Below are positions 1 to 64,000 of a stretch of 64,000 nucleotides of DNA, in pieces. The notes under the pieces are model-generated. The model was not told where the DNA came from. It searched no databases and was given only the letters and a program-made list of their open reading frames with translations. A program made the translations under genes and the position numbers. Source of the DNA: a bacterium (GTDB lineage: Bacteria > Patescibacteriota > Minisyncoccia > Phycocordibacterales > CAIZLB01); assembly GCA_037127815.1 (NCBI GenBank), contig JBAXXP010000002.1, forward strand, positions 142,943 through 206,942, written 5' to 3'. The number at the start of each line of letters is the position of its first letter. Position 1 is the first letter of the stretch.

Positions 1-156
1 AATTGGCTGTAACAAGCCGTACATTCTGATAGATTCAGATAGGTCTTTTAAGGCGTTTTGATCGAAGTCTCTACGAGGCTGATATGGGTTTGGAACGATT
101 TTTTCTATCTCTATCCAGAAAATTGAATTATTAAAATACTGTGATTGTGGTTGCAT
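1..156 (-). CDS. parB: Partial chromosome-partitioning protein ParB/Spo0J, N-terminal part only; the gene continues off the window
   Basis: The reverse-strand translation from the ATG at 156..154 gives MQPQSQYFNNSIFWIEIEKIVPNPYQPRRDFDQNALKDLSESIRMYGLLQPI. This matches the conserved ParB N-terminal box (I-x-PNP-x-QPR-x-FD ... L-x-SI ... G-x-LQPI). Confidence 0.6.
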   Translation of the reverse strand, partial: MQPQSQYFNNSIFWIEIEKIVPNPYQPRRDFDQNALKDLSESIRMYGLLQPI

Positions 157-213
157 ATGTTAAGATTGTAGCACAGATATTTTCTTTATAACCCTTGAAA
201 ATCAACAAAAGTG

Positions 214-241
214 TTGACATCATGTTGATATTGAATAATAC
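214..241 (+). promoter_or_regulatory. Candidate sigma70-type promoter upstream of tRNA-Leu/miaA
   Basis: TTGACA at 214..219, then a 16-nt spacer and the TAATAC -10-like hexamer at 236..241, lying in the intergenic region before the tRNA at 331. Confidence 0.3.
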
Positions 242-330
242 TGAAGGGGTTGGGGTTGGTCAGCTGGAGCCCGGTGCTTGTTTTAGGTCATTGACCAAAA
301 TCACCTGACTCCAGACACAAATAACAGAAC

Positions 331-411
331 GCCAGAGTGATGAAATGGTAAACATACTCGACTCAAAATCGAGCGCCGCAAGGTTTGTGGGTTCAAGTCC
401 CACCTCTGGCA
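331..411 (+). tRNA. tRNA-Leu (anticodon CAA)
   Basis: Acceptor stem GCCAGAG/CTCTGGC. The anticodon stem CTCGA/TCGAG flanks the loop CTCAAAA (anticodon CAA). A long variable arm and the T-arm GTGGG-TTCAAGT-CCCAC are present. Confidence 0.8.
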
Positions 412-415
412 CAAA

Positions 416-1411
416 ATGGAAAAGCCTAAAAAGACAGGGCTAGAAAAAGCAATTGTTGTATATGGTCCAACAGCTACTGGAAAAAGTGACTTGGCGGTTT
501 TACTCGCAAAAAAATTCAATGGCGAGATTATTTCTGCCGACTCCCGTCAGGTATACAAGGGGCTAGATTTAGGAACTGGTAAAATTACAAAAAAAGAAAT
601 GCAGGGTGTTCCTCATTACATGCTGGATGTTATAAATCCAAAAAAAATTTACACAGCTGATAAATTTGCCAAGCAAGCATTAAAAATTGCGAACGATATT
701 ATATCCAGAGGTAAGGTTCCAATTATATGTGGAGGAACAGGAATGTACATTGATGCGCTAGTTAATGGTGTTGAATTTCCAAATGTTGAACCAGATTTTG
801 AGCTTAGAAAAAAGTTATCCACAGAGACTACAGAAAATCTTTATAATAAATTAATAAAGCTAGATCAAAATAGAGCTGACCAGCTTAAAAACGATGGAGG
901 TGGTCAATTCAATAAAGTTAGAATTATTAGAGCAATTGAAATTGCGTTAAAGCTTGGTGCTGTTCCTCCGCTTAAAAATAAAGAAAATTTTGAGGCAGTT
1001 TTTATTGGTCTTGATTTTGATGATGATACCCTAAAGGAAAGAATTTTACTTAGAATTAAATCGAGAATGAAAAAAGGAATGCTTGCAGAAGCTCGTAATT
1101 TACATGAAAATGGTTTAAGCTATAAGAGAATGCGTGCGCTTGGTTTAGAATATAGACATCTTGCAGATTTACTTGAAGACAAAATTTCTAAGTTGGATTT
1201 TGAAAAGCTACTAGCACAAGATATATGGCATTTTGTTAAAAGACAAAGAACTTGGTTTAAAAAAAGAGAAGAAACTATTTGGATTAAGCCCAGTATCACA
1301 AATTTTAAGAAAGTAGAAAATATTGTGAAAAAGTTTCTAGGTACAAGCATAAGCTCCATAAAAACATCGGTAAAAACAATAGATGGAAAAAACAGATCTA
1401 GAATTAATTAA
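416..1411 (+). CDS. miaA: tRNA dimethylallyltransferase (isopentenyl transferase)
   Basis: P-loop GPTATGKS followed by ISADSRQVYKGLDLGTGK, the canonical MiaA N-terminus; the 331-aa length also fits. Confidence 0.9.
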   Translation: MEKPKKTGLEKAIVVYGPTATGKSDLAVLLAKKFNGEIISADSRQVYKGLDLGTGKITKKEMQGVPHYMLDVINPKKIYTADKFAKQALKIANDIISRGKVPIICGGTGMYIDALVNGVEFPNVEPDFELRKKLSTETTENLYNKLIKLDQNRADQLKNDGGGQFNKVRIIRAIEIALKLGAVPPLKNKENFEAVFIGLDFDDDTLKERILLRIKSRMKKGMLAEARNLHENGLSYKRMRALGLEYRHLADLLEDKISKLDFEKLLAQDIWHFVKRQRTWFKKREETIWIKPSITNFKKVENIVKKFLGTSISSIKTSVKTIDGKNRSRIN

Positions 1412-1973
1412 AGAAATACAAGAATCTACAAACTACCTAAAAGAAGGCAGGCTTTCATTTAATACCCTAGTTGCGCGTTATGCCAATTCTGTTTATTTTT
1501 TTATTTACAGACTGACTGGAAGCAAAGAGGGATCAGAAGATATATCTCAAGAGACTTTTATTAAGGCGTGGCAAAAAATATCAAAATTTGATGCAAATAA
1601 AAATTTTAAAACTTGGCTATTTACTATCGCCAAAAATACGGCTATAGATAAGCTTAGAAAGAAGAACGCGGTACCTTTTTCTGTTCTTAATATTTTGGAT
1701 TCACATAATGATATAGAGACTGATTTTGAGAGCAATATAATGGACACAGAAGATTTACCCAATGAAGTCTTTGAAAAGAAAGAATATTTTGAAAGCCTAA
1801 GGATTGCCCTAGAAAAATTGTCATCAAGTGAAAACTTGATTATTTCCCTACATGTAACGGAGGAACTAACCTTTGAAGAAATTTCAGAAATAACAAATAA
1901 GCCAATGAACACAATCAAAAGCCAATATAGACGTGCTATTTCAAAGCTTAAGGAGCTACTTACAGACAAATAG
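1383..1973 (+). CDS. RNA polymerase sigma factor, sigma-70 family (ECF-like)
   Basis: Region-2-like FIKAWQKISKFD...TWLFTIAKNTAIDKLRKK and a region-4 HTH (LTFEEISEITNKPMNTIKSQYRRAISKLKE). It overlaps the miaA 3' end by 29 nt. Confidence 0.8.
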   Translation: MEKTDLELIKEIQESTNYLKEGRLSFNTLVARYANSVYFFIYRLTGSKEGSEDISQETFIKAWQKISKFDANKNFKTWLFTIAKNTAIDKLRKKNAVPFSVLNILDSHNDIETDFESNIMDTEDLPNEVFEKKEYFESLRIALEKLSSSENLIISLHVTEELTFEEISEITNKPMNTIKSQYRRAISKLKELLTDK

Positions 1974-2026
1974 GCGTTGCACAGATATTTGCACCAAACC
2001 TCTCCCCCGTCTCGTATATAGTTAGT

Positions 2027-2434
2027 ATGAACGTAGAATTAAAGAGAGCGTTAGAGGAAATGGATAAACAAGTGATATCAGCGCCTTACGATCTTGCAAA
2101 TCGCATTATTTTTAGCATTGATGAGAAAGCTAAACAAAACGCCAAGTACAAAGCACTTGGCTTAAGTTTTGTATCCATGATTTCATTCTTTGTTTCCATT
2201 CCAATAATTGCACAAATTATTACATCATTTACACAATCTGGTTTTTATAATTATGTATCAATTATATTTTCAGATTCAGATGTCGCAATGGTGTATTGGA
2301 AAGAAATAGTAATGTCACTAGCTGAATCCTTACCAATAATTGGTATAGCAAGTCTACTTGCGGTTGCCGTAATATTTACTTGGTCAATTCTAAAGGCGAC
2401 TTCAGTTGTAAGAAATAATTTAATAACAGCCTAA
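2027..2434 (+). CDS. Small membrane protein, possible anti-sigma factor partner of the upstream ECF sigma
   Basis: 135 aa with two or three hydrophobic segments, lying immediately downstream of the sigma gene. The anti-sigma role rests on position only. Confidence 0.35.
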   Translation: MNVELKRALEEMDKQVISAPYDLANRIIFSIDEKAKQNAKYKALGLSFVSMISFFVSIPIIAQIITSFTQSGFYNYVSIIFSDSDVAMVYWKEIVMSLAESLPIIGIASLLAVAVIFTWSILKATSVVRNNLITA

Positions 2435-2437
2435 CAT

Positions 2438-2469
2438 TTGGGGTCAGGCACCATGGTGTCTGACCCCAA
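2438..2469. repeat. Copy 1 of the 32-bp GC-rich palindromic element, with one mismatch
   Basis: TTGGGGTCAGGCACCATGGTGTCTGACCCCAA. It lies 8 nt upstream of the ATG at 2478. Confidence 0.85.
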
Positions 2470-2477
2470 AACCAAAC

Positions 2478-3044
2478 ATGAAAGAACACATAAATAAAAT
2501 AAAAGAAAAAATTGATAAGTTTGGAATAATTAAATTCCTGGTAATTTTAATAGTAATTTCTGTAGTTTTCCAAGCGGGAATATTTGTGGGATATCACAAA
2601 GCGATGTTTTATAAATCTACTGGAGATAACTACTACAGAGCATTTAATAACAAAGGCGGTCCTGCAGGCAAAGGAGGACCAGAACAATTTGATGAATTTA
2701 TGAAAGACGCAAATCTTCCCGGAGGACATGGGGCTGTAGGAAAAATCGTTTCAATCAACTTACCCACAATTGTTGTTGCCTCACCTGACAATATTGAAAA
2801 AACAATTAATATTTCTAAGGACACTTTAATTAGACAATTCAGAGAAGATATCAACTCAAAAGATTTGAAAATTGGTGACTATATTATAGTTCTTGGGGAA
2901 ATTTCTGGTACAGACACTTCTCCTTCAGACAAGGGAATAATTAACGCAAAATTAATTAGATTATTACCTCCACCACCGCAATCTGATAACACATCGATTG
3001 TAGCACCTGCAACTACTTCAAAATCAGTAACAGAGACAAAATAA
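2478..3044 (+). CDS. Hypothetical membrane-anchored protein
   Basis: N-terminal transmembrane helix (FLVILIVISVVFQAGIFVGY), a Gly/Pro-rich linker and a C-terminal PPPPQ tract. No family recognised. Confidence 0.5.
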   Translation: MKEHINKIKEKIDKFGIIKFLVILIVISVVFQAGIFVGYHKAMFYKSTGDNYYRAFNNKGGPAGKGGPEQFDEFMKDANLPGGHGAVGKIVSINLPTIVVASPDNIEKTINISKDTLIRQFREDINSKDLKIGDYIIVLGEISGTDTSPSDKGIINAKLIRLLPPPPQSDNTSIVAPATTSKSVTETK

Positions 3045-3063
3045 TTAATTTAATTAAATCAAT

Positions 3064-4836
3064 ATGCAAAAAGAAATCAAAAATATACATAAAGAACCAT
3101 TTAAGATTAGGTTAAAGAATAAATATTTAAAATGGAAACAAATTGCTTTGACATACAAAAAGACAAGTATCGTCATTGCTATAGTTGTTATCGCATTAGT
3201 ATATTGGCTGATAAAATTAATTTTTCCTACACCAGTTATTACATCGTATGTTGTATCTGATGTTCAAAAAGGCTCAATTATCACGAACGTAACAGGTAGC
3301 GGACAAGTTTCTGCATCAAATCAAATTGACCTTAAGACCAAGGCTTCTGGCGATATATTAAAAGTAAACGTTACAACAGGACAAGAGGTTAAGGCTGCGC
3401 AAATTATTGCACAAATTGATAATCCAAGTGCATATCTTGATTATAGAGCTGCGCAAATTGCATATGAACAATTTGTTCAACCTGCAGATGCTTCAACAAG
3501 AATTCAAGCAGAAAATGATTTAAATAATACTAAGCAAAGTTACAATAAATCAGTAGACAATCTAAATAATGCATACGATACCGGATACAGTTCTGTTGCC
3601 TCAAGTTATCTAGACATGACAGAGGCCGTAACTGGAATGAACGATATACTCTATTCAGGTTCTGGATATTTGAATGATCAAAGTTTGGTAGCACTTTCGT
3701 CACAAACAAAGACTTTTAAAAATAATGCTGGTGTAAATTTTGATAAAGTAAAAAATGACTACAGGACAGCTCTTGAAACTTATAGAGCATCGTCAAGATC
3801 AAATTCAACAAGCTCTATTGAACAATTAATTAAGACAGCGTATGAGATAACAAAAGAAGTTTCAAGTACTCTTAAGGACCTAAAAAATACTGTTGACTAC
3901 ATTAAAAATCAAGATCCAAACAGCACAAACGCATCAAGCAACAGTACAGCAGCCGTAAACGCATCAAACAATCTAATTAATTGGATAGGTAAAATTAACT
4001 CTGATCTATCTAATCTATCAAGCTCAGTTAATAATATTAATGATTTAAAAGATACTATTCAAAATGGTCCACAAACGATTGCACAAAAGCAAGCAAACTT
4101 GGATAAGGTTGTAAATGGTGCAGACAATCTTGATATTGAAGCCCAAAGAATCAATCTTCAACAAAAGCAATTAACCTATCAAAATCTTTTTGTCACAGCC
4201 CCCTTTGATGGAGTTATAGCAAAAATAAGTATTAAGCCATCTGATGCAGTTTCCTCAGGAGCATCTGTTGGAACAATTATCACAAAGAACAAAGTAGCCG
4301 ATATTACTGTAAACGAAGTTGATGCAGCCAAGATTCTTGCTGGACAAAAAGCAACACTTACTTTTGACGCTATTGACGCCTTAAGTATTTCTGGAGTTGT
4401 TCAATCAATTGATTTAGTTGGAACTGTCACACAAGGTGTTGTTAATTACAATGTCAAAATTACTTTTGATGTTCAGGATGACAGAGTCAAATCTGGAATG
4501 AGCGTCAGCGCTTCTATAATTACAAACAATAAACAAGATGTAATTGTCATTCCAAATAGTGCTGTAAAAAGTAAGGGAGGAATAAAATATGTAGAGTTGT
4601 TTAGTTCAAAAGTTGCAACATCAACAACAGCACAAACTGCAAATGAGGTTCCTATACAACAAGCTGTGGAAGTTGGATTATCAAATGATACTCAAACAGA
4701 AATTTTATCAGGTCTAATTGTTGGAGACAGAATTGTTACAAAAACAACAACATCCAGTGCAACTGCCGCTAAGACAACATCAACACCTAGCTTGTTTGGA
4801 GGAGGCGGAGGAACAAGAGCTGCGACAGGACGATAA
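3064..4836 (+). CDS. Efflux periplasmic adaptor, HlyD/MacA membrane-fusion family
   Basis: N-terminal transmembrane helix, a lipoyl-like segment (GQVSASNQIDLKTKASGDILKVNV), a long coiled coil, a beta-barrel motif (VTAPFDGVIAKISIKPSDAV), and a C-terminal Ser/Thr/Gly tail. It is followed by the ABC ATPase and the FtsX-type permease. Confidence 0.8.
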   Translation: MQKEIKNIHKEPFKIRLKNKYLKWKQIALTYKKTSIVIAIVVIALVYWLIKLIFPTPVITSYVVSDVQKGSIITNVTGSGQVSASNQIDLKTKASGDILKVNVTTGQEVKAAQIIAQIDNPSAYLDYRAAQIAYEQFVQPADASTRIQAENDLNNTKQSYNKSVDNLNNAYDTGYSSVASSYLDMTEAVTGMNDILYSGSGYLNDQSLVALSSQTKTFKNNAGVNFDKVKNDYRTALETYRASSRSNSTSSIEQLIKTAYEITKEVSSTLKDLKNTVDYIKNQDPNSTNASSNSTAAVNASNNLINWIGKINSDLSNLSSSVNNINDLKDTIQNGPQTIAQKQANLDKVVNGADNLDIEAQRINLQQKQLTYQNLFVTAPFDGVIAKISIKPSDAVSSGASVGTIITKNKVADITVNEVDAAKILAGQKATLTFDAIDALSISGVVQSIDLVGTVTQGVVNYNVKITFDVQDDRVKSGMSVSASIITNNKQDVIVIPNSAVKSKGGIKYVELFSSKVATSTTAQTANEVPIQQAVEVGLSNDTQTEILSGLIVGDRIVTKTTTSSATAAKTTSTPSLFGGGGGTRAATGR

Positions 4837-4848
4837 TAATATAAAAAC

Positions 4849-5583
4849 ATGATTGAAGTAAAAAACATCACAAAAATATATGACCCTGACGCAAATGCAT
4901 TTCTTGCGCTTGATGGAGTAAGTTTTACCATTGAGGATGGCGAGTTTGTTGCAATCATGGGACCATCAGGATCTGGAAAATCGACATTAATGCATATACT
5001 TGGAGCGCTGGACACTCCAACAACAGGAACGTACTTTTTAGATGGAAAAGATGTGTCTGTTCTATCCGATGATGAACTTGCAGACATTAGACGAGAAAAA
5101 ATTGGATTCGTTTTTCAATCCTTTAATCTTCTACCAAGAAGCACTGTTCTTAGGAATGTAATGCTCCCCTTAATTTATGCTGGAGTTGGTGAAGAAGAAA
5201 GAGAACAGAGAGCTCGCGCAGCACTTCATGCATCTGGATTAGATGAATCGCACTTCACTCACCTTTCCAATCAATTATCTGGTGGACAGATTCAGCGCGT
5301 CGCTATATCTCGCGCCCTTGTAAATAATCCAAGTTTAATTTTGGCCGATGAACCTACTGGAAACCTAGATAGTAAAACTGGGGAAATTGTTCTTGGTACA
5401 TTTCAAAAATTAAATGAAGAGCTTGGAAGGACAATCGTTCTAATTACCCATGAGCCAGATGTTGCTGAGCATGCAGATAGGATTATTGTGATTCGAGATG
5501 GAAAAATCACAGAAGACAGAAAGAATCATAAGAAACAAAATGCGATAGCTTTGCTTAAAAAAATGAACGACGATAAAAAATAA
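4849..5583 (+). CDS. ABC transporter ATP-binding protein, MacB/LolD family
   Basis: Walker A GPSGSGKST, signature LSGGQIQRVAISRAL, Walker B ILADEPTGNLD. Confidence 0.9.
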   Translation: MIEVKNITKIYDPDANAFLALDGVSFTIEDGEFVAIMGPSGSGKSTLMHILGALDTPTTGTYFLDGKDVSVLSDDELADIRREKIGFVFQSFNLLPRSTVLRNVMLPLIYAGVGEEEREQRARAALHASGLDESHFTHLSNQLSGGQIQRVAISRALVNNPSLILADEPTGNLDSKTGEIVLGTFQKLNEELGRTIVLITHEPDVAEHADRIIVIRDGKITEDRKNHKKQNAIALLKKMNDDKK

Positions 5584-5587
5584 TTAT

Positions 5588-5619
5588 TTGGGGTCAGGCA
5601 CCATGGTGCCTGACCCCAA
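5588..5619. repeat. Copy 2 of the 32-bp palindromic element (perfect), inside the ABC operon
   Basis: A perfect TTGGGGTCAGGCACCATGGTGCCTGACCCCAA. It sits between the ATPase stop (5583) and the permease ATG (5628). Confidence 0.9.
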
Positions 5620-5627
5620 CCAAAAAA

Positions 5628-6848
5628 ATGACAATATTAGACATATTACACGAAACATATTCTGCGATTTTTTCCAACAAGGTTCGTTCTGGACTGACAA
5701 TGCTTGGAATCGTTATTGGAATTAGCTCCGTTATTGCAATGCTCGCAATTGGACAGGGCGCACAAAATTCCATTCAATCGAGCATTCAATCAATTGGGTC
5801 AAACCTAATTCTTATAACACCAGGTGCACAACGTGGCCCAGGTGTGCAAGTAAGTGCCGGGCGTGGAAGTGCAAAAACATTAACACTCGCTGATGTTGAT
5901 GCAATCAAACTTCAGGTCACAAATATTAAAGCTGTAGCTCCCGAAGTCACAGGAAGATATCAAGTTACTGCGGCTGGCCAAAATACAAATACAACTGTAA
6001 CAGGCGCCACACCTGATTATCAAAGTGTAAGAAATGTTTCCATTGCTGAGGGTACATTTATAACAGATCAAAATTTACAATCTGGAAGTAAGGTTGCGGT
6101 AATTGGTCCCAATGTCAGAGATGACTTATACGGAACCGGTGCTGATGTGATTGGGAAAAAAATAAGAATTAACAAAGTTGATTTTACAGTTATCGGATTA
6201 ACGGTTGCAAAAGGAGGAACTGGTTTTGGTAGTCAGGACGATCTTATTTGGGTACCACTTACAACAGCTCAAAGAATGCTTTCTGGCGATGAATATGTAA
6301 CAACAATAAGTGTTCAAGCTCCTGACTCAAATTCTAGCGCTGACATTCAAGCTCAGATTACTTCCCTTCTACTTGAAAAACATAATCTAAAAAATGGCGT
6401 CGCTGATTTCAGTGTTCTTAATCAAGCAGACATTGCAGCAACAGCATCGAGCATCACTCAAATATTCACCATTCTTCTTGGTTCAGTTGCAGGGATATCA
6501 CTAGTTGTTGGTGGAATTGGAATTATGAACATGATGCTTACAACGGTAACTGAAAGAACTCGGGAAATTGGATTAAGAAAAGCAATTGGTGCAAAAAATA
6601 AAGATATTAGTTTACAATTCTTAATTGAAGCTTTAATGATTACTTTTATCGGGGGGTTCATTGGAATACTCCTCGGATGGCTCATATCCTTCGGAATAAA
6701 TTATTCGGGATTGATTGCAACTCAAGTTTCAATATCTTCTGTAGTTCTATCCTTCACGGTCTCAGCTGTAATTGGGGTTGTCTTTGGATACTATCCAGCG
6801 CGGCGGGCTGCGGGATTGAATCCGATAGATGCGCTGAAGTATGAGTAA
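5628..6848 (+). CDS. ABC transporter permease, MacB/FtsX family
   Basis: N-terminal transmembrane helix, a large periplasmic domain and a C-terminal FtsX-type bundle of three transmembrane helices (GIGIMNMMLTTVTERTREIGLRKAIGA), the MacB permease hallmark. Confidence 0.85.
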   Translation: MTILDILHETYSAIFSNKVRSGLTMLGIVIGISSVIAMLAIGQGAQNSIQSSIQSIGSNLILITPGAQRGPGVQVSAGRGSAKTLTLADVDAIKLQVTNIKAVAPEVTGRYQVTAAGQNTNTTVTGATPDYQSVRNVSIAEGTFITDQNLQSGSKVAVIGPNVRDDLYGTGADVIGKKIRINKVDFTVIGLTVAKGGTGFGSQDDLIWVPLTTAQRMLSGDEYVTTISVQAPDSNSSADIQAQITSLLLEKHNLKNGVADFSVLNQADIAATASSITQIFTILLGSVAGISLVVGGIGIMNMMLTTVTERTREIGLRKAIGAKNKDISLQFLIEALMITFIGGFIGILLGWLISFGINYSGLIATQVSISSVVLSFTVSAVIGVVFGYYPARRAAGLNPIDALKYE

Positions 6849-6865
6849 ACGATTCGATTTTAAGC

Positions 6866-6910
6866 CGATTTTTATGCGTAAAAATCGTACCAAAATCAGC
6901 AGATTTTGGT
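6866..6910 (+). other. Two adjacent AT-rich perfect hairpins downstream of the permease gene
   Basis: CGATTTTTA-TGCG-TAAAAATCG (6866..6887) and ACCAAAATC-AGC-GATTTTGGT (6889..6910). Neither has a U-run, so their role as terminators is uncertain. Confidence 0.3.
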
Positions 6911-7017
6911 ATTGACGAAGTGAAGAACAGATAAAGGTAAAAATTAAAAAATAATAAAACACATTAATCATAGTCGCGCCCAAAGGACATCGGCGCGACA
7001 TGATTTCGCAAAATCAT

Positions 7018-7494
7018 ATGAAAAAAAATCAAATAATAATAGCAGTAATAGTTTTAGTATTAGTTGCTGGAATATCATTCTATGCAGGTACAAAAGTTAA
7101 TAGTAACCCTTCTTCATCAAGACAAATGGGACAATTTGGACAAGATGCAAATGGCATAGGAGGCCCTGGAAATAATATTAGAACAAACAGAGGCGGTATG
7201 ATGGGTGGAGCTGTTTCTGGAGAGGTACTAAGTAAAGATGCAACAAGTATCACAGTAAAGCTAAGAGATGGAGGATCAAAGATAATCTTTATTACATCAG
7301 GAACTGCTGTTCAAAAAACATCAGCCGGAACAATTGAAGATGTAGTAGTCGGTAGTCAAATTTCAGCTACAGGCCAAGCTAATGCTGATGGAAGTATCAA
7401 CGCAACATCAATCAATCAAAGACCTAATGTACCTGTACAAAGCGCTGGAGCGGGTGCAGGAGCCCCACAAGGAGGTGCTCAACAAGCAAGATAA
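7018..7494 (+). CDS. Secreted Gly-rich hypothetical protein
   Basis: Signal-peptide-like MKKNQIIIAVIVLVLVAG and Gly-rich segments. The start is taken at the second Met (7018) rather than the caller's 7000. A GC hairpin GTCGCGCC...GGCGCGAC (6973..6999) lies just upstream. Confidence 0.5.
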   Translation: MKKNQIIIAVIVLVLVAGISFYAGTKVNSNPSSSRQMGQFGQDANGIGGPGNNIRTNRGGMMGGAVSGEVLSKDATSITVKLRDGGSKIIFITSGTAVQKTSAGTIEDVVVGSQISATGQANADGSINATSINQRPNVPVQSAGAGAGAPQGGAQQAR

Positions 7495-7556
7495 AGATTA
7501 GATAGTAGTACAATAAACCGTATACATCGCTCATAAAAAAATACAAATACAGAAAA

Positions 7557-7585
7557 GCCCCCGCGTAGCGGGGGCTTTGTTTTGA
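7557..7585. terminator. Bidirectional rho-independent terminator
   Basis: GCCCCCGC-GTAG-CGGGGGC stem flanked by an A-run and a T-run. It lies between the convergent genes ending at 7494 (+) and 7616 (-). Confidence 0.8.
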
Positions 7586-7615
7586 TTAGATATTCCAGAT
7601 GATAATCGCACTTCT

Positions 7616-8104
7616 CTACCCTTTTCGAATATCAGCCTTAGGAGCAAACTCAATTTTCAGATGTTCTGGTAACACAAGTTCTAGGTCGCCCCATCTCTTG
7701 CTAGTATCAATATAAATGTTAATTGGGCATCCTTTTCTGTAGGACAAGATGAACCGGCCGAGTTGTTCAGGTGTGACCTCGCGCATATCAATTGTATCAA
7801 GGAACTTTTTGAGATTAAATGATTCATTGCGGCCATGTTTGGAAACCACATCTCCAATAGCCTCCTCAGCACTTTTACCCCAGCCTTCAAAATACGGCCC
7901 GGACTTTGCATAATTTGGAACAGCCATTGCTGAGCATCTGTAGTACAATCTGGCAATCATACTCGCATCAGCATCACTTCTGTAAACTACAATGTGGACA
8001 GGTGGATTTTTCACTGAATTATTGGTGTTGAATTTGCCGATCCCAGCAGAGAACTGCCTCTCTAGGTCCGATAATAATATCTCATAGACAATAATCTGTG
8101 TCAA
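7616..8104 (-). CDS. Hypothetical protein, 162 aa; no family recognised
   Basis: A long ORF in a convergent arrangement sharing the terminator above. Local GC is somewhat higher than the surrounding sequence. Confidence 0.5.
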   Translation of the reverse strand: MTQIIVYEILLSDLERQFSAGIGKFNTNNSVKNPPVHIVVYRSDADASMIARLYYRCSAMAVPNYAKSGPYFEGWGKSAEEAIGDVVSKHGRNESFNLKKFLDTIDMREVTPEQLGRFILSYRKGCPINIYIDTSKRWGDLELVLPEHLKIEFAPKADIRKG

Positions 8105-8251
8105 TTTTGAAAATTTCTTATATCGAACTTTACACCATTAAGAGATAGGTTATATAACTCATTCGACATAAAATAATCCTCGTTATATCATTATATAAAC
8201 ATAGTTCTTTTATTTACTGAGGAACTAAATCAACTCAAACCAAATAACTCG

Positions 8252-8677
8252 ATGAAAAACAAACTTGCATATGCTGCTGTTGTTATTTTCATATTTGTTT
8301 TAGGTGTAGCTATTGGTATTTTTTACGAATATGAAAAACTCCACAATCTTGTTGTTCAACAGGACCGAGATAAAAATATTTATTTGCCGATGTCAATTTC
8401 TGAAGTTCAATGCATCAACGCCAACTTAGGGAAACTAGATGTTCAAGCATCCAAACTTGGACATAAATCTATTGTCACATGGCCAACTTCCGTAAAGTAT
8501 ATTGGATGCTGGGATGGTAAGTCTATGATATTTTTTGAGAATAAACCTGCAACCAAACTCTTTGAACAAGGATGGCAAATAACTGATCAAGCTTCCATGT
8601 CTAAAGATTCTATTATCTATGTTATGTTGAGGAATAGACCCTTACCCGATTTGGGCCCATTAATTTGGTACCAATGA
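8252..8677 (+). CDS. Hypothetical membrane-anchored protein
   Basis: N-terminal transmembrane helix AAVVIFIFVLGVAIGIFY; the gene ends with a TGA stop. Confidence 0.5.
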   Translation: MKNKLAYAAVVIFIFVLGVAIGIFYEYEKLHNLVVQQDRDKNIYLPMSISEVQCINANLGKLDVQASKLGHKSIVTWPTSVKYIGCWDGKSMIFFENKPATKLFEQGWQITDQASMSKDSIIYVMLRNRPLPDLGPLIWYQ

Positions 8678-8698
8678 TAGTTAATTAAACAAAAAAAA

Positions 8699-8737
8699 CC
8701 CGCCTAGTATGCATTAAGCAGAACGGCGGGGTTTATT
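8699..8737. terminator. Candidate bidirectional terminator
   Basis: A8-CCCGCC ... GGCGGG-GTTTATTTGT, lying between convergent genes (8677 + and 8755 -). Confidence 0.5.
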
Positions 8738-8754
8738 TGTACATAATATTTAAA

Positions 8755-9183
8755 TCATATTTTAGATTTGTACAAGTTCAAAAAATTTGGAAGTTGAGAA
8801 TGAAGTGGTTCAGGAAAGGCGTCTAAAGAAAACCATTCTACAGCATCAAATTTATGAGGCTCCCCGTTACCTGTTTTCAATGGATCAATCTTAACCTTAA
8901 AATCTAGAGCTACCCAATGAGTATTTTTTCCTTGGTGCTCTCTATGAACATCTCGGTACCCTAAAAATTCAAAATTTAATATATCTGTGCGATATTCTTC
9001 AGCAATCTCTTTTCTTAGAGTGTTTTCTACAGTGTCATTAAATTCAAGACCTCCTCCACCACAGTCCCAGGTTCCATGCTCATCCCTGCAACTATTACTT
9101 CTTTTTGAAAGCAAATATTTACCATTTCCATCGTGACATAGATATACAATTGTAACACCTGTATAATCTTCTCCTTTTTTCAT
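8755..9183 (-). CDS. NUDIX hydrolase
   Basis: Nudix box GGGGLEFNDTVENTLRKEIAEEYRTD, matching the Gx5Ex7REUxEExGU pattern. Confidence 0.8.
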   Translation of the reverse strand: MKKGEDYTGVTIVYLCHDGNGKYLLSKRSNSCRDEHGTWDCGGGGLEFNDTVENTLRKEIAEEYRTDILNFEFLGYRDVHREHQGKNTHWVALDFKVKIDPLKTGNGEPHKFDAVEWFSLDAFPEPLHSQLPNFLNLYKSKI

Positions 9184-9200
9184 AATATTGTATATTCTAG

Positions 9201-9273
9201 CGGGCCCACGAGGACTCGAACCTCGAACTGCGGTTTTGGAAACCGTCGTTTTACCATTGAAACTATAGGCCCG
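9201..9273 (-). tRNA. tRNA-Trp (anticodon CCA)
   Basis: Reverse complement GGGCCTATAGTTTCAATGGTAAAACGACGGTTTCCAAAACCGCAGTTCGAGGTTCGAGTCCTCGTGGGCCCG. Anticodon loop TTCCAAA (CCA) and T-arm GTTCGAGTC. Confidence 0.8.
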
Positions 9274-9431
9274 TATTTTGTGATTCTAACCAAATCGTCC
9301 CCTGCCAGCCTCTGAACGTTTGTTCTACTATCTTAATCTATTTTGACTAAAAAGCCAAACCTGCTTATGACTAGGCCCATACAACCCATTTACACCAACC
9401 AAAATCACAACTAAAATTATGACACATTTAT

Positions 9432-9782
9432 ATGATTGTTAATAAGGACCACTTTGATATAATTAACCCATTACCAATAACCACAAGAAATATGGGCGAA
9501 AAACATCAGACACCCGAAACATTTTTTGATGTGGCAGAGATATATAATAGATTAGATCAAGTTATATATGATCATAGAGAGGAAGAGGAAAAGTATGGAA
9601 GAGTTATATCAGATGAAATGACAAGTAAATATGAGTCAGCATTAAATATATTAATTCACATTAGAAGAATGCACCCTCAACCAGATTCTGAAAAAGCGTT
9701 CATCAAAGTTTTAGATGACGTAAAAGAAAAACACGGCATGGATGAGTCAGTTTATAGTATAATAATCCAGCAAGTTTATTAA
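9432..9782 (+). CDS. Hypothetical small acidic protein
   Basis: 116-aa ORF. It shows weak paralogy to the next ORF (EIYNRLDQVI versus EIYKQLGETI). Confidence 0.45.
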   Translation: MIVNKDHFDIINPLPITTRNMGEKHQTPETFFDVAEIYNRLDQVIYDHREEEEKYGRVISDEMTSKYESALNILIHIRRMHPQPDSEKAFIKVLDDVKEKHGMDESVYSIIIQQVY

Positions 9783-9816
9783 TTAAAAAATAATTGGAAT
9801 ATAATTAGATAAAATT

Positions 9817-10119
9817 ATGAGTGAATTTCCCCCTCCACAGGAGACCCCCTTTAACGCAAAAGAAATCTATAAGCAATTAGGCGAGACAATCGACGAAGAC
9901 AATGAAAGACTCGGGGATGTACCACGGGACGTCAACATTGAGGCCTTACAAAAGCAAGCCCTCGACGCCACTGATGCGCTCACAAGAGAAAGGGGTATTG
10001 ACTCAATAGAAAAATTTATTGCAGCAGCTAAGTTTAAGGTTACAAGTAGATCAATGAGTAAGGGAGCGTACAACATGATTATGAAACAACTAAGGCAGAT
10101 GTACCCAAGTGTAGAGTAA
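9817..10119 (+). CDS. Hypothetical small acidic protein, paralog-like of 9432..9782
   Basis: 100-aa ORF with a helical, charged composition. Confidence 0.45.
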   Translation: MSEFPPPQETPFNAKEIYKQLGETIDEDNERLGDVPRDVNIEALQKQALDATDALTRERGIDSIEKFIAAAKFKVTSRSMSKGAYNMIMKQLRQMYPSVE

Positions 10120-10168
10120 AATATTCTTATACTGAAGTAAGCCAAAAGTTTTAGTAACGCAAATAAAA

Positions 10169-10192
10169 AACACCTAGGAGGGTGTTTTTTAT
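10169..10192. terminator. Candidate bidirectional terminator
   Basis: A-run, then CACC-TAGGAG-GGTG, then a T8 run, lying between convergent genes (10119 + and rpmG -). Confidence 0.5.
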
Positions 10193-10229
10193 TTTTCTAT
10201 TCATAATCCCGTCGGATTATTTAAAGAAA

Positions 10230-10385
10230 TTATTTCTTGATCTCTGAAAACTCTACGTGCTTACGTAGCTTTGGACTGTACTTCATAAGTTTTAGCTTAC
10301 GCTCTACAGTTTTCTTGTTTTTACTTGTGTGATAGATCTCACCTGTCTTTTTGTGAGCTACTTTAACTAATCTTGTTTGTGACAT
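10230..10385 (-). CDS. rpmG: 50S ribosomal protein L33
   Basis: MSQTRLVKVAHKKTGEIYHTSKNKKTVERKLKLMKYSPKLRKHVEFSEIKK fits the bL33 pattern (KNKK...L.LKKY.P...KH..F.E.K). The caller's longer ORF (to 10526) runs through the tRNA-Tyr and is an artifact. Confidence 0.8.
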   Translation of the reverse strand: MSQTRLVKVAHKKTGEIYHTSKNKKTVERKLKLMKYSPKLRKHVEFSEIKK

Positions 10386-10449
10386 GTTTGTATATATATT
10401 TGGGCCCCGAATTAATAATGTTTTGGTGCCAATCACCGTTTGAGCCTTG

Positions 10450-10532
10450 TGCGCAGAGTAGGATTTGAACCTACGTAGCCCGAAGGCGTCTGATTTACAG
10501 TCAGATGCATTTGACCGCTCTGCCATCTGCGC
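10450..10532 (-). tRNA. tRNA-Tyr (anticodon GTA)
   Basis: Reverse complement GCGCAGATGGCAGAGCGGTCAAATGCATCTGACTGTAAATCAGACGCCTTCGGGCTACGTAGGTTCAAATCCTACTCTGCGCA. Anticodon loop CTGTAAA and a long variable arm. Confidence 0.85.
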
Positions 10533-10605
10533 GTAGGAATATCATAGCAGATATTCCTGTTTTTTCCAAATATCTTATTATTAGCTAAAAGACAGGTATA
10601 TTCCC

Positions 10606-10944
10606 TTATAATACCTTTGAAACAACAACCACTTCTATAGCCACCACCCCAAACAAGCTTTCATCCTTTACGGTGTAGAATCCATAATAGACAGATTCAG
10701 CCTCATCAATAGACTTAGCCCCAGGTATTACATTATTCAAGCCCTCTTTGGCAATCATCTCTCTAAAGGTCTTATATATCTTCTTACCGACAATACTTAA
10801 AGTTAGACAATCGTTCACAAACAATTCATCTCCTACATTCATCTCTGAAAACTTATCCTTGTTCAATCTTCCTTCGACTTTCTTGGACTCATTTGCGAGG
10901 TGTGTAAAATAAGGTTCATTTACATGAATTATATGTCTAGTCAT
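10606..10944 (-). CDS. ASCH-domain protein
   Basis: MTRHIIHVNEPYFTHLANESKKVEGRLNKDKF...GFYTVKD resembles the ASC-1 homology / PUA-like fold family. The start is taken at the internal Met abutting the clpB start, not the caller's 10995. Confidence 0.55.
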   Translation of the reverse strand: MTRHIIHVNEPYFTHLANESKKVEGRLNKDKFSEMNVGDELFVNDCLTLSIVGKKIYKTFREMIAKEGLNNVIPGAKSIDEAESVYYGFYTVKDESLFGVVAIEVVVVSKVL

Positions 10945-10945
10945 A

Positions 10946-13696
10946 CTATTTAGCCAAAACCTTCTTCTTTGCCACCTTAGCCTTGATTGGAGCAACTAAA
11001 CTCTCCTTAGACAAAGATCCATCTGTTACCTCCTTAACATCAATAACCTTGCCTTTTTTCACCTTCTTAACATCAAATGTAAACTCAGATGTTTTGGCGT
11101 CAATTCCAACGTTAATTGTTCCACCCTTAATTACACCTTGATCGATAATCAAACCAGCAACGGCAGTCAGAATCTTAGATTGAATTAATCTCTTTAATGG
11201 ACGAGCTCCATATTGTGGATTATATCCTTCCTTTGCAAGATACTCATAAACACCTTCAGAAACAACAAGTGTGATTTCCTTTTCAAGAAGTCTTTTAATA
11301 ACTTTCTCTACTTCAATTTTAACAATATCTTTAATTGCCTCAGGAGATAATATATCGAAAATAACAATTTCATCGATTCTATTCAAGAACTCTGGTCTGA
11401 AACTATTCTTAAGTGCTCCCATTACTCTTGTCTTTGCATCTTCATAATCTGACTTATCAGTTTTCTCGATTGCAAATCCAATTTTTTGCATATTATCAAT
11501 ATATTGAGCACCAATATTTGATGTCATTATAATAATAGTATTTTTAAAGTTAACAGTTTTACCTTTTGAATCAGTTAATCGTCCATTATCAAGAACCTGA
11601 AGTAGAATATTGAATATCTCAGGGTGAGCCTTCTCAATTTCATCGAACAAAATTACAGAATATGGACGATGTCTTACAATGTCAGTAAGTGTTGCGCTTT
11701 CATCATGTCCAACATATCCGGGAGGTGCACCAATGATTTTTGAAACTGAATGCTTTTCCATGTACTCGGACATATCAACTCTAATAAGAGCCTTGTCATC
11801 ATCGAACATAAACTTTGCAAGAGCTTTTGTTAATTCTGTTTTTCCAACGCCAGTTGGTCCAAGGAAAATGAATGAACCGATTGGTTTTTGTGGATCATTA
11901 ATACCAGCACGTGATCGCTTAATAGTGTCTGCTACAATCTTAACAGCAGCATCTTGTCCAACAACTTGTTTTGTAAGCTCCTCACCAATTCTAGATATTT
12001 TTCTTGCCTCTTCTTCTAACATTCTCGAAACTGGAATTCCAGTCCATCTTGAAACAACTGCGGCAATATCATTTTCTGTAATTTCTTCCTTGAGAATTCT
12101 TCTGAAAACTTGTAACTTTTTTAAGCGCTTTGCTTTTGCTTCCAAATCTTTTTCAAGTGCCGGAATTTTTACATATCTCATCTCAGCTGCTTTTGATAAA
12201 TCAGCTGTTGCCTCTGCCCTTTCTGCGTCCTGTCTTAATGACTCCAATTGCTTCTTAATAGATTTAATATCAGCAAGAGTTTCTTTTTCATTAATCCATT
12301 TAGCTTCAGTCTCCCTAGTTGATTCTTTTTGATTTGCAATATCAGCCTCAATATCCTTTATCCTAGCCTTAACAGACTTGTTGGTTACTAACTCTTTAAT
12401 TAAAGCCTGTCTCTCAATTTCCAATCTCATTATTTTTCTATGAGCAACTTCAAGTTCTGGCGGCTTATTTTCTAGCGCGATTTTAAGTGCAGATGCCGCC
12501 TCATCAATTAAGTCAATTGCCTTATCTGGCAAAAATCTATCTGAAATATATCTTGAAGAGAATTTAACAGCGGAAACAATTGAATCATCTGTTATACGAA
12601 CACCGTGATACAACTCGTACTTTTCTTTTAGACCTCTAAGAATTGAAATTGCATCCTCTTCTGATGGTTCATTAATAAAAACAGGTTGAAAACGTCTTTG
12701 AAGAGCAGGATCTTTCTCAATATGCTTTTGATATTCCTTAAGTGTTGTTGCTCCAATTGCATGCAGCTCTCCACGAGAAAGTGCAGGCTTCAACATATTA
12801 GATGCATCAAGTGCGCCATCTGCAGATCCAGCTCCAACAATAGTGTGGATTTCATCGATAAAAAGAATTATCTTTCCATCTGATTTTTCTATTTCTTTTA
12901 AAATATTTTTTAAACGCTCCTCAAATTCTCCTCTGTATTTTGTTCCAGCAACAAGCATACCCATATCAAGCGATACAAGGTCTTTATCTTTTAGAGATTC
13001 TGGTACATCGCCTAGTGCGATTCTGTTTGCCAACCCTTCTGCGATTGCAGTCTTTCCAACTCCAGCCTCTCCAATTAACATTGGATTATTTTTTGTTCTT
13101 CTTGAAAGAATTTGAATAACTCTTGCAATCTCCGCATCTCTTCCGATAACTGGATCTAATTTATTCTCTCTAGCAAGGTTTGTTAAGTTACGAGTGAACT
13201 TAAGAATTGCCTTCATTTTCTTTGGAGCAGCATCAGCAGATGCTCCTTTTCCAGCTTTGAATGCAGTTAACGCATCAAGCACCATAGATTTTTCTAATTT
13301 GAATTTAAACAAAAGTTCACGCGCAGATGATGCAACATCAAAAAGCGCAAGCAATAAGTGCTCAACAGATACAAACTCATCCTTAAGCGTTGCGGAAACT
13401 CTGCCTGACGCTTCAATAACTTGAGCAAGCTCTGGAGTTAAATATAGTTGATATGATGTAGACATTGTATTCCCTGCCTCACCTGTATCAATTTCTTCAA
13501 TAAGGTTGTCAGCAAGCAAAATTGTATCAACTTCTAGTCTATCTAAAATAGCCAAAACAATACCGTCTTCCTGGACAACAAGGGCTGTTAGCAAGTGAAG
13601 CGGATTCACATGATTTTGACCACGTTCTATGGCTAATTCATGGGCTTTTTTGATGACATCTTTGGCTTTGGTTGTAAAATGATGTAATGGTGGCAT
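10946..13696 (-). CDS. clpB: ATP-dependent chaperone ClpB
   Basis: Clp N domain, then two AAA+ modules (GEAGVGKTAIAEGLA with DEIHTIVGAG, and GPTGVGKTELTKALA), a long coiled-coil M domain between them, and a sensor-2 motif GARPLKR. Confidence 0.95.
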   Translation of the reverse strand: MPPLHHFTTKAKDVIKKAHELAIERGQNHVNPLHLLTALVVQEDGIVLAILDRLEVDTILLADNLIEEIDTGEAGNTMSTSYQLYLTPELAQVIEASGRVSATLKDEFVSVEHLLLALFDVASSARELLFKFKLEKSMVLDALTAFKAGKGASADAAPKKMKAILKFTRNLTNLARENKLDPVIGRDAEIARVIQILSRRTKNNPMLIGEAGVGKTAIAEGLANRIALGDVPESLKDKDLVSLDMGMLVAGTKYRGEFEERLKNILKEIEKSDGKIILFIDEIHTIVGAGSADGALDASNMLKPALSRGELHAIGATTLKEYQKHIEKDPALQRRFQPVFINEPSEEDAISILRGLKEKYELYHGVRITDDSIVSAVKFSSRYISDRFLPDKAIDLIDEAASALKIALENKPPELEVAHRKIMRLEIERQALIKELVTNKSVKARIKDIEADIANQKESTRETEAKWINEKETLADIKSIKKQLESLRQDAERAEATADLSKAAEMRYVKIPALEKDLEAKAKRLKKLQVFRRILKEEITENDIAAVVSRWTGIPVSRMLEEEARKISRIGEELTKQVVGQDAAVKIVADTIKRSRAGINDPQKPIGSFIFLGPTGVGKTELTKALAKFMFDDDKALIRVDMSEYMEKHSVSKIIGAPPGYVGHDESATLTDIVRHRPYSVILFDEIEKAHPEIFNILLQVLDNGRLTDSKGKTVNFKNTIIIMTSNIGAQYIDNMQKIGFAIEKTDKSDYEDAKTRVMGALKNSFRPEFLNRIDEIVIFDILSPEAIKDIVKIEVEKVIKRLLEKEITLVVSEGVYEYLAKEGYNPQYGARPLKRLIQSKILTAVAGLIIDQGVIKGGTINVGIDAKTSEFTFDVKKVKKGKVIDVKEVTDGSLSKESLVAPIKAKVAKKKVLAK

Positions 13697-13764
13697 ATAT
13701 AGCTATTATAGCACATATTCGACAAGTTGAAAAACCATCTCACACCAAATTACAGTGAGTTGGA

Positions 13765-15873
13765 CTATTTCAAATTACTAATAATTCCCCTCGTCAGTGG
13801 CCCAAAATACCCCGTAGAAGGAATCTTGTTTGCCTTCTGGAACTTGATAAGAGCAGCCTTGGTAGCAGGGCCGAATCTATTTGATTCATGACCGGGTGAG
13901 CCAACACCTGATGATGCAATTGGGAATCCATTGTTGTTCAAGTATATCTGTAGATTCCTAACATCTTCATTAACCATGTTAAGTGATAGGTCTTTTGTGA
14001 ATTCAAATGTTGTAGTTGTAGTATTAACAACATTTGATGTGGTAGCAACTATGTTTGATACAACAGAGGATGAAGCATTTAATATTGATATATCTTTCGA
14101 TATCTTGCTGTTATAGAGATCAAGTGCAGATTTTGTAATTTGTCCAAAGTATCCTGTGACCTTGCTTGAATCCATAAGCTTTGCTTTGACAAGTAGTAGT
14201 TGTAGGTTTGTTACATTCTTGTTTCTGTCACCGATTTTGTATAAGGAGGTTGGGATTGGTTGTATAGCTGAGATGGTTGAGACGGGAGTTGTAGCAACAA
14301 CTATTGGAGCTATATATGAATATCCTCCCCCACCACCACCTCCGCCACCACCACTATATACAACAGGTGCAACAACTACCGGGGTAGGGATTGTTCTAAA
14401 TGTTGAATCTGTTGTTGTTGCAATTACTCCATTTATATTTAACGTTGTAATTTTGAAATGATATAGCGTGTCAGGAACAAGATTTGTAAGCGAATATGAA
14501 TGAGTTGTAGTTGTAGCGATTAAAGATGTACTTGAGCCATAGCTATCTGTCAATCCATAATCCAGTGTTGAAGTCGCATTAAAGTTAGTATTAAACGAGA
14601 CATTTGCCGTAAGATCAGTAGTTGTTGTCACAAGGTTTGAGATATTTGAAATTGAGGACAGGACATTTATTGGAATAGTCAAATAAACCGATTCATTTGG
14701 CCTATACCCATTTGAAATAACCCAATCAGGTGAAACCTGAACATTTAAGTAACCACTTGATATATATCTATTGTCATTGATAGATATAGTACCTGTTGCT
14801 GATACAGCTAAACCTAAATTACCATTTACTATTATAAACTTCGGTTTAATTGGAAGAAATTGATTAAAGCTTGTTTGATCCAAAACAGTTTGACCTACCA
14901 CATCCCCATTCTTTACATTATCTAATATACTAATAGCATTTTGATTTGTTGCTAATGAGCTAATATTTGGTACTACTTTAAATTTATCGAAATTGTAAGT
15001 AGAAACTTCATAAGTACCACCAAGTGTGGCCATCGTTTGATTTATATCAGAAATATATGCTGACGTAAAATCACTAGTTGTGTTTCCAAAGAAAGTTGTT
15101 AGCAACACTGGTTTCCCGTCAATAATAACAAATAAAGGATCTCCAGAGTCTCCTCCTACCAAATCTGTCTTAGAAAAACTATTTCTAAGGGGATCGGCTG
15201 AGGCCACTCCATTGTAATTTACGCTTTTGTTACCGATGGTTATACTATCCGCATTAAAAATCAAAGCTTTTTCATTCTGATCAGTTGCAAACAGAGGAAG
15301 ATCCTTAAATATCGGTAAGTATTGAGCAAATACAGTTGGATCAGCAATTAATGGGTAGTATGTAATACTTGCTGGAACATCAGAATCTAAAATACCAATT
15401 CTAATATCTGTAGTACCAACTCTTAAACTATTAACCATAGTTCTGGTTATGACATTATTATTATTATCAACAAATTTAATAGTTGAACCATTTGCGATAG
15501 TATAATGGTTTGCAAAAATTATATGTCTAGGAGATATCAATGTACCGGCTTTAGTCTGTGCACCATCTGAATTCCAAGGTGATATACCGGTTAAGTCAAT
15601 AGATGTAGTTCCCTTGGATGTCCAAATATTTGTATTTCTAACAAATGTACTACTTGCAAAATTTTGTGTTGTAAAAATACTTGATGCAGTTGTTGAACTT
15701 AATCCGATCAATCTATTATCAACCTCACTAGATATGTGCTTATACATATCTGTACTAGAAGCAACTCCATTAGCGTAAAATACCGTGGATGTTGCTTTGG
15801 TATTTAATGGAAAAATAATTGCTACCAAAAGAATAAGAACAAGTATAGGGTATCTGATTTTATATGACATCAT
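13765..15873 (-). CDS. Secreted trypsin-like serine protease with FN3-like domain, poly-Gly linker and C-terminal peptidoglycan-binding domain
   Basis: Signal peptide. His motif GTLISPRHIIFANHY (compare trypsin WVLTAAHC) and Ser motif GDSGDPLFV (compare GDSGGPL). FN3-like LYHFKITTLN, a G11 tract, and a C-terminal YFGQITKSALDLY...FGPATKAALIKFQKANKIPSTGYFGPLTRGIISNLK (PG_binding_1-like). Confidence 0.7.
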   Translation of the reverse strand: MMSYKIRYPILVLILLVAIIFPLNTKATSTVFYANGVASSTDMYKHISSEVDNRLIGLSSTTASSIFTTQNFASSTFVRNTNIWTSKGTTSIDLTGISPWNSDGAQTKAGTLISPRHIIFANHYTIANGSTIKFVDNNNNVITRTMVNSLRVGTTDIRIGILDSDVPASITYYPLIADPTVFAQYLPIFKDLPLFATDQNEKALIFNADSITIGNKSVNYNGVASADPLRNSFSKTDLVGGDSGDPLFVIIDGKPVLLTTFFGNTTSDFTSAYISDINQTMATLGGTYEVSTYNFDKFKVVPNISSLATNQNAISILDNVKNGDVVGQTVLDQTSFNQFLPIKPKFIIVNGNLGLAVSATGTISINDNRYISSGYLNVQVSPDWVISNGYRPNESVYLTIPINVLSSISNISNLVTTTTDLTANVSFNTNFNATSTLDYGLTDSYGSSTSLIATTTTHSYSLTNLVPDTLYHFKITTLNINGVIATTTDSTFRTIPTPVVVAPVVYSGGGGGGGGGGYSYIAPIVVATTPVSTISAIQPIPTSLYKIGDRNKNVTNLQLLLVKAKLMDSSKVTGYFGQITKSALDLYNSKISKDISILNASSSVVSNIVATTSNVVNTTTTTFEFTKDLSLNMVNEDVRNLQIYLNNNGFPIASSGVGSPGHESNRFGPATKAALIKFQKANKIPSTGYFGPLTRGIISNLK

Positions 15874-15892
15874 AAAATTATATTGATAAACT

Positions 15893-18592
15893 CTATTTCA
15901 AATTACTAATAATCCCCCTTGTCAGTGGTCCAAAATACCCCGTAGCAGGAATCTTGTTTGCCTTCTGGAACTTTATAAGCGCAGCCTTGGTAGCAGGTCC
16001 AAAGTATGTAGTCTCCTTTCCCTTGGATCCAACACCAGTCTTTGCAATAGTGAATCCCTTTGCATTAAGATATGCCTGTAATTTTTTAACATCAGAACCT
16101 GTTGAATATACAGATAGGTTTTTGGTGAAAGATACAGGACCTGTTGATGAAATGGATGGTGTTGTTGCAGTAGAAGGTATATTAACAGTGATAGGTGTTA
16201 ATTGTAGAGATTGTGGCGCATACCCACCGCTAGCACCACCTGAATACACAGAAGCAAGAGCAGATGGAACATTTGTTGTAAAAGTTAAATCAGTTGAGGT
16301 TGAAATATTCGCTGATTCATCTCTTGCTGTAATACGGAAGTGGTATACTGTTCCACTTTGTAATCCAATTAATGACAATGCACTAGTTACGCCAAGTGAA
16401 GACACAACTGTTTGTCCATATGAGCTTGATGTTCCGTAATCAACTGTATTTGTTACATTTTTGTCGGTTGTTATGTTAACAACAGCATTATCTGTACCAG
16501 TTAATACACTTGTATTTAATATTGATGGTTTTGTGTTGTCGGCAGAGATAATGGAGATGGAGGCGGAAGAATAATTGGATACATACACCTGACCATTTAC
16601 AATACTTGAGTAAATTGGCTTTGTCCCAACGGATAAGGTCTGTGTTACTGAGTCAGTCACGGTATCAATTATTGATACATTATTTGATGCTTGATTATTT
16701 ATATATAGCTTTGTACCAAGAAGAGCTGCGGAGTTAGGGGTTGAACCAACAGCAATAGTTTTTATCACAGCATCTGTCGTTGAGTCAATAACAGAAACTG
16801 TACTTGATGCGGAATTTAGTACATATAGTTTTGTACCGACAGAGATAGAGTATAGTGGACTTTTGTTAACATTTATAGTTGATGAAACAGTATTTGTACT
16901 TGTATTTATAACGGATACAGTACTTGATGAATAGTTTACAACGTAAAGGTTTGTACCGTTAAAAGTAGAGTGTCTGGGGTTACTATTGACAGCGATTGTT
17001 GCCACCACCGTGTTTGTTGTCGTGTCTACAACAGAGACATTATTTGAGACTGAGTTTGTTATATATAATTTTGTACCGACAAGATTGAGAAAACCGGGGG
17101 ACGTTCCTACTGCTACAGTTGTTGATGAAGCTGTGTCTGTTATTGTGTTGATTATCCTAATATTATTACCACTTCCAAGATAAATATTTGAACCTATTAA
17201 GACAGGCGAAACACATGTTGATGAAAATGAAATAGTTTTAATATTAGTATCAGTCAATGTGTCTACAACAGATACATCAGAAGACCCTGCATTAAAAGTA
17301 TATATTTTAGTACCTACATTAATAATCTCTTGGGGACCATAACCTACTACAACGTAGTTTAATACTGCTTTTGTTACAGCATCAACTACAGAGACATTAC
17401 TTGATCCTTGGTTTGCTATATACAGTTTTGTGCCGACAAGAACTGTTTTGTAAGGTGTTGACAAATAATTGATATTCTGTGGAGTGGTTAACAAAACCGT
17501 ATCCGTTAGCGTATTTATAACTGATATATTTTTTCCAGAGTTGTGCACATACAGCTTTGTCCCAACAAGTACTGAGTACTTTGGTGTCGACGCAACAGCA
17601 ATAGTAGACAAAACACTATTTGTATTTGCATCTATTACTGACACAGTACTAGAACCAAAGTTGTTAACATATAATTTTGTACCAACAGCTGTTGAATTTA
17701 CTGGACCAGCATTAACAATAATAATACCTGTAACTGTGTTTGTTGTAGTATCAACAACAGAAACATTGTTTGTCGTATTATTACTTACATACAGTTTTGT
17801 ACCAATCACAGTTATTGATCTTGGAGAAGTTCCTACAGTTATAGTCGTTGATGAAGCTGTATCTGTTATTGTATCTATTATTTTAATATTATTTGTTGTT
17901 TTATTTACCACATAGAGATTGGTTCCAACAACAACTGACATTTGAGGTGCCGTGCCAACTGTTATTGTTTTTGTAACAGTATCCGTTGTTGTATCAATAA
18001 CAGAAATATTACTTGAGCCTGAGTTTGTCACATAAAGCTTTGTACCCACAAGTGTTGCGGATATCGGGGTGGTGCCAACGTTAATAGCAGAACTTACGGT
18101 ATTCGTTATAGTATTTATAACAGACACATCATTTGAGTTTTTATTTACAGAATAGAGCTTTGTACCAACAAGGATCGAAAAGAAAGCGCCATCACCAACT
18201 ATTATTGTCGCTGTAGGTGTAGTAGAGCCAGTTACGGTATCCATCACATAAACATTATCAGTACCAAGTCCTCCATATGTGGAAACATACAATTTAGTTC
18301 CAACTAGCGTCATATACATCGGAGTATCATCCCCATAATTAAAGGATAATCTTGTGGAAGAAATTAGGTCAGTAGTTGTGTCCATTATTGAGACTGCGAC
18401 AGATGGACTACCTGAGTTTGCAATGTACAGATTAGAACCAACCAGAACTGAGTAACCGGGGGCTGACACTAGACCATTGTTATAAATACTAGGAATATTT
18501 ATGGTTTGACTCACACTATCTGCTTTTACAACATTACAAAAGCTGATAGACAAAAACAAAGCGAGTAATAATATTGTTGCATTTTTTTTCAT
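15893..18592 (-). CDS. Secreted YVTN-family beta-propeller repeat protein with FN3 domain and C-terminal peptidoglycan-binding domain
   Basis: Signal peptide, then 15 or more repeats of roughly 40 aa (VGTKLYV.N..S.NVSVIDT.T.TV). FN3 VYHFRITARDESANIS. The C-terminal roughly 55 aa are identical to those of the neighbouring protease. Confidence 0.7.
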   Translation of the reverse strand: MKKNATILLLALFLSISFCNVVKADSVSQTINIPSIYNNGLVSAPGYSVLVGSNLYIANSGSPSVAVSIMDTTTDLISSTRLSFNYGDDTPMYMTLVGTKLYVSTYGGLGTDNVYVMDTVTGSTTPTATIIVGDGAFFSILVGTKLYSVNKNSNDVSVINTITNTVSSAINVGTTPISATLVGTKLYVTNSGSSNISVIDTTTDTVTKTITVGTAPQMSVVVGTNLYVVNKTTNNIKIIDTITDTASSTTITVGTSPRSITVIGTKLYVSNNTTNNVSVVDTTTNTVTGIIIVNAGPVNSTAVGTKLYVNNFGSSTVSVIDANTNSVLSTIAVASTPKYSVLVGTKLYVHNSGKNISVINTLTDTVLLTTPQNINYLSTPYKTVLVGTKLYIANQGSSNVSVVDAVTKAVLNYVVVGYGPQEIINVGTKIYTFNAGSSDVSVVDTLTDTNIKTISFSSTCVSPVLIGSNIYLGSGNNIRIINTITDTASSTTVAVGTSPGFLNLVGTKLYITNSVSNNVSVVDTTTNTVVATIAVNSNPRHSTFNGTNLYVVNYSSSTVSVINTSTNTVSSTINVNKSPLYSISVGTKLYVLNSASSTVSVIDSTTDAVIKTIAVGSTPNSAALLGTKLYINNQASNNVSIIDTVTDSVTQTLSVGTKPIYSSIVNGQVYVSNYSSASISIISADNTKPSILNTSVLTGTDNAVVNITTDKNVTNTVDYGTSSSYGQTVVSSLGVTSALSLIGLQSGTVYHFRITARDESANISTSTDLTFTTNVPSALASVYSGGASGGYAPQSLQLTPITVNIPSTATTPSISSTGPVSFTKNLSVYSTGSDVKKLQAYLNAKGFTIAKTGVGSKGKETTYFGPATKAALIKFQKANKIPATGYFGPLTRGIISNLK

Positions 18593-18680
18593 ATATAAAA
18601 ATTATATCATAATTTATATATTATTTACAAAATATAAACAGAATTGCATCTCTTTTTTAAGATTTATTTAGAGCATCAGT

Positions 18681-19937
18681 TTAAACTCTAGTGACCGCCT
18701 CCACCACCATCTTCCCCGCCTTAATTACATCGGACTTTGTTGTGTATTTTCCTAGACTTATTCTTAGAGATGATTTAGAACAACCGTCCCCTGATACTTC
18801 TTGAACAACATATGAATATGAATCTTCAGAAAGTGTTCTACAACTTGTTACAGAAGAAACGCACAAGCCCATTGCATCCAATGTTACGACAAGAAACTCT
18901 GCGTCAATTTCTTTGATACAAATATTTAAATTATTAGGTAATCTTTGTCCTTCTTCTATTGTGCCATTTATTGTAAAAAACTCCCCCATTTTAGAATCGC
19001 CAATTTTTGATGACTTCAAATATTCCAAAAGCATATTACGAAGAACCTCAACCCTCGTAAATTCTTTTGTCTTTTCTTTTTCTGCTGTTTCAAGAGCTAA
19101 TGCAAAGCCTGCAATTCCCGGCACATTTTCTGTTCCGGCTCGTCTTCCATTTTCTTGACTACCACCATCTGTAATTGACTTAAAAGGAACAATTCTTTTT
19201 ACAAACAAAGCCCCTACTCCACGTGGTCCATAAATTTTTCCACCGTCCATTGTCATTAAATCAACATGAAGAGATGGAACTCTCATTGATAAATATTGAA
19301 CTGCTTGCGATGCATCACTGTGCAAAAACGGCATATCAAATTCTGTTCTACCAAGGCCTCGCTTATATTCTCTCAACTTTTTTCCAATCTGGGCTAGTGG
19401 CATAATTGTTCCAATTTCATTATTAGCATACATAACACTCACCAGTATAGTCTTTGGTTTTAATGCTTCAGAAATTTCTGATGCTTCAATAATTCCTTCT
19501 TCGTTTGGCGAGATTAGGGTTAATTCAATTTCTCCTTTTTTTTCTAAATTATTCAAAAGTTCTCTAATTGAAGGATGCTCAATTGTTGAACTAATTATAT
19601 GTGGAATTATAATATCCCCATTAATATCATTATTAATTTCACTATCCAGTCCATCAGCTTTTGTCTGTTCCGCTATATATCCTTTAATTACACCTTTAAT
19701 AGCTAAAGCATTTGATTCCGTTCCACCTGATGTAAAAATAATTTCATCAGCATGTACCTCAAGTGCTTTTGCAACTCGATTTCTACATGATTCTAAAAAA
19801 TTTAAAACCTCAACCCCCTCTTTATATAATGAAGATGGATTTGCAACATATTTTTGTGACACACGTAAAATTTCCTTCGATATTTTCTTATCGATAGGTG
19901 TAACTGACGCATAATCTAGATAAATTCTTTTGGACAT
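18681..19937 (-). CDS. Cysteine desulfurase (class V aminotransferase, IscS/NifS-like)
   Basis: MSKRIYLDYASVTP, SGGTESNALAIKG, HSDASQAVQYL, and a PLP-lysine region DGGKIYGPRGVGALFVKR. Confidence 0.85.
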   Translation of the reverse strand: MSKRIYLDYASVTPIDKKISKEILRVSQKYVANPSSLYKEGVEVLNFLESCRNRVAKALEVHADEIIFTSGGTESNALAIKGVIKGYIAEQTKADGLDSEINNDINGDIIIPHIISSTIEHPSIRELLNNLEKKGEIELTLISPNEEGIIEASEISEALKPKTILVSVMYANNEIGTIMPLAQIGKKLREYKRGLGRTEFDMPFLHSDASQAVQYLSMRVPSLHVDLMTMDGGKIYGPRGVGALFVKRIVPFKSITDGGSQENGRRAGTENVPGIAGFALALETAEKEKTKEFTRVEVLRNMLLEYLKSSKIGDSKMGEFFTINGTIEEGQRLPNNLNICIKEIDAEFLVVTLDAMGLCVSSVTSCRTLSEDSYSYVVQEVSGDGCSKSSLRISLGKYTTKSDVIKAGKMVVEAVTRV

Positions 19938-20001
19938 ATTTTTAACAAAAGGTTAATAACTACACTATACAAAAAAAGACTGATTCTGTATACTTTGTGT
20001 T

Positions 20002-20490
20002 ATGTTTTATTTAAGCGCTGATATATTGTCAATCGGACTAATTGCACTTTCTGTAGTCGTCCTGATTCTTCTAATAATGGTTATCGGAATACAAATGAGG
20101 TTAAAAAACCTTCTTAAAAGCGGAGCAAAATCAATTGAAGAAAGTATCACTTCAATGATTAAGCATATTGATGACCTAGAGGTCTTCAAAAAGGAATCTC
20201 AGGAGTACCTAACACTAGTTGAAAAACGCCTAAGAAATGGAATACAAGGAGTGGATACACTAAGATTCAATCCATTTAAAGGAACTGGATCTGGTGGAAA
20301 TCAAAGCTTTTCAACGGCTTTCATAAATGAACAAGGAGATGGAGTAGTTTTTTCAAGTCTATATTCAAGTGACAGAATGAGCGTTTTTGCAAAGCCAATT
20401 GAAAAATTCAAGTCAACATTCGAACTAACCGAAGAAGAAGCAAAATCAATTGCAATGGCGCATGACAGATTAGTGTCTCCAAAGGTTTAA
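20002..20490 (+). CDS. Hypothetical membrane protein
   Basis: N-terminal transmembrane helix followed by a soluble domain; no family recognised with confidence. Confidence 0.45.
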   Translation: MFYLSADILSIGLIALSVVVLILLIMVIGIQMRLKNLLKSGAKSIEESITSMIKHIDDLEVFKKESQEYLTLVEKRLRNGIQGVDTLRFNPFKGTGSGGNQSFSTAFINEQGDGVVFSSLYSSDRMSVFAKPIEKFKSTFELTEEEAKSIAMAHDRLVSPKV

Positions 20491-20545
20491 TCTTATCTGG
20501 AAGTAGTTTGCCAAATCCCTAAAAATATTATATATTAGGGTTTAA

Positions 20546-22126
20546 ATGGAAATTCAAACATCAGACTCTAGACCGCCGGTAGTTGTCGTAATGGGCCACA
20601 TTGACCACGGTAAATCAACACTTCTTGACTACATCAGAAAAACTAATGTGGTTGATAAAGAGGTGGGAGGAATTACACAAAGAATGTCAGCTTATGAAGT
20701 TGACCATACTGCCGTTGATGCTAATGGTAAGGAACAAAAAAAGACAATAGTATTTATTGATACTCCAGGTCATGAATCATTTAGCGCGATCAGAGCGCGT
20801 GGTGCAACAGCAGCAGACATTGCAATTCTTGTTGTATCAGCTGAAGACGGAGTTAAACCTCAAACACTAGATGCTCTTAAAGCAATCAAAGATGCAGGAC
20901 TTCCTTTCATTGTTGGAATCAGTAAAATCGATAAGCCAAACGCTGACATTGATAGAGTTAAGCTTTCCCTGGCAGAGAATGAAATCTATGTTGAAGGTTA
21001 TGGAGGCAGTATTCCATGGATAGCATTCTCTGGTAAGACAGGAGCTGGTGTTGATGAACTATTAGATTTAATTTTACTAACTGCAGAAGTTGATGAGATT
21101 AATGGAGATCCATTTGCTGAAGCAGAGTGTGTTGTTATTGAAGCAAATAGAGATAAAGTTAGAGGAGTTTCTGCAACACTAATTGTTAAGAATGGAACAC
21201 TTTACACTGGATCATTTATTGTTTCAGGAACAGCATTGTCTCCTGTTAGAATTATGGAAAACTTTCTAGGAAAGCCATTAAAAGAAGCTGGACCTTCTAC
21301 TCCAGTTAGAGTTGTTGGTTGGACAGCAGAGCCTGAGGTTGGTGGAGTATGCTTTACATTTGGAAGCAAAAAAACAGCTGAGGCTTATGTTGCAGAAGAA
21401 TTAATAAAAGCAAGAGAAAGATCTGAAGCTATTCAAAAGGTTCGTGTTATAGACAGAATTACAGCTACAAACAAAGCTAATGCTCTTGCTCATGAAAATG
21501 GTGAAGAGATTATTGATACAGTTGTTCTTCCTGTAATTATCAAAGCAGACACTTCAGGATCTGCGGAGGCTGTGAAGTATGAAATCGAAAATAAAATTAA
21601 AGTTCCTAATGTAGAAATTAGAATTATTGCGATGAGTATTGGAGATATTCTAGAAAAAGACGTCAAACTAGCTTCAGGAAAAGCTGGAACAGTTATTCTT
21701 GGATTCAACACAAAGATTGATAGTGGATCAAAGTCCATGGCGGACAAAAATGGAATTCATATAATGACATTCAATATCATTTACAAGATGACAGAATGGT
21801 TACAAGAATTTGCAGAAGAACATAGACCAAGAACTCAAATTGAAGAAACTAAAGGAATGATTAAGGTTCTTAAAATATTTAGCGCAAGCAAGGACAAACA
21901 AGTTCTTGGAGGAAGAGTTGAAACTGGAATGATTTCATTTAACGATGAAGTTAAAATTCTTAGACGCGATATTGAAATTGGTAGAGGTCGTGTTCGTGAA
22001 CTTCAACACCTTAAGGCTAAAATTGGTTCAGTTGAAGAAGGAAAAGAATTTGGAGCTATGGTTGAGTCAAAGGTTGAAATAACAGCTGGAGATAAATTGG
22101 AAACATTCCACAAAATCATAAAGTAA
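20546..22126 (+). CDS. infB: Translation initiation factor IF-2, short form lacking the N-terminal domains
   Basis: G domain GHIDHGKSTLLD, DTPGHESF, and SKIDK (compare NKID), followed by the beta-barrel and C-terminal domains. rbfA lies downstream. Confidence 0.9.
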   Translation: MEIQTSDSRPPVVVVMGHIDHGKSTLLDYIRKTNVVDKEVGGITQRMSAYEVDHTAVDANGKEQKKTIVFIDTPGHESFSAIRARGATAADIAILVVSAEDGVKPQTLDALKAIKDAGLPFIVGISKIDKPNADIDRVKLSLAENEIYVEGYGGSIPWIAFSGKTGAGVDELLDLILLTAEVDEINGDPFAEAECVVIEANRDKVRGVSATLIVKNGTLYTGSFIVSGTALSPVRIMENFLGKPLKEAGPSTPVRVVGWTAEPEVGGVCFTFGSKKTAEAYVAEELIKARERSEAIQKVRVIDRITATNKANALAHENGEEIIDTVVLPVIIKADTSGSAEAVKYEIENKIKVPNVEIRIIAMSIGDILEKDVKLASGKAGTVILGFNTKIDSGSKSMADKNGIHIMTFNIIYKMTEWLQEFAEEHRPRTQIEETKGMIKVLKIFSASKDKQVLGGRVETGMISFNDEVKILRRDIEIGRGRVRELQHLKAKIGSVEEGKEFGAMVESKVEITAGDKLETFHKIIK

Positions 22127-22130
22127 TACT

Positions 22131-22162
22131 TTGGGGTCAGGCACCATGGTGCCTGACCCCAA
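22131..22162. repeat. Copy 3 of the 32-bp palindromic element (perfect)
   Basis: Lies between the infB stop (22126) and the rbfA ATG (22172). Confidence 0.9.
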
Positions 22163-22171
22163 CAAAAAAAC

Positions 22172-22510
22172 ATGAAATCTAAAGCAATAATAAAACCACA
22201 TAGAGACGAAAGGGCTATTCATATCATTAAAGAATTGGCTATGGAGTTTATGTCACGTGAAGCAAACAGAACATCTCTTGTTACTGTTACTAATGTCATT
22301 CTTGGCGATAGAGCTAAGAAAGCAACAATCCTTCTTAGTGTTTTACCAGAAGATAAAGGCCCAGTTGTTGAAGAATTTGCTAATAGAAAATGTAAGGAGT
22401 TCAGAAGTTATGTAAAAGCTAAGTCAAAGCTAGGTATTATACCCTTCTTTGATTTCAAAATAGACTTTGGTGAATTGAATAGACAGAATATTGACAGGAT
22501 GCTAAAATAG
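22172..22510 (+). CDS. rbfA: Ribosome-binding factor A
   Basis: Conserved infB-rbfA synteny. TSLVTVTNVILGDRAKKATILLSVLP and LGIIPFFDFKID match the RbfA KH-like fold motifs. Confidence 0.7.
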   Translation: MKSKAIIKPHRDERAIHIIKELAMEFMSREANRTSLVTVTNVILGDRAKKATILLSVLPEDKGPVVEEFANRKCKEFRSYVKAKSKLGIIPFFDFKIDFGELNRQNIDRMLK

Positions 22511-22567
22511 CAAAATGTCAGGGTTAGATTTGGTTGAATAAGACTAAATATAGGACAGTGACGGTTT

Positions 22568-22640
22568 GGCGTAGTGGCGAAGTGGTTAACGCGGCGATTT
22601 GCAAAATCGTTATGCGCCGGTTCGATCCCGGCCTACGCCT
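22568..22640 (+). tRNA. tRNA-Cys (anticodon GCA)
   Basis: GGCGTAGTGGCGAAGTGGTTAACGCGGCGATTTGCAAAATCGTTATGCGCCGGTTCGATCCCGGCCTACGCCT. Anticodon loop TTGCAAA. A perfect 8-bp hairpin ATGTAAAA-TTTG-TTTTACAT follows at 22642..22663. Confidence 0.85.
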
Positions 22641-22682
22641 CATGTAAAATTTGTTTTACATATTTCCGTACAAAATCTTTAA

Positions 22683-23177
22683 ATGAGAAAAAGAAAATGG
22701 TCAAAAGATCAACTTATCAAGTCAGTTTCCGAATCTACAAGCTATAGGCAGGTTCTGAAAAAACTTGCATTAGTTGAGGCTGGAGGAAATTATACTCAAA
22801 TAAAGAAATATGTTTTGGAATACAATGTTTCGATAGCACATTTTACAGGTAGAGGGTGGAGCAAGGGTAAAAAATTTTCTGATAAGACACCTTTAATTCC
22901 AACTAAAGATATTCTTGTAGTAAACAGCACATTTCAAAGTCACAAACTTAAAAAGCGTTTATTTAAAGAAGGCTTAAAGGAAAAGAAATGTGAGATATGT
23001 GGTTGGAACAAAACAACAGCCGAAGGAAGATTACCTTTAGAACTAGACCATATAAATGGTGATAATATGGACAATAGAATATCTAATTTGCAGATACTTT
23101 GCCCAAATTGTCATAGTTTGCAGCCTACTCATAGAGGATTGAATAAAAATAAAAAAGCTCGGGTGGTGGAATGGTAG
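22683..23177 (+). CDS. HNH endonuclease (free-standing, homing-endonuclease-like)
   Basis: HNH motif CEICGWNK...LELDHINGDNMDNRISNLQILCPNCH. The gene is inserted between tRNA-Cys and tRNA-Leu, and its last 21 nt overlap tRNA-Leu. Confidence 0.75.
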   Translation: MRKRKWSKDQLIKSVSESTSYRQVLKKLALVEAGGNYTQIKKYVLEYNVSIAHFTGRGWSKGKKFSDKTPLIPTKDILVVNSTFQSHKLKKRLFKEGLKEKKCEICGWNKTTAEGRLPLELDHINGDNMDNRISNLQILCPNCHSLQPTHRGLNKNKKARVVEW

Positions 23178-23239
23178 ACACGCGACACTTAAAATGTCGT
23201 AGGCGTAAGCCTGTGTGGGTTCGAGTCCCGCCCCGAGCA
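23157..23239 (+). tRNA. tRNA-Leu (anticodon TAA)
   Basis: GCTCGGGTGGTGGAATGGTAGACACGCGACACTTAAAATGTCGTAGGCGTAAGCCTGTGTGGGTTCGAGTCCCGCCCCGAGCA. Anticodon loop CTTAAAA and a long variable arm. Confidence 0.85.
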
Positions 23240-23457
23240 CAAAGTCGGAAAAAACAAAAATACACATCAATAACCAGATGTGTATTTTTGTTTACATAAC
23301 TTACTTGATTTTGACGCTATTCTACATCATATATTACAGAATGGCTCATATTAGCCTTATTTTTGGTAAAAAACTTGACACATCGTCAAAAATAGATTAC
23401 AAGTAATAAGGACCGAGTACACAACTGTCGGTGCTAAGTGAACCATAAAAAAGACTG

Positions 23458-24084
23458 ATGATACATATAAAGAAAGTTGCTATTTTTGCAGCATTCATCA
23501 CTATAATCCCATTTGGCACTACCAACGCCAAGGGTGATGGAGAAAACAAAAATCACAACAGAGATAGGGATTGTAATAGGTTGGAATTGTGCTACATGGA
23601 GGTCTGCGTGACCAAGTATCACAAGTCTGAACCTCACTGCGATCCAGGTACATTGAATGGAGATTCCAAAACGGGCGTTAAACTCCGTGAAGGAAACTCC
23701 AAGGTTATTGGGACAATCGCAACTGACCCCAGGGTCATACCGTTTGGCTCACTCGTTCTGATGACTACAAAGAAAGGGGTCACAAACCTCTATCTCGCTG
23801 TGGATATTGGAGGAGCAGTAACCGCCAGAAGAGCATCACGTCAACTTGCGAAGCAAGATGGACTAGGAAAGGAATGGGCTACCCGCCCAGTGATCGATGT
23901 ATATTCATCACGAGAGATTATCAGCAACTGGTCAACAGTTATGATAGTCAAAGCCGCCCCATTGGGAAAGCTGAAAGACTCGGAGTTGAGGCCGCGTTTG
24001 AAAGAACGCATGTACACCGGATACTGGATGTCCAGAGGGCTTGAGCTGCCCGATAAGAAGCAGTTCATGGCCTATAACAAATAA
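23458..24084 (+). CDS. Secreted 3D-domain protein (MltA / lytic transglycosylase-like)
   Basis: Signal peptide. CVTKYH...DPGT...NGDSKTG...GTIATDPRVIPFGSLV...AVDIGGAV matches the 3D (Asp-rich) domain pattern. Confidence 0.65.
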   Translation: MIHIKKVAIFAAFITIIPFGTTNAKGDGENKNHNRDRDCNRLELCYMEVCVTKYHKSEPHCDPGTLNGDSKTGVKLREGNSKVIGTIATDPRVIPFGSLVLMTTKKGVTNLYLAVDIGGAVTARRASRQLAKQDGLGKEWATRPVIDVYSSREIISNWSTVMIVKAAPLGKLKDSELRPRLKERMYTGYWMSRGLELPDKKQFMAYNK

Positions 24085-24100
24085 GATTGTAACCCCTGAT

Positions 24101-24138
24101 GGGGCTTGCGGCATCTGCCGCAAGCCCCATCTTTTTTT
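24101..24138 (+). terminator. Rho-independent terminator
   Basis: GGGGCTTGCGGCATCTGCCGCAAGCCCC hairpin followed by a T7 run. Confidence 0.8.
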
Positions 24139-24157
24139 ATTAAACCTAATTCAGACG

Positions 24158-25237
24158 TTAGAGAAATCGCAAAAATAAACTTATAACAGGAAACAAGACA
24201 TAATCAAACCACTTCATTTTACATGAACCTGGATCAAAAAAAACTGATTCTTTTTTCCATACATCAATTATTTTCGTGATTTTCAAGATTGCATGAGGAT
24301 CTTTAAAGAAAATGCCAATCTCGGAGTTAAATTCAAATGATAAGAAATCCAAATTATTTGATCCAATAATTGCATCCTTAGAATCAATAACCATAATTTT
24401 TGCATGATTCATTTTTGGCTCCAGATAAAACTTTATTCCGAGTTTAGAGAGCTTACACATATAATAGTAATTAATTCTATCTATAACATAATGATCAGTG
24501 TCTCTTGGTACTAAAATTTCAACATTAACACCCCGAAGATGTGCCTGGTGGAGCAAGCCAATAAACCATCGCTTTGGTATAAGATACGGGGTTAAAAGAA
24601 CTATGTCCTTTTTAGCTTTCGATAAATGATTTGTGTAAATCTTTTTTAGACGAAATCTATTCTTCACAGGCGAATGCTCTATAATCCAATCGTGCATTTT
24701 CTTTCTGATTCTAGGAATTTTTCTATGAACATTATTCCTTTTACTAAGCGAAATAATGGATTGATCAAGACCTCCGCACTCTACATAAGACTTTGCAAAA
24801 GATCTAATTATAACAGATACCAACTTTCCTTTTGATTGCACAACTAAATCGTTCCAAAGCGATGAGCTTTGCTGAAAATTTACACCTCCAATAAAAGCTA
24901 CTTGTTCATCGACAATCAAAATTTTTCTATGTGTTCTGTGGAAAAGATAACTTAGAAAGAATATCTCTGCCCCTGATTCTCTAATTTCCATTACTGCTTT
25001 TTTACTCAAATTTGAACTTCCAAATGAATCTAAAATTATTCTAACTCTCAAACCTTCTGAGGCTTTTTGTTTTATTAACTTCAAAAAATCAAACTCCACC
25101 ATCCCATCCTGAAAAATATACATCTCGAGATATACAGATTTTTTAGCAACAGAAATAGCATTAAACATTGCTTGCCATGACTTCTGAGAATTAGCGAAGA
25201 ATTTGTAACGCATATTAATGTTTATATTATACCTCAA
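24158..25237 (-). CDS. Phospholipase D family protein / cardiolipin-synthase-like
   Basis: Two HKD motifs: HRKILIVDEQVAFIGGVNF and HAKIMVIDSKDAIIGSNNLD. Confidence 0.8.
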   Translation of the reverse strand: MRYNININMRYKFFANSQKSWQAMFNAISVAKKSVYLEMYIFQDGMVEFDFLKLIKQKASEGLRVRIILDSFGSSNLSKKAVMEIRESGAEIFFLSYLFHRTHRKILIVDEQVAFIGGVNFQQSSSLWNDLVVQSKGKLVSVIIRSFAKSYVECGGLDQSIISLSKRNNVHRKIPRIRKKMHDWIIEHSPVKNRFRLKKIYTNHLSKAKKDIVLLTPYLIPKRWFIGLLHQAHLRGVNVEILVPRDTDHYVIDRINYYYMCKLSKLGIKFYLEPKMNHAKIMVIDSKDAIIGSNNLDFLSFEFNSEIGIFFKDPHAILKITKIIDVWKKESVFFDPGSCKMKWFDYVLFPVISLFLRFL

Positions 25238-25262
25238 ATAGCAAATATGCTACAATATCGTT

Positions 25263-25664
25263 ATGAAAAAAGGATATAAAGAAAACATAGAAAAAGAAAC
25301 ATTAGAAAATATTAATTTTAGAAAAGTGCTTTATACAGGCGCTCATATGCAATTAGTGCTTATGTCACTTAAACCAAGTGAAGACATTGGCCTTGAAGTT
25401 CATACTGAAAATGACCAATTTTTCCGTTTTGAAAAGGGACATGGAAAAGTAATTGTTGGTGAGACTGAATATGAAGTAGCGGATGGTGATGTAATAATCG
25501 TTCCTTCAAATACTCAACACAATATTATTAATACCTCAGATACAGAAGACTTAAAAATGTACACAATCTACTCTCCTGCTCATCACAAAGATGGTGTCGT
25601 AAGATTAACCAAGGAGGAAGCGGAAAAAGACGGACCAGAATTTGATGGTGTTTTAAGTGAGTAA
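25263..25664 (+). CDS. Cupin-domain protein
   Basis: Cupin motifs: HTENDQFFRFEKGHG and a second metal-binding site, DGDVIIVPSNTQHNI. Confidence 0.65.
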   Translation: MKKGYKENIEKETLENINFRKVLYTGAHMQLVLMSLKPSEDIGLEVHTENDQFFRFEKGHGKVIVGETEYEVADGDVIIVPSNTQHNIINTSDTEDLKMYTIYSPAHHKDGVVRLTKEEAEKDGPEFDGVLSE

Positions 25665-25678
25665 TTAAAAATATTCAA

Positions 25679-26875
25679 GTGTCTGTAGTAACAAACGATG
25701 CGATGGCGGACAACCATCATAAACCTTTATATTTTGAAAATCTTGATGGACTTAGGTTCATAGCTTTTTTTGCTGTCTTTATTTCTCATGCATCGTTATT
25801 TCTAGGGTATGACAATAATTCTTATTTTTATCAGCTATTTAAAAAGTATATTCTAGTAAATGGAGATGTTGGCGTATCATTTTTCTTTGTACTTTCTGGT
25901 TTTTTGATTACCTACCTATTGATTAGAGAAAAAGATAATAATGGTAAGGTATCTTTGAAAAGTTTCTATCTTAAAAGAATTCTTAGAATATGGCCGGTGT
26001 ATTTCACAACTCTTATTGTTGGTTTTTTTATATTACCAGTAATAGCGCGCTTAATTATTGGCTCTGAAAGTTTTGTTTTTCTGATGAACCCATTGTTCTC
26101 AGTACTACCTAACTATATATTTTTTCTTGCTAACTTCAATGGCGCTTTGAGTACTAATGTGCCAACAGCTGTTCTTTGGTCAGTATCAGTTGAAGAGCAA
26201 TTCTATCTAGTTTGGCCATTTGTAATAGCTTTTCTTCCCAGGAAACATCTATTGAAATTCCTAAGCACTATTATTTTAATATCGTGTTTATATAGATATT
26301 TTTATGCTTTTTTTCCAGACATGATATCATATTCGACATTTTCTGTTATGTCCGATTTAGCAGTTGGATCAGTTTTAGCATACTTACTTTATACTAAAAA
26401 TAATTTAATGGATGGTTTATTTTCTAAGATCAAAGTTGCTCCAAAAAAAATCATTGCTTTACTGTATACATTTTTAATACTAATTATAGCAGGAAGACAT
26501 TATGCTACTGACGCATTAATTTCTCATTCTATTTTTTACAGCCTTTTTGTTTCGATATTTCCTCTAATCCTAGCCTCTACCTATGCACTTATAATTTTTG
26601 AGCAGAATGAATCAAGTGGATCAATTTTTAAAATCGGGAGATCAAAAATACTTACCTCGCTTGGAAAGATTTCTTATGGATTATATTCATATCACATGAT
26701 TGCATTTGTTATAGTACTGCTTTCTATGTATTGCTTCGGAATCGATATATGGCACATGTCCATTATCAATTGGTTCATATCTATGGGGCTATCATTGACT
26801 ACCGTGTACGTGCTAGCAACGCTTTCATATTATGGAATGGAAAAATATTTCTTGAGTAAAAAGCCAAAACATTGA
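25679..26875 (+). CDS. Acyltransferase family 3 (OafA/YrhL-like) integral membrane protein
   Basis: FENLDGLRFIAFFAVFISH N-terminal motif and roughly 10 transmembrane segments. Confidence 0.8.
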   Translation: MSVVTNDAMADNHHKPLYFENLDGLRFIAFFAVFISHASLFLGYDNNSYFYQLFKKYILVNGDVGVSFFFVLSGFLITYLLIREKDNNGKVSLKSFYLKRILRIWPVYFTTLIVGFFILPVIARLIIGSESFVFLMNPLFSVLPNYIFFLANFNGALSTNVPTAVLWSVSVEEQFYLVWPFVIAFLPRKHLLKFLSTIILISCLYRYFYAFFPDMISYSTFSVMSDLAVGSVLAYLLYTKNNLMDGLFSKIKVAPKKIIALLYTFLILIIAGRHYATDALISHSIFYSLFVSIFPLILASTYALIIFEQNESSGSIFKIGRSKILTSLGKISYGLYSYHMIAFVIVLLSMYCFGIDIWHMSIINWFISMGLSLTTVYVLATLSYYGMEKYFLSKKPKH

Positions 26876-26935
26876 TTTTTCTGACATAATTTTATATACT
26901 AGTCAAGGCTAAGAAAACCAACAAAGGAGCACTTT

Positions 26936-27325
26936 ATGAAGGAAATTTATGCAGAATTTGACCCAACGCTGTATAACCTCAAACAGATTATTCAGGCACT
27001 TACCTGCCCCATTAATCGACATGCGACATGCGTCGAGCATGGATGTGACGAATGGGAACTACAGAAACACCCAGAATGGCTGATTGAGCATTACATAAAA
27101 TATGGAGGAGCGGTTGCTTTTGATAAAAAACGCAAAGAATTTGAGAAAGGATGTGATTTCTACAATAACTGCCTTTTGGCAAATTGGTGTAAGCTTGCAA
27201 GTATGCAATCTAATCACATGAAATGCCCCCTCAAAGTGATTACCGACGGGCGAGTTCATCTTCATGGACTTGCTTGTATTAACGCTGACGTTGATGACGC
27301 TGGCACAAACAACTTTCAGATATAA
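26936..27325 (+). CDS. Cys/His-rich hypothetical protein
   Basis: 129-aa ORF with Cys clusters (CPINRHATCVEHGC, CDFYNNCLLANWC, CPL...HLHGLAC). GC is above background. No family recognised. Confidence 0.4.
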   Translation: MKEIYAEFDPTLYNLKQIIQALTCPINRHATCVEHGCDEWELQKHPEWLIEHYIKYGGAVAFDKKRKEFEKGCDFYNNCLLANWCKLASMQSNHMKCPLKVITDGRVHLHGLACINADVDDAGTNNFQI

Positions 27326-27358
27326 CGCCTAGTGCGGGAAATCTACAAACCCAAAAAT

Positions 27359-27393
27359 GCCCGGCAGACCCATGGTCTGCCGGGCATAAATTT
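27359..27393 (-). terminator. Terminator serving mainly the minus-strand gene 27400..27951
   Basis: GCCCGGCAGACC-CATG-GGTCTGCCGGGC hairpin; on the minus strand it is followed by TTTTTGGGTTT. Confidence 0.6.
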
Positions 27394-27399
27394 ACCATT

Positions 27400-27951
27400 T
27401 TACAATATCTTCATTATCTCATCCTCAATATTTGAATTATAATTATGTCCCGCATTTTTTACCCTAACAACATCTACACCTTTTTTTTCTAAACTATTTA
27501 CGATTCTTTTATCACACAAGTATCTATCTTTTTCACCCATAATTATTGTTATTTTATCATGTGGTACGATATTTATAATATCTACAACAGGAATACTAAA
27601 TAATTTCATTGCTTTATAAAAAGCAGGTACAGCAAATAACATTAATTTAATTCTTTTAACAGGACTTCTTACCCCTTCAAATATAATATATTTAGACCAC
27701 CGAATAAATATATTATCTTTTACAAATACAGGATTGATTAGAATAATCCTAAAATTTCTATATATATTCCAATTATACAAAAGCGCCACTGAACCAAGAC
27801 TGTGAGCAATCACAGTATCTGCATCAATTCTTTCATCAAGATTAATTTCATTATCCCAAATATCAAGATTATTTTTAAAACCATATATTTCCCCTATATC
27901 CATCCAACCCGGTATGTAAAAAATTCTTTTATTTTCTTTCAGTTTCTCCAT
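27400..27951 (-). CDS. Putative alpha/beta-hydrolase-fold protein
   Basis: Nucleophile-elbow-like AHSLGS and a C-terminal AGHNY (candidate catalytic His). No specific family recognised. Confidence 0.45.
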   Translation of the reverse strand: MEKLKENKRIFYIPGWMDIGEIYGFKNNLDIWDNEINLDERIDADTVIAHSLGSVALLYNWNIYRNFRIILINPVFVKDNIFIRWSKYIIFEGVRSPVKRIKLMLFAVPAFYKAMKLFSIPVVDIINIVPHDKITIIMGEKDRYLCDKRIVNSLEKKGVDVVRVKNAGHNYNSNIEDEIMKIL

Positions 27952-27982
27952 GATTGTAATTATATCATATTGATTTTATATC

Positions 27983-28037
27983 GGGGTCAGGTAGCACTAG
28001 TATTTGTATTGTCATAAGTCACTACCGTGCCTAACCT
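27983..28037. repeat. Degenerate, disrupted copy of the palindromic element
   Basis: GGGGTCAGGTAGCAC ... about 25 nt ... TACCGTGCCTAACC. The arms resemble GGGGTCAGGCACCA / TGGTGCCTGACCCC with several substitutions and an internal insertion. Confidence 0.3.
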
Positions 28038-28085
28038 AAAAAAAAGGCCGCATGCGAGTAAACTCGCATGCGGCCCCATATCAAA
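28038..28085 (-). terminator. Strong rho-independent terminator for the minus-strand flavoprotein gene
   Basis: GGCCGCATGCGAG-TAAA-CTCGCATGCGGCC hairpin followed on the minus strand by a T8 run. Confidence 0.8.
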
Positions 28086-28097
28086 ACTACCAACAAA

Positions 28098-29564
28098 TCA
28101 CACACCTTCAATGTACCTCACGACATCCTCCGCATAGTATGTAGCATCTTCATGCGCCATAAATACTTTGAAGAACCCTAAGGAGTCACCGGCGGTAAGA
28201 ATGGGCTTCTCTCCATCTCTTGCTCCCGCTGTAGACATGAGAGCGTTACAGAGACACACAGTACGTTTTGTGCACTCTATGCAACCGCCTTTACTGACAA
28301 AATTGTCGATAGGTTCAGCAGAACACCTAAATCCAATGCTTCCGTCATCCTTGATATATGCCGTCCTCAGTAGCCCAATATTACAAACGCGCTTGCGCTC
28401 ATTATATACGACTTCTTCAGAAAGCGTTTCAGAGACTCTAGAAACCTTGAATGGAAAACCTGTAGGTGATGCATCGCCATCAGTAAAAGTATCGAGACTA
28501 CCATTGAAGCCCAGCTTTCTAGACTGGCTTTTTAAATCCTCTCGAGTGCCAGATTCCTCACAAAAAGCAAAAGCCGATCCAACTTGGATACCATTTGCTC
28601 CAACACTTTGTGCGTAGCGTAGACCCTGAGGAGAAGCAAGTCCACCAGCAATATAAAATGGAACACCCAAACTTGCTACCCTAGCAAAATCCACAACGTC
28701 ACGTTCCCCATACACAGGTTCCCCACGAGCATTCAGTATTAAGTCCTTTCCGCGAGGTGGAGCGTTATGCCCGCCAGCAGTTGGAGCCTCAATAATAAAT
28801 CCATAGATTTTTCCTGGATATGTTTTATGCAAACGCTCAAGAAGCGTATTGGATGCCACAATAGGTAAAAACAAAGGACGATTCTTGATGTACAGTCTTT
28901 CTCCAAAAAACGAAACACAATCAAACACCAAGTCCACAGTGTTTTTATCGGAACCAGGAACTTTGTCCTGACCAACGACGTAAATTGGATAAGTGATCCT
29001 TTCGCCATTCATAATGTCATCAATGAGCTTTGGCATTTCTTTTGGAATACCAGCACCCATTACAACACCATCAACGTTAGCAAGCATCGCACCCAGTACA
29101 CTGTAAAGATTCGGCATCGGAACTTCATGAAGTAGATTGATAAAGATAGGTTTTGAATGACCTTCCTTCGACAAATCTACAAATACAAAGCTCGCACAAA
29201 TTGTTAAACCCATCAATAAATTTGAGGGTTCGAAGGTATACATCGGGACAGGTTTTTGCTTCTTTCCTTCCTTAATACCACCATCGACAAAATATGCATT
29301 CATAACCATCTCCACAATTTTTGGATATGGAAATCTTTTTAGTGACCTACGATAATCGCCAGTTGGATCACCTTTTTGTAATACATATGCCAACAGGTTG
29401 GCGACCGCAGTAAGTGATACGGTGCCAATTGCACCCGCACGAGCTGCAGCATTTGCAAGTCTCCAACCAGAAACTCCAACCCCCATTCCACCTTGAATGA
29501 TGGGCGGTAGCTTAACTGAATCGGCGCTCACTGATACTAAACTATCATTAGTTTTTGCATTCAT
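28098..29564 (-). CDS. Nitronate monooxygenase / 2-nitropropane dioxygenase family FMN oxidoreductase, long form with a Cys-rich C-terminus
   Basis: PIIQGGMGVGVSGWRLANAAARAGAIGTVS (NMO/enoyl-reductase-like glycine motif). The start is taken at the ATG at 29564, which has a GAAGG Shine-Dalgarno; the caller's 29615 start is GTG. The C-terminus carries C-x-C...C-x-C cysteines. GC is about 45%, against about 35% background. Confidence 0.7.
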   Translation of the reverse strand: MNAKTNDSLVSVSADSVKLPPIIQGGMGVGVSGWRLANAAARAGAIGTVSLTAVANLLAYVLQKGDPTGDYRRSLKRFPYPKIVEMVMNAYFVDGGIKEGKKQKPVPMYTFEPSNLLMGLTICASFVFVDLSKEGHSKPIFINLLHEVPMPNLYSVLGAMLANVDGVVMGAGIPKEMPKLIDDIMNGERITYPIYVVGQDKVPGSDKNTVDLVFDCVSFFGERLYIKNRPLFLPIVASNTLLERLHKTYPGKIYGFIIEAPTAGGHNAPPRGKDLILNARGEPVYGERDVVDFARVASLGVPFYIAGGLASPQGLRYAQSVGANGIQVGSAFAFCEESGTREDLKSQSRKLGFNGSLDTFTDGDASPTGFPFKVSRVSETLSEEVVYNERKRVCNIGLLRTAYIKDDGSIGFRCSAEPIDNFVSKGGCIECTKRTVCLCNALMSTAGARDGEKPILTAGDSLGFFKVFMAHEDATYYAEDVVRYIEGV

Positions 29565-29859
29565 GATTAATAGCCTTCTATTTGTTTGTTGTTGAATTTG
29601 AACGATTTTTAACACCAGTCAATGACCTTTTCTAGGCAAATCATAGCATAAAACGAAAATTCATTCCTTATTTCGACGAACTACTTCTTCTGTTGAATTA
29701 TTTAAAAATACCCTATAAACCTTATTTAAAAAAGCAAAAAACCCGAACCTATAAATAGATCACGGGCTTCTAGAACCTCGGGTTTTCTGCTTAATATAGT
29801 ATATCAGATACTATAATTTTTTGATATAGATTCCCAGTTTAAATAACAAGTAGTCAAAA

Positions 29860-30696
29860 TTACTTGTTATTTTTTAACCAAGACAACACACAATAACCAA
29901 CAAAATTACCCATATCATTATACTTAGGGGCAAAATACATTTCTCCACTCATTGTATGACCTTTTTTGTTCAAAAAAGCCCTACTGTTTATTCTATAAGG
30001 CTGTCCAAGTAATGAGAAATTTTTAAAGATTTTTATAGCCTCTTCTGTATCTCCATCAGTTGTAAAATCAAAAAACTTCTTTCCAACAAACTCATCTTGT
30101 AAGTATCCTGTGATTTTTTCAGCGGACTGACTAACATATTCTATCATTCCATTTTTATCAATATCAAAATATAGATCACAGACATTAGCCATAAACTCCA
30201 AGTCATTTTTTTTAGAAACATTCTCATTCTTTTCCTCATCAATTAATTCAGCAAGCAACAATATTTGTTTATCACTTTCAGTTGGATGATATAATCTTGC
30301 TACTACATTTATTGGAACATTCCTTCCATCCTTAGTTCTATGAGTAGTATCAAATTTTATATAATTGTCGTCGCCCAATAATGAGTCAGTAAAGAAGAAA
30401 CTTTCATCAAGTCTTTTAGATAGAAGTGGATTTATTTCACTAAAGTTTTTCCCTATCAATTCTTCATGTGTGTATCCTAAAAGAAGACAAGCTGATTGAC
30501 TAACGTTTGTAATAACGCCCTTACTATTTCTTATAAGCATATAATGAGTATCATCATCAGCCAATTTTATGCTACCTATTCTATTTATGGTTCCACATTT
30601 CTTACACTTTATCTCAAGTGCACCGTCAAAAAACAGCCCCTTAAGTAGAAGCTTGCCGCATTGGCATCTTTGCTCATTTAAAAATAATTTGTCCAA
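29860..30696 (-). CDS. PAS-domain protein with an N-terminal zinc ribbon
   Basis: CQCGKLL...CKKCG zinc ribbon, then two PAS-like modules (ITNVSQSACLLLGYTHEELIGKNF; IEYVSQSAEKITGYLQDEFVGKKFFDF). A perfect 10-bp hairpin overlaps the stop codon. Confidence 0.65.
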   Translation of the reverse strand: MDKLFLNEQRCQCGKLLLKGLFFDGALEIKCKKCGTINRIGSIKLADDDTHYMLIRNSKGVITNVSQSACLLLGYTHEELIGKNFSEINPLLSKRLDESFFFTDSLLGDDNYIKFDTTHRTKDGRNVPINVVARLYHPTESDKQILLLAELIDEEKNENVSKKNDLEFMANVCDLYFDIDKNGMIEYVSQSAEKITGYLQDEFVGKKFFDFTTDGDTEEAIKIFKNFSLLGQPYRINSRAFLNKKGHTMSGEMYFAPKYNDMGNFVGYCVLSWLKNNK

Positions 30697-30880
30697 AATT
30701 GTATATTTAGAGAAATAAAAATATACTTGAGCTTCTAGAGCTTCTTAGAAAAGTAATACTAACAGTATACATATAAACCATATTTAACACCAGACACACC
30801 AACCTTAAACCACATAAGAAATTGTGTAACAACTTTTGTCAATATCATCTAACATATCAAGCATGAGATAATCAGAACAT

Positions 30881-31774
30881 ATGATAGACACAAGTAAACT
30901 TATCGATTTAGATGAATGCGCTATAAACGCTCTGGATTTATTCAAAAAGAAAGGTATTCCAAAATTGGAAGACATTAGCTTCAATAGACCCATTGTATTA
31001 GGAAGTAGTAATGCCCTAGTAGCTGGAAAAATAATTTTTGAGGATACCGATGCTGTCTTTGCAGATGAGAGTAATTTCATTAAAAAATTAGACACTACAA
31101 AAAATATAGATGGGGCGGTTATATTATCAGCATCAGGAGGAAAACACGCACCGATAATTGCAGAAGAACTTAAGAATAGAAAAATTGAATCAATTCTTTT
31201 CACAAATACAGAAAACTCACAGGCTGGAAGGATTGTTGATCACACATATATCTTTAATAAAAATACAGAACCTTACACATACAATACCTCTACCTATCTT
31301 GGTATGATTTTATCTAAAACAAAAGAAAACCCATCACAAATTATTGAAACGATAGAAAGTATAAAAAATATTATACCCACAGACTTATCTAAGTATAATG
31401 CATATTTTATAATCATCCCAAATGAGTTTGAAAATTTAAGAGAAATGCTTATTACAAAGTTTGACGAGTTATTTGGACCAATGCTTGTAGGTCGAGTCTA
31501 TACCCCAGAACAAACAAAGCACGCAAAGACAGTAACTGAATCTGATACAGAGCTATTTATAAGCCTCGGTTATGAAAATAATTTATTTGGAAAAAATAGA
31601 ATAAATATTCCCCTATCAGAAAAATTTAATTATGGAACATTAATGGCTGTTGCATATTATATTATTGGTCAGATTCAAAAGGCCAATCCACCATATTTCA
31701 AAAATAATATTGAGAGATATATAAAGGAATCTTCTGAGATTTTTCATGAAAAACTGGAGGTGATAGTAAAATAA
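30881..31774 (+). CDS. Hypothetical protein, 297 aa
   Basis: Long ORF with a strong downstream hairpin. There is a possible Rossmann/SIS-like stretch (VILSASGGKHAPIIAEELKNRKIESILFTNTENS), but the family is not assigned. Confidence 0.5.
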   Translation: MIDTSKLIDLDECAINALDLFKKKGIPKLEDISFNRPIVLGSSNALVAGKIIFEDTDAVFADESNFIKKLDTTKNIDGAVILSASGGKHAPIIAEELKNRKIESILFTNTENSQAGRIVDHTYIFNKNTEPYTYNTSTYLGMILSKTKENPSQIIETIESIKNIIPTDLSKYNAYFIIIPNEFENLREMLITKFDELFGPMLVGRVYTPEQTKHAKTVTESDTELFISLGYENNLFGKNRINIPLSEKFNYGTLMAVAYYIIGQIQKANPPYFKNNIERYIKESSEIFHEKLEVIVK

Positions 31775-31810
31775 CAGAATACAAGATATAAAATTAAGGT
31801 AAATTAATTG

Positions 31811-31837
31811 GCCCGCCTGCTTAAGCAGGCGGGCCGT
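31811..31837. terminator. GC-rich hairpin, candidate terminator
   Basis: GGCCCGCCTGC-TTAA-GCAGGCGGGCC lying between convergent genes. The T-run is weak. Confidence 0.5.
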
Positions 31838-31863
31838 GTTTCGAATCATAATCATATTCGTTC

Positions 31864-32244
31864 CTAGAACATGATCAGTGTCCCCACTTTCGCTATCTCA
31901 CTACCAACCACTCGCCGTTCAGAAGTAGCCGAGGCCACTTTCAGATTACGATGATACTCCTTCATTCTGCTGATCAAGACAACGATATAAGGAAGACCAC
32001 TAAGGTAAGGGATCTTGGAGAGACCATCAAAGTCAGCTTCGCCATTAATGCCATTGAGGCAAGTAGGACGGCAGACAAATGAAAATTCCACACCCACATT
32101 GTCAGACTTGAAGCCAGAGCAATTGTCCAGAGTTTTTTGATAACCACGGACACCGTGTCCAGTAGGAGGTCCAAAAACAAACTTCCTCGTATAATGATCA
32201 GATTCCAAATAACCACATTCCGTGCATTGTGTTCCAAAAGCCAT
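31864..32244 (-). CDS. Hypothetical Cys-containing protein
   Basis: 126-aa ORF with GC above background. It is preferred over the overlapping low-complexity ORF 31974..32303. Confidence 0.35.
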   Translation of the reverse strand: MAFGTQCTECGYLESDHYTRKFVFGPPTGHGVRGYQKTLDNCSGFKSDNVGVEFSFVCRPTCLNGINGEADFDGLSKIPYLSGLPYIVVLISRMKEYHRNLKVASATSERRVVGSEIAKVGTLIMF

Positions 32245-32404
32245 GATATCTTGTTTCTACTTGTTGAATTGATGCCTGACAGGCAAACAGTGTCTCGTCT
32301 CAATGAGCCAGAGGTCTAATTCAATATATTACCACGTTTTTCCTAAAACTCAAGACCAATTATTTATATCTTGTTTTTTCAAAAACAAGTGAGATAATTA
32401 ATGC

Positions 32405-32992
32405 ATGAAAGAAAAAAATATTATAATTATCATAATTATTTTTTTATTAGTAATTGCCACACCATTTATATTCAATAAAACAATTATGAAAAATGAAACT
32501 ACCTCATCACCTAATAAGGCTACAACAGAAACACAAGTAAATCTACCAATGGGAATAAGCATATCAAGCTCGGCATTTAGCAATGGAGAAAAGATACCTT
32601 TTAAGTATAGCTGTGATGGAGCCAATACCCCACCACCATTATCGATAAAAAACGTCCCTTCCAAAACTAAGTCCCTTACGATAATTGTCGAGGATCCTGA
32701 CGCACCAAGTGGAACATGGAGTCATTTTTTAATTTGGAATATTGCACCAAATACAACTGAATTAAATGAAGGATTTGGCAAAGAAGGAACTATGGGAGTG
32801 AATAGCTCGGGAAAAATTGCATACCTAGGACCATGCCCACCAAAAGGCCCTACTCATAGATATTTTTTTAAAGTATACGCCCTAGATTCACGTCTTGAAA
32901 TCGAGAAAGGCTCAACAAAAAATATTCTTCTTGAAGCAATGAGAGGGCACATTTTAGATCAATCGGAGATATTTGGAACCTACTCGAGGTAA
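32405..32992 (+). CDS. YbhB/YbcL-family phosphatidylethanolamine-binding protein (PEBP), secreted
   Basis: N-terminal transmembrane/signal segment. FKYSCDGANTPPPLSIKNVP...LTIIVEDPDAP...WSHFLIWNI...YLGPCPPKGPTHRYFFKVYALD matches the bacterial PEBP family. Confidence 0.85.
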   Translation: MKEKNIIIIIIIFLLVIATPFIFNKTIMKNETTSSPNKATTETQVNLPMGISISSSAFSNGEKIPFKYSCDGANTPPPLSIKNVPSKTKSLTIIVEDPDAPSGTWSHFLIWNIAPNTTELNEGFGKEGTMGVNSSGKIAYLGPCPPKGPTHRYFFKVYALDSRLEIEKGSTKNILLEAMRGHILDQSEIFGTYSR

Positions 32993-33002
32993 ATTGCATA
33001 AT

Positions 33003-34496
33003 TTATTCCACCATCACTTTTACGTTTACTCTTTCATTCTTGATTTTTATAAATAATGAAGTAAATGCTCCAACAAAAACTATCGCAGCTGCAATTAGGA
33101 ACACATAATTATAAGCGTTTATCTGGGCCTTCAAAACAACAAGTGACATATACTGTTGAATGGTAGTTGGATTAGTACTATTCAATATACTCATTTGATT
33201 TATAGATAGGATGTTTGTACTGATCCTATTGCTCAAAATCGTACCAAATAACGCGATACCAACAGCTCCAGAAATATTTCTAACAAGTGCGAGTATTGAT
33301 GACGCAATGCCAATTTCATTAAGGTCGACAACTGATGCGACGATATTCGTACGTTGAGCCATACCAAAGCCAAGACCAAAGGCCATCACAGATAATGGAA
33401 CCATTATATCCATCGCTGTTGATTTTGCATCAAGAAAAGAAAGCATAAAAATTCCAATTGACGCTACAATCGTACTCGCGAAAATAATATATCTTGGCTG
33501 TACCTTACCAGTTAATGAACCCCCAAGAGGTGAAGCAATCATCATCGCTGCAGCAAGGGGCATAAATAAATATCCAGATTGACTTGCTGTGTATCCCAAA
33601 AATGTTTGTGCAAATACCGGTATTAAAAATAATCCTCCCATCATACCCATAAACACAACAAAGTTGTTAATAAGTGCATAAACAAAGGCGGGTATCTTAA
33701 AGAATTTCAAATCAACAATAGGCTCTTTTGTTTTCTGTTCGATTTTTATAAATAATCCAAAAAGTGTGACTATTATAAAATATGAAATCATACTTCCTGA
33801 TGAAAGCCATCCCCAATCGTTCCCCTTCTCCAGCACCAAAACCAGAGATGAAAGCATACCCCCAAGAGTCAGTGCTCCCCACCAATCGAAATGTTTTGAT
33901 TTAACTGGAGCAACAGACTCGTTAATAAAATGAAAAGCCATCCAGATTCCTATAATTCCAATCGGTAGGTTAATAAGAAACACGGAACGCCATCCAAAAT
34001 TATCAATAAGTGGACCACCAATAAGCGGGCCAAAAACTGTAGCGGCAGCAAAAGATGATGACCATATACCAAGCGCTTGTGCTCTTTGCTTTCCTTCCTT
34101 GAAGGTTATAGCAATAATAGCCATAGCTGTTGGATAATCAGCGGACCCTGCAATTGCTTGAATGATTCTAAAAACAATCATCGATTGAAGATTCCAAGCA
34201 AGACCAGCCAGTACTGATCCAACAATAAAAATCGAAAATCCTAATATATATATTTTCTTCCTTCCAAGTGAGTCACCAAGCTTTCCCCAGATTGGAACAA
34301 ACACTGCATTTGCAATAATATAAGCTGTGGCAATCCAACCTGCAGACGAGATGGTAAGCCCAAAATCATTAATGATTTTAGGCAAAGCCAAGTTAACAAT
34401 TGTCTGATCAAGACGCCCCAAAAAAGTACCCACTATAACAGTAAGAAGAATCCACCACTGAAGTTTTGTTCTACCTTCCTCCTTATTATTTTGCAT
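33003..34496 (-). CDS. MFS transporter, DHA2 (EmrB/QacA, 14-TMS) family
   Basis: Motif A GKLGDSLGRKK, 14 predicted transmembrane helices, and a multidrug-type operon context. Confidence 0.9.
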   Translation of the reverse strand: MQNNKEEGRTKLQWWILLTVIVGTFLGRLDQTIVNLALPKIINDFGLTISSAGWIATAYIIANAVFVPIWGKLGDSLGRKKIYILGFSIFIVGSVLAGLAWNLQSMIVFRIIQAIAGSADYPTAMAIIAITFKEGKQRAQALGIWSSSFAAATVFGPLIGGPLIDNFGWRSVFLINLPIGIIGIWMAFHFINESVAPVKSKHFDWWGALTLGGMLSSLVLVLEKGNDWGWLSSGSMISYFIIVTLFGLFIKIEQKTKEPIVDLKFFKIPAFVYALINNFVVFMGMMGGLFLIPVFAQTFLGYTASQSGYLFMPLAAAMMIASPLGGSLTGKVQPRYIIFASTIVASIGIFMLSFLDAKSTAMDIMVPLSVMAFGLGFGMAQRTNIVASVVDLNEIGIASSILALVRNISGAVGIALFGTILSNRISTNILSINQMSILNSTNPTTIQQYMSLVVLKAQINAYNYVFLIAAAIVFVGAFTSLFIKIKNERVNVKVMVE

Positions 34497-35127
34497 AAAC
34501 CCTTAATTTTACAGACATACCATTCCTGAATTCTGGATGAAGTAAAATATCATATCTAACTTTTATATTAAATTGTTTTATTTCACGTTTATCAGAAATA
34601 CTAAATAGAGAACCTGATTGATTTGATGTTGGGCTAACCTCATCAACAATACCCATAAATTGTGTACTACCATATGCATCAACGGTAAACACAGCAGTAT
34701 CGCCAACTTTAATTCTAGATAGACCTTTATCTTCATCAATTTTCCCAACCACTCTCAATTGATTAGGATCAATCATTGATACAACTGTAGCTCCTGCCAT
34801 AAACACTTGCCCTGGAGTATTTTGCACATTAATAATTACACCTGCAGTTTTTGCAGAGAGTACTTCTGAACCAACTCGTGCTAATGATTGATTAACAGTA
34901 ACCCTGTCACCCGCCTTAACATAAACCTCTGAAAGAATACCCTCAGCTTCTGGTCCAACATTTATAACTGGAGCAGAAATTTGAGACATATCAATAGAAA
35001 CATAAGCTGAGGTTGATTTCAAATAAAGAAGACCTCCGAGTATACCAAATATTACTATTATACCAGTCACACTTTGAACCAACGGCCTTTTAAAGAAACT
35101 CTTTTTTGTATTGTTAGGATTTTCCAT
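34486..35127 (-). CDS. Short HlyD/EmrA-like membrane-fusion protein
   Basis: Transmembrane helix, a lipoyl-like VYVKAGDRVTVNQSLARVGSEV, and a beta-barrel segment. The start is taken at MENPNN (35127), because the caller's upstream extension simply translates the palindrome (MGSGTMVPDPK). Confidence 0.7.
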   Translation of the reverse strand: MENPNNTKKSFFKRPLVQSVTGIIVIFGILGGLLYLKSTSAYVSIDMSQISAPVINVGPEAEGILSEVYVKAGDRVTVNQSLARVGSEVLSAKTAGVIINVQNTPGQVFMAGATVVSMIDPNQLRVVGKIDEDKGLSRIKVGDTAVFTVDAYGSTQFMGIVDEVSPTSNQSGSLFSISDKREIKQFNIKVRYDILLHPEFRNGMSVKLRVYAK

Positions 35128-35143
35128 ATTTTGTATTTTGATT

Positions 35144-35175
35144 TTGGGGTCAGGCACCATGGTGCCTGACCCCAA
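35144..35175. repeat. Copy 4 of the 32-bp palindromic element (perfect)
   Basis: Lies between two co-directional HlyD-family genes, 16 nt upstream of the 35127 start. Confidence 0.9.
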
Positions 35176-35179
35176 ATGA

Positions 35180-36220
35180 TTATTGTTTTACGATTGTTAG
35201 AAGTGTCTTATTTACAATAGCTGATTCACCAATTTTTAAATGTGAATCAACAAATGATACAACCCCGTCCATTGGAGCGACAATTGTATAATTCTTATAC
35301 GCAGCCAAAGCAATTTCATATGACCCCTGCACAGAATTTATTGTAGCTTGTGCAATATTGGCCTCTGAAGATCCATTCTTACCAAGATTTGCTTCTAGCT
35401 GACTTAATACTTGATTACGAGTTGTTACAGCTAGATCATATGCGTTTCTATTTGCAACGTAGCTAACAGAACGTTTGTTTGGAATGCTTATTACCCACTT
35501 AGTTGAAGCAGAATAATATCCTGATGGAAATTGAATAAATAAACCACATGAACCAAGAGGCTGTGGAGCAAAATATGTTACACTTCCATTACCATCTTCA
35601 AGCCCTGTTACATTAAATGAATAGCCTGATACAACACCCGATGAATAAGGTGCTACAACATATTCACCTTCCTTTTCACAGGTGTACGTCCCACTTATCT
35701 GTGGAATTAAACTATTATCTACTGTTGCATTTTCATTATAATTATCTTTACCTACTGCAATAAGATTACTAGATAACATTGTTCTATAAGCATTTGCAAC
35801 CAGCACATCTTGTTGTTTTTTTGCACTAGCATATTGAACATTCAGTGATGCATACTGTGCTTTCGCAAGCTCAAGTGACCCCCTTGCTTGATTCACCGCA
35901 CCTTTTGCATCATCTGCCTCAAGAGTTGCCAGTACGTCACCTGCTTTTACAATATCTCCAGAACGAACAGTAACTGTAGCGACACGCCCTGCTTTAACAA
36001 AAGCAAGGTTCACTGAGTTACTAGATGTTCCTTCAACTGATATAGCAAGATTTTGATCTAAAGGAAGTACGACGGAAGGAGCATTACCAACATAATTATA
36101 AAGTGACGCTCCGATAATTATTGCAACAACCATTGATGCTGAAATTACAATTTTAGGTTTCTGAAATATGCTGATTATTTTATTTTTCATTTTTTTTGAG
36201 AACTCATGTCGCGTCTCCAT
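35180..36220 (-). CDS. HlyD/EmrA-family membrane-fusion protein
   Basis: Transmembrane helix, a lipoyl half-motif VRSGDIVKAGDVLATLE, a coiled coil, and a C-terminal beta-barrel IVAPMDGVVSFV. Confidence 0.8.
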   Translation of the reverse strand: METRHEFSKKMKNKIISIFQKPKIVISASMVVAIIIGASLYNYVGNAPSVVLPLDQNLAISVEGTSSNSVNLAFVKAGRVATVTVRSGDIVKAGDVLATLEADDAKGAVNQARGSLELAKAQYASLNVQYASAKKQQDVLVANAYRTMLSSNLIAVGKDNYNENATVDNSLIPQISGTYTCEKEGEYVVAPYSSGVVSGYSFNVTGLEDGNGSVTYFAPQPLGSCGLFIQFPSGYYSASTKWVISIPNKRSVSYVANRNAYDLAVTTRNQVLSQLEANLGKNGSSEANIAQATINSVQGSYEIALAAYKNYTIVAPMDGVVSFVDSHLKIGESAIVNKTLLTIVKQ

Positions 36221-36243
36221 CCTTTTGGCGCAACACTGATTAA

Positions 36244-36693
36244 TTAATTAATTTTATTAAGAATAACTGTAAGCTGTTTTTTTTCTTCTTCTGTAAGGGG
36301 TACCAACATTTCCCTAATAATTCCAACCTTTATATCCTTAAACATAGAAAACAATTTTATTGTCTTTGGAGTTGCTGAAATAAGAATCCCTCGTCTATCC
36401 TTAGGGTCGCTTTTTCGATTAACTAACTTTTTTTCATAAAGTGTTTCAATCAAAGATGTAGCAGATGGTGCTGTAACATCCAAATGAGAAGCTATGCTCT
36501 TCATTGTGGGGTTTTTATTCTCTATTACAAACCTAAGAATCTCAAGCTGGGAAATCGTAAAATGAAGATTATCAGCCTCTTTTCTTAAACCAATAACAAA
36601 TTTCTTGTGAAATTTCATGAAAGCATCCTGAAGCTCATTTTCCATTACAACCTTTGTTACAGCCTTTTTTTTGTTATTTTGGGTTAATTTCAT
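36244..36693 (-). CDS. MarR-family transcriptional regulator
   Basis: Winged-HTH ISQLEILRFVIENKNPTMKSIASHLDVTAPSATSLIETLYEKKLVNRKSDPKDRRG. It is the first gene of the efflux operon. Confidence 0.8.
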   Translation of the reverse strand: MKLTQNNKKKAVTKVVMENELQDAFMKFHKKFVIGLRKEADNLHFTISQLEILRFVIENKNPTMKSIASHLDVTAPSATSLIETLYEKKLVNRKSDPKDRRGILISATPKTIKLFSMFKDIKVGIIREMLVPLTEEEKKQLTVILNKIN

Positions 36694-36810
36694 GTATTAT
36701 ACTTAGCCAAATTAAATGTTAGACAAACTAAGTATATATTAATCACAAAAAAAAGCCACCGAGTCTCAGGCTTTATGGTGACCAACCCCATATCTTAATG
36801 GTAAATCAAA

Positions 36811-37674
36811 CTAGAAAAACTCCCCCTGAAAACCTTCCGATTTCTCCATAGAAAAATCCTTTCTAATTAGTACATATTCAAAATCATAAAGTGGGGCCAA
36901 CATACTTGCGTCAACAAAGAACAAACATGTAGCCAGTGCATCAGCAATCATGGCAGTTTTTGCAGTCACCCAAATTGCAATAATTTCATCTGAAGATTCT
37001 AATGTTTTTGGATTCATTATATGATTATATTTTCCCCAAGACCTTCTGTTACCTGATGATCCGCAGATACTTCCATTTTGTAATGTACAAACACCAATAA
37101 CCTGATCTAAGTTTTTTGGATTCTCTAAGCCCACCCTAATTGTATTTTTACCTTTATGCAAAATGTCTCCACCAGCATCAATACAATACTCGTCAACACC
37201 TTCGCTATTTAGTAACTCCCCTATTATGTCTACAATATAACCCTTACCTGCCGCTCCAAAATCAAGCATCACAGATTTCTTAACCGTAAGTTTTGGATGA
37301 GAATACTCAAATACGTCATTCCATTCTGGAGGCACACTCAATTCATCCTTAGGCTGTAAAGAATAATTAGAGTCATACCCCGCATCAGATAAAAGATTAC
37401 CCATAAATGGAGAAAAGAAACCGTTTGTCAGATTATAAAGCTCGTGATATATAGACATCATCTTCTCAGCATCTTCTGGTAACCCATATTCCCCTACCTG
37501 TTTGGAAATTTTTGTTACAATAGAATCCTCTCTAAATCTTGAATAATTACTCTCAAAAACTTCTATTCTATTTTTTATAATCAAAAGGAGCTCCTCTTCC
37601 TTTTGAGAATCGAGCTCCTTATATATATCTATCTGCCATGTTGTACCTATCGCTTTAAAATTAAATTGAGTCAT
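36811..37674 (-). CDS. apbE: FAD:protein FMN transferase (ApbE/Ftp family)
   Basis: MTQFNFKAIGTTWQIDIY (compare MGT.W), DFGAAGKGYIVD, and IDAGGDI motifs. Confidence 0.85.
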   Translation of the reverse strand: MTQFNFKAIGTTWQIDIYKELDSQKEEELLLIIKNRIEVFESNYSRFREDSIVTKISKQVGEYGLPEDAEKMMSIYHELYNLTNGFFSPFMGNLLSDAGYDSNYSLQPKDELSVPPEWNDVFEYSHPKLTVKKSVMLDFGAAGKGYIVDIIGELLNSEGVDEYCIDAGGDILHKGKNTIRVGLENPKNLDQVIGVCTLQNGSICGSSGNRRSWGKYNHIMNPKTLESSDEIIAIWVTAKTAMIADALATCLFFVDASMLAPLYDFEYVLIRKDFSMEKSEGFQGEFF

Positions 37675-37703
37675 AAATTTCCGTCAATTCAGTATAACGC
37701 TAA

Positions 37704-38288
37704 TTATGCAGCTGCTTGTGTCTTTATACTAGACAAAGCTTTATTGAAGCCTTCAGGTGTTAGAGATGAACCGGAGACTTTTGATAACTTAAGGTCTGCA
37801 ATATTTTTTCCAATCACATACTGTTTATATCCAGAAATAAATTTCTCTTGATACCTTACAGATGTTCTATCTCCTGAGACTGATGTTACATTTGAGTCAG
37901 TAATTATATTATTTGCGATTGTAAGACTAACCCTTATTGTCACATCTCCATCTGGTGTTCCATAAGTACCATCGGCAGTGTATGTTCCATTCTTGTAATT
38001 ATTTGTAGACACACCCTTCTTTGTAGTACCAACCTGCGTTGTTACTACTGCTGGGATGGTGTTGGATGGAGCCTGCGTATTATCATCATCAGACTCAGAA
38101 TCATCTGAAGTCTGATTATTTGCAACTACATTATTTGATACCTCCGATGTACTTTGCTGTGTTGATGTGTCAACAGCTACATTTGAAGAGGTTTTTTCCT
38201 GCGAATATGTGACTATTACAACAGCAAGTACAGCAACGACACCCAGTAATATTCCGTTTTTTTTATACAATTGATTATTTGAATTCAT
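37704..38288 (-). CDS. Secreted FMN-binding-domain protein, probable ApbE flavinylation substrate
   Basis: Signal/transmembrane segment, a Ser/Asp-rich linker, and a C-terminal FMN_bind-like domain (YKNGTYTADGTYGTPDGDVTIRVSLTIANNIITD...GSSLTPEGFNKAL) containing the flavinylated-Thr-type motif context (D-G-x-S/T). Confidence 0.65.
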   Translation of the reverse strand: MNSNNQLYKKNGILLGVVAVLAVVIVTYSQEKTSSNVAVDTSTQQSTSEVSNNVVANNQTSDDSESDDDNTQAPSNTIPAVVTTQVGTTKKGVSTNNYKNGTYTADGTYGTPDGDVTIRVSLTIANNIITDSNVTSVSGDRTSVRYQEKFISGYKQYVIGKNIADLKLSKVSGSSLTPEGFNKALSSIKTQAAA

Positions 38289-38311
38289 TATTTTGTTTTA
38301 TATTTAAACTT

Positions 38312-38734
38312 TTATTTTAATAAGGCCTGAGATTGCACTTGATCTTTCTTTTGCTGTATACAAAAGACATCTGCTCCATTCATAAACACAACAAGGGTTC
38401 CTATAGCTATTCCCAAATCTCTGACACCAGTATCTCCATATCCAACAACCCACATAATATCTAGCATATGAAGGCCTAACAAAAGAGCTGATAATCTTGT
38501 AAATAAACCAAACATGAGCGCAAGGCCAAACACTAATTCAAAACTAGCATTTAGAAATACAAAGTTTGATGCACTTATATTGGTCATTGAAACCAAGGAT
38601 TCAGGAATATAAGCCACCCACATACTATTATGCAGGAATTGTTGCAAACTGAACCACAATATGACTGCCGCCATACCAATTCTTAATACCACAGGAGCAT
38701 AAAGCTCCAGAAAATACGTTGTTTTATTTATCAT
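38312..38734 (-). CDS. DoxX-family membrane protein
   Basis: Four transmembrane segments with a DoxX-like pattern (LRIGMAAVILWFSLQQF ... LMFGLFTRLSALLLGLHML). Confidence 0.5.
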   Translation of the reverse strand: MINKTTYFLELYAPVVLRIGMAAVILWFSLQQFLHNSMWVAYIPESLVSMTNISASNFVFLNASFELVFGLALMFGLFTRLSALLLGLHMLDIMWVVGYGDTGVRDLGIAIGTLVVFMNGADVFCIQQKKDQVQSQALLK

Positions 38735-38814
38735 AATTATTATTATACACCAGCACTATCACACCACCTATACTATTAGTACGATAGTTATTAGAAAAAC
38801 TTTCACTATAACAT

Positions 38815-38846
38815 TTGGGGTCAGGCACCATGGTGCCTGACCCCAA
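38815..38846. repeat. Copy 5 of the 32-bp palindromic element (perfect)
   Basis: Lies 10 nt after the metK stop and 81 nt upstream of the DoxX start. Confidence 0.9.
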
Positions 38847-38856
38847 ATTACAAACT

Positions 38857-39822
38857 CTATCTGTCCCACTCAAAACCTCTCCCAAAATGTCCCCAGGTAC
38901 ATGTATCCTTAAATTTTACGTCCTTGAAATTTAGATGATTATTTATTCCAGCTGGAGTTAAATCATAATCTGTAATCTCAACCTCTTTTCCATCAATAAC
39001 AGCAATAGCCATAACCGGCTCATTTTTCCCAATGGCATATGCAAGCTTCGTAAAAACCTCATTTGCATTATGTTTCTTAAGCAAATCAATTGCAATTTTA
39101 CGTGCCATGTAAGCGCCTGATCTATCAACTTTTGTATAGTCTTTTCCAGAGAATGAGCCACCACCAATTGTTATTTCTGGTCCATAATTATCAACAATCA
39201 ATTTCCTACCAGACAGTCCCGTATCTGCATCAAACCCACCTTGATCCCATTCTCCTGCTGGATTAATTAAATATTCGTCAGCTTGGATAATATCTTTTAC
39301 GATTTTCAGAAGCTCATCATTTTTTGAGTTTTGAAAACTTACGACAACTGTAGTGACTTTACCATCCTCAATTGTAACTTGAGTCTTTCCATCGTAAGGA
39401 TAAACTTCAAAAACTTTCTTACACAAATTTCTAGCCAACTCATATTCTAAAGGTAATAATGATACGGTCTCATTTGTTGCATATCCCTTCATAATCCCCT
39501 GATCTCCAGCTCCTCCAGTATCAACACCTTGTGCAATTTGAGGACTTTGTAAAACTAAATTTGATATTATTTTATATGAATCACCTACGATACCCTTTAC
39601 AATCAACTCAATATCAGGATTTGCTTTTGATGTAACTTCTCCATTTATTGTAATCAAACCATGACCACCCATCACCTCTACTGCAACTCTACTTTTTATA
39701 TCTTCTTGCATATATGCATCTAGAATACTATCTGCGATAAAATCGCAAATCTTATCTGGATGCTTTGGACTAACAAATTCTGCTGTTCTTTTCATATTTG
39801 TACGAATCGCCACAACACCCAT
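38857..39822 (-). CDS. metK: S-adenosylmethionine synthetase, short form
   Basis: FVSPKHPDKICDFIADSILDAY, RVAVEVMGGHGLITINGEVTS, GGGSFSGKDYTKVDRSGAYMARKIA (the GGGAFSGKD P-loop-like motif). Confidence 0.85.
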   Translation of the reverse strand: MGVVAIRTNMKRTAEFVSPKHPDKICDFIADSILDAYMQEDIKSRVAVEVMGGHGLITINGEVTSKANPDIELIVKGIVGDSYKIISNLVLQSPQIAQGVDTGGAGDQGIMKGYATNETVSLLPLEYELARNLCKKVFEVYPYDGKTQVTIEDGKVTTVVVSFQNSKNDELLKIVKDIIQADEYLINPAGEWDQGGFDADTGLSGRKLIVDNYGPEITIGGGSFSGKDYTKVDRSGAYMARKIAIDLLKKHNANEVFTKLAYAIGKNEPVMAIAVIDGKEVEITDYDLTPAGINNHLNFKDVKFKDTCTWGHFGRGFEWDR

Positions 39823-39849
39823 ATTATTTAAATGAGTGTAGTAGCCTAT

Positions 39850-40006
39850 TAAATTAAAAATTCCTCATAAAGAGGAAAGATAGATGACTAGTCTTATCTT
39901 TCCATAATAATGCTTTCGCACTATCTGGCTGGATTTAGCACCTACTCATTTCTGAGGGTTGCCGATGGGTCGTTGAGCCAGTTGCTCTCGCCATACTCGT
40001 GATACA
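39850..40006 (-). ncRNA. SAM-I (S-box) riboswitch with terminator, in the metK leader
   Basis: Minus-strand sequence GGCGAGAGCAACTGGCTCAACGACCCATCGGCAACCCTCAGAAATGAGTAGGTGCTAAATCCAGCCAG...AAAGCATTATTATGGAAAGATAAG. This aligns with the SAM-I consensus (GAGAGG..GGGACUGGCCCGAUGAAACCCGGCAACC.AGAAAUGGUGCCAAUUCCUGCAG...GAAAGAUGAG). It is followed by a CCTCTTTATGAGG hairpin and a U-run before the metK ATG. Confidence 0.6.
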
Positions 40007-40108
40007 ACTAATTTAGTTGTGGCTACATTGTAGCACTACTCAGTTTGCAATACAATCACGCTCTATTAATTATTTGATTAATGAGCATGATTAGGTTAAA
40101 ATTATCGT

Positions 40109-40513
40109 ATGGAAAGTCTAAAATCATTCAGTCAATTATCAGGAGGAACAGAATCAGAGCCAACTCCTGAATTACAGCAACCTGTTGAGAGAAAAGAAAA
40201 ACATATAGAGATGCTAGAAAAAATGGGTTTATCACCTGAAGATTCTGAAAAGATCCCTCCCAAGGATTTCTTTGATTTAGCGATGAATAAATGTGGATAC
40301 ATGGCTCCAAATTTTAGAGATAGTTCAAGAAGAATCATACTTATGAGTACATATCAAAAAGCATTCATAGAATACTATGGACTTAAGGGACCAAAGAAAA
40401 ATGTTGAATTCTCCAAAATTTTCGACAAAATGTATAGAGATGGAGAAATAGATTTCATACCTCATACAAAGGGCAAAGATTCGTTTTTAGCTTCACCTAT
40501 AGTTGAGGAATAG
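40109..40513 (+). CDS. Hypothetical protein, 134 aa
   Basis: Acidic ORF with no recognised family. Confidence 0.4.
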   Translation: MESLKSFSQLSGGTESEPTPELQQPVERKEKHIEMLEKMGLSPEDSEKIPPKDFFDLAMNKCGYMAPNFRDSSRRIILMSTYQKAFIEYYGLKGPKKNVEFSKIFDKMYRDGEIDFIPHTKGKDSFLASPIVEE

Positions 40514-40729
40514 AATGAGGATACTTACCAAGCTGAAATCCAGTCTTAATTCACGTATAATTTTCTCAATCGTATTATTCTTAGTATGCATGTCCCTAGA
40601 TTTCTCGGTAACTAATTTTTATATTCAAGGAAATATAAATTTGGAGGGGAATTTACTAAATATTTATTCATTTTTTATTTTATTTTTATTTATAAAAACC
40701 AATGTTATACTAATTAGTATAACATAGAT

Positions 40730-40997
40730 ATTCTCGGCTACTAAAAATTATCGTTAATTTATAAGAATCCAGAAGCTACAACAGAAGATACAAAGATTAT
40801 TTCTTAGTAAGATATTTTCGAACCTGTCATTAGGAGATGATAACATAACGCCAGAATACACATTGGCATTTAAATTTCTTACAGAATGACTACCTGTAAT
40901 AAATGATAGTTTAGAACCACAAAACTATGGCTCTAACAAAGGAAAAGAGAGCACTTTCGTGCCCTCTCATCCTGTCTTGCTCCGCGGGTAGGATTCG
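40730..40997 (+). pseudogene. Remnant 3' end of a serine-recombinase gene plus a copy of the tRNA-Asn 3'-end core: relic of an older integrated element
   Basis: 40799..40997 is about 95% identical to 50998..51195 (the recombinase C-terminal codons plus CCGCGGGTAGGATTCG). The homology decays further 5' toward 40730. No intact ORF upstream. Confidence 0.6.
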
Positions 40998-41116
40998 CCC
41001 CTCGCCCTTCGGGCTCGAAATTCGTGCCCTTATCTCGCGGAATCAGGCAAAAGAAAAAACGCCAGCTGTGCTGACGCCTTTTCTTCTGCTGCTCCGAACT
41101 TGGGGCGATGTTCGAA
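40998..41116. repeat. attP-derived arm (P'), copy A
   Basis: CCCCTCGCCCTTCGGGCTCGAAATTCGTGCCCTTATCTCGCGGAATCAGG... is homologous to the arm at 42282..42400. Confidence 0.5.
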
Positions 41117-42211
41117 TTATTGTTGTAAATTCTGAATTAATGGATTTTCAATTGTAAATATATCGCTCGCTGCATTCATACCAAGACCTGAATTTTCTAT
41201 TTGAACTTGATAAAGACCTGGTAAAATATCTGACGGTATATTCCAAGTATATGTACCTATTGATACACCCGGGTTCGGATTAAAATATGTATAATCATGT
41301 CTAGATGAATCATAAATTCCCCAACCTAACATAGCTGAAATGGTTATTACACGCATTGGACCACTCCAGTTAATTTGGACTGACTTTCCTGCTTTCCAGA
41401 CTGTTGATTTGTTTGGGGAGATTATTTTTACAGCAGAACCTCCATTTGTATTTGAAGTATTAGCAGATGTGGATACATCATCAAGCACGCTATTAGTTTT
41501 ATTAGTAAAAATAATAGTTGGAATAATCTCATCGATTCCTACGCCACCAACATTGTTCACAGCACGGCTATAACTAGAAATTTCAAGAATATTCCCTTTT
41601 GAATCCACAGGAATAAACACCATCTCTCCCCCACCACCAGATATTTCATTATGATAAATAACCTCAATCGCTTTTTTACCTCCCACAGTTATATTTCTTT
41701 TTATCACATTAGAATACTCGGGATTCTTGACCTCATTATCTACCGTTTCCTCATAAGTAAAATTTCTTCCAAGCACCTGGTTGTAACGAATACCCTCTCT
41801 AAAATCTAAACTATTAGCAAAACTAATTTCTATACCCGTACTCTGTTCACTGACCGTAGGTTGCCCCATTGTTGGTGGGTATTTAAAAGTAAAATCTATT
41901 TTATCATTAGTGTATGTTGACCAATTTTCATTTACATCATTACCCAAGGTTGGAACAACCGGAAACACATCAACTGTAGTTTTTAAAGTTTTTTTATTAA
42001 TATTGTCTGAATTTTTAATAATCGAAGATGTGGTTGATGAGGAATTATTTGTTAATTCTTTTACAGGCGAAGGATTCTCTGGCGTAGATTCTTGTTTTAT
42101 TTTATTGTTTGAAGTGTTTTGCATATAAAAATATGTTGCCACCCCAACCCCTAATAAAACTACAACCATCATCATTAGAGGAACTATAAATCCTCTTTGT
42201 GTATTTTTCAT
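41117..42211 (-). CDS. Secreted hypothetical protein (signal/TM anchor, Ser/Thr-rich linker)
   Basis: N-terminal FIVPLMMMVVVLLGVGVATYFYM; it is the only gene between the att-like copies A and B. Confidence 0.5.
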   Translation of the reverse strand: MKNTQRGFIVPLMMMVVVLLGVGVATYFYMQNTSNNKIKQESTPENPSPVKELTNNSSSTTSSIIKNSDNINKKTLKTTVDVFPVVPTLGNDVNENWSTYTNDKIDFTFKYPPTMGQPTVSEQSTGIEISFANSLDFREGIRYNQVLGRNFTYEETVDNEVKNPEYSNVIKRNITVGGKKAIEVIYHNEISGGGGEMVFIPVDSKGNILEISSYSRAVNNVGGVGIDEIIPTIIFTNKTNSVLDDVSTSANTSNTNGGSAVKIISPNKSTVWKAGKSVQINWSGPMRVITISAMLGWGIYDSSRHDYTYFNPNPGVSIGTYTWNIPSDILPGLYQVQIENSGLGMNAASDIFTIENPLIQNLQQ

Positions 42212-42266
42212 ATTACAATTGTATCAGAATCAAATATTATATACATCTTTTTATTTTCACTCTAAT

Positions 42267-42400
42267 CGCGGGTAGGATTCGCCCCTCCTCCGTCGAAATT
42301 CGTACCCTTCTCTCGCGGATCAGTTAGAAATAAAAATGCACCAGACAAGCTGGTGTTTTTTATTCTAATGCTCCGCGGACTTGATTCTGTTCGACTAGCA
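42267..42400. repeat. att-like core copy B (CGCGGGTAGGATTCG) plus a P' arm with an embedded bidirectional terminator
   Basis: The core is at 42267..42281. The arm CCCCTCCTCCGTCGAAATTCGTACCCTTCTCTCGCGGATCAG is homologous to copy A. A hairpin CACCAG-ACAAG-CTGGTG with a T6 run lies at 42339..42362. Confidence 0.5.
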
Positions 42401-42480
42401 CTCATTGAGGATGGTTTGGATGATTTAGCGAAGATTGAGAAAGTTAAAAAGAAACAGAAGTCCAATATATAATTTAATAC

Positions 42481-43473
42481 TTATTCAGGTTGGGTTGTCT
42501 CTTTCATTTTTTTGAATCTAGCTAAAGCTTCTGGTGTAACTTTTTCAACAGAACTCATACCGTCTGTTACGCTTAAATATTCTCTAAATCCACCATTTAC
42601 TCCAACTAATCCCATTTCAGATGGTTTTGCAACTTCTTTTGTAATTCTTCCCATAGGATCAGCATCCCAATCTGGTTCCTTATTAGAAGCTATTCTTCCA
42701 GCTCTTACATCACGGACGAACCATCTTTTTCCATCAGCAATTACTTCCTCTCCAACATTGAAATGTTGTCCGTTAAAAAGAAAAGCACCCTCTTTTAATT
42801 TGTCTTTATTTTCATCAGTCATGTATTTTACTTTACGACCTTCCATGCCGTCCTCCATTTCAGTGGCACGGCCATTAAAAGCTCCGACTTGCTTTGGTGG
42901 ATTCTCATCTTTACTAGATCTGTCGCTCTCCAGAGTGGAAATTTGATCCTCGAGTGTCTTAATCCTTGCTCTTTCACTTGAGATACTGGGAGGTTCTTGG
43001 GAAGAGCCCTCTTTCATTCCTAAACTACCTCGAATTGACGACAGCTTGTCTGCCGTAAACTCGATACCATTTTTAATTGTTTCAATAGCAGAAACACGTT
43101 TCAATACTTCTCCACCAATTTCTTGTTCAGACAACATCTCTTCCTTAGGTTCGGGATTTTTTTCAACATTATTTTCTAAGCCTGATTCTATAGACTCACT
43201 CCCAACAAAGGTTATGTCCTGACCATCTTCAATCTCTGCGCCATTAGCGTCATGTTTCTTTTCCTGTGGAACTGGATGATTTTTTTCAAAGGAGATCATT
43301 GTTTGTATATTATAATTATTAGTAAAGTATACAACATACAAGGAAAAAAAGAAGCCCATACCTAGGTATAAAAATAACCCCATATTAATGGGGCTATTTT
43401 CGTCGGCTCGCTTGGCAGTTCGCATTCCGAACCTTTGACTGGTCAAAAGCTGTGGGGGACATAGAAACAACAA
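42481..43473 (-). CDS. Hypothetical membrane-anchored coiled-coil protein (element cargo)
   Basis: Hydrophobic MGLFLYLGMGFFFSLYVVYF segment, then a charged coiled-coil region. The real start is probably the internal Met near 43383. Confidence 0.45.
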   Translation of the reverse strand: MLFLCPPQLLTSQRFGMRTAKRADENSPINMGLFLYLGMGFFFSLYVVYFTNNYNIQTMISFEKNHPVPQEKKHDANGAEIEDGQDITFVGSESIESGLENNVEKNPEPKEEMLSEQEIGGEVLKRVSAIETIKNGIEFTADKLSSIRGSLGMKEGSSQEPPSISSERARIKTLEDQISTLESDRSSKDENPPKQVGAFNGRATEMEDGMEGRKVKYMTDENKDKLKEGAFLFNGQHFNVGEEVIADGKRWFVRDVRAGRIASNKEPDWDADPMGRITKEVAKPSEMGLVGVNGGFREYLSVTDGMSSVEKVTPEALARFKKMKETTQPE

Positions 43474-43623
43474 ACAAAGAAATTAATCACCTGTTGTCTT
43501 TAATATAAAGATAATATCGTAAGTATCGTCTGTGGATTTTGAAAGGCTGGGAGGGGATACTCCTTTTACACTAGTCCCCGTCAGTTATAGAAAAAAAGTA
43601 GTGTTACCTATTAACTTAAGTAA

Positions 43624-44208
43624 TTATAAGTTATGCGTAGAATTCTTGATTGTTTCATTAACGATATCAGAAACAGTCTTTGTAGATACTGCCTTTCCAC
43701 AAATTGCTCTCAATTTTTGTTGACCAACTTCTCCATAAATCCATACGAAAAATACCGTGTCAGGATTATCTATAAAAGATATGTCTGCCTGTACTCCCCC
43801 ATAATCATTATCTGAGGCATCCAAAATTACAAACTTGCTTTGATAATATTTCTTACTAAAATTATTCAAACCACAATTCATATCCTTGCTTATATTCTCT
43901 AAAGCTTCTACTTCCAATCCATTATTTGTTCCATCCAAATATCCATTTAGAGCAGTACGAATTTGTTTTATGTATGGACTATTAAAAATTTCTTCTTCAG
44001 TTGGGTTTTTTCCAATTACAGGAGGGTTTTCTACCTCGAGGTTTTTTATAGCACCTTCTATTTTAGCTGGATCTACAGTCCCCTTTTGTGTTTCAGAAAC
44101 AACAGGAGCTTTAGTAGGTTGAACTTGAGACCAATACAAAACACCAGCTAAGATAACCAGAGCAGAGACGATAACTATTATGTGTTTATATTGATTTATT
44201 TTTTTCAT
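43624..44208 (-). CDS. Secreted hypothetical protein (element cargo)
   Basis: Signal/TM segment IIVIVSALVILAGVLYW; no family recognised. Confidence 0.5.
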   Translation of the reverse strand: MKKINQYKHIIVIVSALVILAGVLYWSQVQPTKAPVVSETQKGTVDPAKIEGAIKNLEVENPPVIGKNPTEEEIFNSPYIKQIRTALNGYLDGTNNGLEVEALENISKDMNCGLNNFSKKYYQSKFVILDASDNDYGGVQADISFIDNPDTVFFVWIYGEVGQQKLRAICGKAVSTKTVSDIVNETIKNSTHNL

Positions 44209-44328
44209 ATGGTTATTCTATCACACGCAACTAAAATATGTCTTAAGAAAAACAATATCAGATGGACTTTTGGATACATTATGGAATAATTAAGTAGTAA
44301 TTTAGTTATGATTTTCCAATGAAATAAT

Positions 44329-44637
44329 ATGAAAAAACACCCATCTATAAGACAAGTCAAATATGCCTACGGATTAATGAATGAAAATAAAACCAAACAG
44401 CAAATAGCCCTTGATTCTGGTTTCTCGCCAAGTACTGCCCGAGTTCCCAACTCAATCGAAAATAAGATAGGTTTTAAGCTTGCTATCGCTCAGATAGCTG
44501 GAGAGATGGAGAACGTCGCTATGAAGCTCATGTACGAGCTTGAGGTGCGTGATATGAGTAAGATGGACAACAAGACCTTACTTTACTCTCTTGATGTAAT
44601 TTCAAAGACTCACGAGCGTTTTATGGCCAAAATCTAA
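44329..44637 (+). CDS. Small HTH protein, possibly terminase-small-subunit-like or a recombination directionality factor
   Basis: The N-terminal KQQIALDSGFSPSTARVPNSIENKIGFKLAIAQ resembles the HTH of phage small-terminase / regulatory proteins. It is on the same strand as the recombinase. Confidence 0.35.
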   Translation: MKKHPSIRQVKYAYGLMNENKTKQQIALDSGFSPSTARVPNSIENKIGFKLAIAQIAGEMENVAMKLMYELEVRDMSKMDNKTLLYSLDVISKTHERFMAKI

Positions 44638-44777
44638 TAAACATAAGGAATTTCCATACTTCAACATTCAAACTCCACTTCCCTTTATATTTATTTAAAA
44701 TGTGGTAGTATTTTAGTACAACTTAATAAAAGAAGTAGCCTAAACCTATGTTGAAATATATAGGCATGGTGAAAAAA

Positions 44778-44882
44778 GTCCTGACAGACATAAAAAACCC
44801 ATCATATGGGGTGTCTGTCAGGCCGTACTGGGAAACTGGTATTGGAGAGCGCAAGCTCTCCACTCATGTGGTGGGCTTTTTG
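44778..44882 (+). ncRNA. Candidate structured small RNA or cis-regulatory leader
   Basis: An 11-bp stem CCTGACAGACA...TGTCTGTCAGG encloses a small hairpin. It is followed by GGAGAGC-GCAA-GCTCTCC (GNRA tetraloop), then CCAC-TCAT-GTGG, then GGGCTTTTTTG. The whole lies 35 nt upstream of the 44917 ATG. Confidence 0.3.
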
Positions 44883-44916
44883 CGTTCTTGATTATATTTA
44901 TTTTAAATAAAAATAC

Positions 44917-45813
44917 ATGAAAAAATATCTTTCAATTATAGTCCTACTTATAATAATAACTCCTTCGATTGCCCTAGCCTCGTGGTGGAATCCCTTCACT
45001 TGGGCATGGCTTGGTAAAACTATAAATACTCAAACTATACAGGAATTGTCAACTACAACATCATCGGTTGCAACATCAACTTATAAGAATATTCATGCAA
45101 CTACTTCAATAAATTTAATAGGTGATAAAGCTAAAAAGTCTTCAAAAACAGAAGTTCATATTCAAAAACAATCAAATGTTGAACCTTATATATCATCAGT
45201 TCAAGATCTGCCACAAAAAACTAACGAGGTAGAAAAAAGTTCCTTATTAAAACAAGATGAATCTATTAAACCATATATAGATATTAAGGTTAATGGGCAA
45301 GATGGTCCAATTACCGTAAATTTGAACTCTTACGTTACTGTTTCTTGGACATCAAAAGGTGTTCTGTCTTGTGTTTCAAATAAGAACAACAAGTCACTTT
45401 CTGGTAGTGAAATTATAAATATTAATGCACAAACAACAAACCCTTTCGTAATTAAATGTGTTTCTACCGATGGAGATAATGTGTCTGACTCAGTGTCACT
45501 AAATATCAACGGTTCAAATATTGAAAATATAGATCCTTATGGTGTAGTACCCTTGAAATCAGGCGATGTTTATACTCCAGATCAACTAAACTTAATTGAC
45601 TGTACATATCATGGAACTAACTGTAAACCAATGACCACCATTTACCAAGATGTTCAACCTGCTTCTGTTCAAAAACAAGTCTTTGATTGTTGGTCATATC
45701 AAGTAGAACAGAAAAAACTCGATGAGAGTTATGCCCAAAATGGAACCCTCTTTTCTGGTGCCAGAGCAAATGCAGATAGCGCCCTAAAAGCAAAATATGC
45801 GAGTTGTTTTTAA
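44917..45813 (+). CDS. Secreted hypothetical protein (element cargo)
   Basis: Signal peptide MKKYLSIIVLLIIITPSIALA, a Ser/Thr-rich linker, and a Cys-containing C-terminal domain. Confidence 0.5.
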   Translation: MKKYLSIIVLLIIITPSIALASWWNPFTWAWLGKTINTQTIQELSTTTSSVATSTYKNIHATTSINLIGDKAKKSSKTEVHIQKQSNVEPYISSVQDLPQKTNEVEKSSLLKQDESIKPYIDIKVNGQDGPITVNLNSYVTVSWTSKGVLSCVSNKNNKSLSGSEIININAQTTNPFVIKCVSTDGDNVSDSVSLNINGSNIENIDPYGVVPLKSGDVYTPDQLNLIDCTYHGTNCKPMTTIYQDVQPASVQKQVFDCWSYQVEQKKLDESYAQNGTLFSGARANADSALKAKYASCF

Positions 45814-45822
45814 TTCAAGTAT

Positions 45823-46533
45823 ATGAAAAAAATAATAACACCATTTATAATAGCAATTATTTTTATAACTACTGCTTACCAGTGGAATCCAGAAAATTTA
45901 AATAACCCTATTGATAAAAAGACCACAAATCAATCTGAGCAAAAACCTGTATCCGAGGCGCCTATTTCTACTACCACAAAAAATGTTCATGAGGAACCAA
46001 AAAAGATAGTCACTGAAAATACCGAAACTACGTCTATTTCAAAAACCAACACAATACCAACAAAAAATACAAAATCGAATATTGCAACTAGTACAACCGA
46101 TCCCTATGGTATTTTATCAACATCAGGTATTGCATACACCCCAGCAGAATTAAAAGCCATTGAAAGTGCTTATGCTGGAGTTTATGACCCTGCGATCAAT
46201 ACAGCCTTAAGCAAAGTTGATACTATGCAAAGAGAACGATCTGCAATTGCTGAGGCATCATTAGAATCATCATCAGGAAGAAATGTTGGTACAGTGGTTC
46301 TCTCTGAATCTGGATGTGATTATTATTTAGTTGAAACAAGTTTAGGCTATTCACTACTCGAATGGTATGGAGGTTTTGTCCAAGTAGAAGGGGGTATTAT
46401 ATATGGGAACCTAAACAGTTATGGGATGAAAGATGTCACAAACAGGAGCGGACGAAGCGGTAGAGCTTGGGTGGAGGACTACATGCTTTCAAAATCAAGA
46501 GCGATGGAAAAATATTACGATAAGTGTAATTAG
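45823..46533 (+). CDS. Secreted hypothetical protein (element cargo)
   Basis: Signal/TM segment MKKIITPFIIAIIFITTAY and a Thr/Ser/Asn-rich linker. Confidence 0.5.
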   Translation: MKKIITPFIIAIIFITTAYQWNPENLNNPIDKKTTNQSEQKPVSEAPISTTTKNVHEEPKKIVTENTETTSISKTNTIPTKNTKSNIATSTTDPYGILSTSGIAYTPAELKAIESAYAGVYDPAINTALSKVDTMQRERSAIAEASLESSSGRNVGTVVLSESGCDYYLVETSLGYSLLEWYGGFVQVEGGIIYGNLNSYGMKDVTNRSGRSGRAWVEDYMLSKSRAMEKYYDKCN

Positions 46534-46814
46534 CAAAACTTGTATTAGACAAGACTAAAATTTGACTTTTACAAATAACTTGCTAGGCTTATATAGAAGC
46601 TCTTTGCATCGTAGTAAATTTTCTGGAGAATTGATTTGTTGTATGGGACAGTTATGATCAGTCAAATTCAAAGGGAATGTTCAGAACAATATATTTAAAA
46701 TAGATAACTCCCGCCTTATGGTAAGTTATCAAGGGTAAATGTGTGAAGCTGACAATCTAATAGGTTTTTCCTATTAAGTTGTCAATTTTACATATTAACA
46801 ATCATGTAGAAAAG

Positions 46815-46841
46815 ACAACCCCCAAAGGGTTGTTTTTTGTT
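46815..46841 (+). terminator. Rho-independent terminator
   Basis: ACAACCC-CCAAA-GGGTTGT followed by a T6 run. Confidence 0.6.
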
Positions 46842-46901
46842 TAGATAGAAGCAACAAACCTATTTATTCAAAACTCCAACACTTACTTATTAATATTAAT
46901 C

Positions 46902-49415
46902 TTGTTTTGTGTGATAGCTCTAAGTGAAGAATCTAATCAGTTACCACTTAGGGTTATCACACGGCATGTAACTGATTATATGAACAATATAAACATCCTC
47001 GCCAAAACTTTTGGCGAACAAAAACGTTGGGTAAATTACAAATTAATTGAAAAAGACGGTAAATTAATAAAGCCTCCATTCAAAACAGACGGGAGTCTCG
47101 CATCATCGACCGACAGCGGTACATGGTCTAACTACGAAGATGCTATAAAATCATCTCCTAATGTTGGCATAATCTTTACTCCAGATAAATTACTTCTTGG
47201 TATTGATATTGATCACTGTCTTGAAGACGGGGTGATTTCTCACGTAGAAAAAGAAAAGATTGAGAAACTAGTCATCAAGGCAAATACTTATACAGAAATA
47301 TCCCCCTCCAATACAGGACTGCATTTATTTCTTTCTTTGACTGAACCTCTAGAAATTCTAAAAAATAAAAGTGCCCCTTTTGAAGTTTATATATCTGGGC
47401 GTTATTTTACTGTAACAAACAACCCATACATAGAAGCTCGTCCTGTTCGTACAGTAACACCAGATGAAGCTTTTAAACTACTATCAATTATTGGTTATCC
47501 TTGGAATAAAAAAGAAGACTTTCAACAAAATATTGTAACGCTTAATACTTTATCACTCAGTGATGAAGAGATTATAACTAAAATATTCTCTTCAAAAAAT
47601 GGAGCCAAAATTAAATCACTTTACAATGGCGACATATCAACATACGGTGACGATGATTCTTCAGCAGACCTAGCATTATGTTCTTACCTAGCTTTTTGGA
47701 CACAAAAAGATCACAGTCAGATTGAACGTGTATGGCTCAATTCCCCTCTTGGTAAAAGAGAAAAAACTCAATCTCGTAAAGACTATAGAGATAGAACTAT
47801 CGAGACTGCGATAAATGGTTGTTCAGAAGTATATTCAAAATCAAGACAACAGAAAGAAGATAAGTCTGACGTTAACAATATTCAGACGGAAGTAGCAAAA
47901 GATAACACATTACTTAATGAGATTTGTAACCGAAGTGATGTAACACTATTTTGTGATGAGCAAAAAGATACTTATATTGCCTTAGACATTTTGGGGCATC
48001 AAGAGATTTGGCCTTGTGATGGTAGTTCAATAAAAAATTTACTAGCTTATATGTCTTGGAATAAAAACAAAAAACCTCTAGGTTCAGAGAGTACTAAAAG
48101 CATAATAGCCGTAATGGAAGGTAAGGCACGTTTTGAAGGAAAAGAGATTAAATTACACAATCGTGTAGCTTGGCACGATGGCAGTCTTTGGTATGATCTT
48201 ACAAATAAACAGTGGCAGGCAATAAAAATATGTGAAAGCGGTTGGGAAATTATAGGCAAACCACCAATCATCTTTAATCGATACAGCCACCAGCAGTCTC
48301 AAATTACTCCGAATCAAAACGGAAATATAGACTTATTTTTAAGGTATATAAACATAACTAATCCAGAACACCGTTTGTTATTCTTAGTTTTTTTAGTTAG
48401 TTGTTTTATCCCAGATTTTCCTCATGTAATGCTCGTGATATTTGGAGCCCAAGGATCGTCTAAATCAACTTTTTCAAAATTGACGAGAATGACAATAGAC
48501 CCATCAATGATTGATGTTGTTGCGTTACCAGAAAAATAAAATGAACTTGTACAGATACTTGCGCATCATCACGCCGTATTTTTTGACAATGTATCTCACG
48601 TCAGTGAAGATACATCAGATACAATTTGTCGAGCAATTACTGGTAGTGGTTTTTCAAAAAGAAAGCTCTACAAAAATGATGAGGATATCATATACAAATT
48701 TAACAGATGTTTAGGAATTAACGGAATAAACCTTGTTACTATTCGACCAGATTTACTTGAAAGAAGCCTACTAATAGAATTGGAAAGAATTGACCCGACA
48801 AAGAGAAAGCATGAAAAAGAACTCTACGAGAATTTTGCACAAGATTTACCATCTATTTTGGGAGGAATATTCGATATATTAGTAAGAACTTTAGAAATCA
48901 AGTCTACAATCAAAATTAACTCTCTACCTCGTATGGCAGACTGGACTATTTGGGGATGTGCAATTTCAGAAGCATTAGGATATACAAAAGAAGATTTTTT
49001 GAAGGCGTATGAAAATAATATCAACAGGCAGGCTGAAATGCTGTTAAATGAAAATATCATAGCTACTACGTTATTTTCATTCATGGAAGATAAATCAAAT
49101 TGGAGAGGAACTGCTAGCGAACTTCTGGATAGTCTATATTCAAAGACTCCTACGGATTATTTCGCTAAGTATGAGAAGTTTTGGCCAAAAAGTGCTGGCT
49201 CTTTATCTCGTAAATTAAATGAACTAAGCACGTATCTAAAGCAAATGGGAATAGTTGTAAACATTAGTACTACTGGCAAGGAAAGGTACATTGATATAAA
49301 AAATATTTCTAAAGCTAAGGAATCTATAGAGAAAAATAAGCAGATTCCTATTGGCGTTAGAGATGACGATACTTACGATATTTTATCAATACCAAAAAGA
49401 GACATTTTTGCTTAG
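46902..49415 (+). pseudogene. Prim-pol (bifunctional primase/polymerase N-terminal domain) fused to a D5/P4-type primase-helicase NTPase, interrupted by a single in-frame TAA at 48537..48539
   Basis: The N-terminal KRWVNYKLIEKDGKLIKPPF matches the prim-pol motif. Walker A GAQGSSKST lies before the stop. Reading on in the same frame (frame 0) gives NELVQILAHHHAVFFDNVSHVSED... (Walker B hhhhD) and joins the ORF 48780..49415 without a frameshift. Confidence 0.65.
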
Positions 49416-49431
49416 ACCCTTAACACCAACC

Positions 49432-49593
49432 AAGATGTTAAGCAAAGAAATTATTAGTGAGTTTCAGGAGGTTCTAAAAGAAGAGTACGGCAGGAACGTA
49501 ACCTTTCAAGAAGCATCCTCAATACTTTGTGGTTTGGTGGCCTATTTTGACACGCTTGCAAAAATAAACCATCTTATGCAACAAGACCCCTGA
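49432..49593 (+). CDS. Small hypothetical protein immediately upstream of the recombinase
   Basis: MLSKEIISEFQEVLKEEYGRNVTFQEASSILCGLVAYFDTLAKINHLMQQDP. Its position suggests a possible accessory or directionality factor, but it is unverified. Confidence 0.3.
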   Translation, partial: KMLSKEIISEFQEVLKEEYGRNVTFQEASSILCGLVAYFDTLAKINHLMQQDP

Positions 49594-49635
49594 GTGATAT
49601 ACTGGGTAAAATACTTATAAATTAATCTAACAACC

Positions 49636-51189
49636 ATGGAAACTAAAGCTGTATCATACTGTAGGGTGTCATCTAAAGAACAAGAGGAGTCTGGCTATTC
49701 CCTACCATCACAGGAGAAGTTACTTGCTGAGTATGCAAACAGGAAGGGATTAGATGTGACTAAAGTATTTGCTGTAGCTGAATCTGCAAGTGGAGCAAAA
49801 CAAAGAAAGATATTTAGTGAAATGATGGAGTATATGGAAAATAAGGGCATATCTATATTGTTATGTGAAAAAGTTGATCGTCTATCGAGAAATTTAAAAG
49901 AAGCTGTGGTTGCAAATGATTGGATTGAGGCTAATCAGAAAAGACAAATTCACTTTGTAAAACAAAATCTTGTTATACACAAAGCTTCTAAATCTGATGA
50001 AAAATTTCGTTGGGATATTGAGATTGTTTTGGCGAAGAAATTTATTTCAAATTTATCAGAAGAGGTTAAAAAGGGACAGAAGGAAAAAATATCTCAAGGT
50101 TGGTTACCAACAAAACCCCCTCTAGGATATATAACGACTGGAGACAAAGGTCACAAAATACATCTAGTTGATACAGAAAAATCTTCTTATATCAAAAAGA
50201 TGTTTGAGCTTTATTCTACAGGCAACTATTCCATACCCGCCCTTGTTGAGGTCATGTACACAGATGGTTTCAGAAACAGAGAGGGTAAAAAGGTTGGAAA
50301 GTCTAGATTACACGACCTGTTATCAGACCCTTTCTACTGTGGAGAAATGAAATGGAATGGCCAAATATATTCCGCAAAACATAAACCTATTATCACAAAA
50401 GAACTATTTGATTTAGTTCAAGAAAAGATGAATCGTAAGTTTAAAATTCCTAGATATCAAAAACATTTACCAATATTTAAAGCTAAAATCGAATGTGAGG
50501 AATGTAATGGAACTATTACATGGGAAACCCAGAAGGGTCATTGGTATGGTCATTGTAACCACCATAAAAAATGTGGTCAAAAAAATTGGTGGAAACAAGA
50601 AAAGGTTGAGGAAAGGATATTCCCATACTTTGAAGGAGTAGCACCCAAAACCGCTAAGGTATTACAAATTATTGAAAGAGCAATTATAGAGAGTCACAGT
50701 GATGATACAAAAGATAATTCTAATTCACTAATTGAAGTTAATAGACGTATAGAGACATCACAACGTAGACTAGAGGCAATTTATGAAGACAAGATTGATG
50801 GAAAAATTTCTATTGATTTTTACAACAAGAAATTTACTGAATACACAAAAGAAAATGAGGAGGCTACAAAATTATTAGTCAAAGCCAGTAAGGGAAATAT
50901 AAAATATTATGAATCGTGTTTCAAAATTCACGAGCTTGCTTCAAATGCTTCACTTATCTACAAGAGCCCTAAAGCCACAACGGAGGACAAAAGACTACTT
51001 CTTAGTAAGATATTTTCGAACCTGTCATTAGGAGATGATAATATAACGCCAGAATACACATTAGCCTTTAAATTTCTTACAGAATGGCTACCTGTGCTAA
51101 ATGATAGTTTCGAACCACAAAACTATGGCTCTAACAAAGGAAAAGAGAGCACTTTCGTGCCCTCTCATCCTGTCTTGCTCCGCGGGTAG
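49636..51189 (+). CDS. Large serine recombinase (resolvase/invertase-type N-terminal catalytic domain, recombinase domain, zinc ribbon, coiled coil)
   Basis: Catalytic-serine context AVSYCRVSSKEQ, a resolvase fold, DUF/recombinase domain, a zinc ribbon CEECNG...CNHHKKCGQ, and a C-terminal coiled coil. The stop codon lies inside the tRNA-Asn 3' end. Confidence 0.9.
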   Translation: METKAVSYCRVSSKEQEESGYSLPSQEKLLAEYANRKGLDVTKVFAVAESASGAKQRKIFSEMMEYMENKGISILLCEKVDRLSRNLKEAVVANDWIEANQKRQIHFVKQNLVIHKASKSDEKFRWDIEIVLAKKFISNLSEEVKKGQKEKISQGWLPTKPPLGYITTGDKGHKIHLVDTEKSSYIKKMFELYSTGNYSIPALVEVMYTDGFRNREGKKVGKSRLHDLLSDPFYCGEMKWNGQIYSAKHKPIITKELFDLVQEKMNRKFKIPRYQKHLPIFKAKIECEECNGTITWETQKGHWYGHCNHHKKCGQKNWWKQEKVEERIFPYFEGVAPKTAKVLQIIERAIIESHSDDTKDNSNSLIEVNRRIETSQRRLEAIYEDKIDGKISIDFYNKKFTEYTKENEEATKLLVKASKGNIKYYESCFKIHELASNASLIYKSPKATTEDKRLLLSKIFSNLSLGDDNITPEYTLAFKFLTEWLPVLNDSFEPQNYGSNKGKESTFVPSHPVLLRG

Positions 51190-51249
51190 GATTCGAACCT
51201 ACGACCAATTCGTTAACAGCGAACTGCTCTACCACTGAGCTACCGCGGA
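51178..51249 (-). tRNA. tRNA-Asn (anticodon GTT)
   Basis: Reverse complement TCCGCGGTAGCTCAGTGGTAGAGCAGTTCGCTGTTAACGAATTGGTCGTAGGTTCGAATCCTACCCGCGGAG. Anticodon loop CTGTTAA. Confidence 0.85.
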
Positions 51250-51368
51250 TTGTTTACATCATTCCCTGTGTAGGGCTTGATACAAAGATAATAGCAAAAT
51301 GTACATCTTTTGTAAACTCTATAATAGGTTAGGTTTTAAAGGGCTACACCCCACCCATATTTCCCCAT

Positions 51369-51974
51369 CTACCTTGTCACCATTATGTCCCCAGAGGCTG
51401 TAGTTTCAGCTACATCAGACTTAACTGTCACTCTTCCTGTTATGTCTTGAAGTATCAGATATCCTGTATCATAGCTGTCTGGAGTCTCCCAGAAGGCGCC
51501 TGTTTTCTTTGGATCAAAGGGTAATGAGGAAATATAGGTCGGGGAAATACAATCCGCTATATCAAACACTCCAGCCCCAACTCCACTCTTCATAGGCTCA
51601 AATGTTGTTGGTATATTTTTTGCCTCCCCATTACAACTGAATACCCCACCATTATCTGCAATGTTTTGACTCACTGCATTTAGAACTGATGCAACATTTG
51701 CGGTACGTTGAGAATCTCTTGCTGTCTTAAATTGCTTGGCAGGATTCACTGCGACCAAAACAACAGTTGCAAGAATTGCCAGAATTCCAATTACCACTAA
51801 AACCTCTATCAAAGTAAAACCAGCAGTAGCACCAACTGTACTGGATACATTAGTATTTTTCTTCACAAACTTATACTTCTTCAAAAAATTTGAAATAGCG
51901 GTCTTTTGTGCCACGCTTTGATTACGCGTCACAGGAACAGCTCTTCCAATTACATTTATTTTATTCATGTTCAA
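51369..51974 (-). CDS. Type IV pilin-like protein with an unusually long leader
   Basis: Prepilin cleavage/methylation motif AGFTLIEVLVVIGILAILATVVLVAV, preceded by about 50 residues. Confidence 0.7.
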   Translation of the reverse strand: MNMNKINVIGRAVPVTRNQSVAQKTAISNFLKKYKFVKKNTNVSSTVGATAGFTLIEVLVVIGILAILATVVLVAVNPAKQFKTARDSQRTANVASVLNAVSQNIADNGGVFSCNGEAKNIPTTFEPMKSGVGAGVFDIADCISPTYISSLPFDPKKTGAFWETPDSYDTGYLILQDITGRVTVKSDVAETTASGDIMVTR

Positions 51975-52001
51975 ATCGTATCAAAGCAACATAAAGAATC
52001 T

Positions 52002-52667
52002 CTAAATATTTTCTAAAGAATCGATAAAGTTATTTATGAGATGTAGTTTACTAATATATGACCTATATTCATCCAATCTCCACTCTACATATATCCTTGA
52101 ACGATTACCCTCATCTACAAATTGATCTTTTCCTACCCCACCAACACTTAAAACACCGAGGGTGCTGTAACCTTCTATTATAGATCTATAGCTGCAACCG
52201 GAGCCTACATCACAAGCTTTCAATTCTATCACTTTGCAATTGTAGTTTTCAGAGCCACTTCTACCATTTATTGAATACCTAGAGATATTTGCATCTACCT
52301 GACCAATGACTCCCATACCATTACCATTTGCCCCGACGTTGTGTATCCAATAATTATTGTCTATAGGTGAATTTATTTCCAATCTCTGTAGATAGTCAAT
52401 TAAATCAGTGTTTAATGATGGATACTTTGCTAAGATATTTGAAATCTGTCCAACACACAAAAAAGAGCTCTGCAAAGCCCTTTCTGACTTTATTATTTCT
52501 CTCACATTATCAGCAATTTTCTTCTGATTTTCAGAGTATTTTATCATCATCAAAAGTAATGACATTGATACTATTATGACAAAAATAAGCAATGCAAAAC
52601 CATTCTCATACACTCGCAAAATCACACGATTCCCAGATTTCTTTCTTTCATTAAATTTTAGCACCAA
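52002..52667 (-). CDS. Hypothetical membrane-anchored protein, possibly a degenerate pseudopilin
   Basis: N-terminal ENGFALLIFVIIVSMSLLLMMI resembles a degenerate prepilin segment. It lies in the pilin cluster. Confidence 0.35.
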   Translation of the reverse strand: MVLKFNERKKSGNRVILRVYENGFALLIFVIIVSMSLLLMMIKYSENQKKIADNVREIIKSERALQSSFLCVGQISNILAKYPSLNTDLIDYLQRLEINSPIDNNYWIHNVGANGNGMGVIGQVDANISRYSINGRSGSENYNCKVIELKACDVGSGCSYRSIIEGYSTLGVLSVGGVGKDQFVDEGNRSRIYVEWRLDEYRSYISKLHLINNFIDSLENI

Positions 52668-52794
52668 GAAACTATATCAAATAGACATAAAGTCACGATA
52701 AAGAAAAGGTAAAGAATTACCCTACTTTTAATTTTACGCGGAATATTCCAGCGACTGTCTATATATTACAATATCTCAAACCTCTTCTTGTACC

Positions 52795-53418
52795 CTAGAT
52801 TCCAACCACTTTCTTTCTTTCTATTTTTAACCACCACAGGAATGCAACTATACCTATTACAGAAAGGATAAGTCCAACCTCAGAGAAATATTTTCCAAAT
52901 AGATGCCATTTTCTACCAACCAAAACTCCAAGCATTAAATAAGCGACAGACCAAACTGTTGCACCGACAATATTCCATAGGTTAAATGTCTTGAAGTCCA
53001 TACCAGTTGTCCCTGCTACTATTGGAACAGCGGGACGTATTGGGCCAATAAATCTGGCCATAACAAGGCTTTTTGCCCCATATTTATCAAAAAAAGAATG
53101 CCCCACCTTCAGATTTTTTGTACTTAAATATCTATGATGATCCTTGAAGAATCTTCTGCCGTATTTACCCAGGGAATAACTAATCATATCACCAAGTGTC
53201 GCACCTATTATTGAGGCAATTACACATGGGAAAAAATGCATATAGCCCTGAGAAATTACTGAGCCAAAATAAAGCATCACAATAACTCCTGGAAATACGG
53301 CTCCAACAGGACTTGATTCTAGACCTGAAATTATAAAAACTATCAAATAAACAAGAACGCCCATTGATGCAAAATAAGGCATTGAGTCTATTATTGGTTT
53401 GATTAGAAAATCTAACAT
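52795..53418 (-). CDS. DedA / SNARE-associated (TVP38) family membrane protein
   Basis: Conserved DedA core: ...RFIGPIRPAVPIVAGTTGMDFKTFNLWNIVGATVWSVAYLMLG. Confidence 0.8.
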   Translation of the reverse strand: MLDFLIKPIIDSMPYFASMGVLVYLIVFIISGLESSPVGAVFPGVIVMLYFGSVISQGYMHFFPCVIASIIGATLGDMISYSLGKYGRRFFKDHHRYLSTKNLKVGHSFFDKYGAKSLVMARFIGPIRPAVPIVAGTTGMDFKTFNLWNIVGATVWSVAYLMLGVLVGRKWHLFGKYFSEVGLILSVIGIVAFLWWLKIERKKVVGI

Positions 53419-53510
53419 AGATTGATTATATCAGAAAAAATGACTTTTACTTAGGGAAAATTAAAGCAGTACGGCTAAATTCACGATGCACAACAAATAA
53501 CTGAATTTGA

Positions 53511-54161
53511 CTAGTTAGTCCTTATAAACTGTCCGTTACCGTATTGATAATATGAGTTTGAGTTGGAATAATAATTTTGATTTTGATACCCATATCCACT
53601 ATTGTTGCCATTATTACCATAGCCATTGTTTACATAAGCAGGATAACCAGTACTTGCTTGATAGTAAAGAGAGATTGCCGCTGTGCCCGCTGCGGTTGCT
53701 GTAGTTTGACCTATACCACCATATACACCAACGTTGCCACTATTTGAATTACCGTACGTAGTATTATAAACAGGAGTCTGTTTTCCAAAAGTATCCATTG
53801 TAGTGCTTATGCCATTGTTCGATGTGTTATTTGGCACATAAACTATCTGAGGATAATATTGAAATTGATATGGCTGACCTATACCATTATTATTAGTTTG
53901 ATTTGGTACGTAGGTTATTTGAGGATAACTTTGATATTGATACGGCTGATTGTAGTTTGATGCAGAAGAATAGTACGAATAGTTATTGCTACCCCCACAA
54001 CCACTGTAATCGCCATACCCCCCGTAATTATAATCATAAGAACCGCCACATGCCTCTACCTTATTAAAAGGCACAGCAACAAACATAATAGCAAAAATAG
54101 CCATAGAAATTACAAATGGGAAAGTGGCATTTTTAATGTATTTGTTTGTAGCGATATTCAT
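53511..54161 (-). CDS. Secreted Tyr/Asn/Gln/Gly-rich low-complexity repeat protein
   Basis: Signal/TM segment. Tandem repeats of about 24 aa (YQYQSYPQITYVPNQTNNNGIGQP / YQFQYYPQIVYVPNNTSNNGIST), mirrored as a DNA tandem repeat of about 72 bp at 53830..53960. Confidence 0.5.
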   Translation of the reverse strand: MNIATNKYIKNATFPFVISMAIFAIMFVAVPFNKVEACGGSYDYNYGGYGDYSGCGGSNNYSYYSSASNYNQPYQYQSYPQITYVPNQTNNNGIGQPYQFQYYPQIVYVPNNTSNNGISTTMDTFGKQTPVYNTTYGNSNSGNVGVYGGIGQTTATAAGTAAISLYYQASTGYPAYVNNGYGNNGNNSGYGYQNQNYYSNSNSYYQYGNGQFIRTN

Positions 54162-54214
54162 AGGCTTATTTATATCTGGATATTAGCACATATATGCCAT
54201 TTGTAAAGAGGTTG

Positions 54215-55708
54215 CTAATTAATCTTGAAAGTACTAAATATCTTATCGAAAATTGAAAAGTATGGACTACTATCTTCCTTTGCTATTGCATACAATCCAA
54301 AAATGCTCCTATCTCCATTTTTATCGCTTACACAAATATCCGCATGATATGTGCTATCACCCCCAGAAGTTACCGCGTATTTAATATATGAACCAACACC
54401 AAATTGACCTAGATCAATAAACTCGGAACTTTTAACTTTGACACTTGTTGAATTACTTAATCCAAAAGTATATTCTGCACAAGTTCCCATTATCGACAAT
54501 GTACTAAATACTATTGTTCTACCCTCTGGCTCTGTAAATGTTATCATCGTACCCTTATCAAAGTTCTCCTTTCTTTGCCAAGTATCTGGAGCACGGAATG
54601 AAAAATTTAGACCTTTATATGCATAATTATACGGATACCAAATTGATGTACTTTCAGATTGTTCTTTAAATAACCTCGCCTCTGCAATTTTGCGCATAGA
54701 ATATATAAAAGGGACCGCTGGACTGGTGGCAACAGATGAGTCGCCACCTTCTATAGATGTGCTAGTTGCAACATCATATCTAATCACCTTATTGACCGAT
54801 GGCTTACCAATCTTATCGCCACTCACATAAAAACCTCCAATCAATGTTGCAACGTTATCACTAATTTCTACTGATGAGATTGATGGCGAATATACACCAT
54901 AATTAAATGGGACGATAGTGTATCGAGGTAAAGGTACAGAAATTATAGAGCTTGAAGAACTAACCGCTGGAGCGGGAGCAACGACAGCAATTGGAGCTTC
55001 TGAAAGCAGAGTATAAAAATTATTTGTTATAGTTTTGTTTGCTGTACCATTTTCAGTTGCAGATATAGAAATTACAGCATCATTTATGCCGTCTTTATTT
55101 AAATCGCCGATAGCCCAAATTTTATCTAGCTTATAATATGGGAAACAAAGTCTTTCTGTTGGCGTGTTGTAGCAAACATCCCCCATCGCCTCTCCATTTG
55201 ATAAGGTAATATTTACACCATTCTTATCATTATTGGTTTTAATTAGATACTGAGAGCCACTTGCTGCCATGATAATATTTGAGACATCAGATGAATTTGG
55301 ATCAACACCTTCTCCAAACGTGATCTTGCCAATAGCACCAACACCACTGTTTATTCCACCGCCTGCAACAGTCTTTGCAGTGTTGACTGAATTTTTAATA
55401 TTTTTAAGCACAGTAATTGGCGAATCTATAAGACTTTTGATTGCAACTTCCTCAACTGTCGGAGCTTCTGAACCTGCGGGATTTTGATCTGTAATTGGGC
55501 CTCTAAGTACAGCATCTTCTTGTTGTTGCTTCTTAGTTACTATAGATTGAAATAGCTTTCCTTGCTCATTTATACCAATATAGTATGCAGCTACCGCAAG
55601 TAGTGTAAGACCTATTATAAAATAGAAAACAAAAGTAACAGAACCTTTATTTTTTAAGATTCTGTCATTGTCCATGTTCGAGTGTTTTTTTTCGATATTC
55701 AAAAACAT
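54215..55708 (-). CDS. Hypothetical membrane-anchored extracellular protein
   Basis: N-terminal transmembrane helix VTFVFYFIIGLTLLAVAAYYIGI and a large extracytoplasmic domain; no family recognised. Confidence 0.5.
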   Translation of the reverse strand: MFLNIEKKHSNMDNDRILKNKGSVTFVFYFIIGLTLLAVAAYYIGINEQGKLFQSIVTKKQQQEDAVLRGPITDQNPAGSEAPTVEEVAIKSLIDSPITVLKNIKNSVNTAKTVAGGGINSGVGAIGKITFGEGVDPNSSDVSNIIMAASGSQYLIKTNNDKNGVNITLSNGEAMGDVCYNTPTERLCFPYYKLDKIWAIGDLNKDGINDAVISISATENGTANKTITNNFYTLLSEAPIAVVAPAPAVSSSSSIISVPLPRYTIVPFNYGVYSPSISSVEISDNVATLIGGFYVSGDKIGKPSVNKVIRYDVATSTSIEGGDSSVATSPAVPFIYSMRKIAEARLFKEQSESTSIWYPYNYAYKGLNFSFRAPDTWQRKENFDKGTMITFTEPEGRTIVFSTLSIMGTCAEYTFGLSNSTSVKVKSSEFIDLGQFGVGSYIKYAVTSGGDSTYHADICVSDKNGDRSIFGLYAIAKEDSSPYFSIFDKIFSTFKIN

Positions 55709-55772
55709 AGTAATATTATATCACTATAAGTAAAAAAGTTTAAGAATTATAATGCAAGAAATCCGAAAATGA

Positions 55773-56219
55773 TTACATAGTTAAAACCTCCTTCACCTTC
55801 TCCACAATTTGATCTAAGGTGTAGTTTGTTTTAACTAGAAAAACGGTAGTTCCCTGCTCCATTGCATGAGCGACACTCTCTGGCTTATCAATTGATGTAA
55901 GCATCATAACTTTTGCATGTTCTCCCCAAGGATCAGTTCTTAGTTTTTCTAATGTCTCCCAACCACTCATATTTGGCATTTTTACGTCAAGCAAAATTAC
56001 GTCTGGCTTTATTTCAAATGCTTTCTTTAGACCAATTACTCCGTCTCCAGCTGATTCAGCGATAAAACCTGAGAAGTTTAGTTTATCTACTAAAACGGAA
56101 GAAAGGTTCTCGTCATCATCAATTACTAATACTTTTTTCTTAATAGTTACTGCCGGCTCAGCAGCTGTGTTTACGTCTAGATTTGCATCAGTTTGATTTG
56201 TTGTGTTTTGTTGTTCCAT
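55773..56219 (-). CDS. Single-domain response regulator (CheY-like receiver)
   Basis: KKVLVIDDDENL ... ILLDVKMPNMSGWE ... MMLTS receiver motifs (Asp pocket, phospho-Asp, Thr/Ser, Lys). Confidence 0.85.
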   Translation of the reverse strand: MEQQNTTNQTDANLDVNTAAEPAVTIKKKVLVIDDDENLSSVLVDKLNFSGFIAESAGDGVIGLKKAFEIKPDVILLDVKMPNMSGWETLEKLRTDPWGEHAKVMMLTSIDKPESVAHAMEQGTTVFLVKTNYTLDQIVEKVKEVLTM

Positions 56220-56272
56220 GATGGTTATATTATAGCCTTAATTTGGGGTTTTGGCCAAGGTAAGTAGTTAAA

Positions 56273-56929
56273 TCAGTTTCCCATGCAATAATCACCTAAT
56301 TCAGAAGGCCCTTCTCCCCAATCTATTATTTCCTTATTCCAGTAGGAACTCGTAAATGGAAAAGAAGGTTGACCATACAATTGACTATCAATATCTTGAA
56401 GATAAATTTGTATATAATAATTATTAAATGTTTTAATACCACCGCAAGAGTAGTAGCGTGAAAAATACTCCGATAACTCAACAGGATCGGTGACATAAGC
56501 TATATACATATAACCCAACTTAGGAAGAGAGATTAGTGATTTAGTCAAATCACCCATATATAGCTTTTTTGTTTTAAGTAAAGCGCTTACATTATCAGTA
56601 ACTTCAGTTAAGGTAGATGCGGGTACACCAAGTTGGTACTGATCTTGAAGCCAAGAGCCTAGAGGAAATTTCGGATATGATCCAAAACTTGTCCTATATA
56701 ACTCCAAGGCCTTGGCAAATTCCTCCATATCACTTCTCACCTTTGATATCTGAGCCTTTTGTCTCGCTGTATTTACTGAAGCCAAAACAACAGATGAAAG
56801 CAAAGCAATAATTGAAATAACCACCAGAAGTTCAATTAGAGTGAAGCCAGCTTTCTTGAACCTAGATCTAGAGCCCCCCCCTATCAGTTTTGAGATTCCT
56901 TCCTCTTTGTATTTTTTAAAAATTCGCAT
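56273..56929 (-). CDS. Type IV pilin / pseudopilin-like protein
   Basis: KAGFTLIELLVVISIIALLSSVVLASV prepilin motif after a 27-aa leader. Confidence 0.7.
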   Translation of the reverse strand: MRIFKKYKEEGISKLIGGGSRSRFKKAGFTLIELLVVISIIALLSSVVLASVNTARQKAQISKVRSDMEEFAKALELYRTSFGSYPKFPLGSWLQDQYQLGVPASTLTEVTDNVSALLKTKKLYMGDLTKSLISLPKLGYMYIAYVTDPVELSEYFSRYYSCGGIKTFNNYYIQIYLQDIDSQLYGQPSFPFTSSYWNKEIIDWGEGPSELGDYCMGN

Positions 56930-56944
56930 ATTTTTGTTAATATA

Positions 56945-58399
56945 TTATAACCTCAAAGTGAAAGTTGAGCCAACATTCTCCTCTGATGCAAAACTAATAC
57001 TTCCGCCAAGTGCCTCAGCAACTGATTTAACAAGATATAGACCAAGTCCAGTACTTTGGCTACTACTAACATCCTGTACATTTTTCGCACGAAACAGCTT
57101 TGAAAAAACTCTGTTTTGCTGATCCTTTGGAATTCCCAGACCAGTATCTGTTACGCTTATTTCTCCTTGATCTAGACTTACTCCATCCTGCAAATCAATT
57201 GTTATACTTCCGCCGTCTCTATTGTACTTAATGGCATTTGTAATCAGGTTTTGAATAACAATTCTGAGAAGTTTTGGATCACTATTCACATTTGATAATG
57301 CATTATTGTATTTCTTATTAAATACGATTTTCTTTGCATCAATTTGCGACGCAAGTTCAACGATAATTCCATCAACAATTAGGGGCACATTTGTAGATTC
57401 TTTTGTTATTGCAAGTGTACCGATTTCTATTCTTGAAACATTTAATAAAGTCTCTACTAAATCAACCATATCTTTATTAACCCTAGCCATTCTACCTAAA
57501 TATTCTTTTTGCTTATCTGTTAAGACACCTAAATCTCCAGATGAAAGCATTTCTGTATACCATTTAATTGTTGCAAGAGGTGTTCTCAATTGATGTGAAG
57601 CTAAGGAGACGAATTCTGTCTTTGCTTGATCCAATTGCTTTTGCTCTGTTATATCAAAAACTGTAACCAAACCACTTTTCTTACCTGTTGAAAAATCTTT
57701 ACTTTGAAATATTGAAATTGAAGCCCATTTAACTGAACCTTCTTTTGTTATCATTCTAATTTCCTCCTTATTGATTGGTAGATTAGATTTGTAAAAATTA
57801 AGGAATTTCTCACCCAGTTCCTTATCTTCTTCTGCTGTATAAAAAAAGAAATTTTTTCCTGAAATTTCGGCTGGTATAACTCCAAAAAATCTTAGAGCAG
57901 ATTTATTACATCCATGTATTTCACCTTCTTCGTTAATTGTTAAATATGGTATTGGTGCATTTTCATATATTTCCTCAAGCTCCATCTTTGAACCTAGTAG
58001 TTTTTTTGTCTTATATGAAGAGATAAGCTCTGCTCGCGTTGTTGATGTTAAAAGAAGATACACTATATAACCAATAAGTACTGTAGTTATATAGGCAGAA
58101 ATCAACAATATCAATGCTTCAAATCCAGAAGCAGAGAAACTAGTGAACATTCCTCCTCCAGTACCCGCTCCTTCTAGATTAAAATATTTTTGAGGATATA
58201 AAAATATATCAGTGAAGAAAGGGGTGACCCAAAACAAAAGTCCCATTAGCACAATTACAGTTGTAATACTAATTGTAATATGTCTAACAAGAATATCCTT
58301 TTGTTCTAGTTCTGAAGATGGATCCTTTGCTTTTTCCAACAATGGTTCAACTGTAGTTGGCACCAAAGCTGGTATTTCATTTTCTACATTTTCAGTCAT
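56945..58399 (-). CDS. Sensor histidine kinase (TM, PAS, HisKA, HATPase_c)
   Basis: N-terminal transmembrane helices, a PAS segment, the H-box SHQLRTPLATIKWYTEML, N/G boxes (NLITNAIKYN, DTGLGIP, GLGLYLVKS). Confidence 0.85.
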   Translation of the reverse strand: MTENVENEIPALVPTTVEPLLEKAKDPSSELEQKDILVRHITISITTVIVLMGLLFWVTPFFTDIFLYPQKYFNLEGAGTGGGMFTSFSASGFEALILLISAYITTVLIGYIVYLLLTSTTRAELISSYKTKKLLGSKMELEEIYENAPIPYLTINEEGEIHGCNKSALRFFGVIPAEISGKNFFFYTAEEDKELGEKFLNFYKSNLPINKEEIRMITKEGSVKWASISIFQSKDFSTGKKSGLVTVFDITEQKQLDQAKTEFVSLASHQLRTPLATIKWYTEMLSSGDLGVLTDKQKEYLGRMARVNKDMVDLVETLLNVSRIEIGTLAITKESTNVPLIVDGIIVELASQIDAKKIVFNKKYNNALSNVNSDPKLLRIVIQNLITNAIKYNRDGGSITIDLQDGVSLDQGEISVTDTGLGIPKDQQNRVFSKLFRAKNVQDVSSSQSTGLGLYLVKSVAEALGGSISFASEENVGSTFTLRL

Positions 58400-58449
58400 A
58401 GAAATATTATATCACACAGAACTCATGTACTACAGTGTATGGACCCTGA

Positions 58450-59835
58450 TTATTCGTACGAAACCTCATCCTTTCTCTCTCTTAAATCAATTGGGTACTT
58501 TCCATTAAAACATGATGTGCAAAATAGTGATTCGCTAAGTCCAGTTGATTCTATCATTCCATCGTAGGACAGAAAATTTAAAGATGTAGAACCTAAATAT
58601 TTATTCATCTCTTCAATACTCATTTTAGATGCAAGTAAGTCAGATTGCTTTGGTAAATCTATTCCATAAAAATCTGGATATTTAACTGGCGGAGAACTTA
58701 TAACAAAGTGAACCTCCTTTGCGCCCGTTTCAAAAAGCATTTTAACAATTTGGCGAGATGTAGTTCCTCTAACAATTGAATCATCGACAACAATAACCCT
58801 TTTATTTTCAATCATCTCTTTAAGTGGTGCTAGTTTTAACTTAACACCCTGTTCTCTAATATGCTGTTCTGGTTCGATAAAAGTTCTGTGAATATATCTA
58901 CTTTTAATAATTCCCATTTCAAATGGAATTCCAGATGCATTTGCATAACCTATAGCAACAGGAATTGAAGTCTCAGGAATTGGTATAACAACATCTGCAT
59001 CAATTAAATACTCCTCTGCTAAGCGCTTTCCAAAATTCTTTCTAACATCATAAATTGACTTGCCAAGCAAAGTACTGTCAGGTCGGGAAAAATATACGAA
59101 TTCAAAAATATCCAGCTTCTGAATTCCTTTTACGATTTGTTTTATCTTAAGCCCGCTCTCATCTACAACAACCATTTCTCCTGGATTCACATCTCTCATA
59201 AAAGTTGCACCAATTGGATGAAAGGCGCAGGTTTCTGATGCAAAAACAAAGCCTCCATTTAACTTGGCAATAGATAGTGGTCTAATTCCATATTGATCTC
59301 TAAGTGCAATCAACTTATTCTTAGTCATTATTAATATAGAAAAAGATCCCGTCATTAGCGGGAAAATTTCTTCTATAGCATCTTCTATTGTTTTACCTTT
59401 AGTAACAAGGGCGTGCAGTGCTTCTGTGATTATCATAGAGTCGGAAGCTTTTTGCAATTCTATTCCCCTATCCTTCAAAAACTTTGTTAATAGCGTTGTG
59501 CTAGGTAGGTTTCCATTGTGCACCAAGGTGATTGTCTTGTCAGAAGTTTCTATGGGGTGTGCGTACTCAACTCCGGCACCTGACGAGGTTGAATATCTAT
59601 TGTGACCTATTCCAATGTATCCTGGTAGACTTTGTATTATTTTCTCATTGAAGACTTGCGATACTAATCCAACTCCTTTATGACAAAATATTTCTTCCCC
59701 ATCTGTTGTTGCAATTCCTGAATTCTCCTGCCCTCTATGTTGTAGAGAGTATAAACCAAAAAAGGTCAGACGGCTTACGTCTAGACCTTTACCATAGATT
59801 CCAAATACTGCACATTTTTCTCCAGGGTTTTCCAT
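58450..59835 (-). CDS. purF: Amidophosphoribosyltransferase
   Basis: N-terminal nucleophile Cys (CAVFGIYG), a Gn-AT type II domain, and the PRTase motif VIVVDDSIVRGTTSRQIVKML. Confidence 0.9.
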   Translation of the reverse strand: MENPGEKCAVFGIYGKGLDVSRLTFFGLYSLQHRGQENSGIATTDGEEIFCHKGVGLVSQVFNEKIIQSLPGYIGIGHNRYSTSSGAGVEYAHPIETSDKTITLVHNGNLPSTTLLTKFLKDRGIELQKASDSMIITEALHALVTKGKTIEDAIEEIFPLMTGSFSILIMTKNKLIALRDQYGIRPLSIAKLNGGFVFASETCAFHPIGATFMRDVNPGEMVVVDESGLKIKQIVKGIQKLDIFEFVYFSRPDSTLLGKSIYDVRKNFGKRLAEEYLIDADVVIPIPETSIPVAIGYANASGIPFEMGIIKSRYIHRTFIEPEQHIREQGVKLKLAPLKEMIENKRVIVVDDSIVRGTTSRQIVKMLFETGAKEVHFVISSPPVKYPDFYGIDLPKQSDLLASKMSIEEMNKYLGSTSLNFLSYDGMIESTGLSESLFCTSCFNGKYPIDLRERKDEVSYE

Positions 59836-59855
59836 ACACTTATTGTATCATATAT

Positions 59856-59887
59856 TTGGGGTCAGGCACCATGGTGCCTGACCCCAA
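59856..59887. repeat. Copy 6 of the 32-bp palindromic element (perfect)
   Basis: Lies between the ABC gene stop (59895) and the purF start (59835), 20 nt upstream of the purF ATG. Confidence 0.9.
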
Positions 59888-59894
59888 ATAAAAG

Positions 59895-61748
59895 CTAATT
59901 ATGCCCGCCATGCATAAGCATCTTCACAGCATGTTCCATTGAACCAGCAACGGTTATTGTTCCAGAATTTACAAAACAAATTTCATCGGCCCTATCTATT
60001 GTATTTAGCCTGTGGGCAATAATTACTTTTGTAGTTTCAGACGGAAGCTTCATAAGTATTTCTTCCAATAATTGCTCGGTTACAGTATCAATGTTTGCTG
60101 TTGCCTCATCTAAAATTAAAATCTCTGGTTTATGCAAAATTGCACGAATAAACGCAATTAATTGTTTCTGTCCCAAACTAATACCATCACCTGATGTTGT
60201 CACTTTAGAATCAAGACCGTTTTCAAATCTTGCTAACAACTTTGATAATCCAGCTTTTTCAAGTTCATCGCGAAGCATTTCATTTGAATAGTTCGCATAA
60301 TTGTCATTACCATAAATAATATTATCTTTAACTGTACCTGAAAAAAGGAATGGTTCTTGTAGAATAAAACCAATTTTTTTAACTCTATCTGCTGGCTGAT
60401 ACGACCTAATATCAATGCCGTCTAGAAAAATCGTTCCTTCTGTTGGATCAAATAATCTAGCCATTAAGGAAGCTGTTGTTGTCTTTCCTCCGCCAGTTGG
60501 ACCTACAAGTGCATAGGTCTTTCCTTTATCAAATTTAAGATTAATATTACTTAACACGCTCCCTCCATCAGGATAACCAAATGAAACATTTTTAAACTCG
60601 ATAATAAGGCTCTCATTTTTTGTGGGTAAATTTCCGGATGGAATACCCTTCTGTTTATCTTCTTTTGTTAGATCTAAAACCTCTAGATTTGATTTAAGGA
60701 CAAGAATTTCCGATATTCTATCTAAGCCGGCAAGCGCCTGCTGTAGAGATGACCACACAGAAGCAAGCTGTTGCAATGGCCCATAAAAGCTTGTTGTATA
60801 AAGCATAAAACCAATCAGCAAACCAATGGTAAGCTGTCCAGCGGAAATAAGATAAATACCATAAACTAAAACAAGAAGTTGACCAATATTTGATGCCAAA
60901 CTATATATTGGTGTAAACAAGTTATTTGCAATACCAGCACCAAAGTTAGCTTTGAAATTTGTTTCATTAACATTGTCAAACTTTTTGCGAAAATAATCCA
61001 TTCTATTGAAAGCAACAACAACCTTAAAATTATCTATATTTTCTTGAATCTCAGCACTCATTCCTCCAAGACTTTGTAAATTTTCTAGATTTTTTTTCTT
61101 CACCCAACCAGAAATAATTCTTGAAATAATAAAAACTAGAATCGCTGGAATTAAAGCTACTATACCAAGCTTAGGATTCAACACAAGAAGAAATATTCCA
61201 GCACCAACTATCAAGAAAAAGTTTCTCATGAATTGCATCAAAGCCTGAGAGAAAAATTGATTCAGTTGGTCTGTGTCATTATTAATACGAGAAATTAAAT
61301 CTCCGACTTTATTTTGATTAAAGAAAACCAAGGGCAACTCCTGAAGCTTATTGAAAACAGTATTACGTAAATTGAATAAAATCCTTCTTCCGACTCCGCC
61401 CATTCTTGTTGTCTGTATATAACTCGAAAATAATCCAATGAAATAAATTATGAATAATAATACAGCTGTTAATAGAACTTCTCTGTAGTTACCTTTTTGA
61501 ATATAATTGTCTATTGTATAACCAATTATAAGCGGGGCAACTAGGGCAGCAGATGAAGTGACTATTGTAGCGATTAAAGCCATTATTAAATTACGCTTTT
61601 CTCCCTTAATGAAGGATTTCATTTTCTTAAAAGCACTCCACAAACTCACCTTTCTGTCTTTTTTTTCTGTTTTATTAAGCTGGTATTTCATGTTTGTTTG
61701 TACTTTCGTAATTATTTGTACTTTGCTGAGAATCATAAATCTGAACAT
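59895..61748 (-). CDS. ABC exporter, fused permease-ATPase (type I exporter, MsbA/MdlB-like), subunit 2
   Basis: Six transmembrane helices, then Walker A GPTGGGKTT, signature SGDGISLGQKQLIAFIRAI (degenerate), and Walker B ILILDEATANID. The real start is probably internal (MKYQLN...). Confidence 0.85.
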   Translation of the reverse strand: MFRFMILSKVQIITKVQTNMKYQLNKTEKKDRKVSLWSAFKKMKSFIKGEKRNLIMALIATIVTSSAALVAPLIIGYTIDNYIQKGNYREVLLTAVLLFIIYFIGLFSSYIQTTRMGGVGRRILFNLRNTVFNKLQELPLVFFNQNKVGDLISRINNDTDQLNQFFSQALMQFMRNFFLIVGAGIFLLVLNPKLGIVALIPAILVFIISRIISGWVKKKNLENLQSLGGMSAEIQENIDNFKVVVAFNRMDYFRKKFDNVNETNFKANFGAGIANNLFTPIYSLASNIGQLLVLVYGIYLISAGQLTIGLLIGFMLYTTSFYGPLQQLASVWSSLQQALAGLDRISEILVLKSNLEVLDLTKEDKQKGIPSGNLPTKNESLIIEFKNVSFGYPDGGSVLSNINLKFDKGKTYALVGPTGGGKTTTASLMARLFDPTEGTIFLDGIDIRSYQPADRVKKIGFILQEPFLFSGTVKDNIIYGNDNYANYSNEMLRDELEKAGLSKLLARFENGLDSKVTTSGDGISLGQKQLIAFIRAILHKPEILILDEATANIDTVTEQLLEEILMKLPSETTKVIIAHRLNTIDRADEICFVNSGTITVAGSMEHAVKMLMHGGHN

Positions 61749-63435
61749 ATTCTGGAGAAGTCTTCATAAGCTCCTCATGTGTACCAGTGGTTAAAATCTC
61801 CCCATCCATCAGTAGAATAATTTCATCATAGTTTTCAATGGGAGCGATTTTTTGAGTAACTGATATTAGAGTAATACCTGGATAATTCCTTTCAATATTC
61901 TTCAAAATCTTTTTTTCAGTTGTATTGTCCACTCTGGCTGTAAAATCATCTAGTAGCAAGACTTTTGGATTTAAAGCAAGTGCACGAGCAAGCATGACTC
62001 TTTGCTTTTGACCACCAGAAAGACTGGTTCCTCTTTCTGAAACTATAGTATCGAGTTTATTTGGGAGACTATCTATAAAGTCATAAAGTTCTGCTGTCTG
62101 AATAGCCTTTTCTAGATCTTCATCCTTTACAGTGTTACTGAAAGCAATATTTTCTCTTAGAGTTAAATTGAACATTATACTATCTTGGAATACAAACCCT
62201 ACTTGTTTATGTAGAGATTCCTTGCTGTAAAAATCTATATCCCTTTCATCATATTCAATAATTCCAGAGTTTGGAGAAAATAATCCAATGAGTAAATATA
62301 GCAATTGAGTCTTGCCAGCAGCTGTTGGACCAATGATTGCTGTCTTTGTCCCAGCTTTTACACTAAAGGATACATCTTTTAGAATCATCTTATTTCCTAG
62401 CGTAACAGAAACGTGCTTAACACAAACATTACCGTCAATATTTGCAACTGTTGTTCCTGTGTCTTTTTTCCTAGGCTCATTTAAGACTTCTGAAATTCTC
62501 TCCCAAGAAGGTGTAGCTTGCGCAATAACAGCACTAGTAAAACCAAGAATCATTATGGGAAAAATTAAAATAATCAAATAGTTATTAAAAGCACTGAAGC
62601 TTCCAAGAGTCATCGTACCTGCAATTACATAATGACCCCCAAGTGTTAATATTATAAGTGTTGCGATATTTGTAAAAAATGTAATTACTGGAACAAGCCC
62701 TGCAAATAGACCTAAGATTCTTAATCCAATATTTTTTGCTTCAGTATTTACGATTAAAAACTTTTGATATTCATAATCATGTGAATTCAATAATCTAATT
62801 AATGCAGAACCAAGTATACTTTCATTGATTACTTTGTTCAGTGCATCAATTGCTTCTTGTGATTTTTTAAAAAGTTTTCTAACTTTGGAAAAAACGAAAT
62901 AAAATGTGAATCCAATTATTGGAATCACAGAAAGAACAGCAAGGGCTAACCTCCAGTTTATAAGCAAAAGAAGGGTCATCGAACCAACTATTAAAAATAT
63001 AGATGAGACCACCGAAGAAACGGATTGAGAGACAAAGGTTTTAATATTATCAATGTCCGATGTTAAGTTTGTTAGAAGTTTTGACGGTGTCACCTTCTGA
63101 ATATATGAATAATCCTGAACGGATATCTTGGCCATTAATTTTCTCCTAAGGTCTCTTGCTACTCTGCCAGAAGTATAAATTTGGGCAACACCAAGAAGGT
63201 ATGTAAAGATAAATATCAAAATCGCTACTGTGAAAAATTCTAAAGTTACAACATTAATATCAAAAGAACCTTTTGCATATGTATCAATAGCTCTAGCGAT
63301 TATTTTTGGAACAAGCAACGTAAGACCATTTGCAATAATAGTTAGTATAACGAGTAAGGAGATCAGTGATGAGTATGGCTTTAGAGTACCAAATAGACTC
63401 GGATTTTCCTTTTTTTCTCTCTTGTTTTTTTTCAT
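61675..63435 (-). CDS. ABC exporter, fused permease-ATPase, subunit 1 (heterodimer partner)
   Basis: Six transmembrane helices, then Walker A GPTAAGKTQ, signature LSGGQKQRVMLARAL, and Walker B LLLDDFTARVD. It overlaps the downstream partner gene. Confidence 0.85.
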   Translation of the reverse strand: MKKNKREKKENPSLFGTLKPYSSLISLLVILTIIANGLTLLVPKIIARAIDTYAKGSFDINVVTLEFFTVAILIFIFTYLLGVAQIYTSGRVARDLRRKLMAKISVQDYSYIQKVTPSKLLTNLTSDIDNIKTFVSQSVSSVVSSIFLIVGSMTLLLLINWRLALAVLSVIPIIGFTFYFVFSKVRKLFKKSQEAIDALNKVINESILGSALIRLLNSHDYEYQKFLIVNTEAKNIGLRILGLFAGLVPVITFFTNIATLIILTLGGHYVIAGTMTLGSFSAFNNYLIILIFPIMILGFTSAVIAQATPSWERISEVLNEPRKKDTGTTVANIDGNVCVKHVSVTLGNKMILKDVSFSVKAGTKTAIIGPTAAGKTQLLYLLIGLFSPNSGIIEYDERDIDFYSKESLHKQVGFVFQDSIMFNLTLRENIAFSNTVKDEDLEKAIQTAELYDFIDSLPNKLDTIVSERGTSLSGGQKQRVMLARALALNPKVLLLDDFTARVDNTTEKKILKNIERNYPGITLISVTQKIAPIENYDEIILLMDGEILTTGTHEELMKTSPEYVQIYDSQQSTNNYESTNKHEIPA

Positions 63436-63474
63436 TACTATGTATGATTATAGCATATGGAATTATGTACTTAA

Positions 63475-63530
63475 ATATAAAAAAGACCCGGCCGGCGCGA
63501 AGGCGCCGGCCGGGTCTTTTTTATCTAAGG
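63475..63530. terminator. Very strong GC-rich bidirectional hairpin terminator
   Basis: A6-GACCCGGCCGGCGC-GAA-GGCGCCGGCCGGGTC-T6: a perfect 14-bp GC stem with an A-run on one side and a T-run on the other. Confidence 0.6.
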
Positions 63531-63725
63531 CTTTATTACAATCTTCTTTGCCTTCATTTTTTTCTTATTCTTACCTTGAGCGTTATTCCCTTTAGCCATT
63601 TTAATTTTTATTATTTTTTAATGCATAAATTATAGCACAGTTTTTTTTAAGCAAACAAAGAAATTCACAACTCTTGGCCAAGTAATAAGCACCTAGGAAA
63701 TAAACTTGGTTGTGCAAAAATAACT

Positions 63726-63751
63726 CTTGACTATAGGAATCGGTGGTATAA
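63726..63751 (+). promoter_or_regulatory. Candidate promoter with an extended -10 (TGgTATAAT)
   Basis: TTGACT at 63726..63731 and TGGTATAAT at 63743..63751, lying about 40 nt upstream of the ATG at 63790. Confidence 0.4.
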
Positions 63752-63789
63752 TTAGACATCGGCTTTAAAATTTTAAACATACATAAAAC

Positions 63790-64000
63790 ATGAAGAAAAT
63801 ATTATCAACCCTAGCTATTGCATTATTAGTCTCAAGCTTTTCCCTTGCTAACGCAGAGTCTCAATCAAGAGGCGAGAACAGTCAAAAAGAATTGAACGAA
63901 AATTCAAATAAGAACGAGCAATTTGAATCAACAAGCACAGAAAGAGAAATGGAGAAGAATAAAATCGAAAACAATCAGTCTGAACTTTATCGTCAGACAA
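63790..64000 (+). CDS. Partial secreted protein (signal peptide, Glu/Asn/Ser-rich); the gene continues off the window
   Basis: MKKILSTLAIALLVSSFSLANA (a signal peptide) followed by a charged low-complexity region. The ORF is open to the window end. Confidence 0.5.
   Translation, partial: MKKILSTLAIALLVSSFSLANAESQSRGENSQKELNENSNKNEQFESTSTEREMEKNKIENNQSELYRQT

Follow-up and report, generated by a model that had tools for sequence, protein, structure and literature searches.

Large serine integrases follow a rule for the spacing of motifs in their attP and attB sites. In archaeal integrases of the SSV1 type, which belong to the tyrosine family, attP lies inside the integrase gene, and integration into a tRNA gene splits that gene to both ends of the provirus; the split was reported to inactivate the integrase. 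SCCmec and the ssrA islands of Dehalococcoides target rlmH or the tmRNA gene (PMC3146451), and the use of tRNA or tmRNA genes by serine integrases (S-Int) was previously unreported (PMC4383910, PMC7192596).

The stretch analysed here, called the window, comprises 64,000 nucleotides of a contig from a member of the Patescibacteriota (JBAXXP010000002.1). A first-pass annotation, made from the sequence alone, had proposed the serial integration of related elements at a tRNA-Asn gene. An array of large serine recombinase (LSR) elements was indeed found at this gene, with boundaries and a number of generations other than those proposed.

Results

Recombinase and tRNA gene

Three features lie at the right end of the array:

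49636 to 51189, plus strand: LSR, truncated integrated-state form of 517 aa, catalytic motif intact
51143 to 51166, minus strand: predicted terminator hairpin for tRNA-Asn in the P-left arm, antisense within the last LSR codons
51177 to 51249, minus strand: live attR, GCTC (51177-51180) and intact tRNA-Asn(GTT)

The open reading frame at 49636-51189 has an N-terminal resolvase domain (PF00239, E = 6.7e-20), followed by a recombinase domain (PF07508, E = 1.1e-15) and a weak match to Zn_ribbon_recom (PF13408, 18.2 bits, under the cut-off of 25.3). Among 25 homologues the zinc-ribbon residues C287, C290, C307 and C313 are invariant, as are the catalytic residues S12, R82 and R85, with R10 nearly so, and the closest solved structure is the catalytic domain of the TP901-1 integrase (E = 4.6e-9). 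With the resolvase domain at its N-terminus and the recombinase and zinc-ribbon domains at its C-terminus, as in S-Int, the protein is predicted to be a large serine recombinase, as had been supposed. Its stop codon (TAG, 51187-51189) lies within the 3' end of the tRNA-Asn(GTT) gene, which both ARAGORN and Rfam placed on the minus strand at 51177/8-51249.

The 3' end of this tRNA is present three times, as the first-pass annotation had stated. The 16-mer CCGCGGGTAGGATTCG occurs exactly at 40982-40997 (copy A) and at 51180-51195 (copy C, contiguous with the intact tRNA and the recombinase stop), and with one mismatch at 42266-42281 (copy B); zero matches were expected by chance (100 shuffles). 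Copies A and C lie in a direct repeat of 211 nt with 95% identity (40792-41002 versus 50990-51200), which contains an identical stretch of 84 nt. BLAST widened the copy A side, a recombinase stub, to 40773-40997 (93.8% identity), and the stub matches 50972-51195 (211-225 nt, 94-95% identity), which bears out its earlier description as the decayed relic of an older recombinase; further left, identity is only about 65% over another 45-60 nt. No recombinase remnant precedes copy B, again as described. Copy A is spanned by contigs L087, L088 and L090-L092 and copy C by L001-L006, at 99.9-100% identity and in independent assemblies from NCBI, JGI, ENA megahit k141 and Logan. The 211-nt duplication is not an assembly artefact, an objection that had been raised in advance.

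The hairpin at 51143-51166 ranked first in a terminator scan. It lies with its T-run on the tRNA's strand, within the last ~45 nt of the LSR gene, and seven of the nine pairs of its stem have compensatory changes across 32 loci. This covarying hairpin, encoded by the LSR gene, stands in for the tRNA's own terminator.

The recombinase family

A genome scan returned 79 LSR loci. The LSR 3' end overlaps a convergent tRNA in about 57 of them: in 38 the tRNA, convergent with the LSR stop, was called by ARAGORN, and in about 19 others the LSR gene runs into tRNA 3' sequence overlooked by ARAGORN, in many cases owing to a group I intron in the tRNA. The targets are mostly tRNA-Asn, with Gln, Arg, Asp, Leu and Ser also represented. 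In at least 87 of the 120 closest protein clusters the sequence terminates in tRNA-derived codons, and at least 15-25 possess the C-terminal tail described below.

In unintegrated copies, including a circular contig, the LSR is 546-557 aa long. In integrated copies the gene ends in tRNA-derived codons (LLRG and stop), and its last ~33 codons are detached as an orphan "tail" 4.9-11.4 kb upstream of the LSR end. Such tails were found in about 38 loci (tail HMM, E between 1e-5 and 3e-19), all on the same strand as the LSR and preceded by a hairpin terminator and GCTC. When the attL and attR consensus sequences of about 26 loci were compared, only GCTC was common to both, and a TTCGAAC motif lies ~5 nt farther from GCTC in the P-right arm than in the tRNA. 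These arrangements indicate that the LSR gene is split at every integration of its element.

Free forms point in the same direction. L172, a 7798-nt contig with a 127-nt terminal overlap and no tRNA, encodes a full-length LSR of 546 aa with an intact attP, in which the tail follows GCTC directly with no tRNA-like core; it is a circular free form of ~7.7 kb. L174, also without a tRNA, encodes a full-length LSR 69% identical to that of the window and shares with the window an HTH protein, a LOOT RNA, sec298, p194 and a Prim-Pol, intact in L174 at 752 aa. LOOT RNA was found in 22 of the 79 loci, in a search of the 10 kb upstream of the LSR gene. L042 is a clean array of two elements, each with one LOOT RNA, in the order orphan tail, element a, LSR-tail fusion, element b, second LSR 3' end, tRNA-Asn; in L039 an LSR stub is joined to a tail. 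Together the loci make up a large, undescribed LSR family whose predicted cleavage site is the final few bases of tRNA genes.

The live element

The element next to the tRNA has these parts:

43378 to 43393, no strand: terminator hairpin, B-left arm of live attL, directly downstream of tRNA-Asn before the last integration
43406 to 43508, plus strand: live attL, GCTC (43406-43409), then class-1 orphan tail AWQFAFRTFDWSKAVGDIETTNKEINHLLSLI and stop, found by the tail HMM
43410 to 51180, plus strand: single complete element of ~7.77 kb, bounded by attL and attR
44737 to 44860, plus strand: LOOT RNA (RF03000), full length, 80.4 bits in Rfam against a gathering score of 46.4
46902 to 49415, plus strand: prim-pol/helicase gene with in-frame TAA (48537-48539), uninterrupted in homologues

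The orphan tail (HMM match 43407-43502, E = 2.6e-9) is in frame with the LSR across GCTC and closely resembles the contiguous tails of the full-length LSRs P0021, P0026 and P0081. Since it lies at 43410-43508, the intact element runs from about 43410 to 51180 and not, as first proposed, from 42282 at copy B to 51195. Nor does the 16-nt core serve as the crossover site, as attL and attR share only GCTC (4-7 nt) across the family. Copies A and B were rejected as crossover cores of the live element, whose own attL and attR share GCTC only: these tRNA gene fragments of 15-20 nt are found beyond its left end, at distances of 1.1 and 2.4 kb. The gene p272 (42481-43299) was likewise rejected as cargo, being outside the boundary at 43410. 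Because the repeat at the live boundary is only 4-7 nt, searches of the Islander type would misplace or miss it.

The element carries p194 (minus strand), a small predicted HTH protein with the LOOT RNA immediately after its gene, two secreted proteins, the primase-helicase and the LSR, and the majority of these genes are common to the unintegrated L174. The LSR, of the serine family, is its only recombinase: no tyrosine-family integrase was found in the element, and a scan of its six other proteins revealed no second resolvase-domain gene of a Ccr/Dsi-type pair. The prim-pol/helicase homologues in L027 and L174 are continuous, and the window copy is probably a pseudogene; the element is intact in extent and probably defective. 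Every recovered contig spanning the site in the window's population (99.9-100% identity) carries the insertion, with no uninserted site among them, and no excision junctions were found for this population. Given the nonsense codon and the uniform insertion, the element may be immobile.

Older generations

Left of the live element lie the following:

40730 to 40978, plus strand: stub, fossil 3' end of an older LSR gene, P-left arm, seen from the 211-225-nt repeat and the P-left profile
40979 to 40997, minus strand: copy A, GCTC and tRNA-Asn 3' end up to the T-loop, joined to the stub exactly like live attR
40998 to 41049, minus strand: pseudo-tRNA body A (CCCCTCG..TCGAAATTCGTGCCC..TCGCGGA), with colinear short matches to tRNA-Asn
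41050 to 41088, no strand: bidirectional terminator hairpin A (stem 41060-41076), seen by inspection of the sequence
41089 to 41157, plus strand: relic attL A', TGCTCCG, then class-2 orphan LSR tail (LLRTWGDVRIIVV to a stop)
41117 to 42211, minus strand: sec364, secreted or membrane protein with Kre9_KNH Ig-like domain
42266 to 42330, minus strand: copy B (tRNA 3' end as far as the T-loop, 15 of 16 nt matching) and pseudo-tRNA body B
42338 to 42356, no strand: bidirectional terminator hairpin B, from the terminator scan on both strands
42369 to 42472, plus strand: relic attL B', TGCTCCGCGG, then class-2 orphan tail (MLRGLDSVRLALIEDG to a stop), 33 open codons
42481 to 43299, minus strand: p272, surviving gene of the B' generation, outside the live element

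The stub is matched by the P-left profile at 40859-40983 (E = 5e-25), carries an in-frame TGA and holds a copy of the terminator hairpin (40945-40968, minus strand). Joined to it as in the live site, copy A is a predicted fossil attR. The right flanks of copies A and B are homologous over ~125 nt, as the first-pass annotation had proposed; they are not the element arms that it took them for, each consisting of a pseudo-tRNA body and a terminator followed by a weak orphan-tail relic. Body A matches tRNA-Asn at AATTCGT and CGCGGA and is homologous to body B and to modules in L056 and L070. Hairpin A sits in the B-left position of relic attL A' and can be aligned to its counterparts in unit B, L056 and L070, and the 21-nt motif CCCCTCnnnCnTCGAAATTCG was found only in unit B, L056 and L070. 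Relic A' shares 93% identity with the LSR-tail junction of L040 across 29 nt (E = 3.9e-5) and gave the second-best match to the class-2 tail HMM in the window (12 bits, E = 0.39); the best was relic B' (14.3 bits, E = 0.07), whose tail is similar to that of P0091, MLRGLDDVRTVLLEG.

Counted outwards from the tRNA, the first generation is the live element (~43410-51180), the second is tail relic B' with p272, and the third, older still, is tail relic A' with sec364, its sole surviving gene, which has no paralogue among the other units. The fourth is the LSR stub of ~250 nt fused to the tRNA 3' fragment of copy A. Between generations lie pseudo-tRNA-Asn modules, whose 3' parts are copies A and B. 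All on one side of the tRNA there are thus the live element, both tail relics, the LSR stub and two fragments of tRNA 3' end; the multiple generations proposed earlier were found, at least four being visible and not three.

Discussion

We consider it likely that the tRNA-Asn gene is the attachment site for small elements of Patescibacteria (CPR) that are moved by a dedicated LSR clade. Members of this family measure ~7-11 kb and combine a prim-pol replicon with a LOOT RNA and a small number of secreted proteins. While an element is free and circular, its LSR gene runs across attP and gives a product of ~546 aa. The GCTC common to attP and attB falls on positions 71-74 of the tRNA (last pair of the acceptor stem, discriminator and one base more), and strand exchange is presumed to be the usual 2-bp serine-recombinase crossover inside it. 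Integration leaves the mature tRNA sequence unchanged and the last ~33 LSR codons at the far end of the element, as the orphan tail in attL. Since the tRNA stays intact, new elements could insert beside residents, and the site would accrete. The use of a tRNA by a serine recombinase had been called unusual, and so it is; the long sequence identity counted as part of that oddity is not present, only GCTC being shared. As the LSR would work without long identity, that mechanistic oddity falls away, and its place is taken by a split integrase gene and a crossover at the tRNA discriminator.

Several observations count against this model. Tail relics A' and B' are weak matches (E = 0.39 and 0.07). 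Under simple accretion an old LSR should run straight into a new tail, an arrangement seen in L042 and L039, whereas in the window a pseudo-tRNA and terminator lie between generations and a plain terminator lies left of live attL; the simple model would not lead one to expect this. Furthermore, the pseudo-tRNA copies of the window (A and B), L056 and L070 share derived changes despite distant hosts.

A possible though doubtful addition to the model is that the pseudo-tRNA modules are footprints of a second system that targets the T-loop. A non-autonomous cassette of ~100 nt, similar to a CIME, would displace the old tRNA 3' end together with the attached LSR and bring a fresh 3' end and terminator, restoring a clean attB for the next LSR element. 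This would explain the T-loop boundary, the succession of stub, core, body, terminator and GCTC at A, the fact that modules A, B, L056 and L070 are homologous although their hosts are distant, and the match of the L056 core to that genome's own tRNA variant; similar small duplications of flank and tRNA 3' end occur in L055, L067 and L048. However, no recombinase was seen for such a system, the motif was found in three genomes only, with two collection scans giving no matches, and in L067 the duplicated terminator and the host copy are identical, a sign of local duplication and not import.

The mechanism first proposed for the array, which we regard as unlikely, was recombination within 15-20 nt of identity between the tRNA 3' end and the T-loop, with A, B and C as junctions, an element at 42282-51195, and, after each core, a P' arm of pseudo-tRNA body, terminator and tail relic that had travelled along as a fossil. 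It has a precedent in the Dehalococcoides ssrA islands, which are associated with a CcrB-like LSR and have 20-bp repeats ending in the tmRNA T-loop (PMC3146451), and no other reading accounts for the A-B-C pattern in so few events. Conservation of the P'-like sequence in L056 and L070, with their distant hosts, stands at 96-100% over 24 nt, as expected of mobile or att-related DNA, and unit B places AATTCGT 4 nt farther from the junction than the tRNA does. Nonetheless, the canonical orphan tail at 43407-43502 would then sit 1.1 kb inside the element, a T-loop-bounded tRNA copy was found within 500 nt in only 4-5 of ~38 canonical-tail loci, and the free attP of L172 has its tail right after GCTC with no such core. 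P-left joined to a tRNA-like right half is an attR-like site, and no LSR is known to recombine attR with attB. Contig L094 does link the true LSR 3' end to the body after core A; being a k=31 contig, it could have switched paths within the 84-nt identical stretch.

L094 could also be the product of local tandem duplication, or of unequal homologous recombination between cores or LSR 3' ends, with no independent integrations at all. Homologous recombination would find a suitable substrate in the 211-nt repeat, with its 95% identity and 84-nt identical stretch, and the sharp drop in identity left of 40773-40792 resembles the edge of a gene-conversion tract. This origin is nevertheless improbable for the array: the genes of the units are unrelated (sec364, p272 and p194 have no similarity), the tails differ in class and sequence, and the units have diverged very unevenly, with identity of 95% in some parts and about 50-70% in others, which duplication would not give. 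That the tRNA belongs to the element, the LSR-tRNA overlap being a fixed cargo module and the repeats incidental, is scarcely credible despite the great regularity of the overlap, since the free forms L172 and L174 lack a tRNA, six tRNA identities occur among the loci (some with host-type group I introns), ordinary chromosomal genes lie beyond the tRNA, and the orphan tails show interruption of the gene exactly at the tRNA end.

Comparison with known systems

The attachment of LSR elements to tRNA-Asn, which remains our preferred reading, recalls the islands of tyrosine integrases (Islander signature, PMC4383910) in that the target is a tRNA, its function is preserved, fragments record history and the hot spot holds arrays. 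Such islands are typically bounded by a displaced tRNA gene fragment of >10 nt; the live element is bounded by GCTC and leaves essentially no displaced fragment (4-7 nt). Like the SSV1-type integrases, the window LSR has attP within its gene, which is partitioned by integration at a tRNA. The enzyme family and chemistry differ, however, and the LSR loses only ~33 of ~546 residues, its catalytic and DNA-binding domains staying in one piece.

Like SCCmec (CcrAB) and the Dehalococcoides ssrA islands (DsiB, a CcrB-like LSR), the elements insert at the 3' end of an essential gene present in one copy and build up tandem arrays in which some members are degraded and att fragments are repeated, and the 20-bp repeats of Dehalococcoides end in the T-loop as do copies A and B (PMC3146451). 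Those islands have direct repeats of 15-20 bp at every boundary and a second small recombinase (CcrA or DsiA), whereas the live element has GCTC only and a single LSR; here the target is a tRNA, and the recombinase is target-proximal and convergent with it.

With the phiC31, Bxb1, A118/LI and TP901-1 integrases the window protein shares the order of its domains, Resolvase first, Recombinase next and last a zinc ribbon with four invariant cysteines. As in other large serine integrases of phages and ICEs, its gene lies at the element edge beside attP, the identity of attP and attB appears to be very short, and the recognition motif is ~5 nt farther out in attP than in attB. Unlike those integrases, which target protein-coding or intergenic sites, the whole clade of the window LSR targets the extreme 3' end of tRNA genes, its reading frame spans attP, so that the C-terminus changes on integration, and its P arm doubles as the terminator of the target gene.

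Recombinase gene and repeats at tRNA-Asn

The product of the ORF at 49636-51189 is a genuine large serine recombinase (LSR), which matches Resolvase, Recombinase and, weakly, a zinc ribbon, and its TAG stop falls within the intact tRNA-Asn(GTT) gene, located at 51177-51249 on the minus strand. It was previously proposed, in a first-pass annotation of the sequence, that related elements had integrated here serially, leaving three copies (A, B and C) of the tRNA-Asn 3' end and a duplicated recombinase 3' end. The repeats on which this proposal was built are present as described. The tRNA-Asn 3' 16-mer occurs at 40982 (A), 42266 (B, with one mismatch) and 51180 (C), where chance would provide none, and 40792-41002 matches 50990-51200 with 95% identity over 211 nt, or 93.8% over 225 nt by BLAST; leftwards of about 40773-40792 the identity drops to some 65%. 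The concern that the duplication might be an assembly artefact was removed, as the same structure was found in independent assemblies from several lake samples; MAG GCA_964417855.1 also matches the window. The relatives of the window, by LSR and by metK, are Patescibacteria (metK is 80.6% to a Nomurabacteria contig). The multi-generation array of LSR elements is real, but its att sites, element boundaries and mechanism had to be revised. GC content is flat across the region, so that composition marks no boundary. The possibility that the units are tandem duplicates of one another was rejected, since they have no paralogous genes in common.

A split integrase gene defines the att sites

It was found that a minority of the LSR homologues are 546-557 aa long and run past 'LL' into a conserved tail, which is of two classes: class 1 (AW[RQ]DAFRTFDW and about 22 further residues) and class 2 ([TG][WL]DDVRT...). 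Orphan class-1 tails were detected by a tail HMM in about 38 loci (E 1e-5 to 3e-19), all of them on the same strand as the LSR and 4.9-11.4 kb upstream of its end, and each after a hairpin terminator and GCTC. When attL and attR are compared, GCTC is the sole sequence that they share; its bases fall at tRNA positions 71-74, which cover the final acceptor-stem pair, the discriminator and one more base, and the mature tRNA is thus left untouched. The LSR gene spans attP and is split on integration. As the crossover cuts through this gene, the att sites can be read directly from genomes. A difference in half-site spacing separates attP from attB in serine integrases, and in the reconstructed attP the TTCGAAC is about 5 nt further from GCTC than is the T-loop TTCGAAC of the tRNA. 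When the reconstructed attP was scanned for dyad symmetry, the terminator hairpin gave the main signal, and a centre inside GCTC was only weakly indicated.

In the window the following features mark the left end of the live element and its RNA cargo.

43378-43393: terminator left of the live attL
43405-43410: GGCTCG, between terminator and tail
43407-43502, plus strand: orphan class-1 tail, live attL (tail HMM E = 2.6e-9)
44737-44860, plus strand: LOOT RNA (RF03000)

After GGCTCG the tail reads AWQFAFRTFDWSKAVGDIETTNKEINHLLSLI and then a stop, in frame with the ...TTG CTC of the LSR, and it closely resembles the contiguous tails of three LSR homologues (P0021, P0026 and P0081). The position of this tail gives an intact element of about 43410-51180 (7.77 kb). 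Copy B, which had been taken as the left end of the young element, lies 1.1 kb outside it. A weak tail relic at 42369-42472 (B') was also considered as the live attL and was discarded, as the tail HMM places the latter at 43407-43502.

The live element contains p194, a small predicted HTH protein, LOOT RNA, two secreted proteins, a primase-helicase and the LSR. Searches of the cargo proteins here and in related loci against Pfam and PHROGs returned nothing beyond primase, integrase and, in the related contig L174, a STAND-like NTPase. An in-frame TAA at 48537-48539 splits the prim-pol/helicase gene into ORFs of 545 and 211 aa. All contigs of the population carry this stop, which is lacking in the continuous homologues of L027 and L174, and the insertion was found in every recovered contig of this population that spans the site. 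The live element is probably defective and fixed. Among contigs with the left-flank gene p134 no empty site was found. A 32-nt inverted repeat (43499-43530 and 49365-49396, 81% complementary) was also seen, with one arm just inside the left end, directly after the orphan tail, and the other some 240 nt ahead of the LSR start; it may serve in regulation or as an accessory site, or be due to chance.

LOOT RNA was found directly after the small predicted HTH gene in both the window and L174 (3711-3829), and also in L019, L032, L040, L042 (two copies), L010, L070, L075, L077 and others. Using a 3-sequence covariance model, 25 matches were obtained within 10 kb upstream of the LSR gene, in 22 of 79 LSR loci. 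LOOT RNA is cargo of these elements.

Recombinase family and tRNA targeting

A scan of one genome per species yielded 79 loci, nearly all from Patescibacteria, with LSRs 46-69% identical to that of the window. In 38 of the 79, ARAGORN called a tRNA convergent with the LSR gene, the 3' end of which either overlaps the LSR stop or lies directly against it; these tRNAs are mostly Asn, with Gln, Arg, Asp, Leu and Ser as well. About 19 more loci have at their end tRNA 3' sequence that escaped ARAGORN, in many cases owing to a group I intron in the tRNA, bringing the total to about 57. Such introns (Rfam RF00028, 63-95 bits) were identified in target tRNAs just downstream of the LSR end in L019, L020, L032, L043, L054, L056, L081 and L083, and as they hide the tRNAs from ARAGORN, standard tRNA-based island finders would miss these junctions. 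In all, 2419 proteins scored E <= 0.001, and at least 87 of the 120 closest clusters in a collection of 5.8 billion proteins (about three quarters) have tRNA-derived C-terminal codons, ending in '...LLRG' or reading through to '..DSN..'. The only close LSR relatives in the viral collection were prophage calls truncated within the tRNA, with no circular forms among them. No description of LSRs at tRNA genes in Patescibacteria was found in the literature covered, subscription journals lying outside it.

A predicted terminator inside the integrase gene

The strongest terminator-like site of the region lies on the tRNA strand at 51166-51143, 11 nt downstream of the tRNA. It is a hairpin, GAGAGGGCAC-GAAA-GTGCTCTC followed by a T-run, and is located within the LSR codons for KESTFVPSH. 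The same hairpin is present in the fossil LSR 3' end (the stub) left of copy A, and it was retained across 32 loci despite sequence variation, with compensatory double changes in 7 of the 9 stem pairs. In attL the distance between host terminator and GCTC is similar to that of the LSR-encoded hairpin, which, along with the conservation of the latter, suggests that the element replaces the terminator that it displaces. Since the predicted terminator is encoded there, the last ~45 nt of the LSR gene are conserved at the nucleotide level among proteins that are only about 50% identical.

Two other motifs were seen near these sites. Beyond the T-loop, TTCGAACC is found at 51109-51117 and at homologous positions in L041, L048 and L067; the conserved LSR residues 'FEP' are encoded by it, some 75 nt short of the crossover. 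A similar palindrome, resembling GGTTCGAACC, is often present 40-100 nt left of attL, as in the flanks of L010, L025, L036, L053, L065 and L077.

Older generations and pseudo-tRNA modules

To the left of the live attL two further units have a common layout of terminator, TGCTCCG and an open tail-like frame.

42369-42472: relic B', reads MLRGLDSVRLALIEDG... (compare MLRGLDDVRTVLLEG in the LSR homologue P0091)
41089-41157: relic A', reads LLRTWGDVR...

These are the two best class-2 tail HMM matches in the window, both weak (B', E = 0.07; A', E = 0.39), and A' matches the LSR-tail junction of L040 in DNA (93% over 29 nt, E = 3.9e-5). One unrelated minus-strand gene follows each relic, p272 in the case of B' and sec364 in that of A'. 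Further left, at 40730-40978, the LSR stub is joined via GCTC to a tRNA 3' fragment, exactly like the live attR, and is a fossil attR. Arrays are a trait of this element family: in L042 there is a tandem of two complete elements, in which the LSR of the first runs into the tail of the second and each has one LOOT RNA, and in L039 an LSR stub is fused to a tail.

Copies A and B proved to be the 3' parts of pseudo-tRNA-Asn modules, each placed just left of a tail relic and made up, in order, of tRNA sequence up to the T-loop, CCCCTC..TCGAAATTCG..CGCGGA, and a terminator. Homologous modules were found in the same position, beside a canonical attL, in L056 and L070, from hosts of only distant kinship (38% identity in the VTT protein); a VTT-domain gene and the first pilin-like gene are the only flank genes common to the three. 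Analogous T-loop-bounded copies with duplicated flank occur in L055, L067 and L048. Such copies are not a general attL feature, being present in only 4-5 of about 38 loci, and the idea that body and terminator are a decayed LSR 3' end found no support (best nhmmer score 5.4 bits, against up to 7.7 in shuffled controls). The body motif had no matches in the metagenome and viral collections. One idea is that the modules are tandem tRNA-plus-terminator copies, each occupied by an element; another is that the pseudo-tRNA is used as a secondary attB. By analogy with the Dehalococcoides ssrA islands (PMC3146451), they might also be a cis-mobilisable remnant, of about 100 nt, of a T-loop-targeting system.

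A 36-nt perfect palindrome (ATTTGGGGTCAGGCACCA/TGGTGCCTGACCCCAAAT), which looks like a REP-like or terminator-type repeat family, recurs in the window at no fewer than five intergenic positions, and a SAM riboswitch lies upstream of metK (38857-39822), immediately left of the array. On the chromosomal side of the tRNA, 51369-56900 on the minus strand encodes several prepilin-type (N_methyl) proteins, a response regulator and a PAS histidine kinase.

38813-38848: palindrome
5584-5619: palindrome
59853-59890: palindrome
35136-35177: palindrome
22126-22169: palindrome
39891-40008, minus strand: SAM riboswitch (RF00162, 56 bits)

Free forms

That a free form exists is supported directly by two contigs. 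A candidate episomal form of the family was found in L172 (JGI Ga0451520_0018642), a 7798-nt contig whose 127-nt terminal overlap indicates a circle of about 7.67 kb. Its LSR is full-length (546 aa), with GCTC followed at once by the tail; attP is intact, a tRNA is absent, and the other genes of the contig belong to no recognisable families except DUF2726. In L174 the LSR is likewise full-length and is 69% identical to that of the window, with which L174 also has in common the small predicted HTH protein, LOOT RNA, sec298, p194 and Prim-Pol, the last uninterrupted at 752 aa.

For the window itself, the Logan contig L094 (SRR7053536_58264, 2340 nt) joins 42986-40998 to 51195-50845, so that 351 nt identical to the true 3' end of the LSR gene are fused to the sequence after core A. 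This junction is the one expected from a circle or tandem copy arising between the 211-nt repeats; alternatively it could be a k=31 chimera, whose path switch would fall within an 84-nt identical stretch. Excision or deletion junctions of this population were sought in metagenome_contigs with a 98-nt degenerate pattern that allowed for the A and C junctions, the circle and the deletion; nothing matched, the known forms included, and these samples are thus not in that collection.

Integration state and known systems

A reading that joins these features, which we put forward tentatively and regard as rather unlikely to hold in full, is that the split LSR gene acts as an integration-state sensor, carries its own terminator for the tRNA, and finds landing pads in the modules. 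The integration-competent form would be the full-length LSR (about 546 aa), which only the circular element would produce, and the truncated LSR of the prophage-like state, which does not have the 33-aa tail, would behave differently, for example in stability, directionality or the need for a partner. The element would pay for its use of an essential tRNA with a terminator encoded in its own integrase, and the pseudo-tRNA and terminator modules would serve as reusable landing pads on which a phylum-wide family piles up at tRNA 3' ends.

Serine integrases are prized for genome engineering because of their short att sites and independence of host factors. If the reading is true, no earlier family of serine integrases would be well defined as specific for tRNA genes, and the natural att sites of this one could be predicted from sequence. 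The use of tRNA genes by serine integrases is here systematic across a large clade, and the readable att sites provide hundreds of natural attP/attB pairs of conserved architecture. The 3' end of the LSR gene also offers a compact example of dual coding, with a protein on one strand and a predicted terminator, with covariation, on the other. The array illustrates the build-up of mobile elements in genomes as small as those of Patescibacteria, and the orphan LOOT RNA gains a genomic home. Island finders that rely on displaced tRNA fragments will mis-draw such boundaries, of which the first-pass annotation is an example.

In the SSV1-type tyrosine integrases of archaea the integrase gene is partitioned by integration into a tRNA, as in the LSR elements described here, and tRNA targeting, here the work of an LSR, is otherwise a hallmark of tyrosine integrases. 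SCCmec and the Dehalococcoides ssrA islands (PMC3146451) likewise accrete where an essential gene has its 3' end. The LSR elements combine features otherwise known separately, and are distinguished as a family by a tRNA-terminal attB, a split integrase ORF, a predicted antisense terminator and LOOT cargo.
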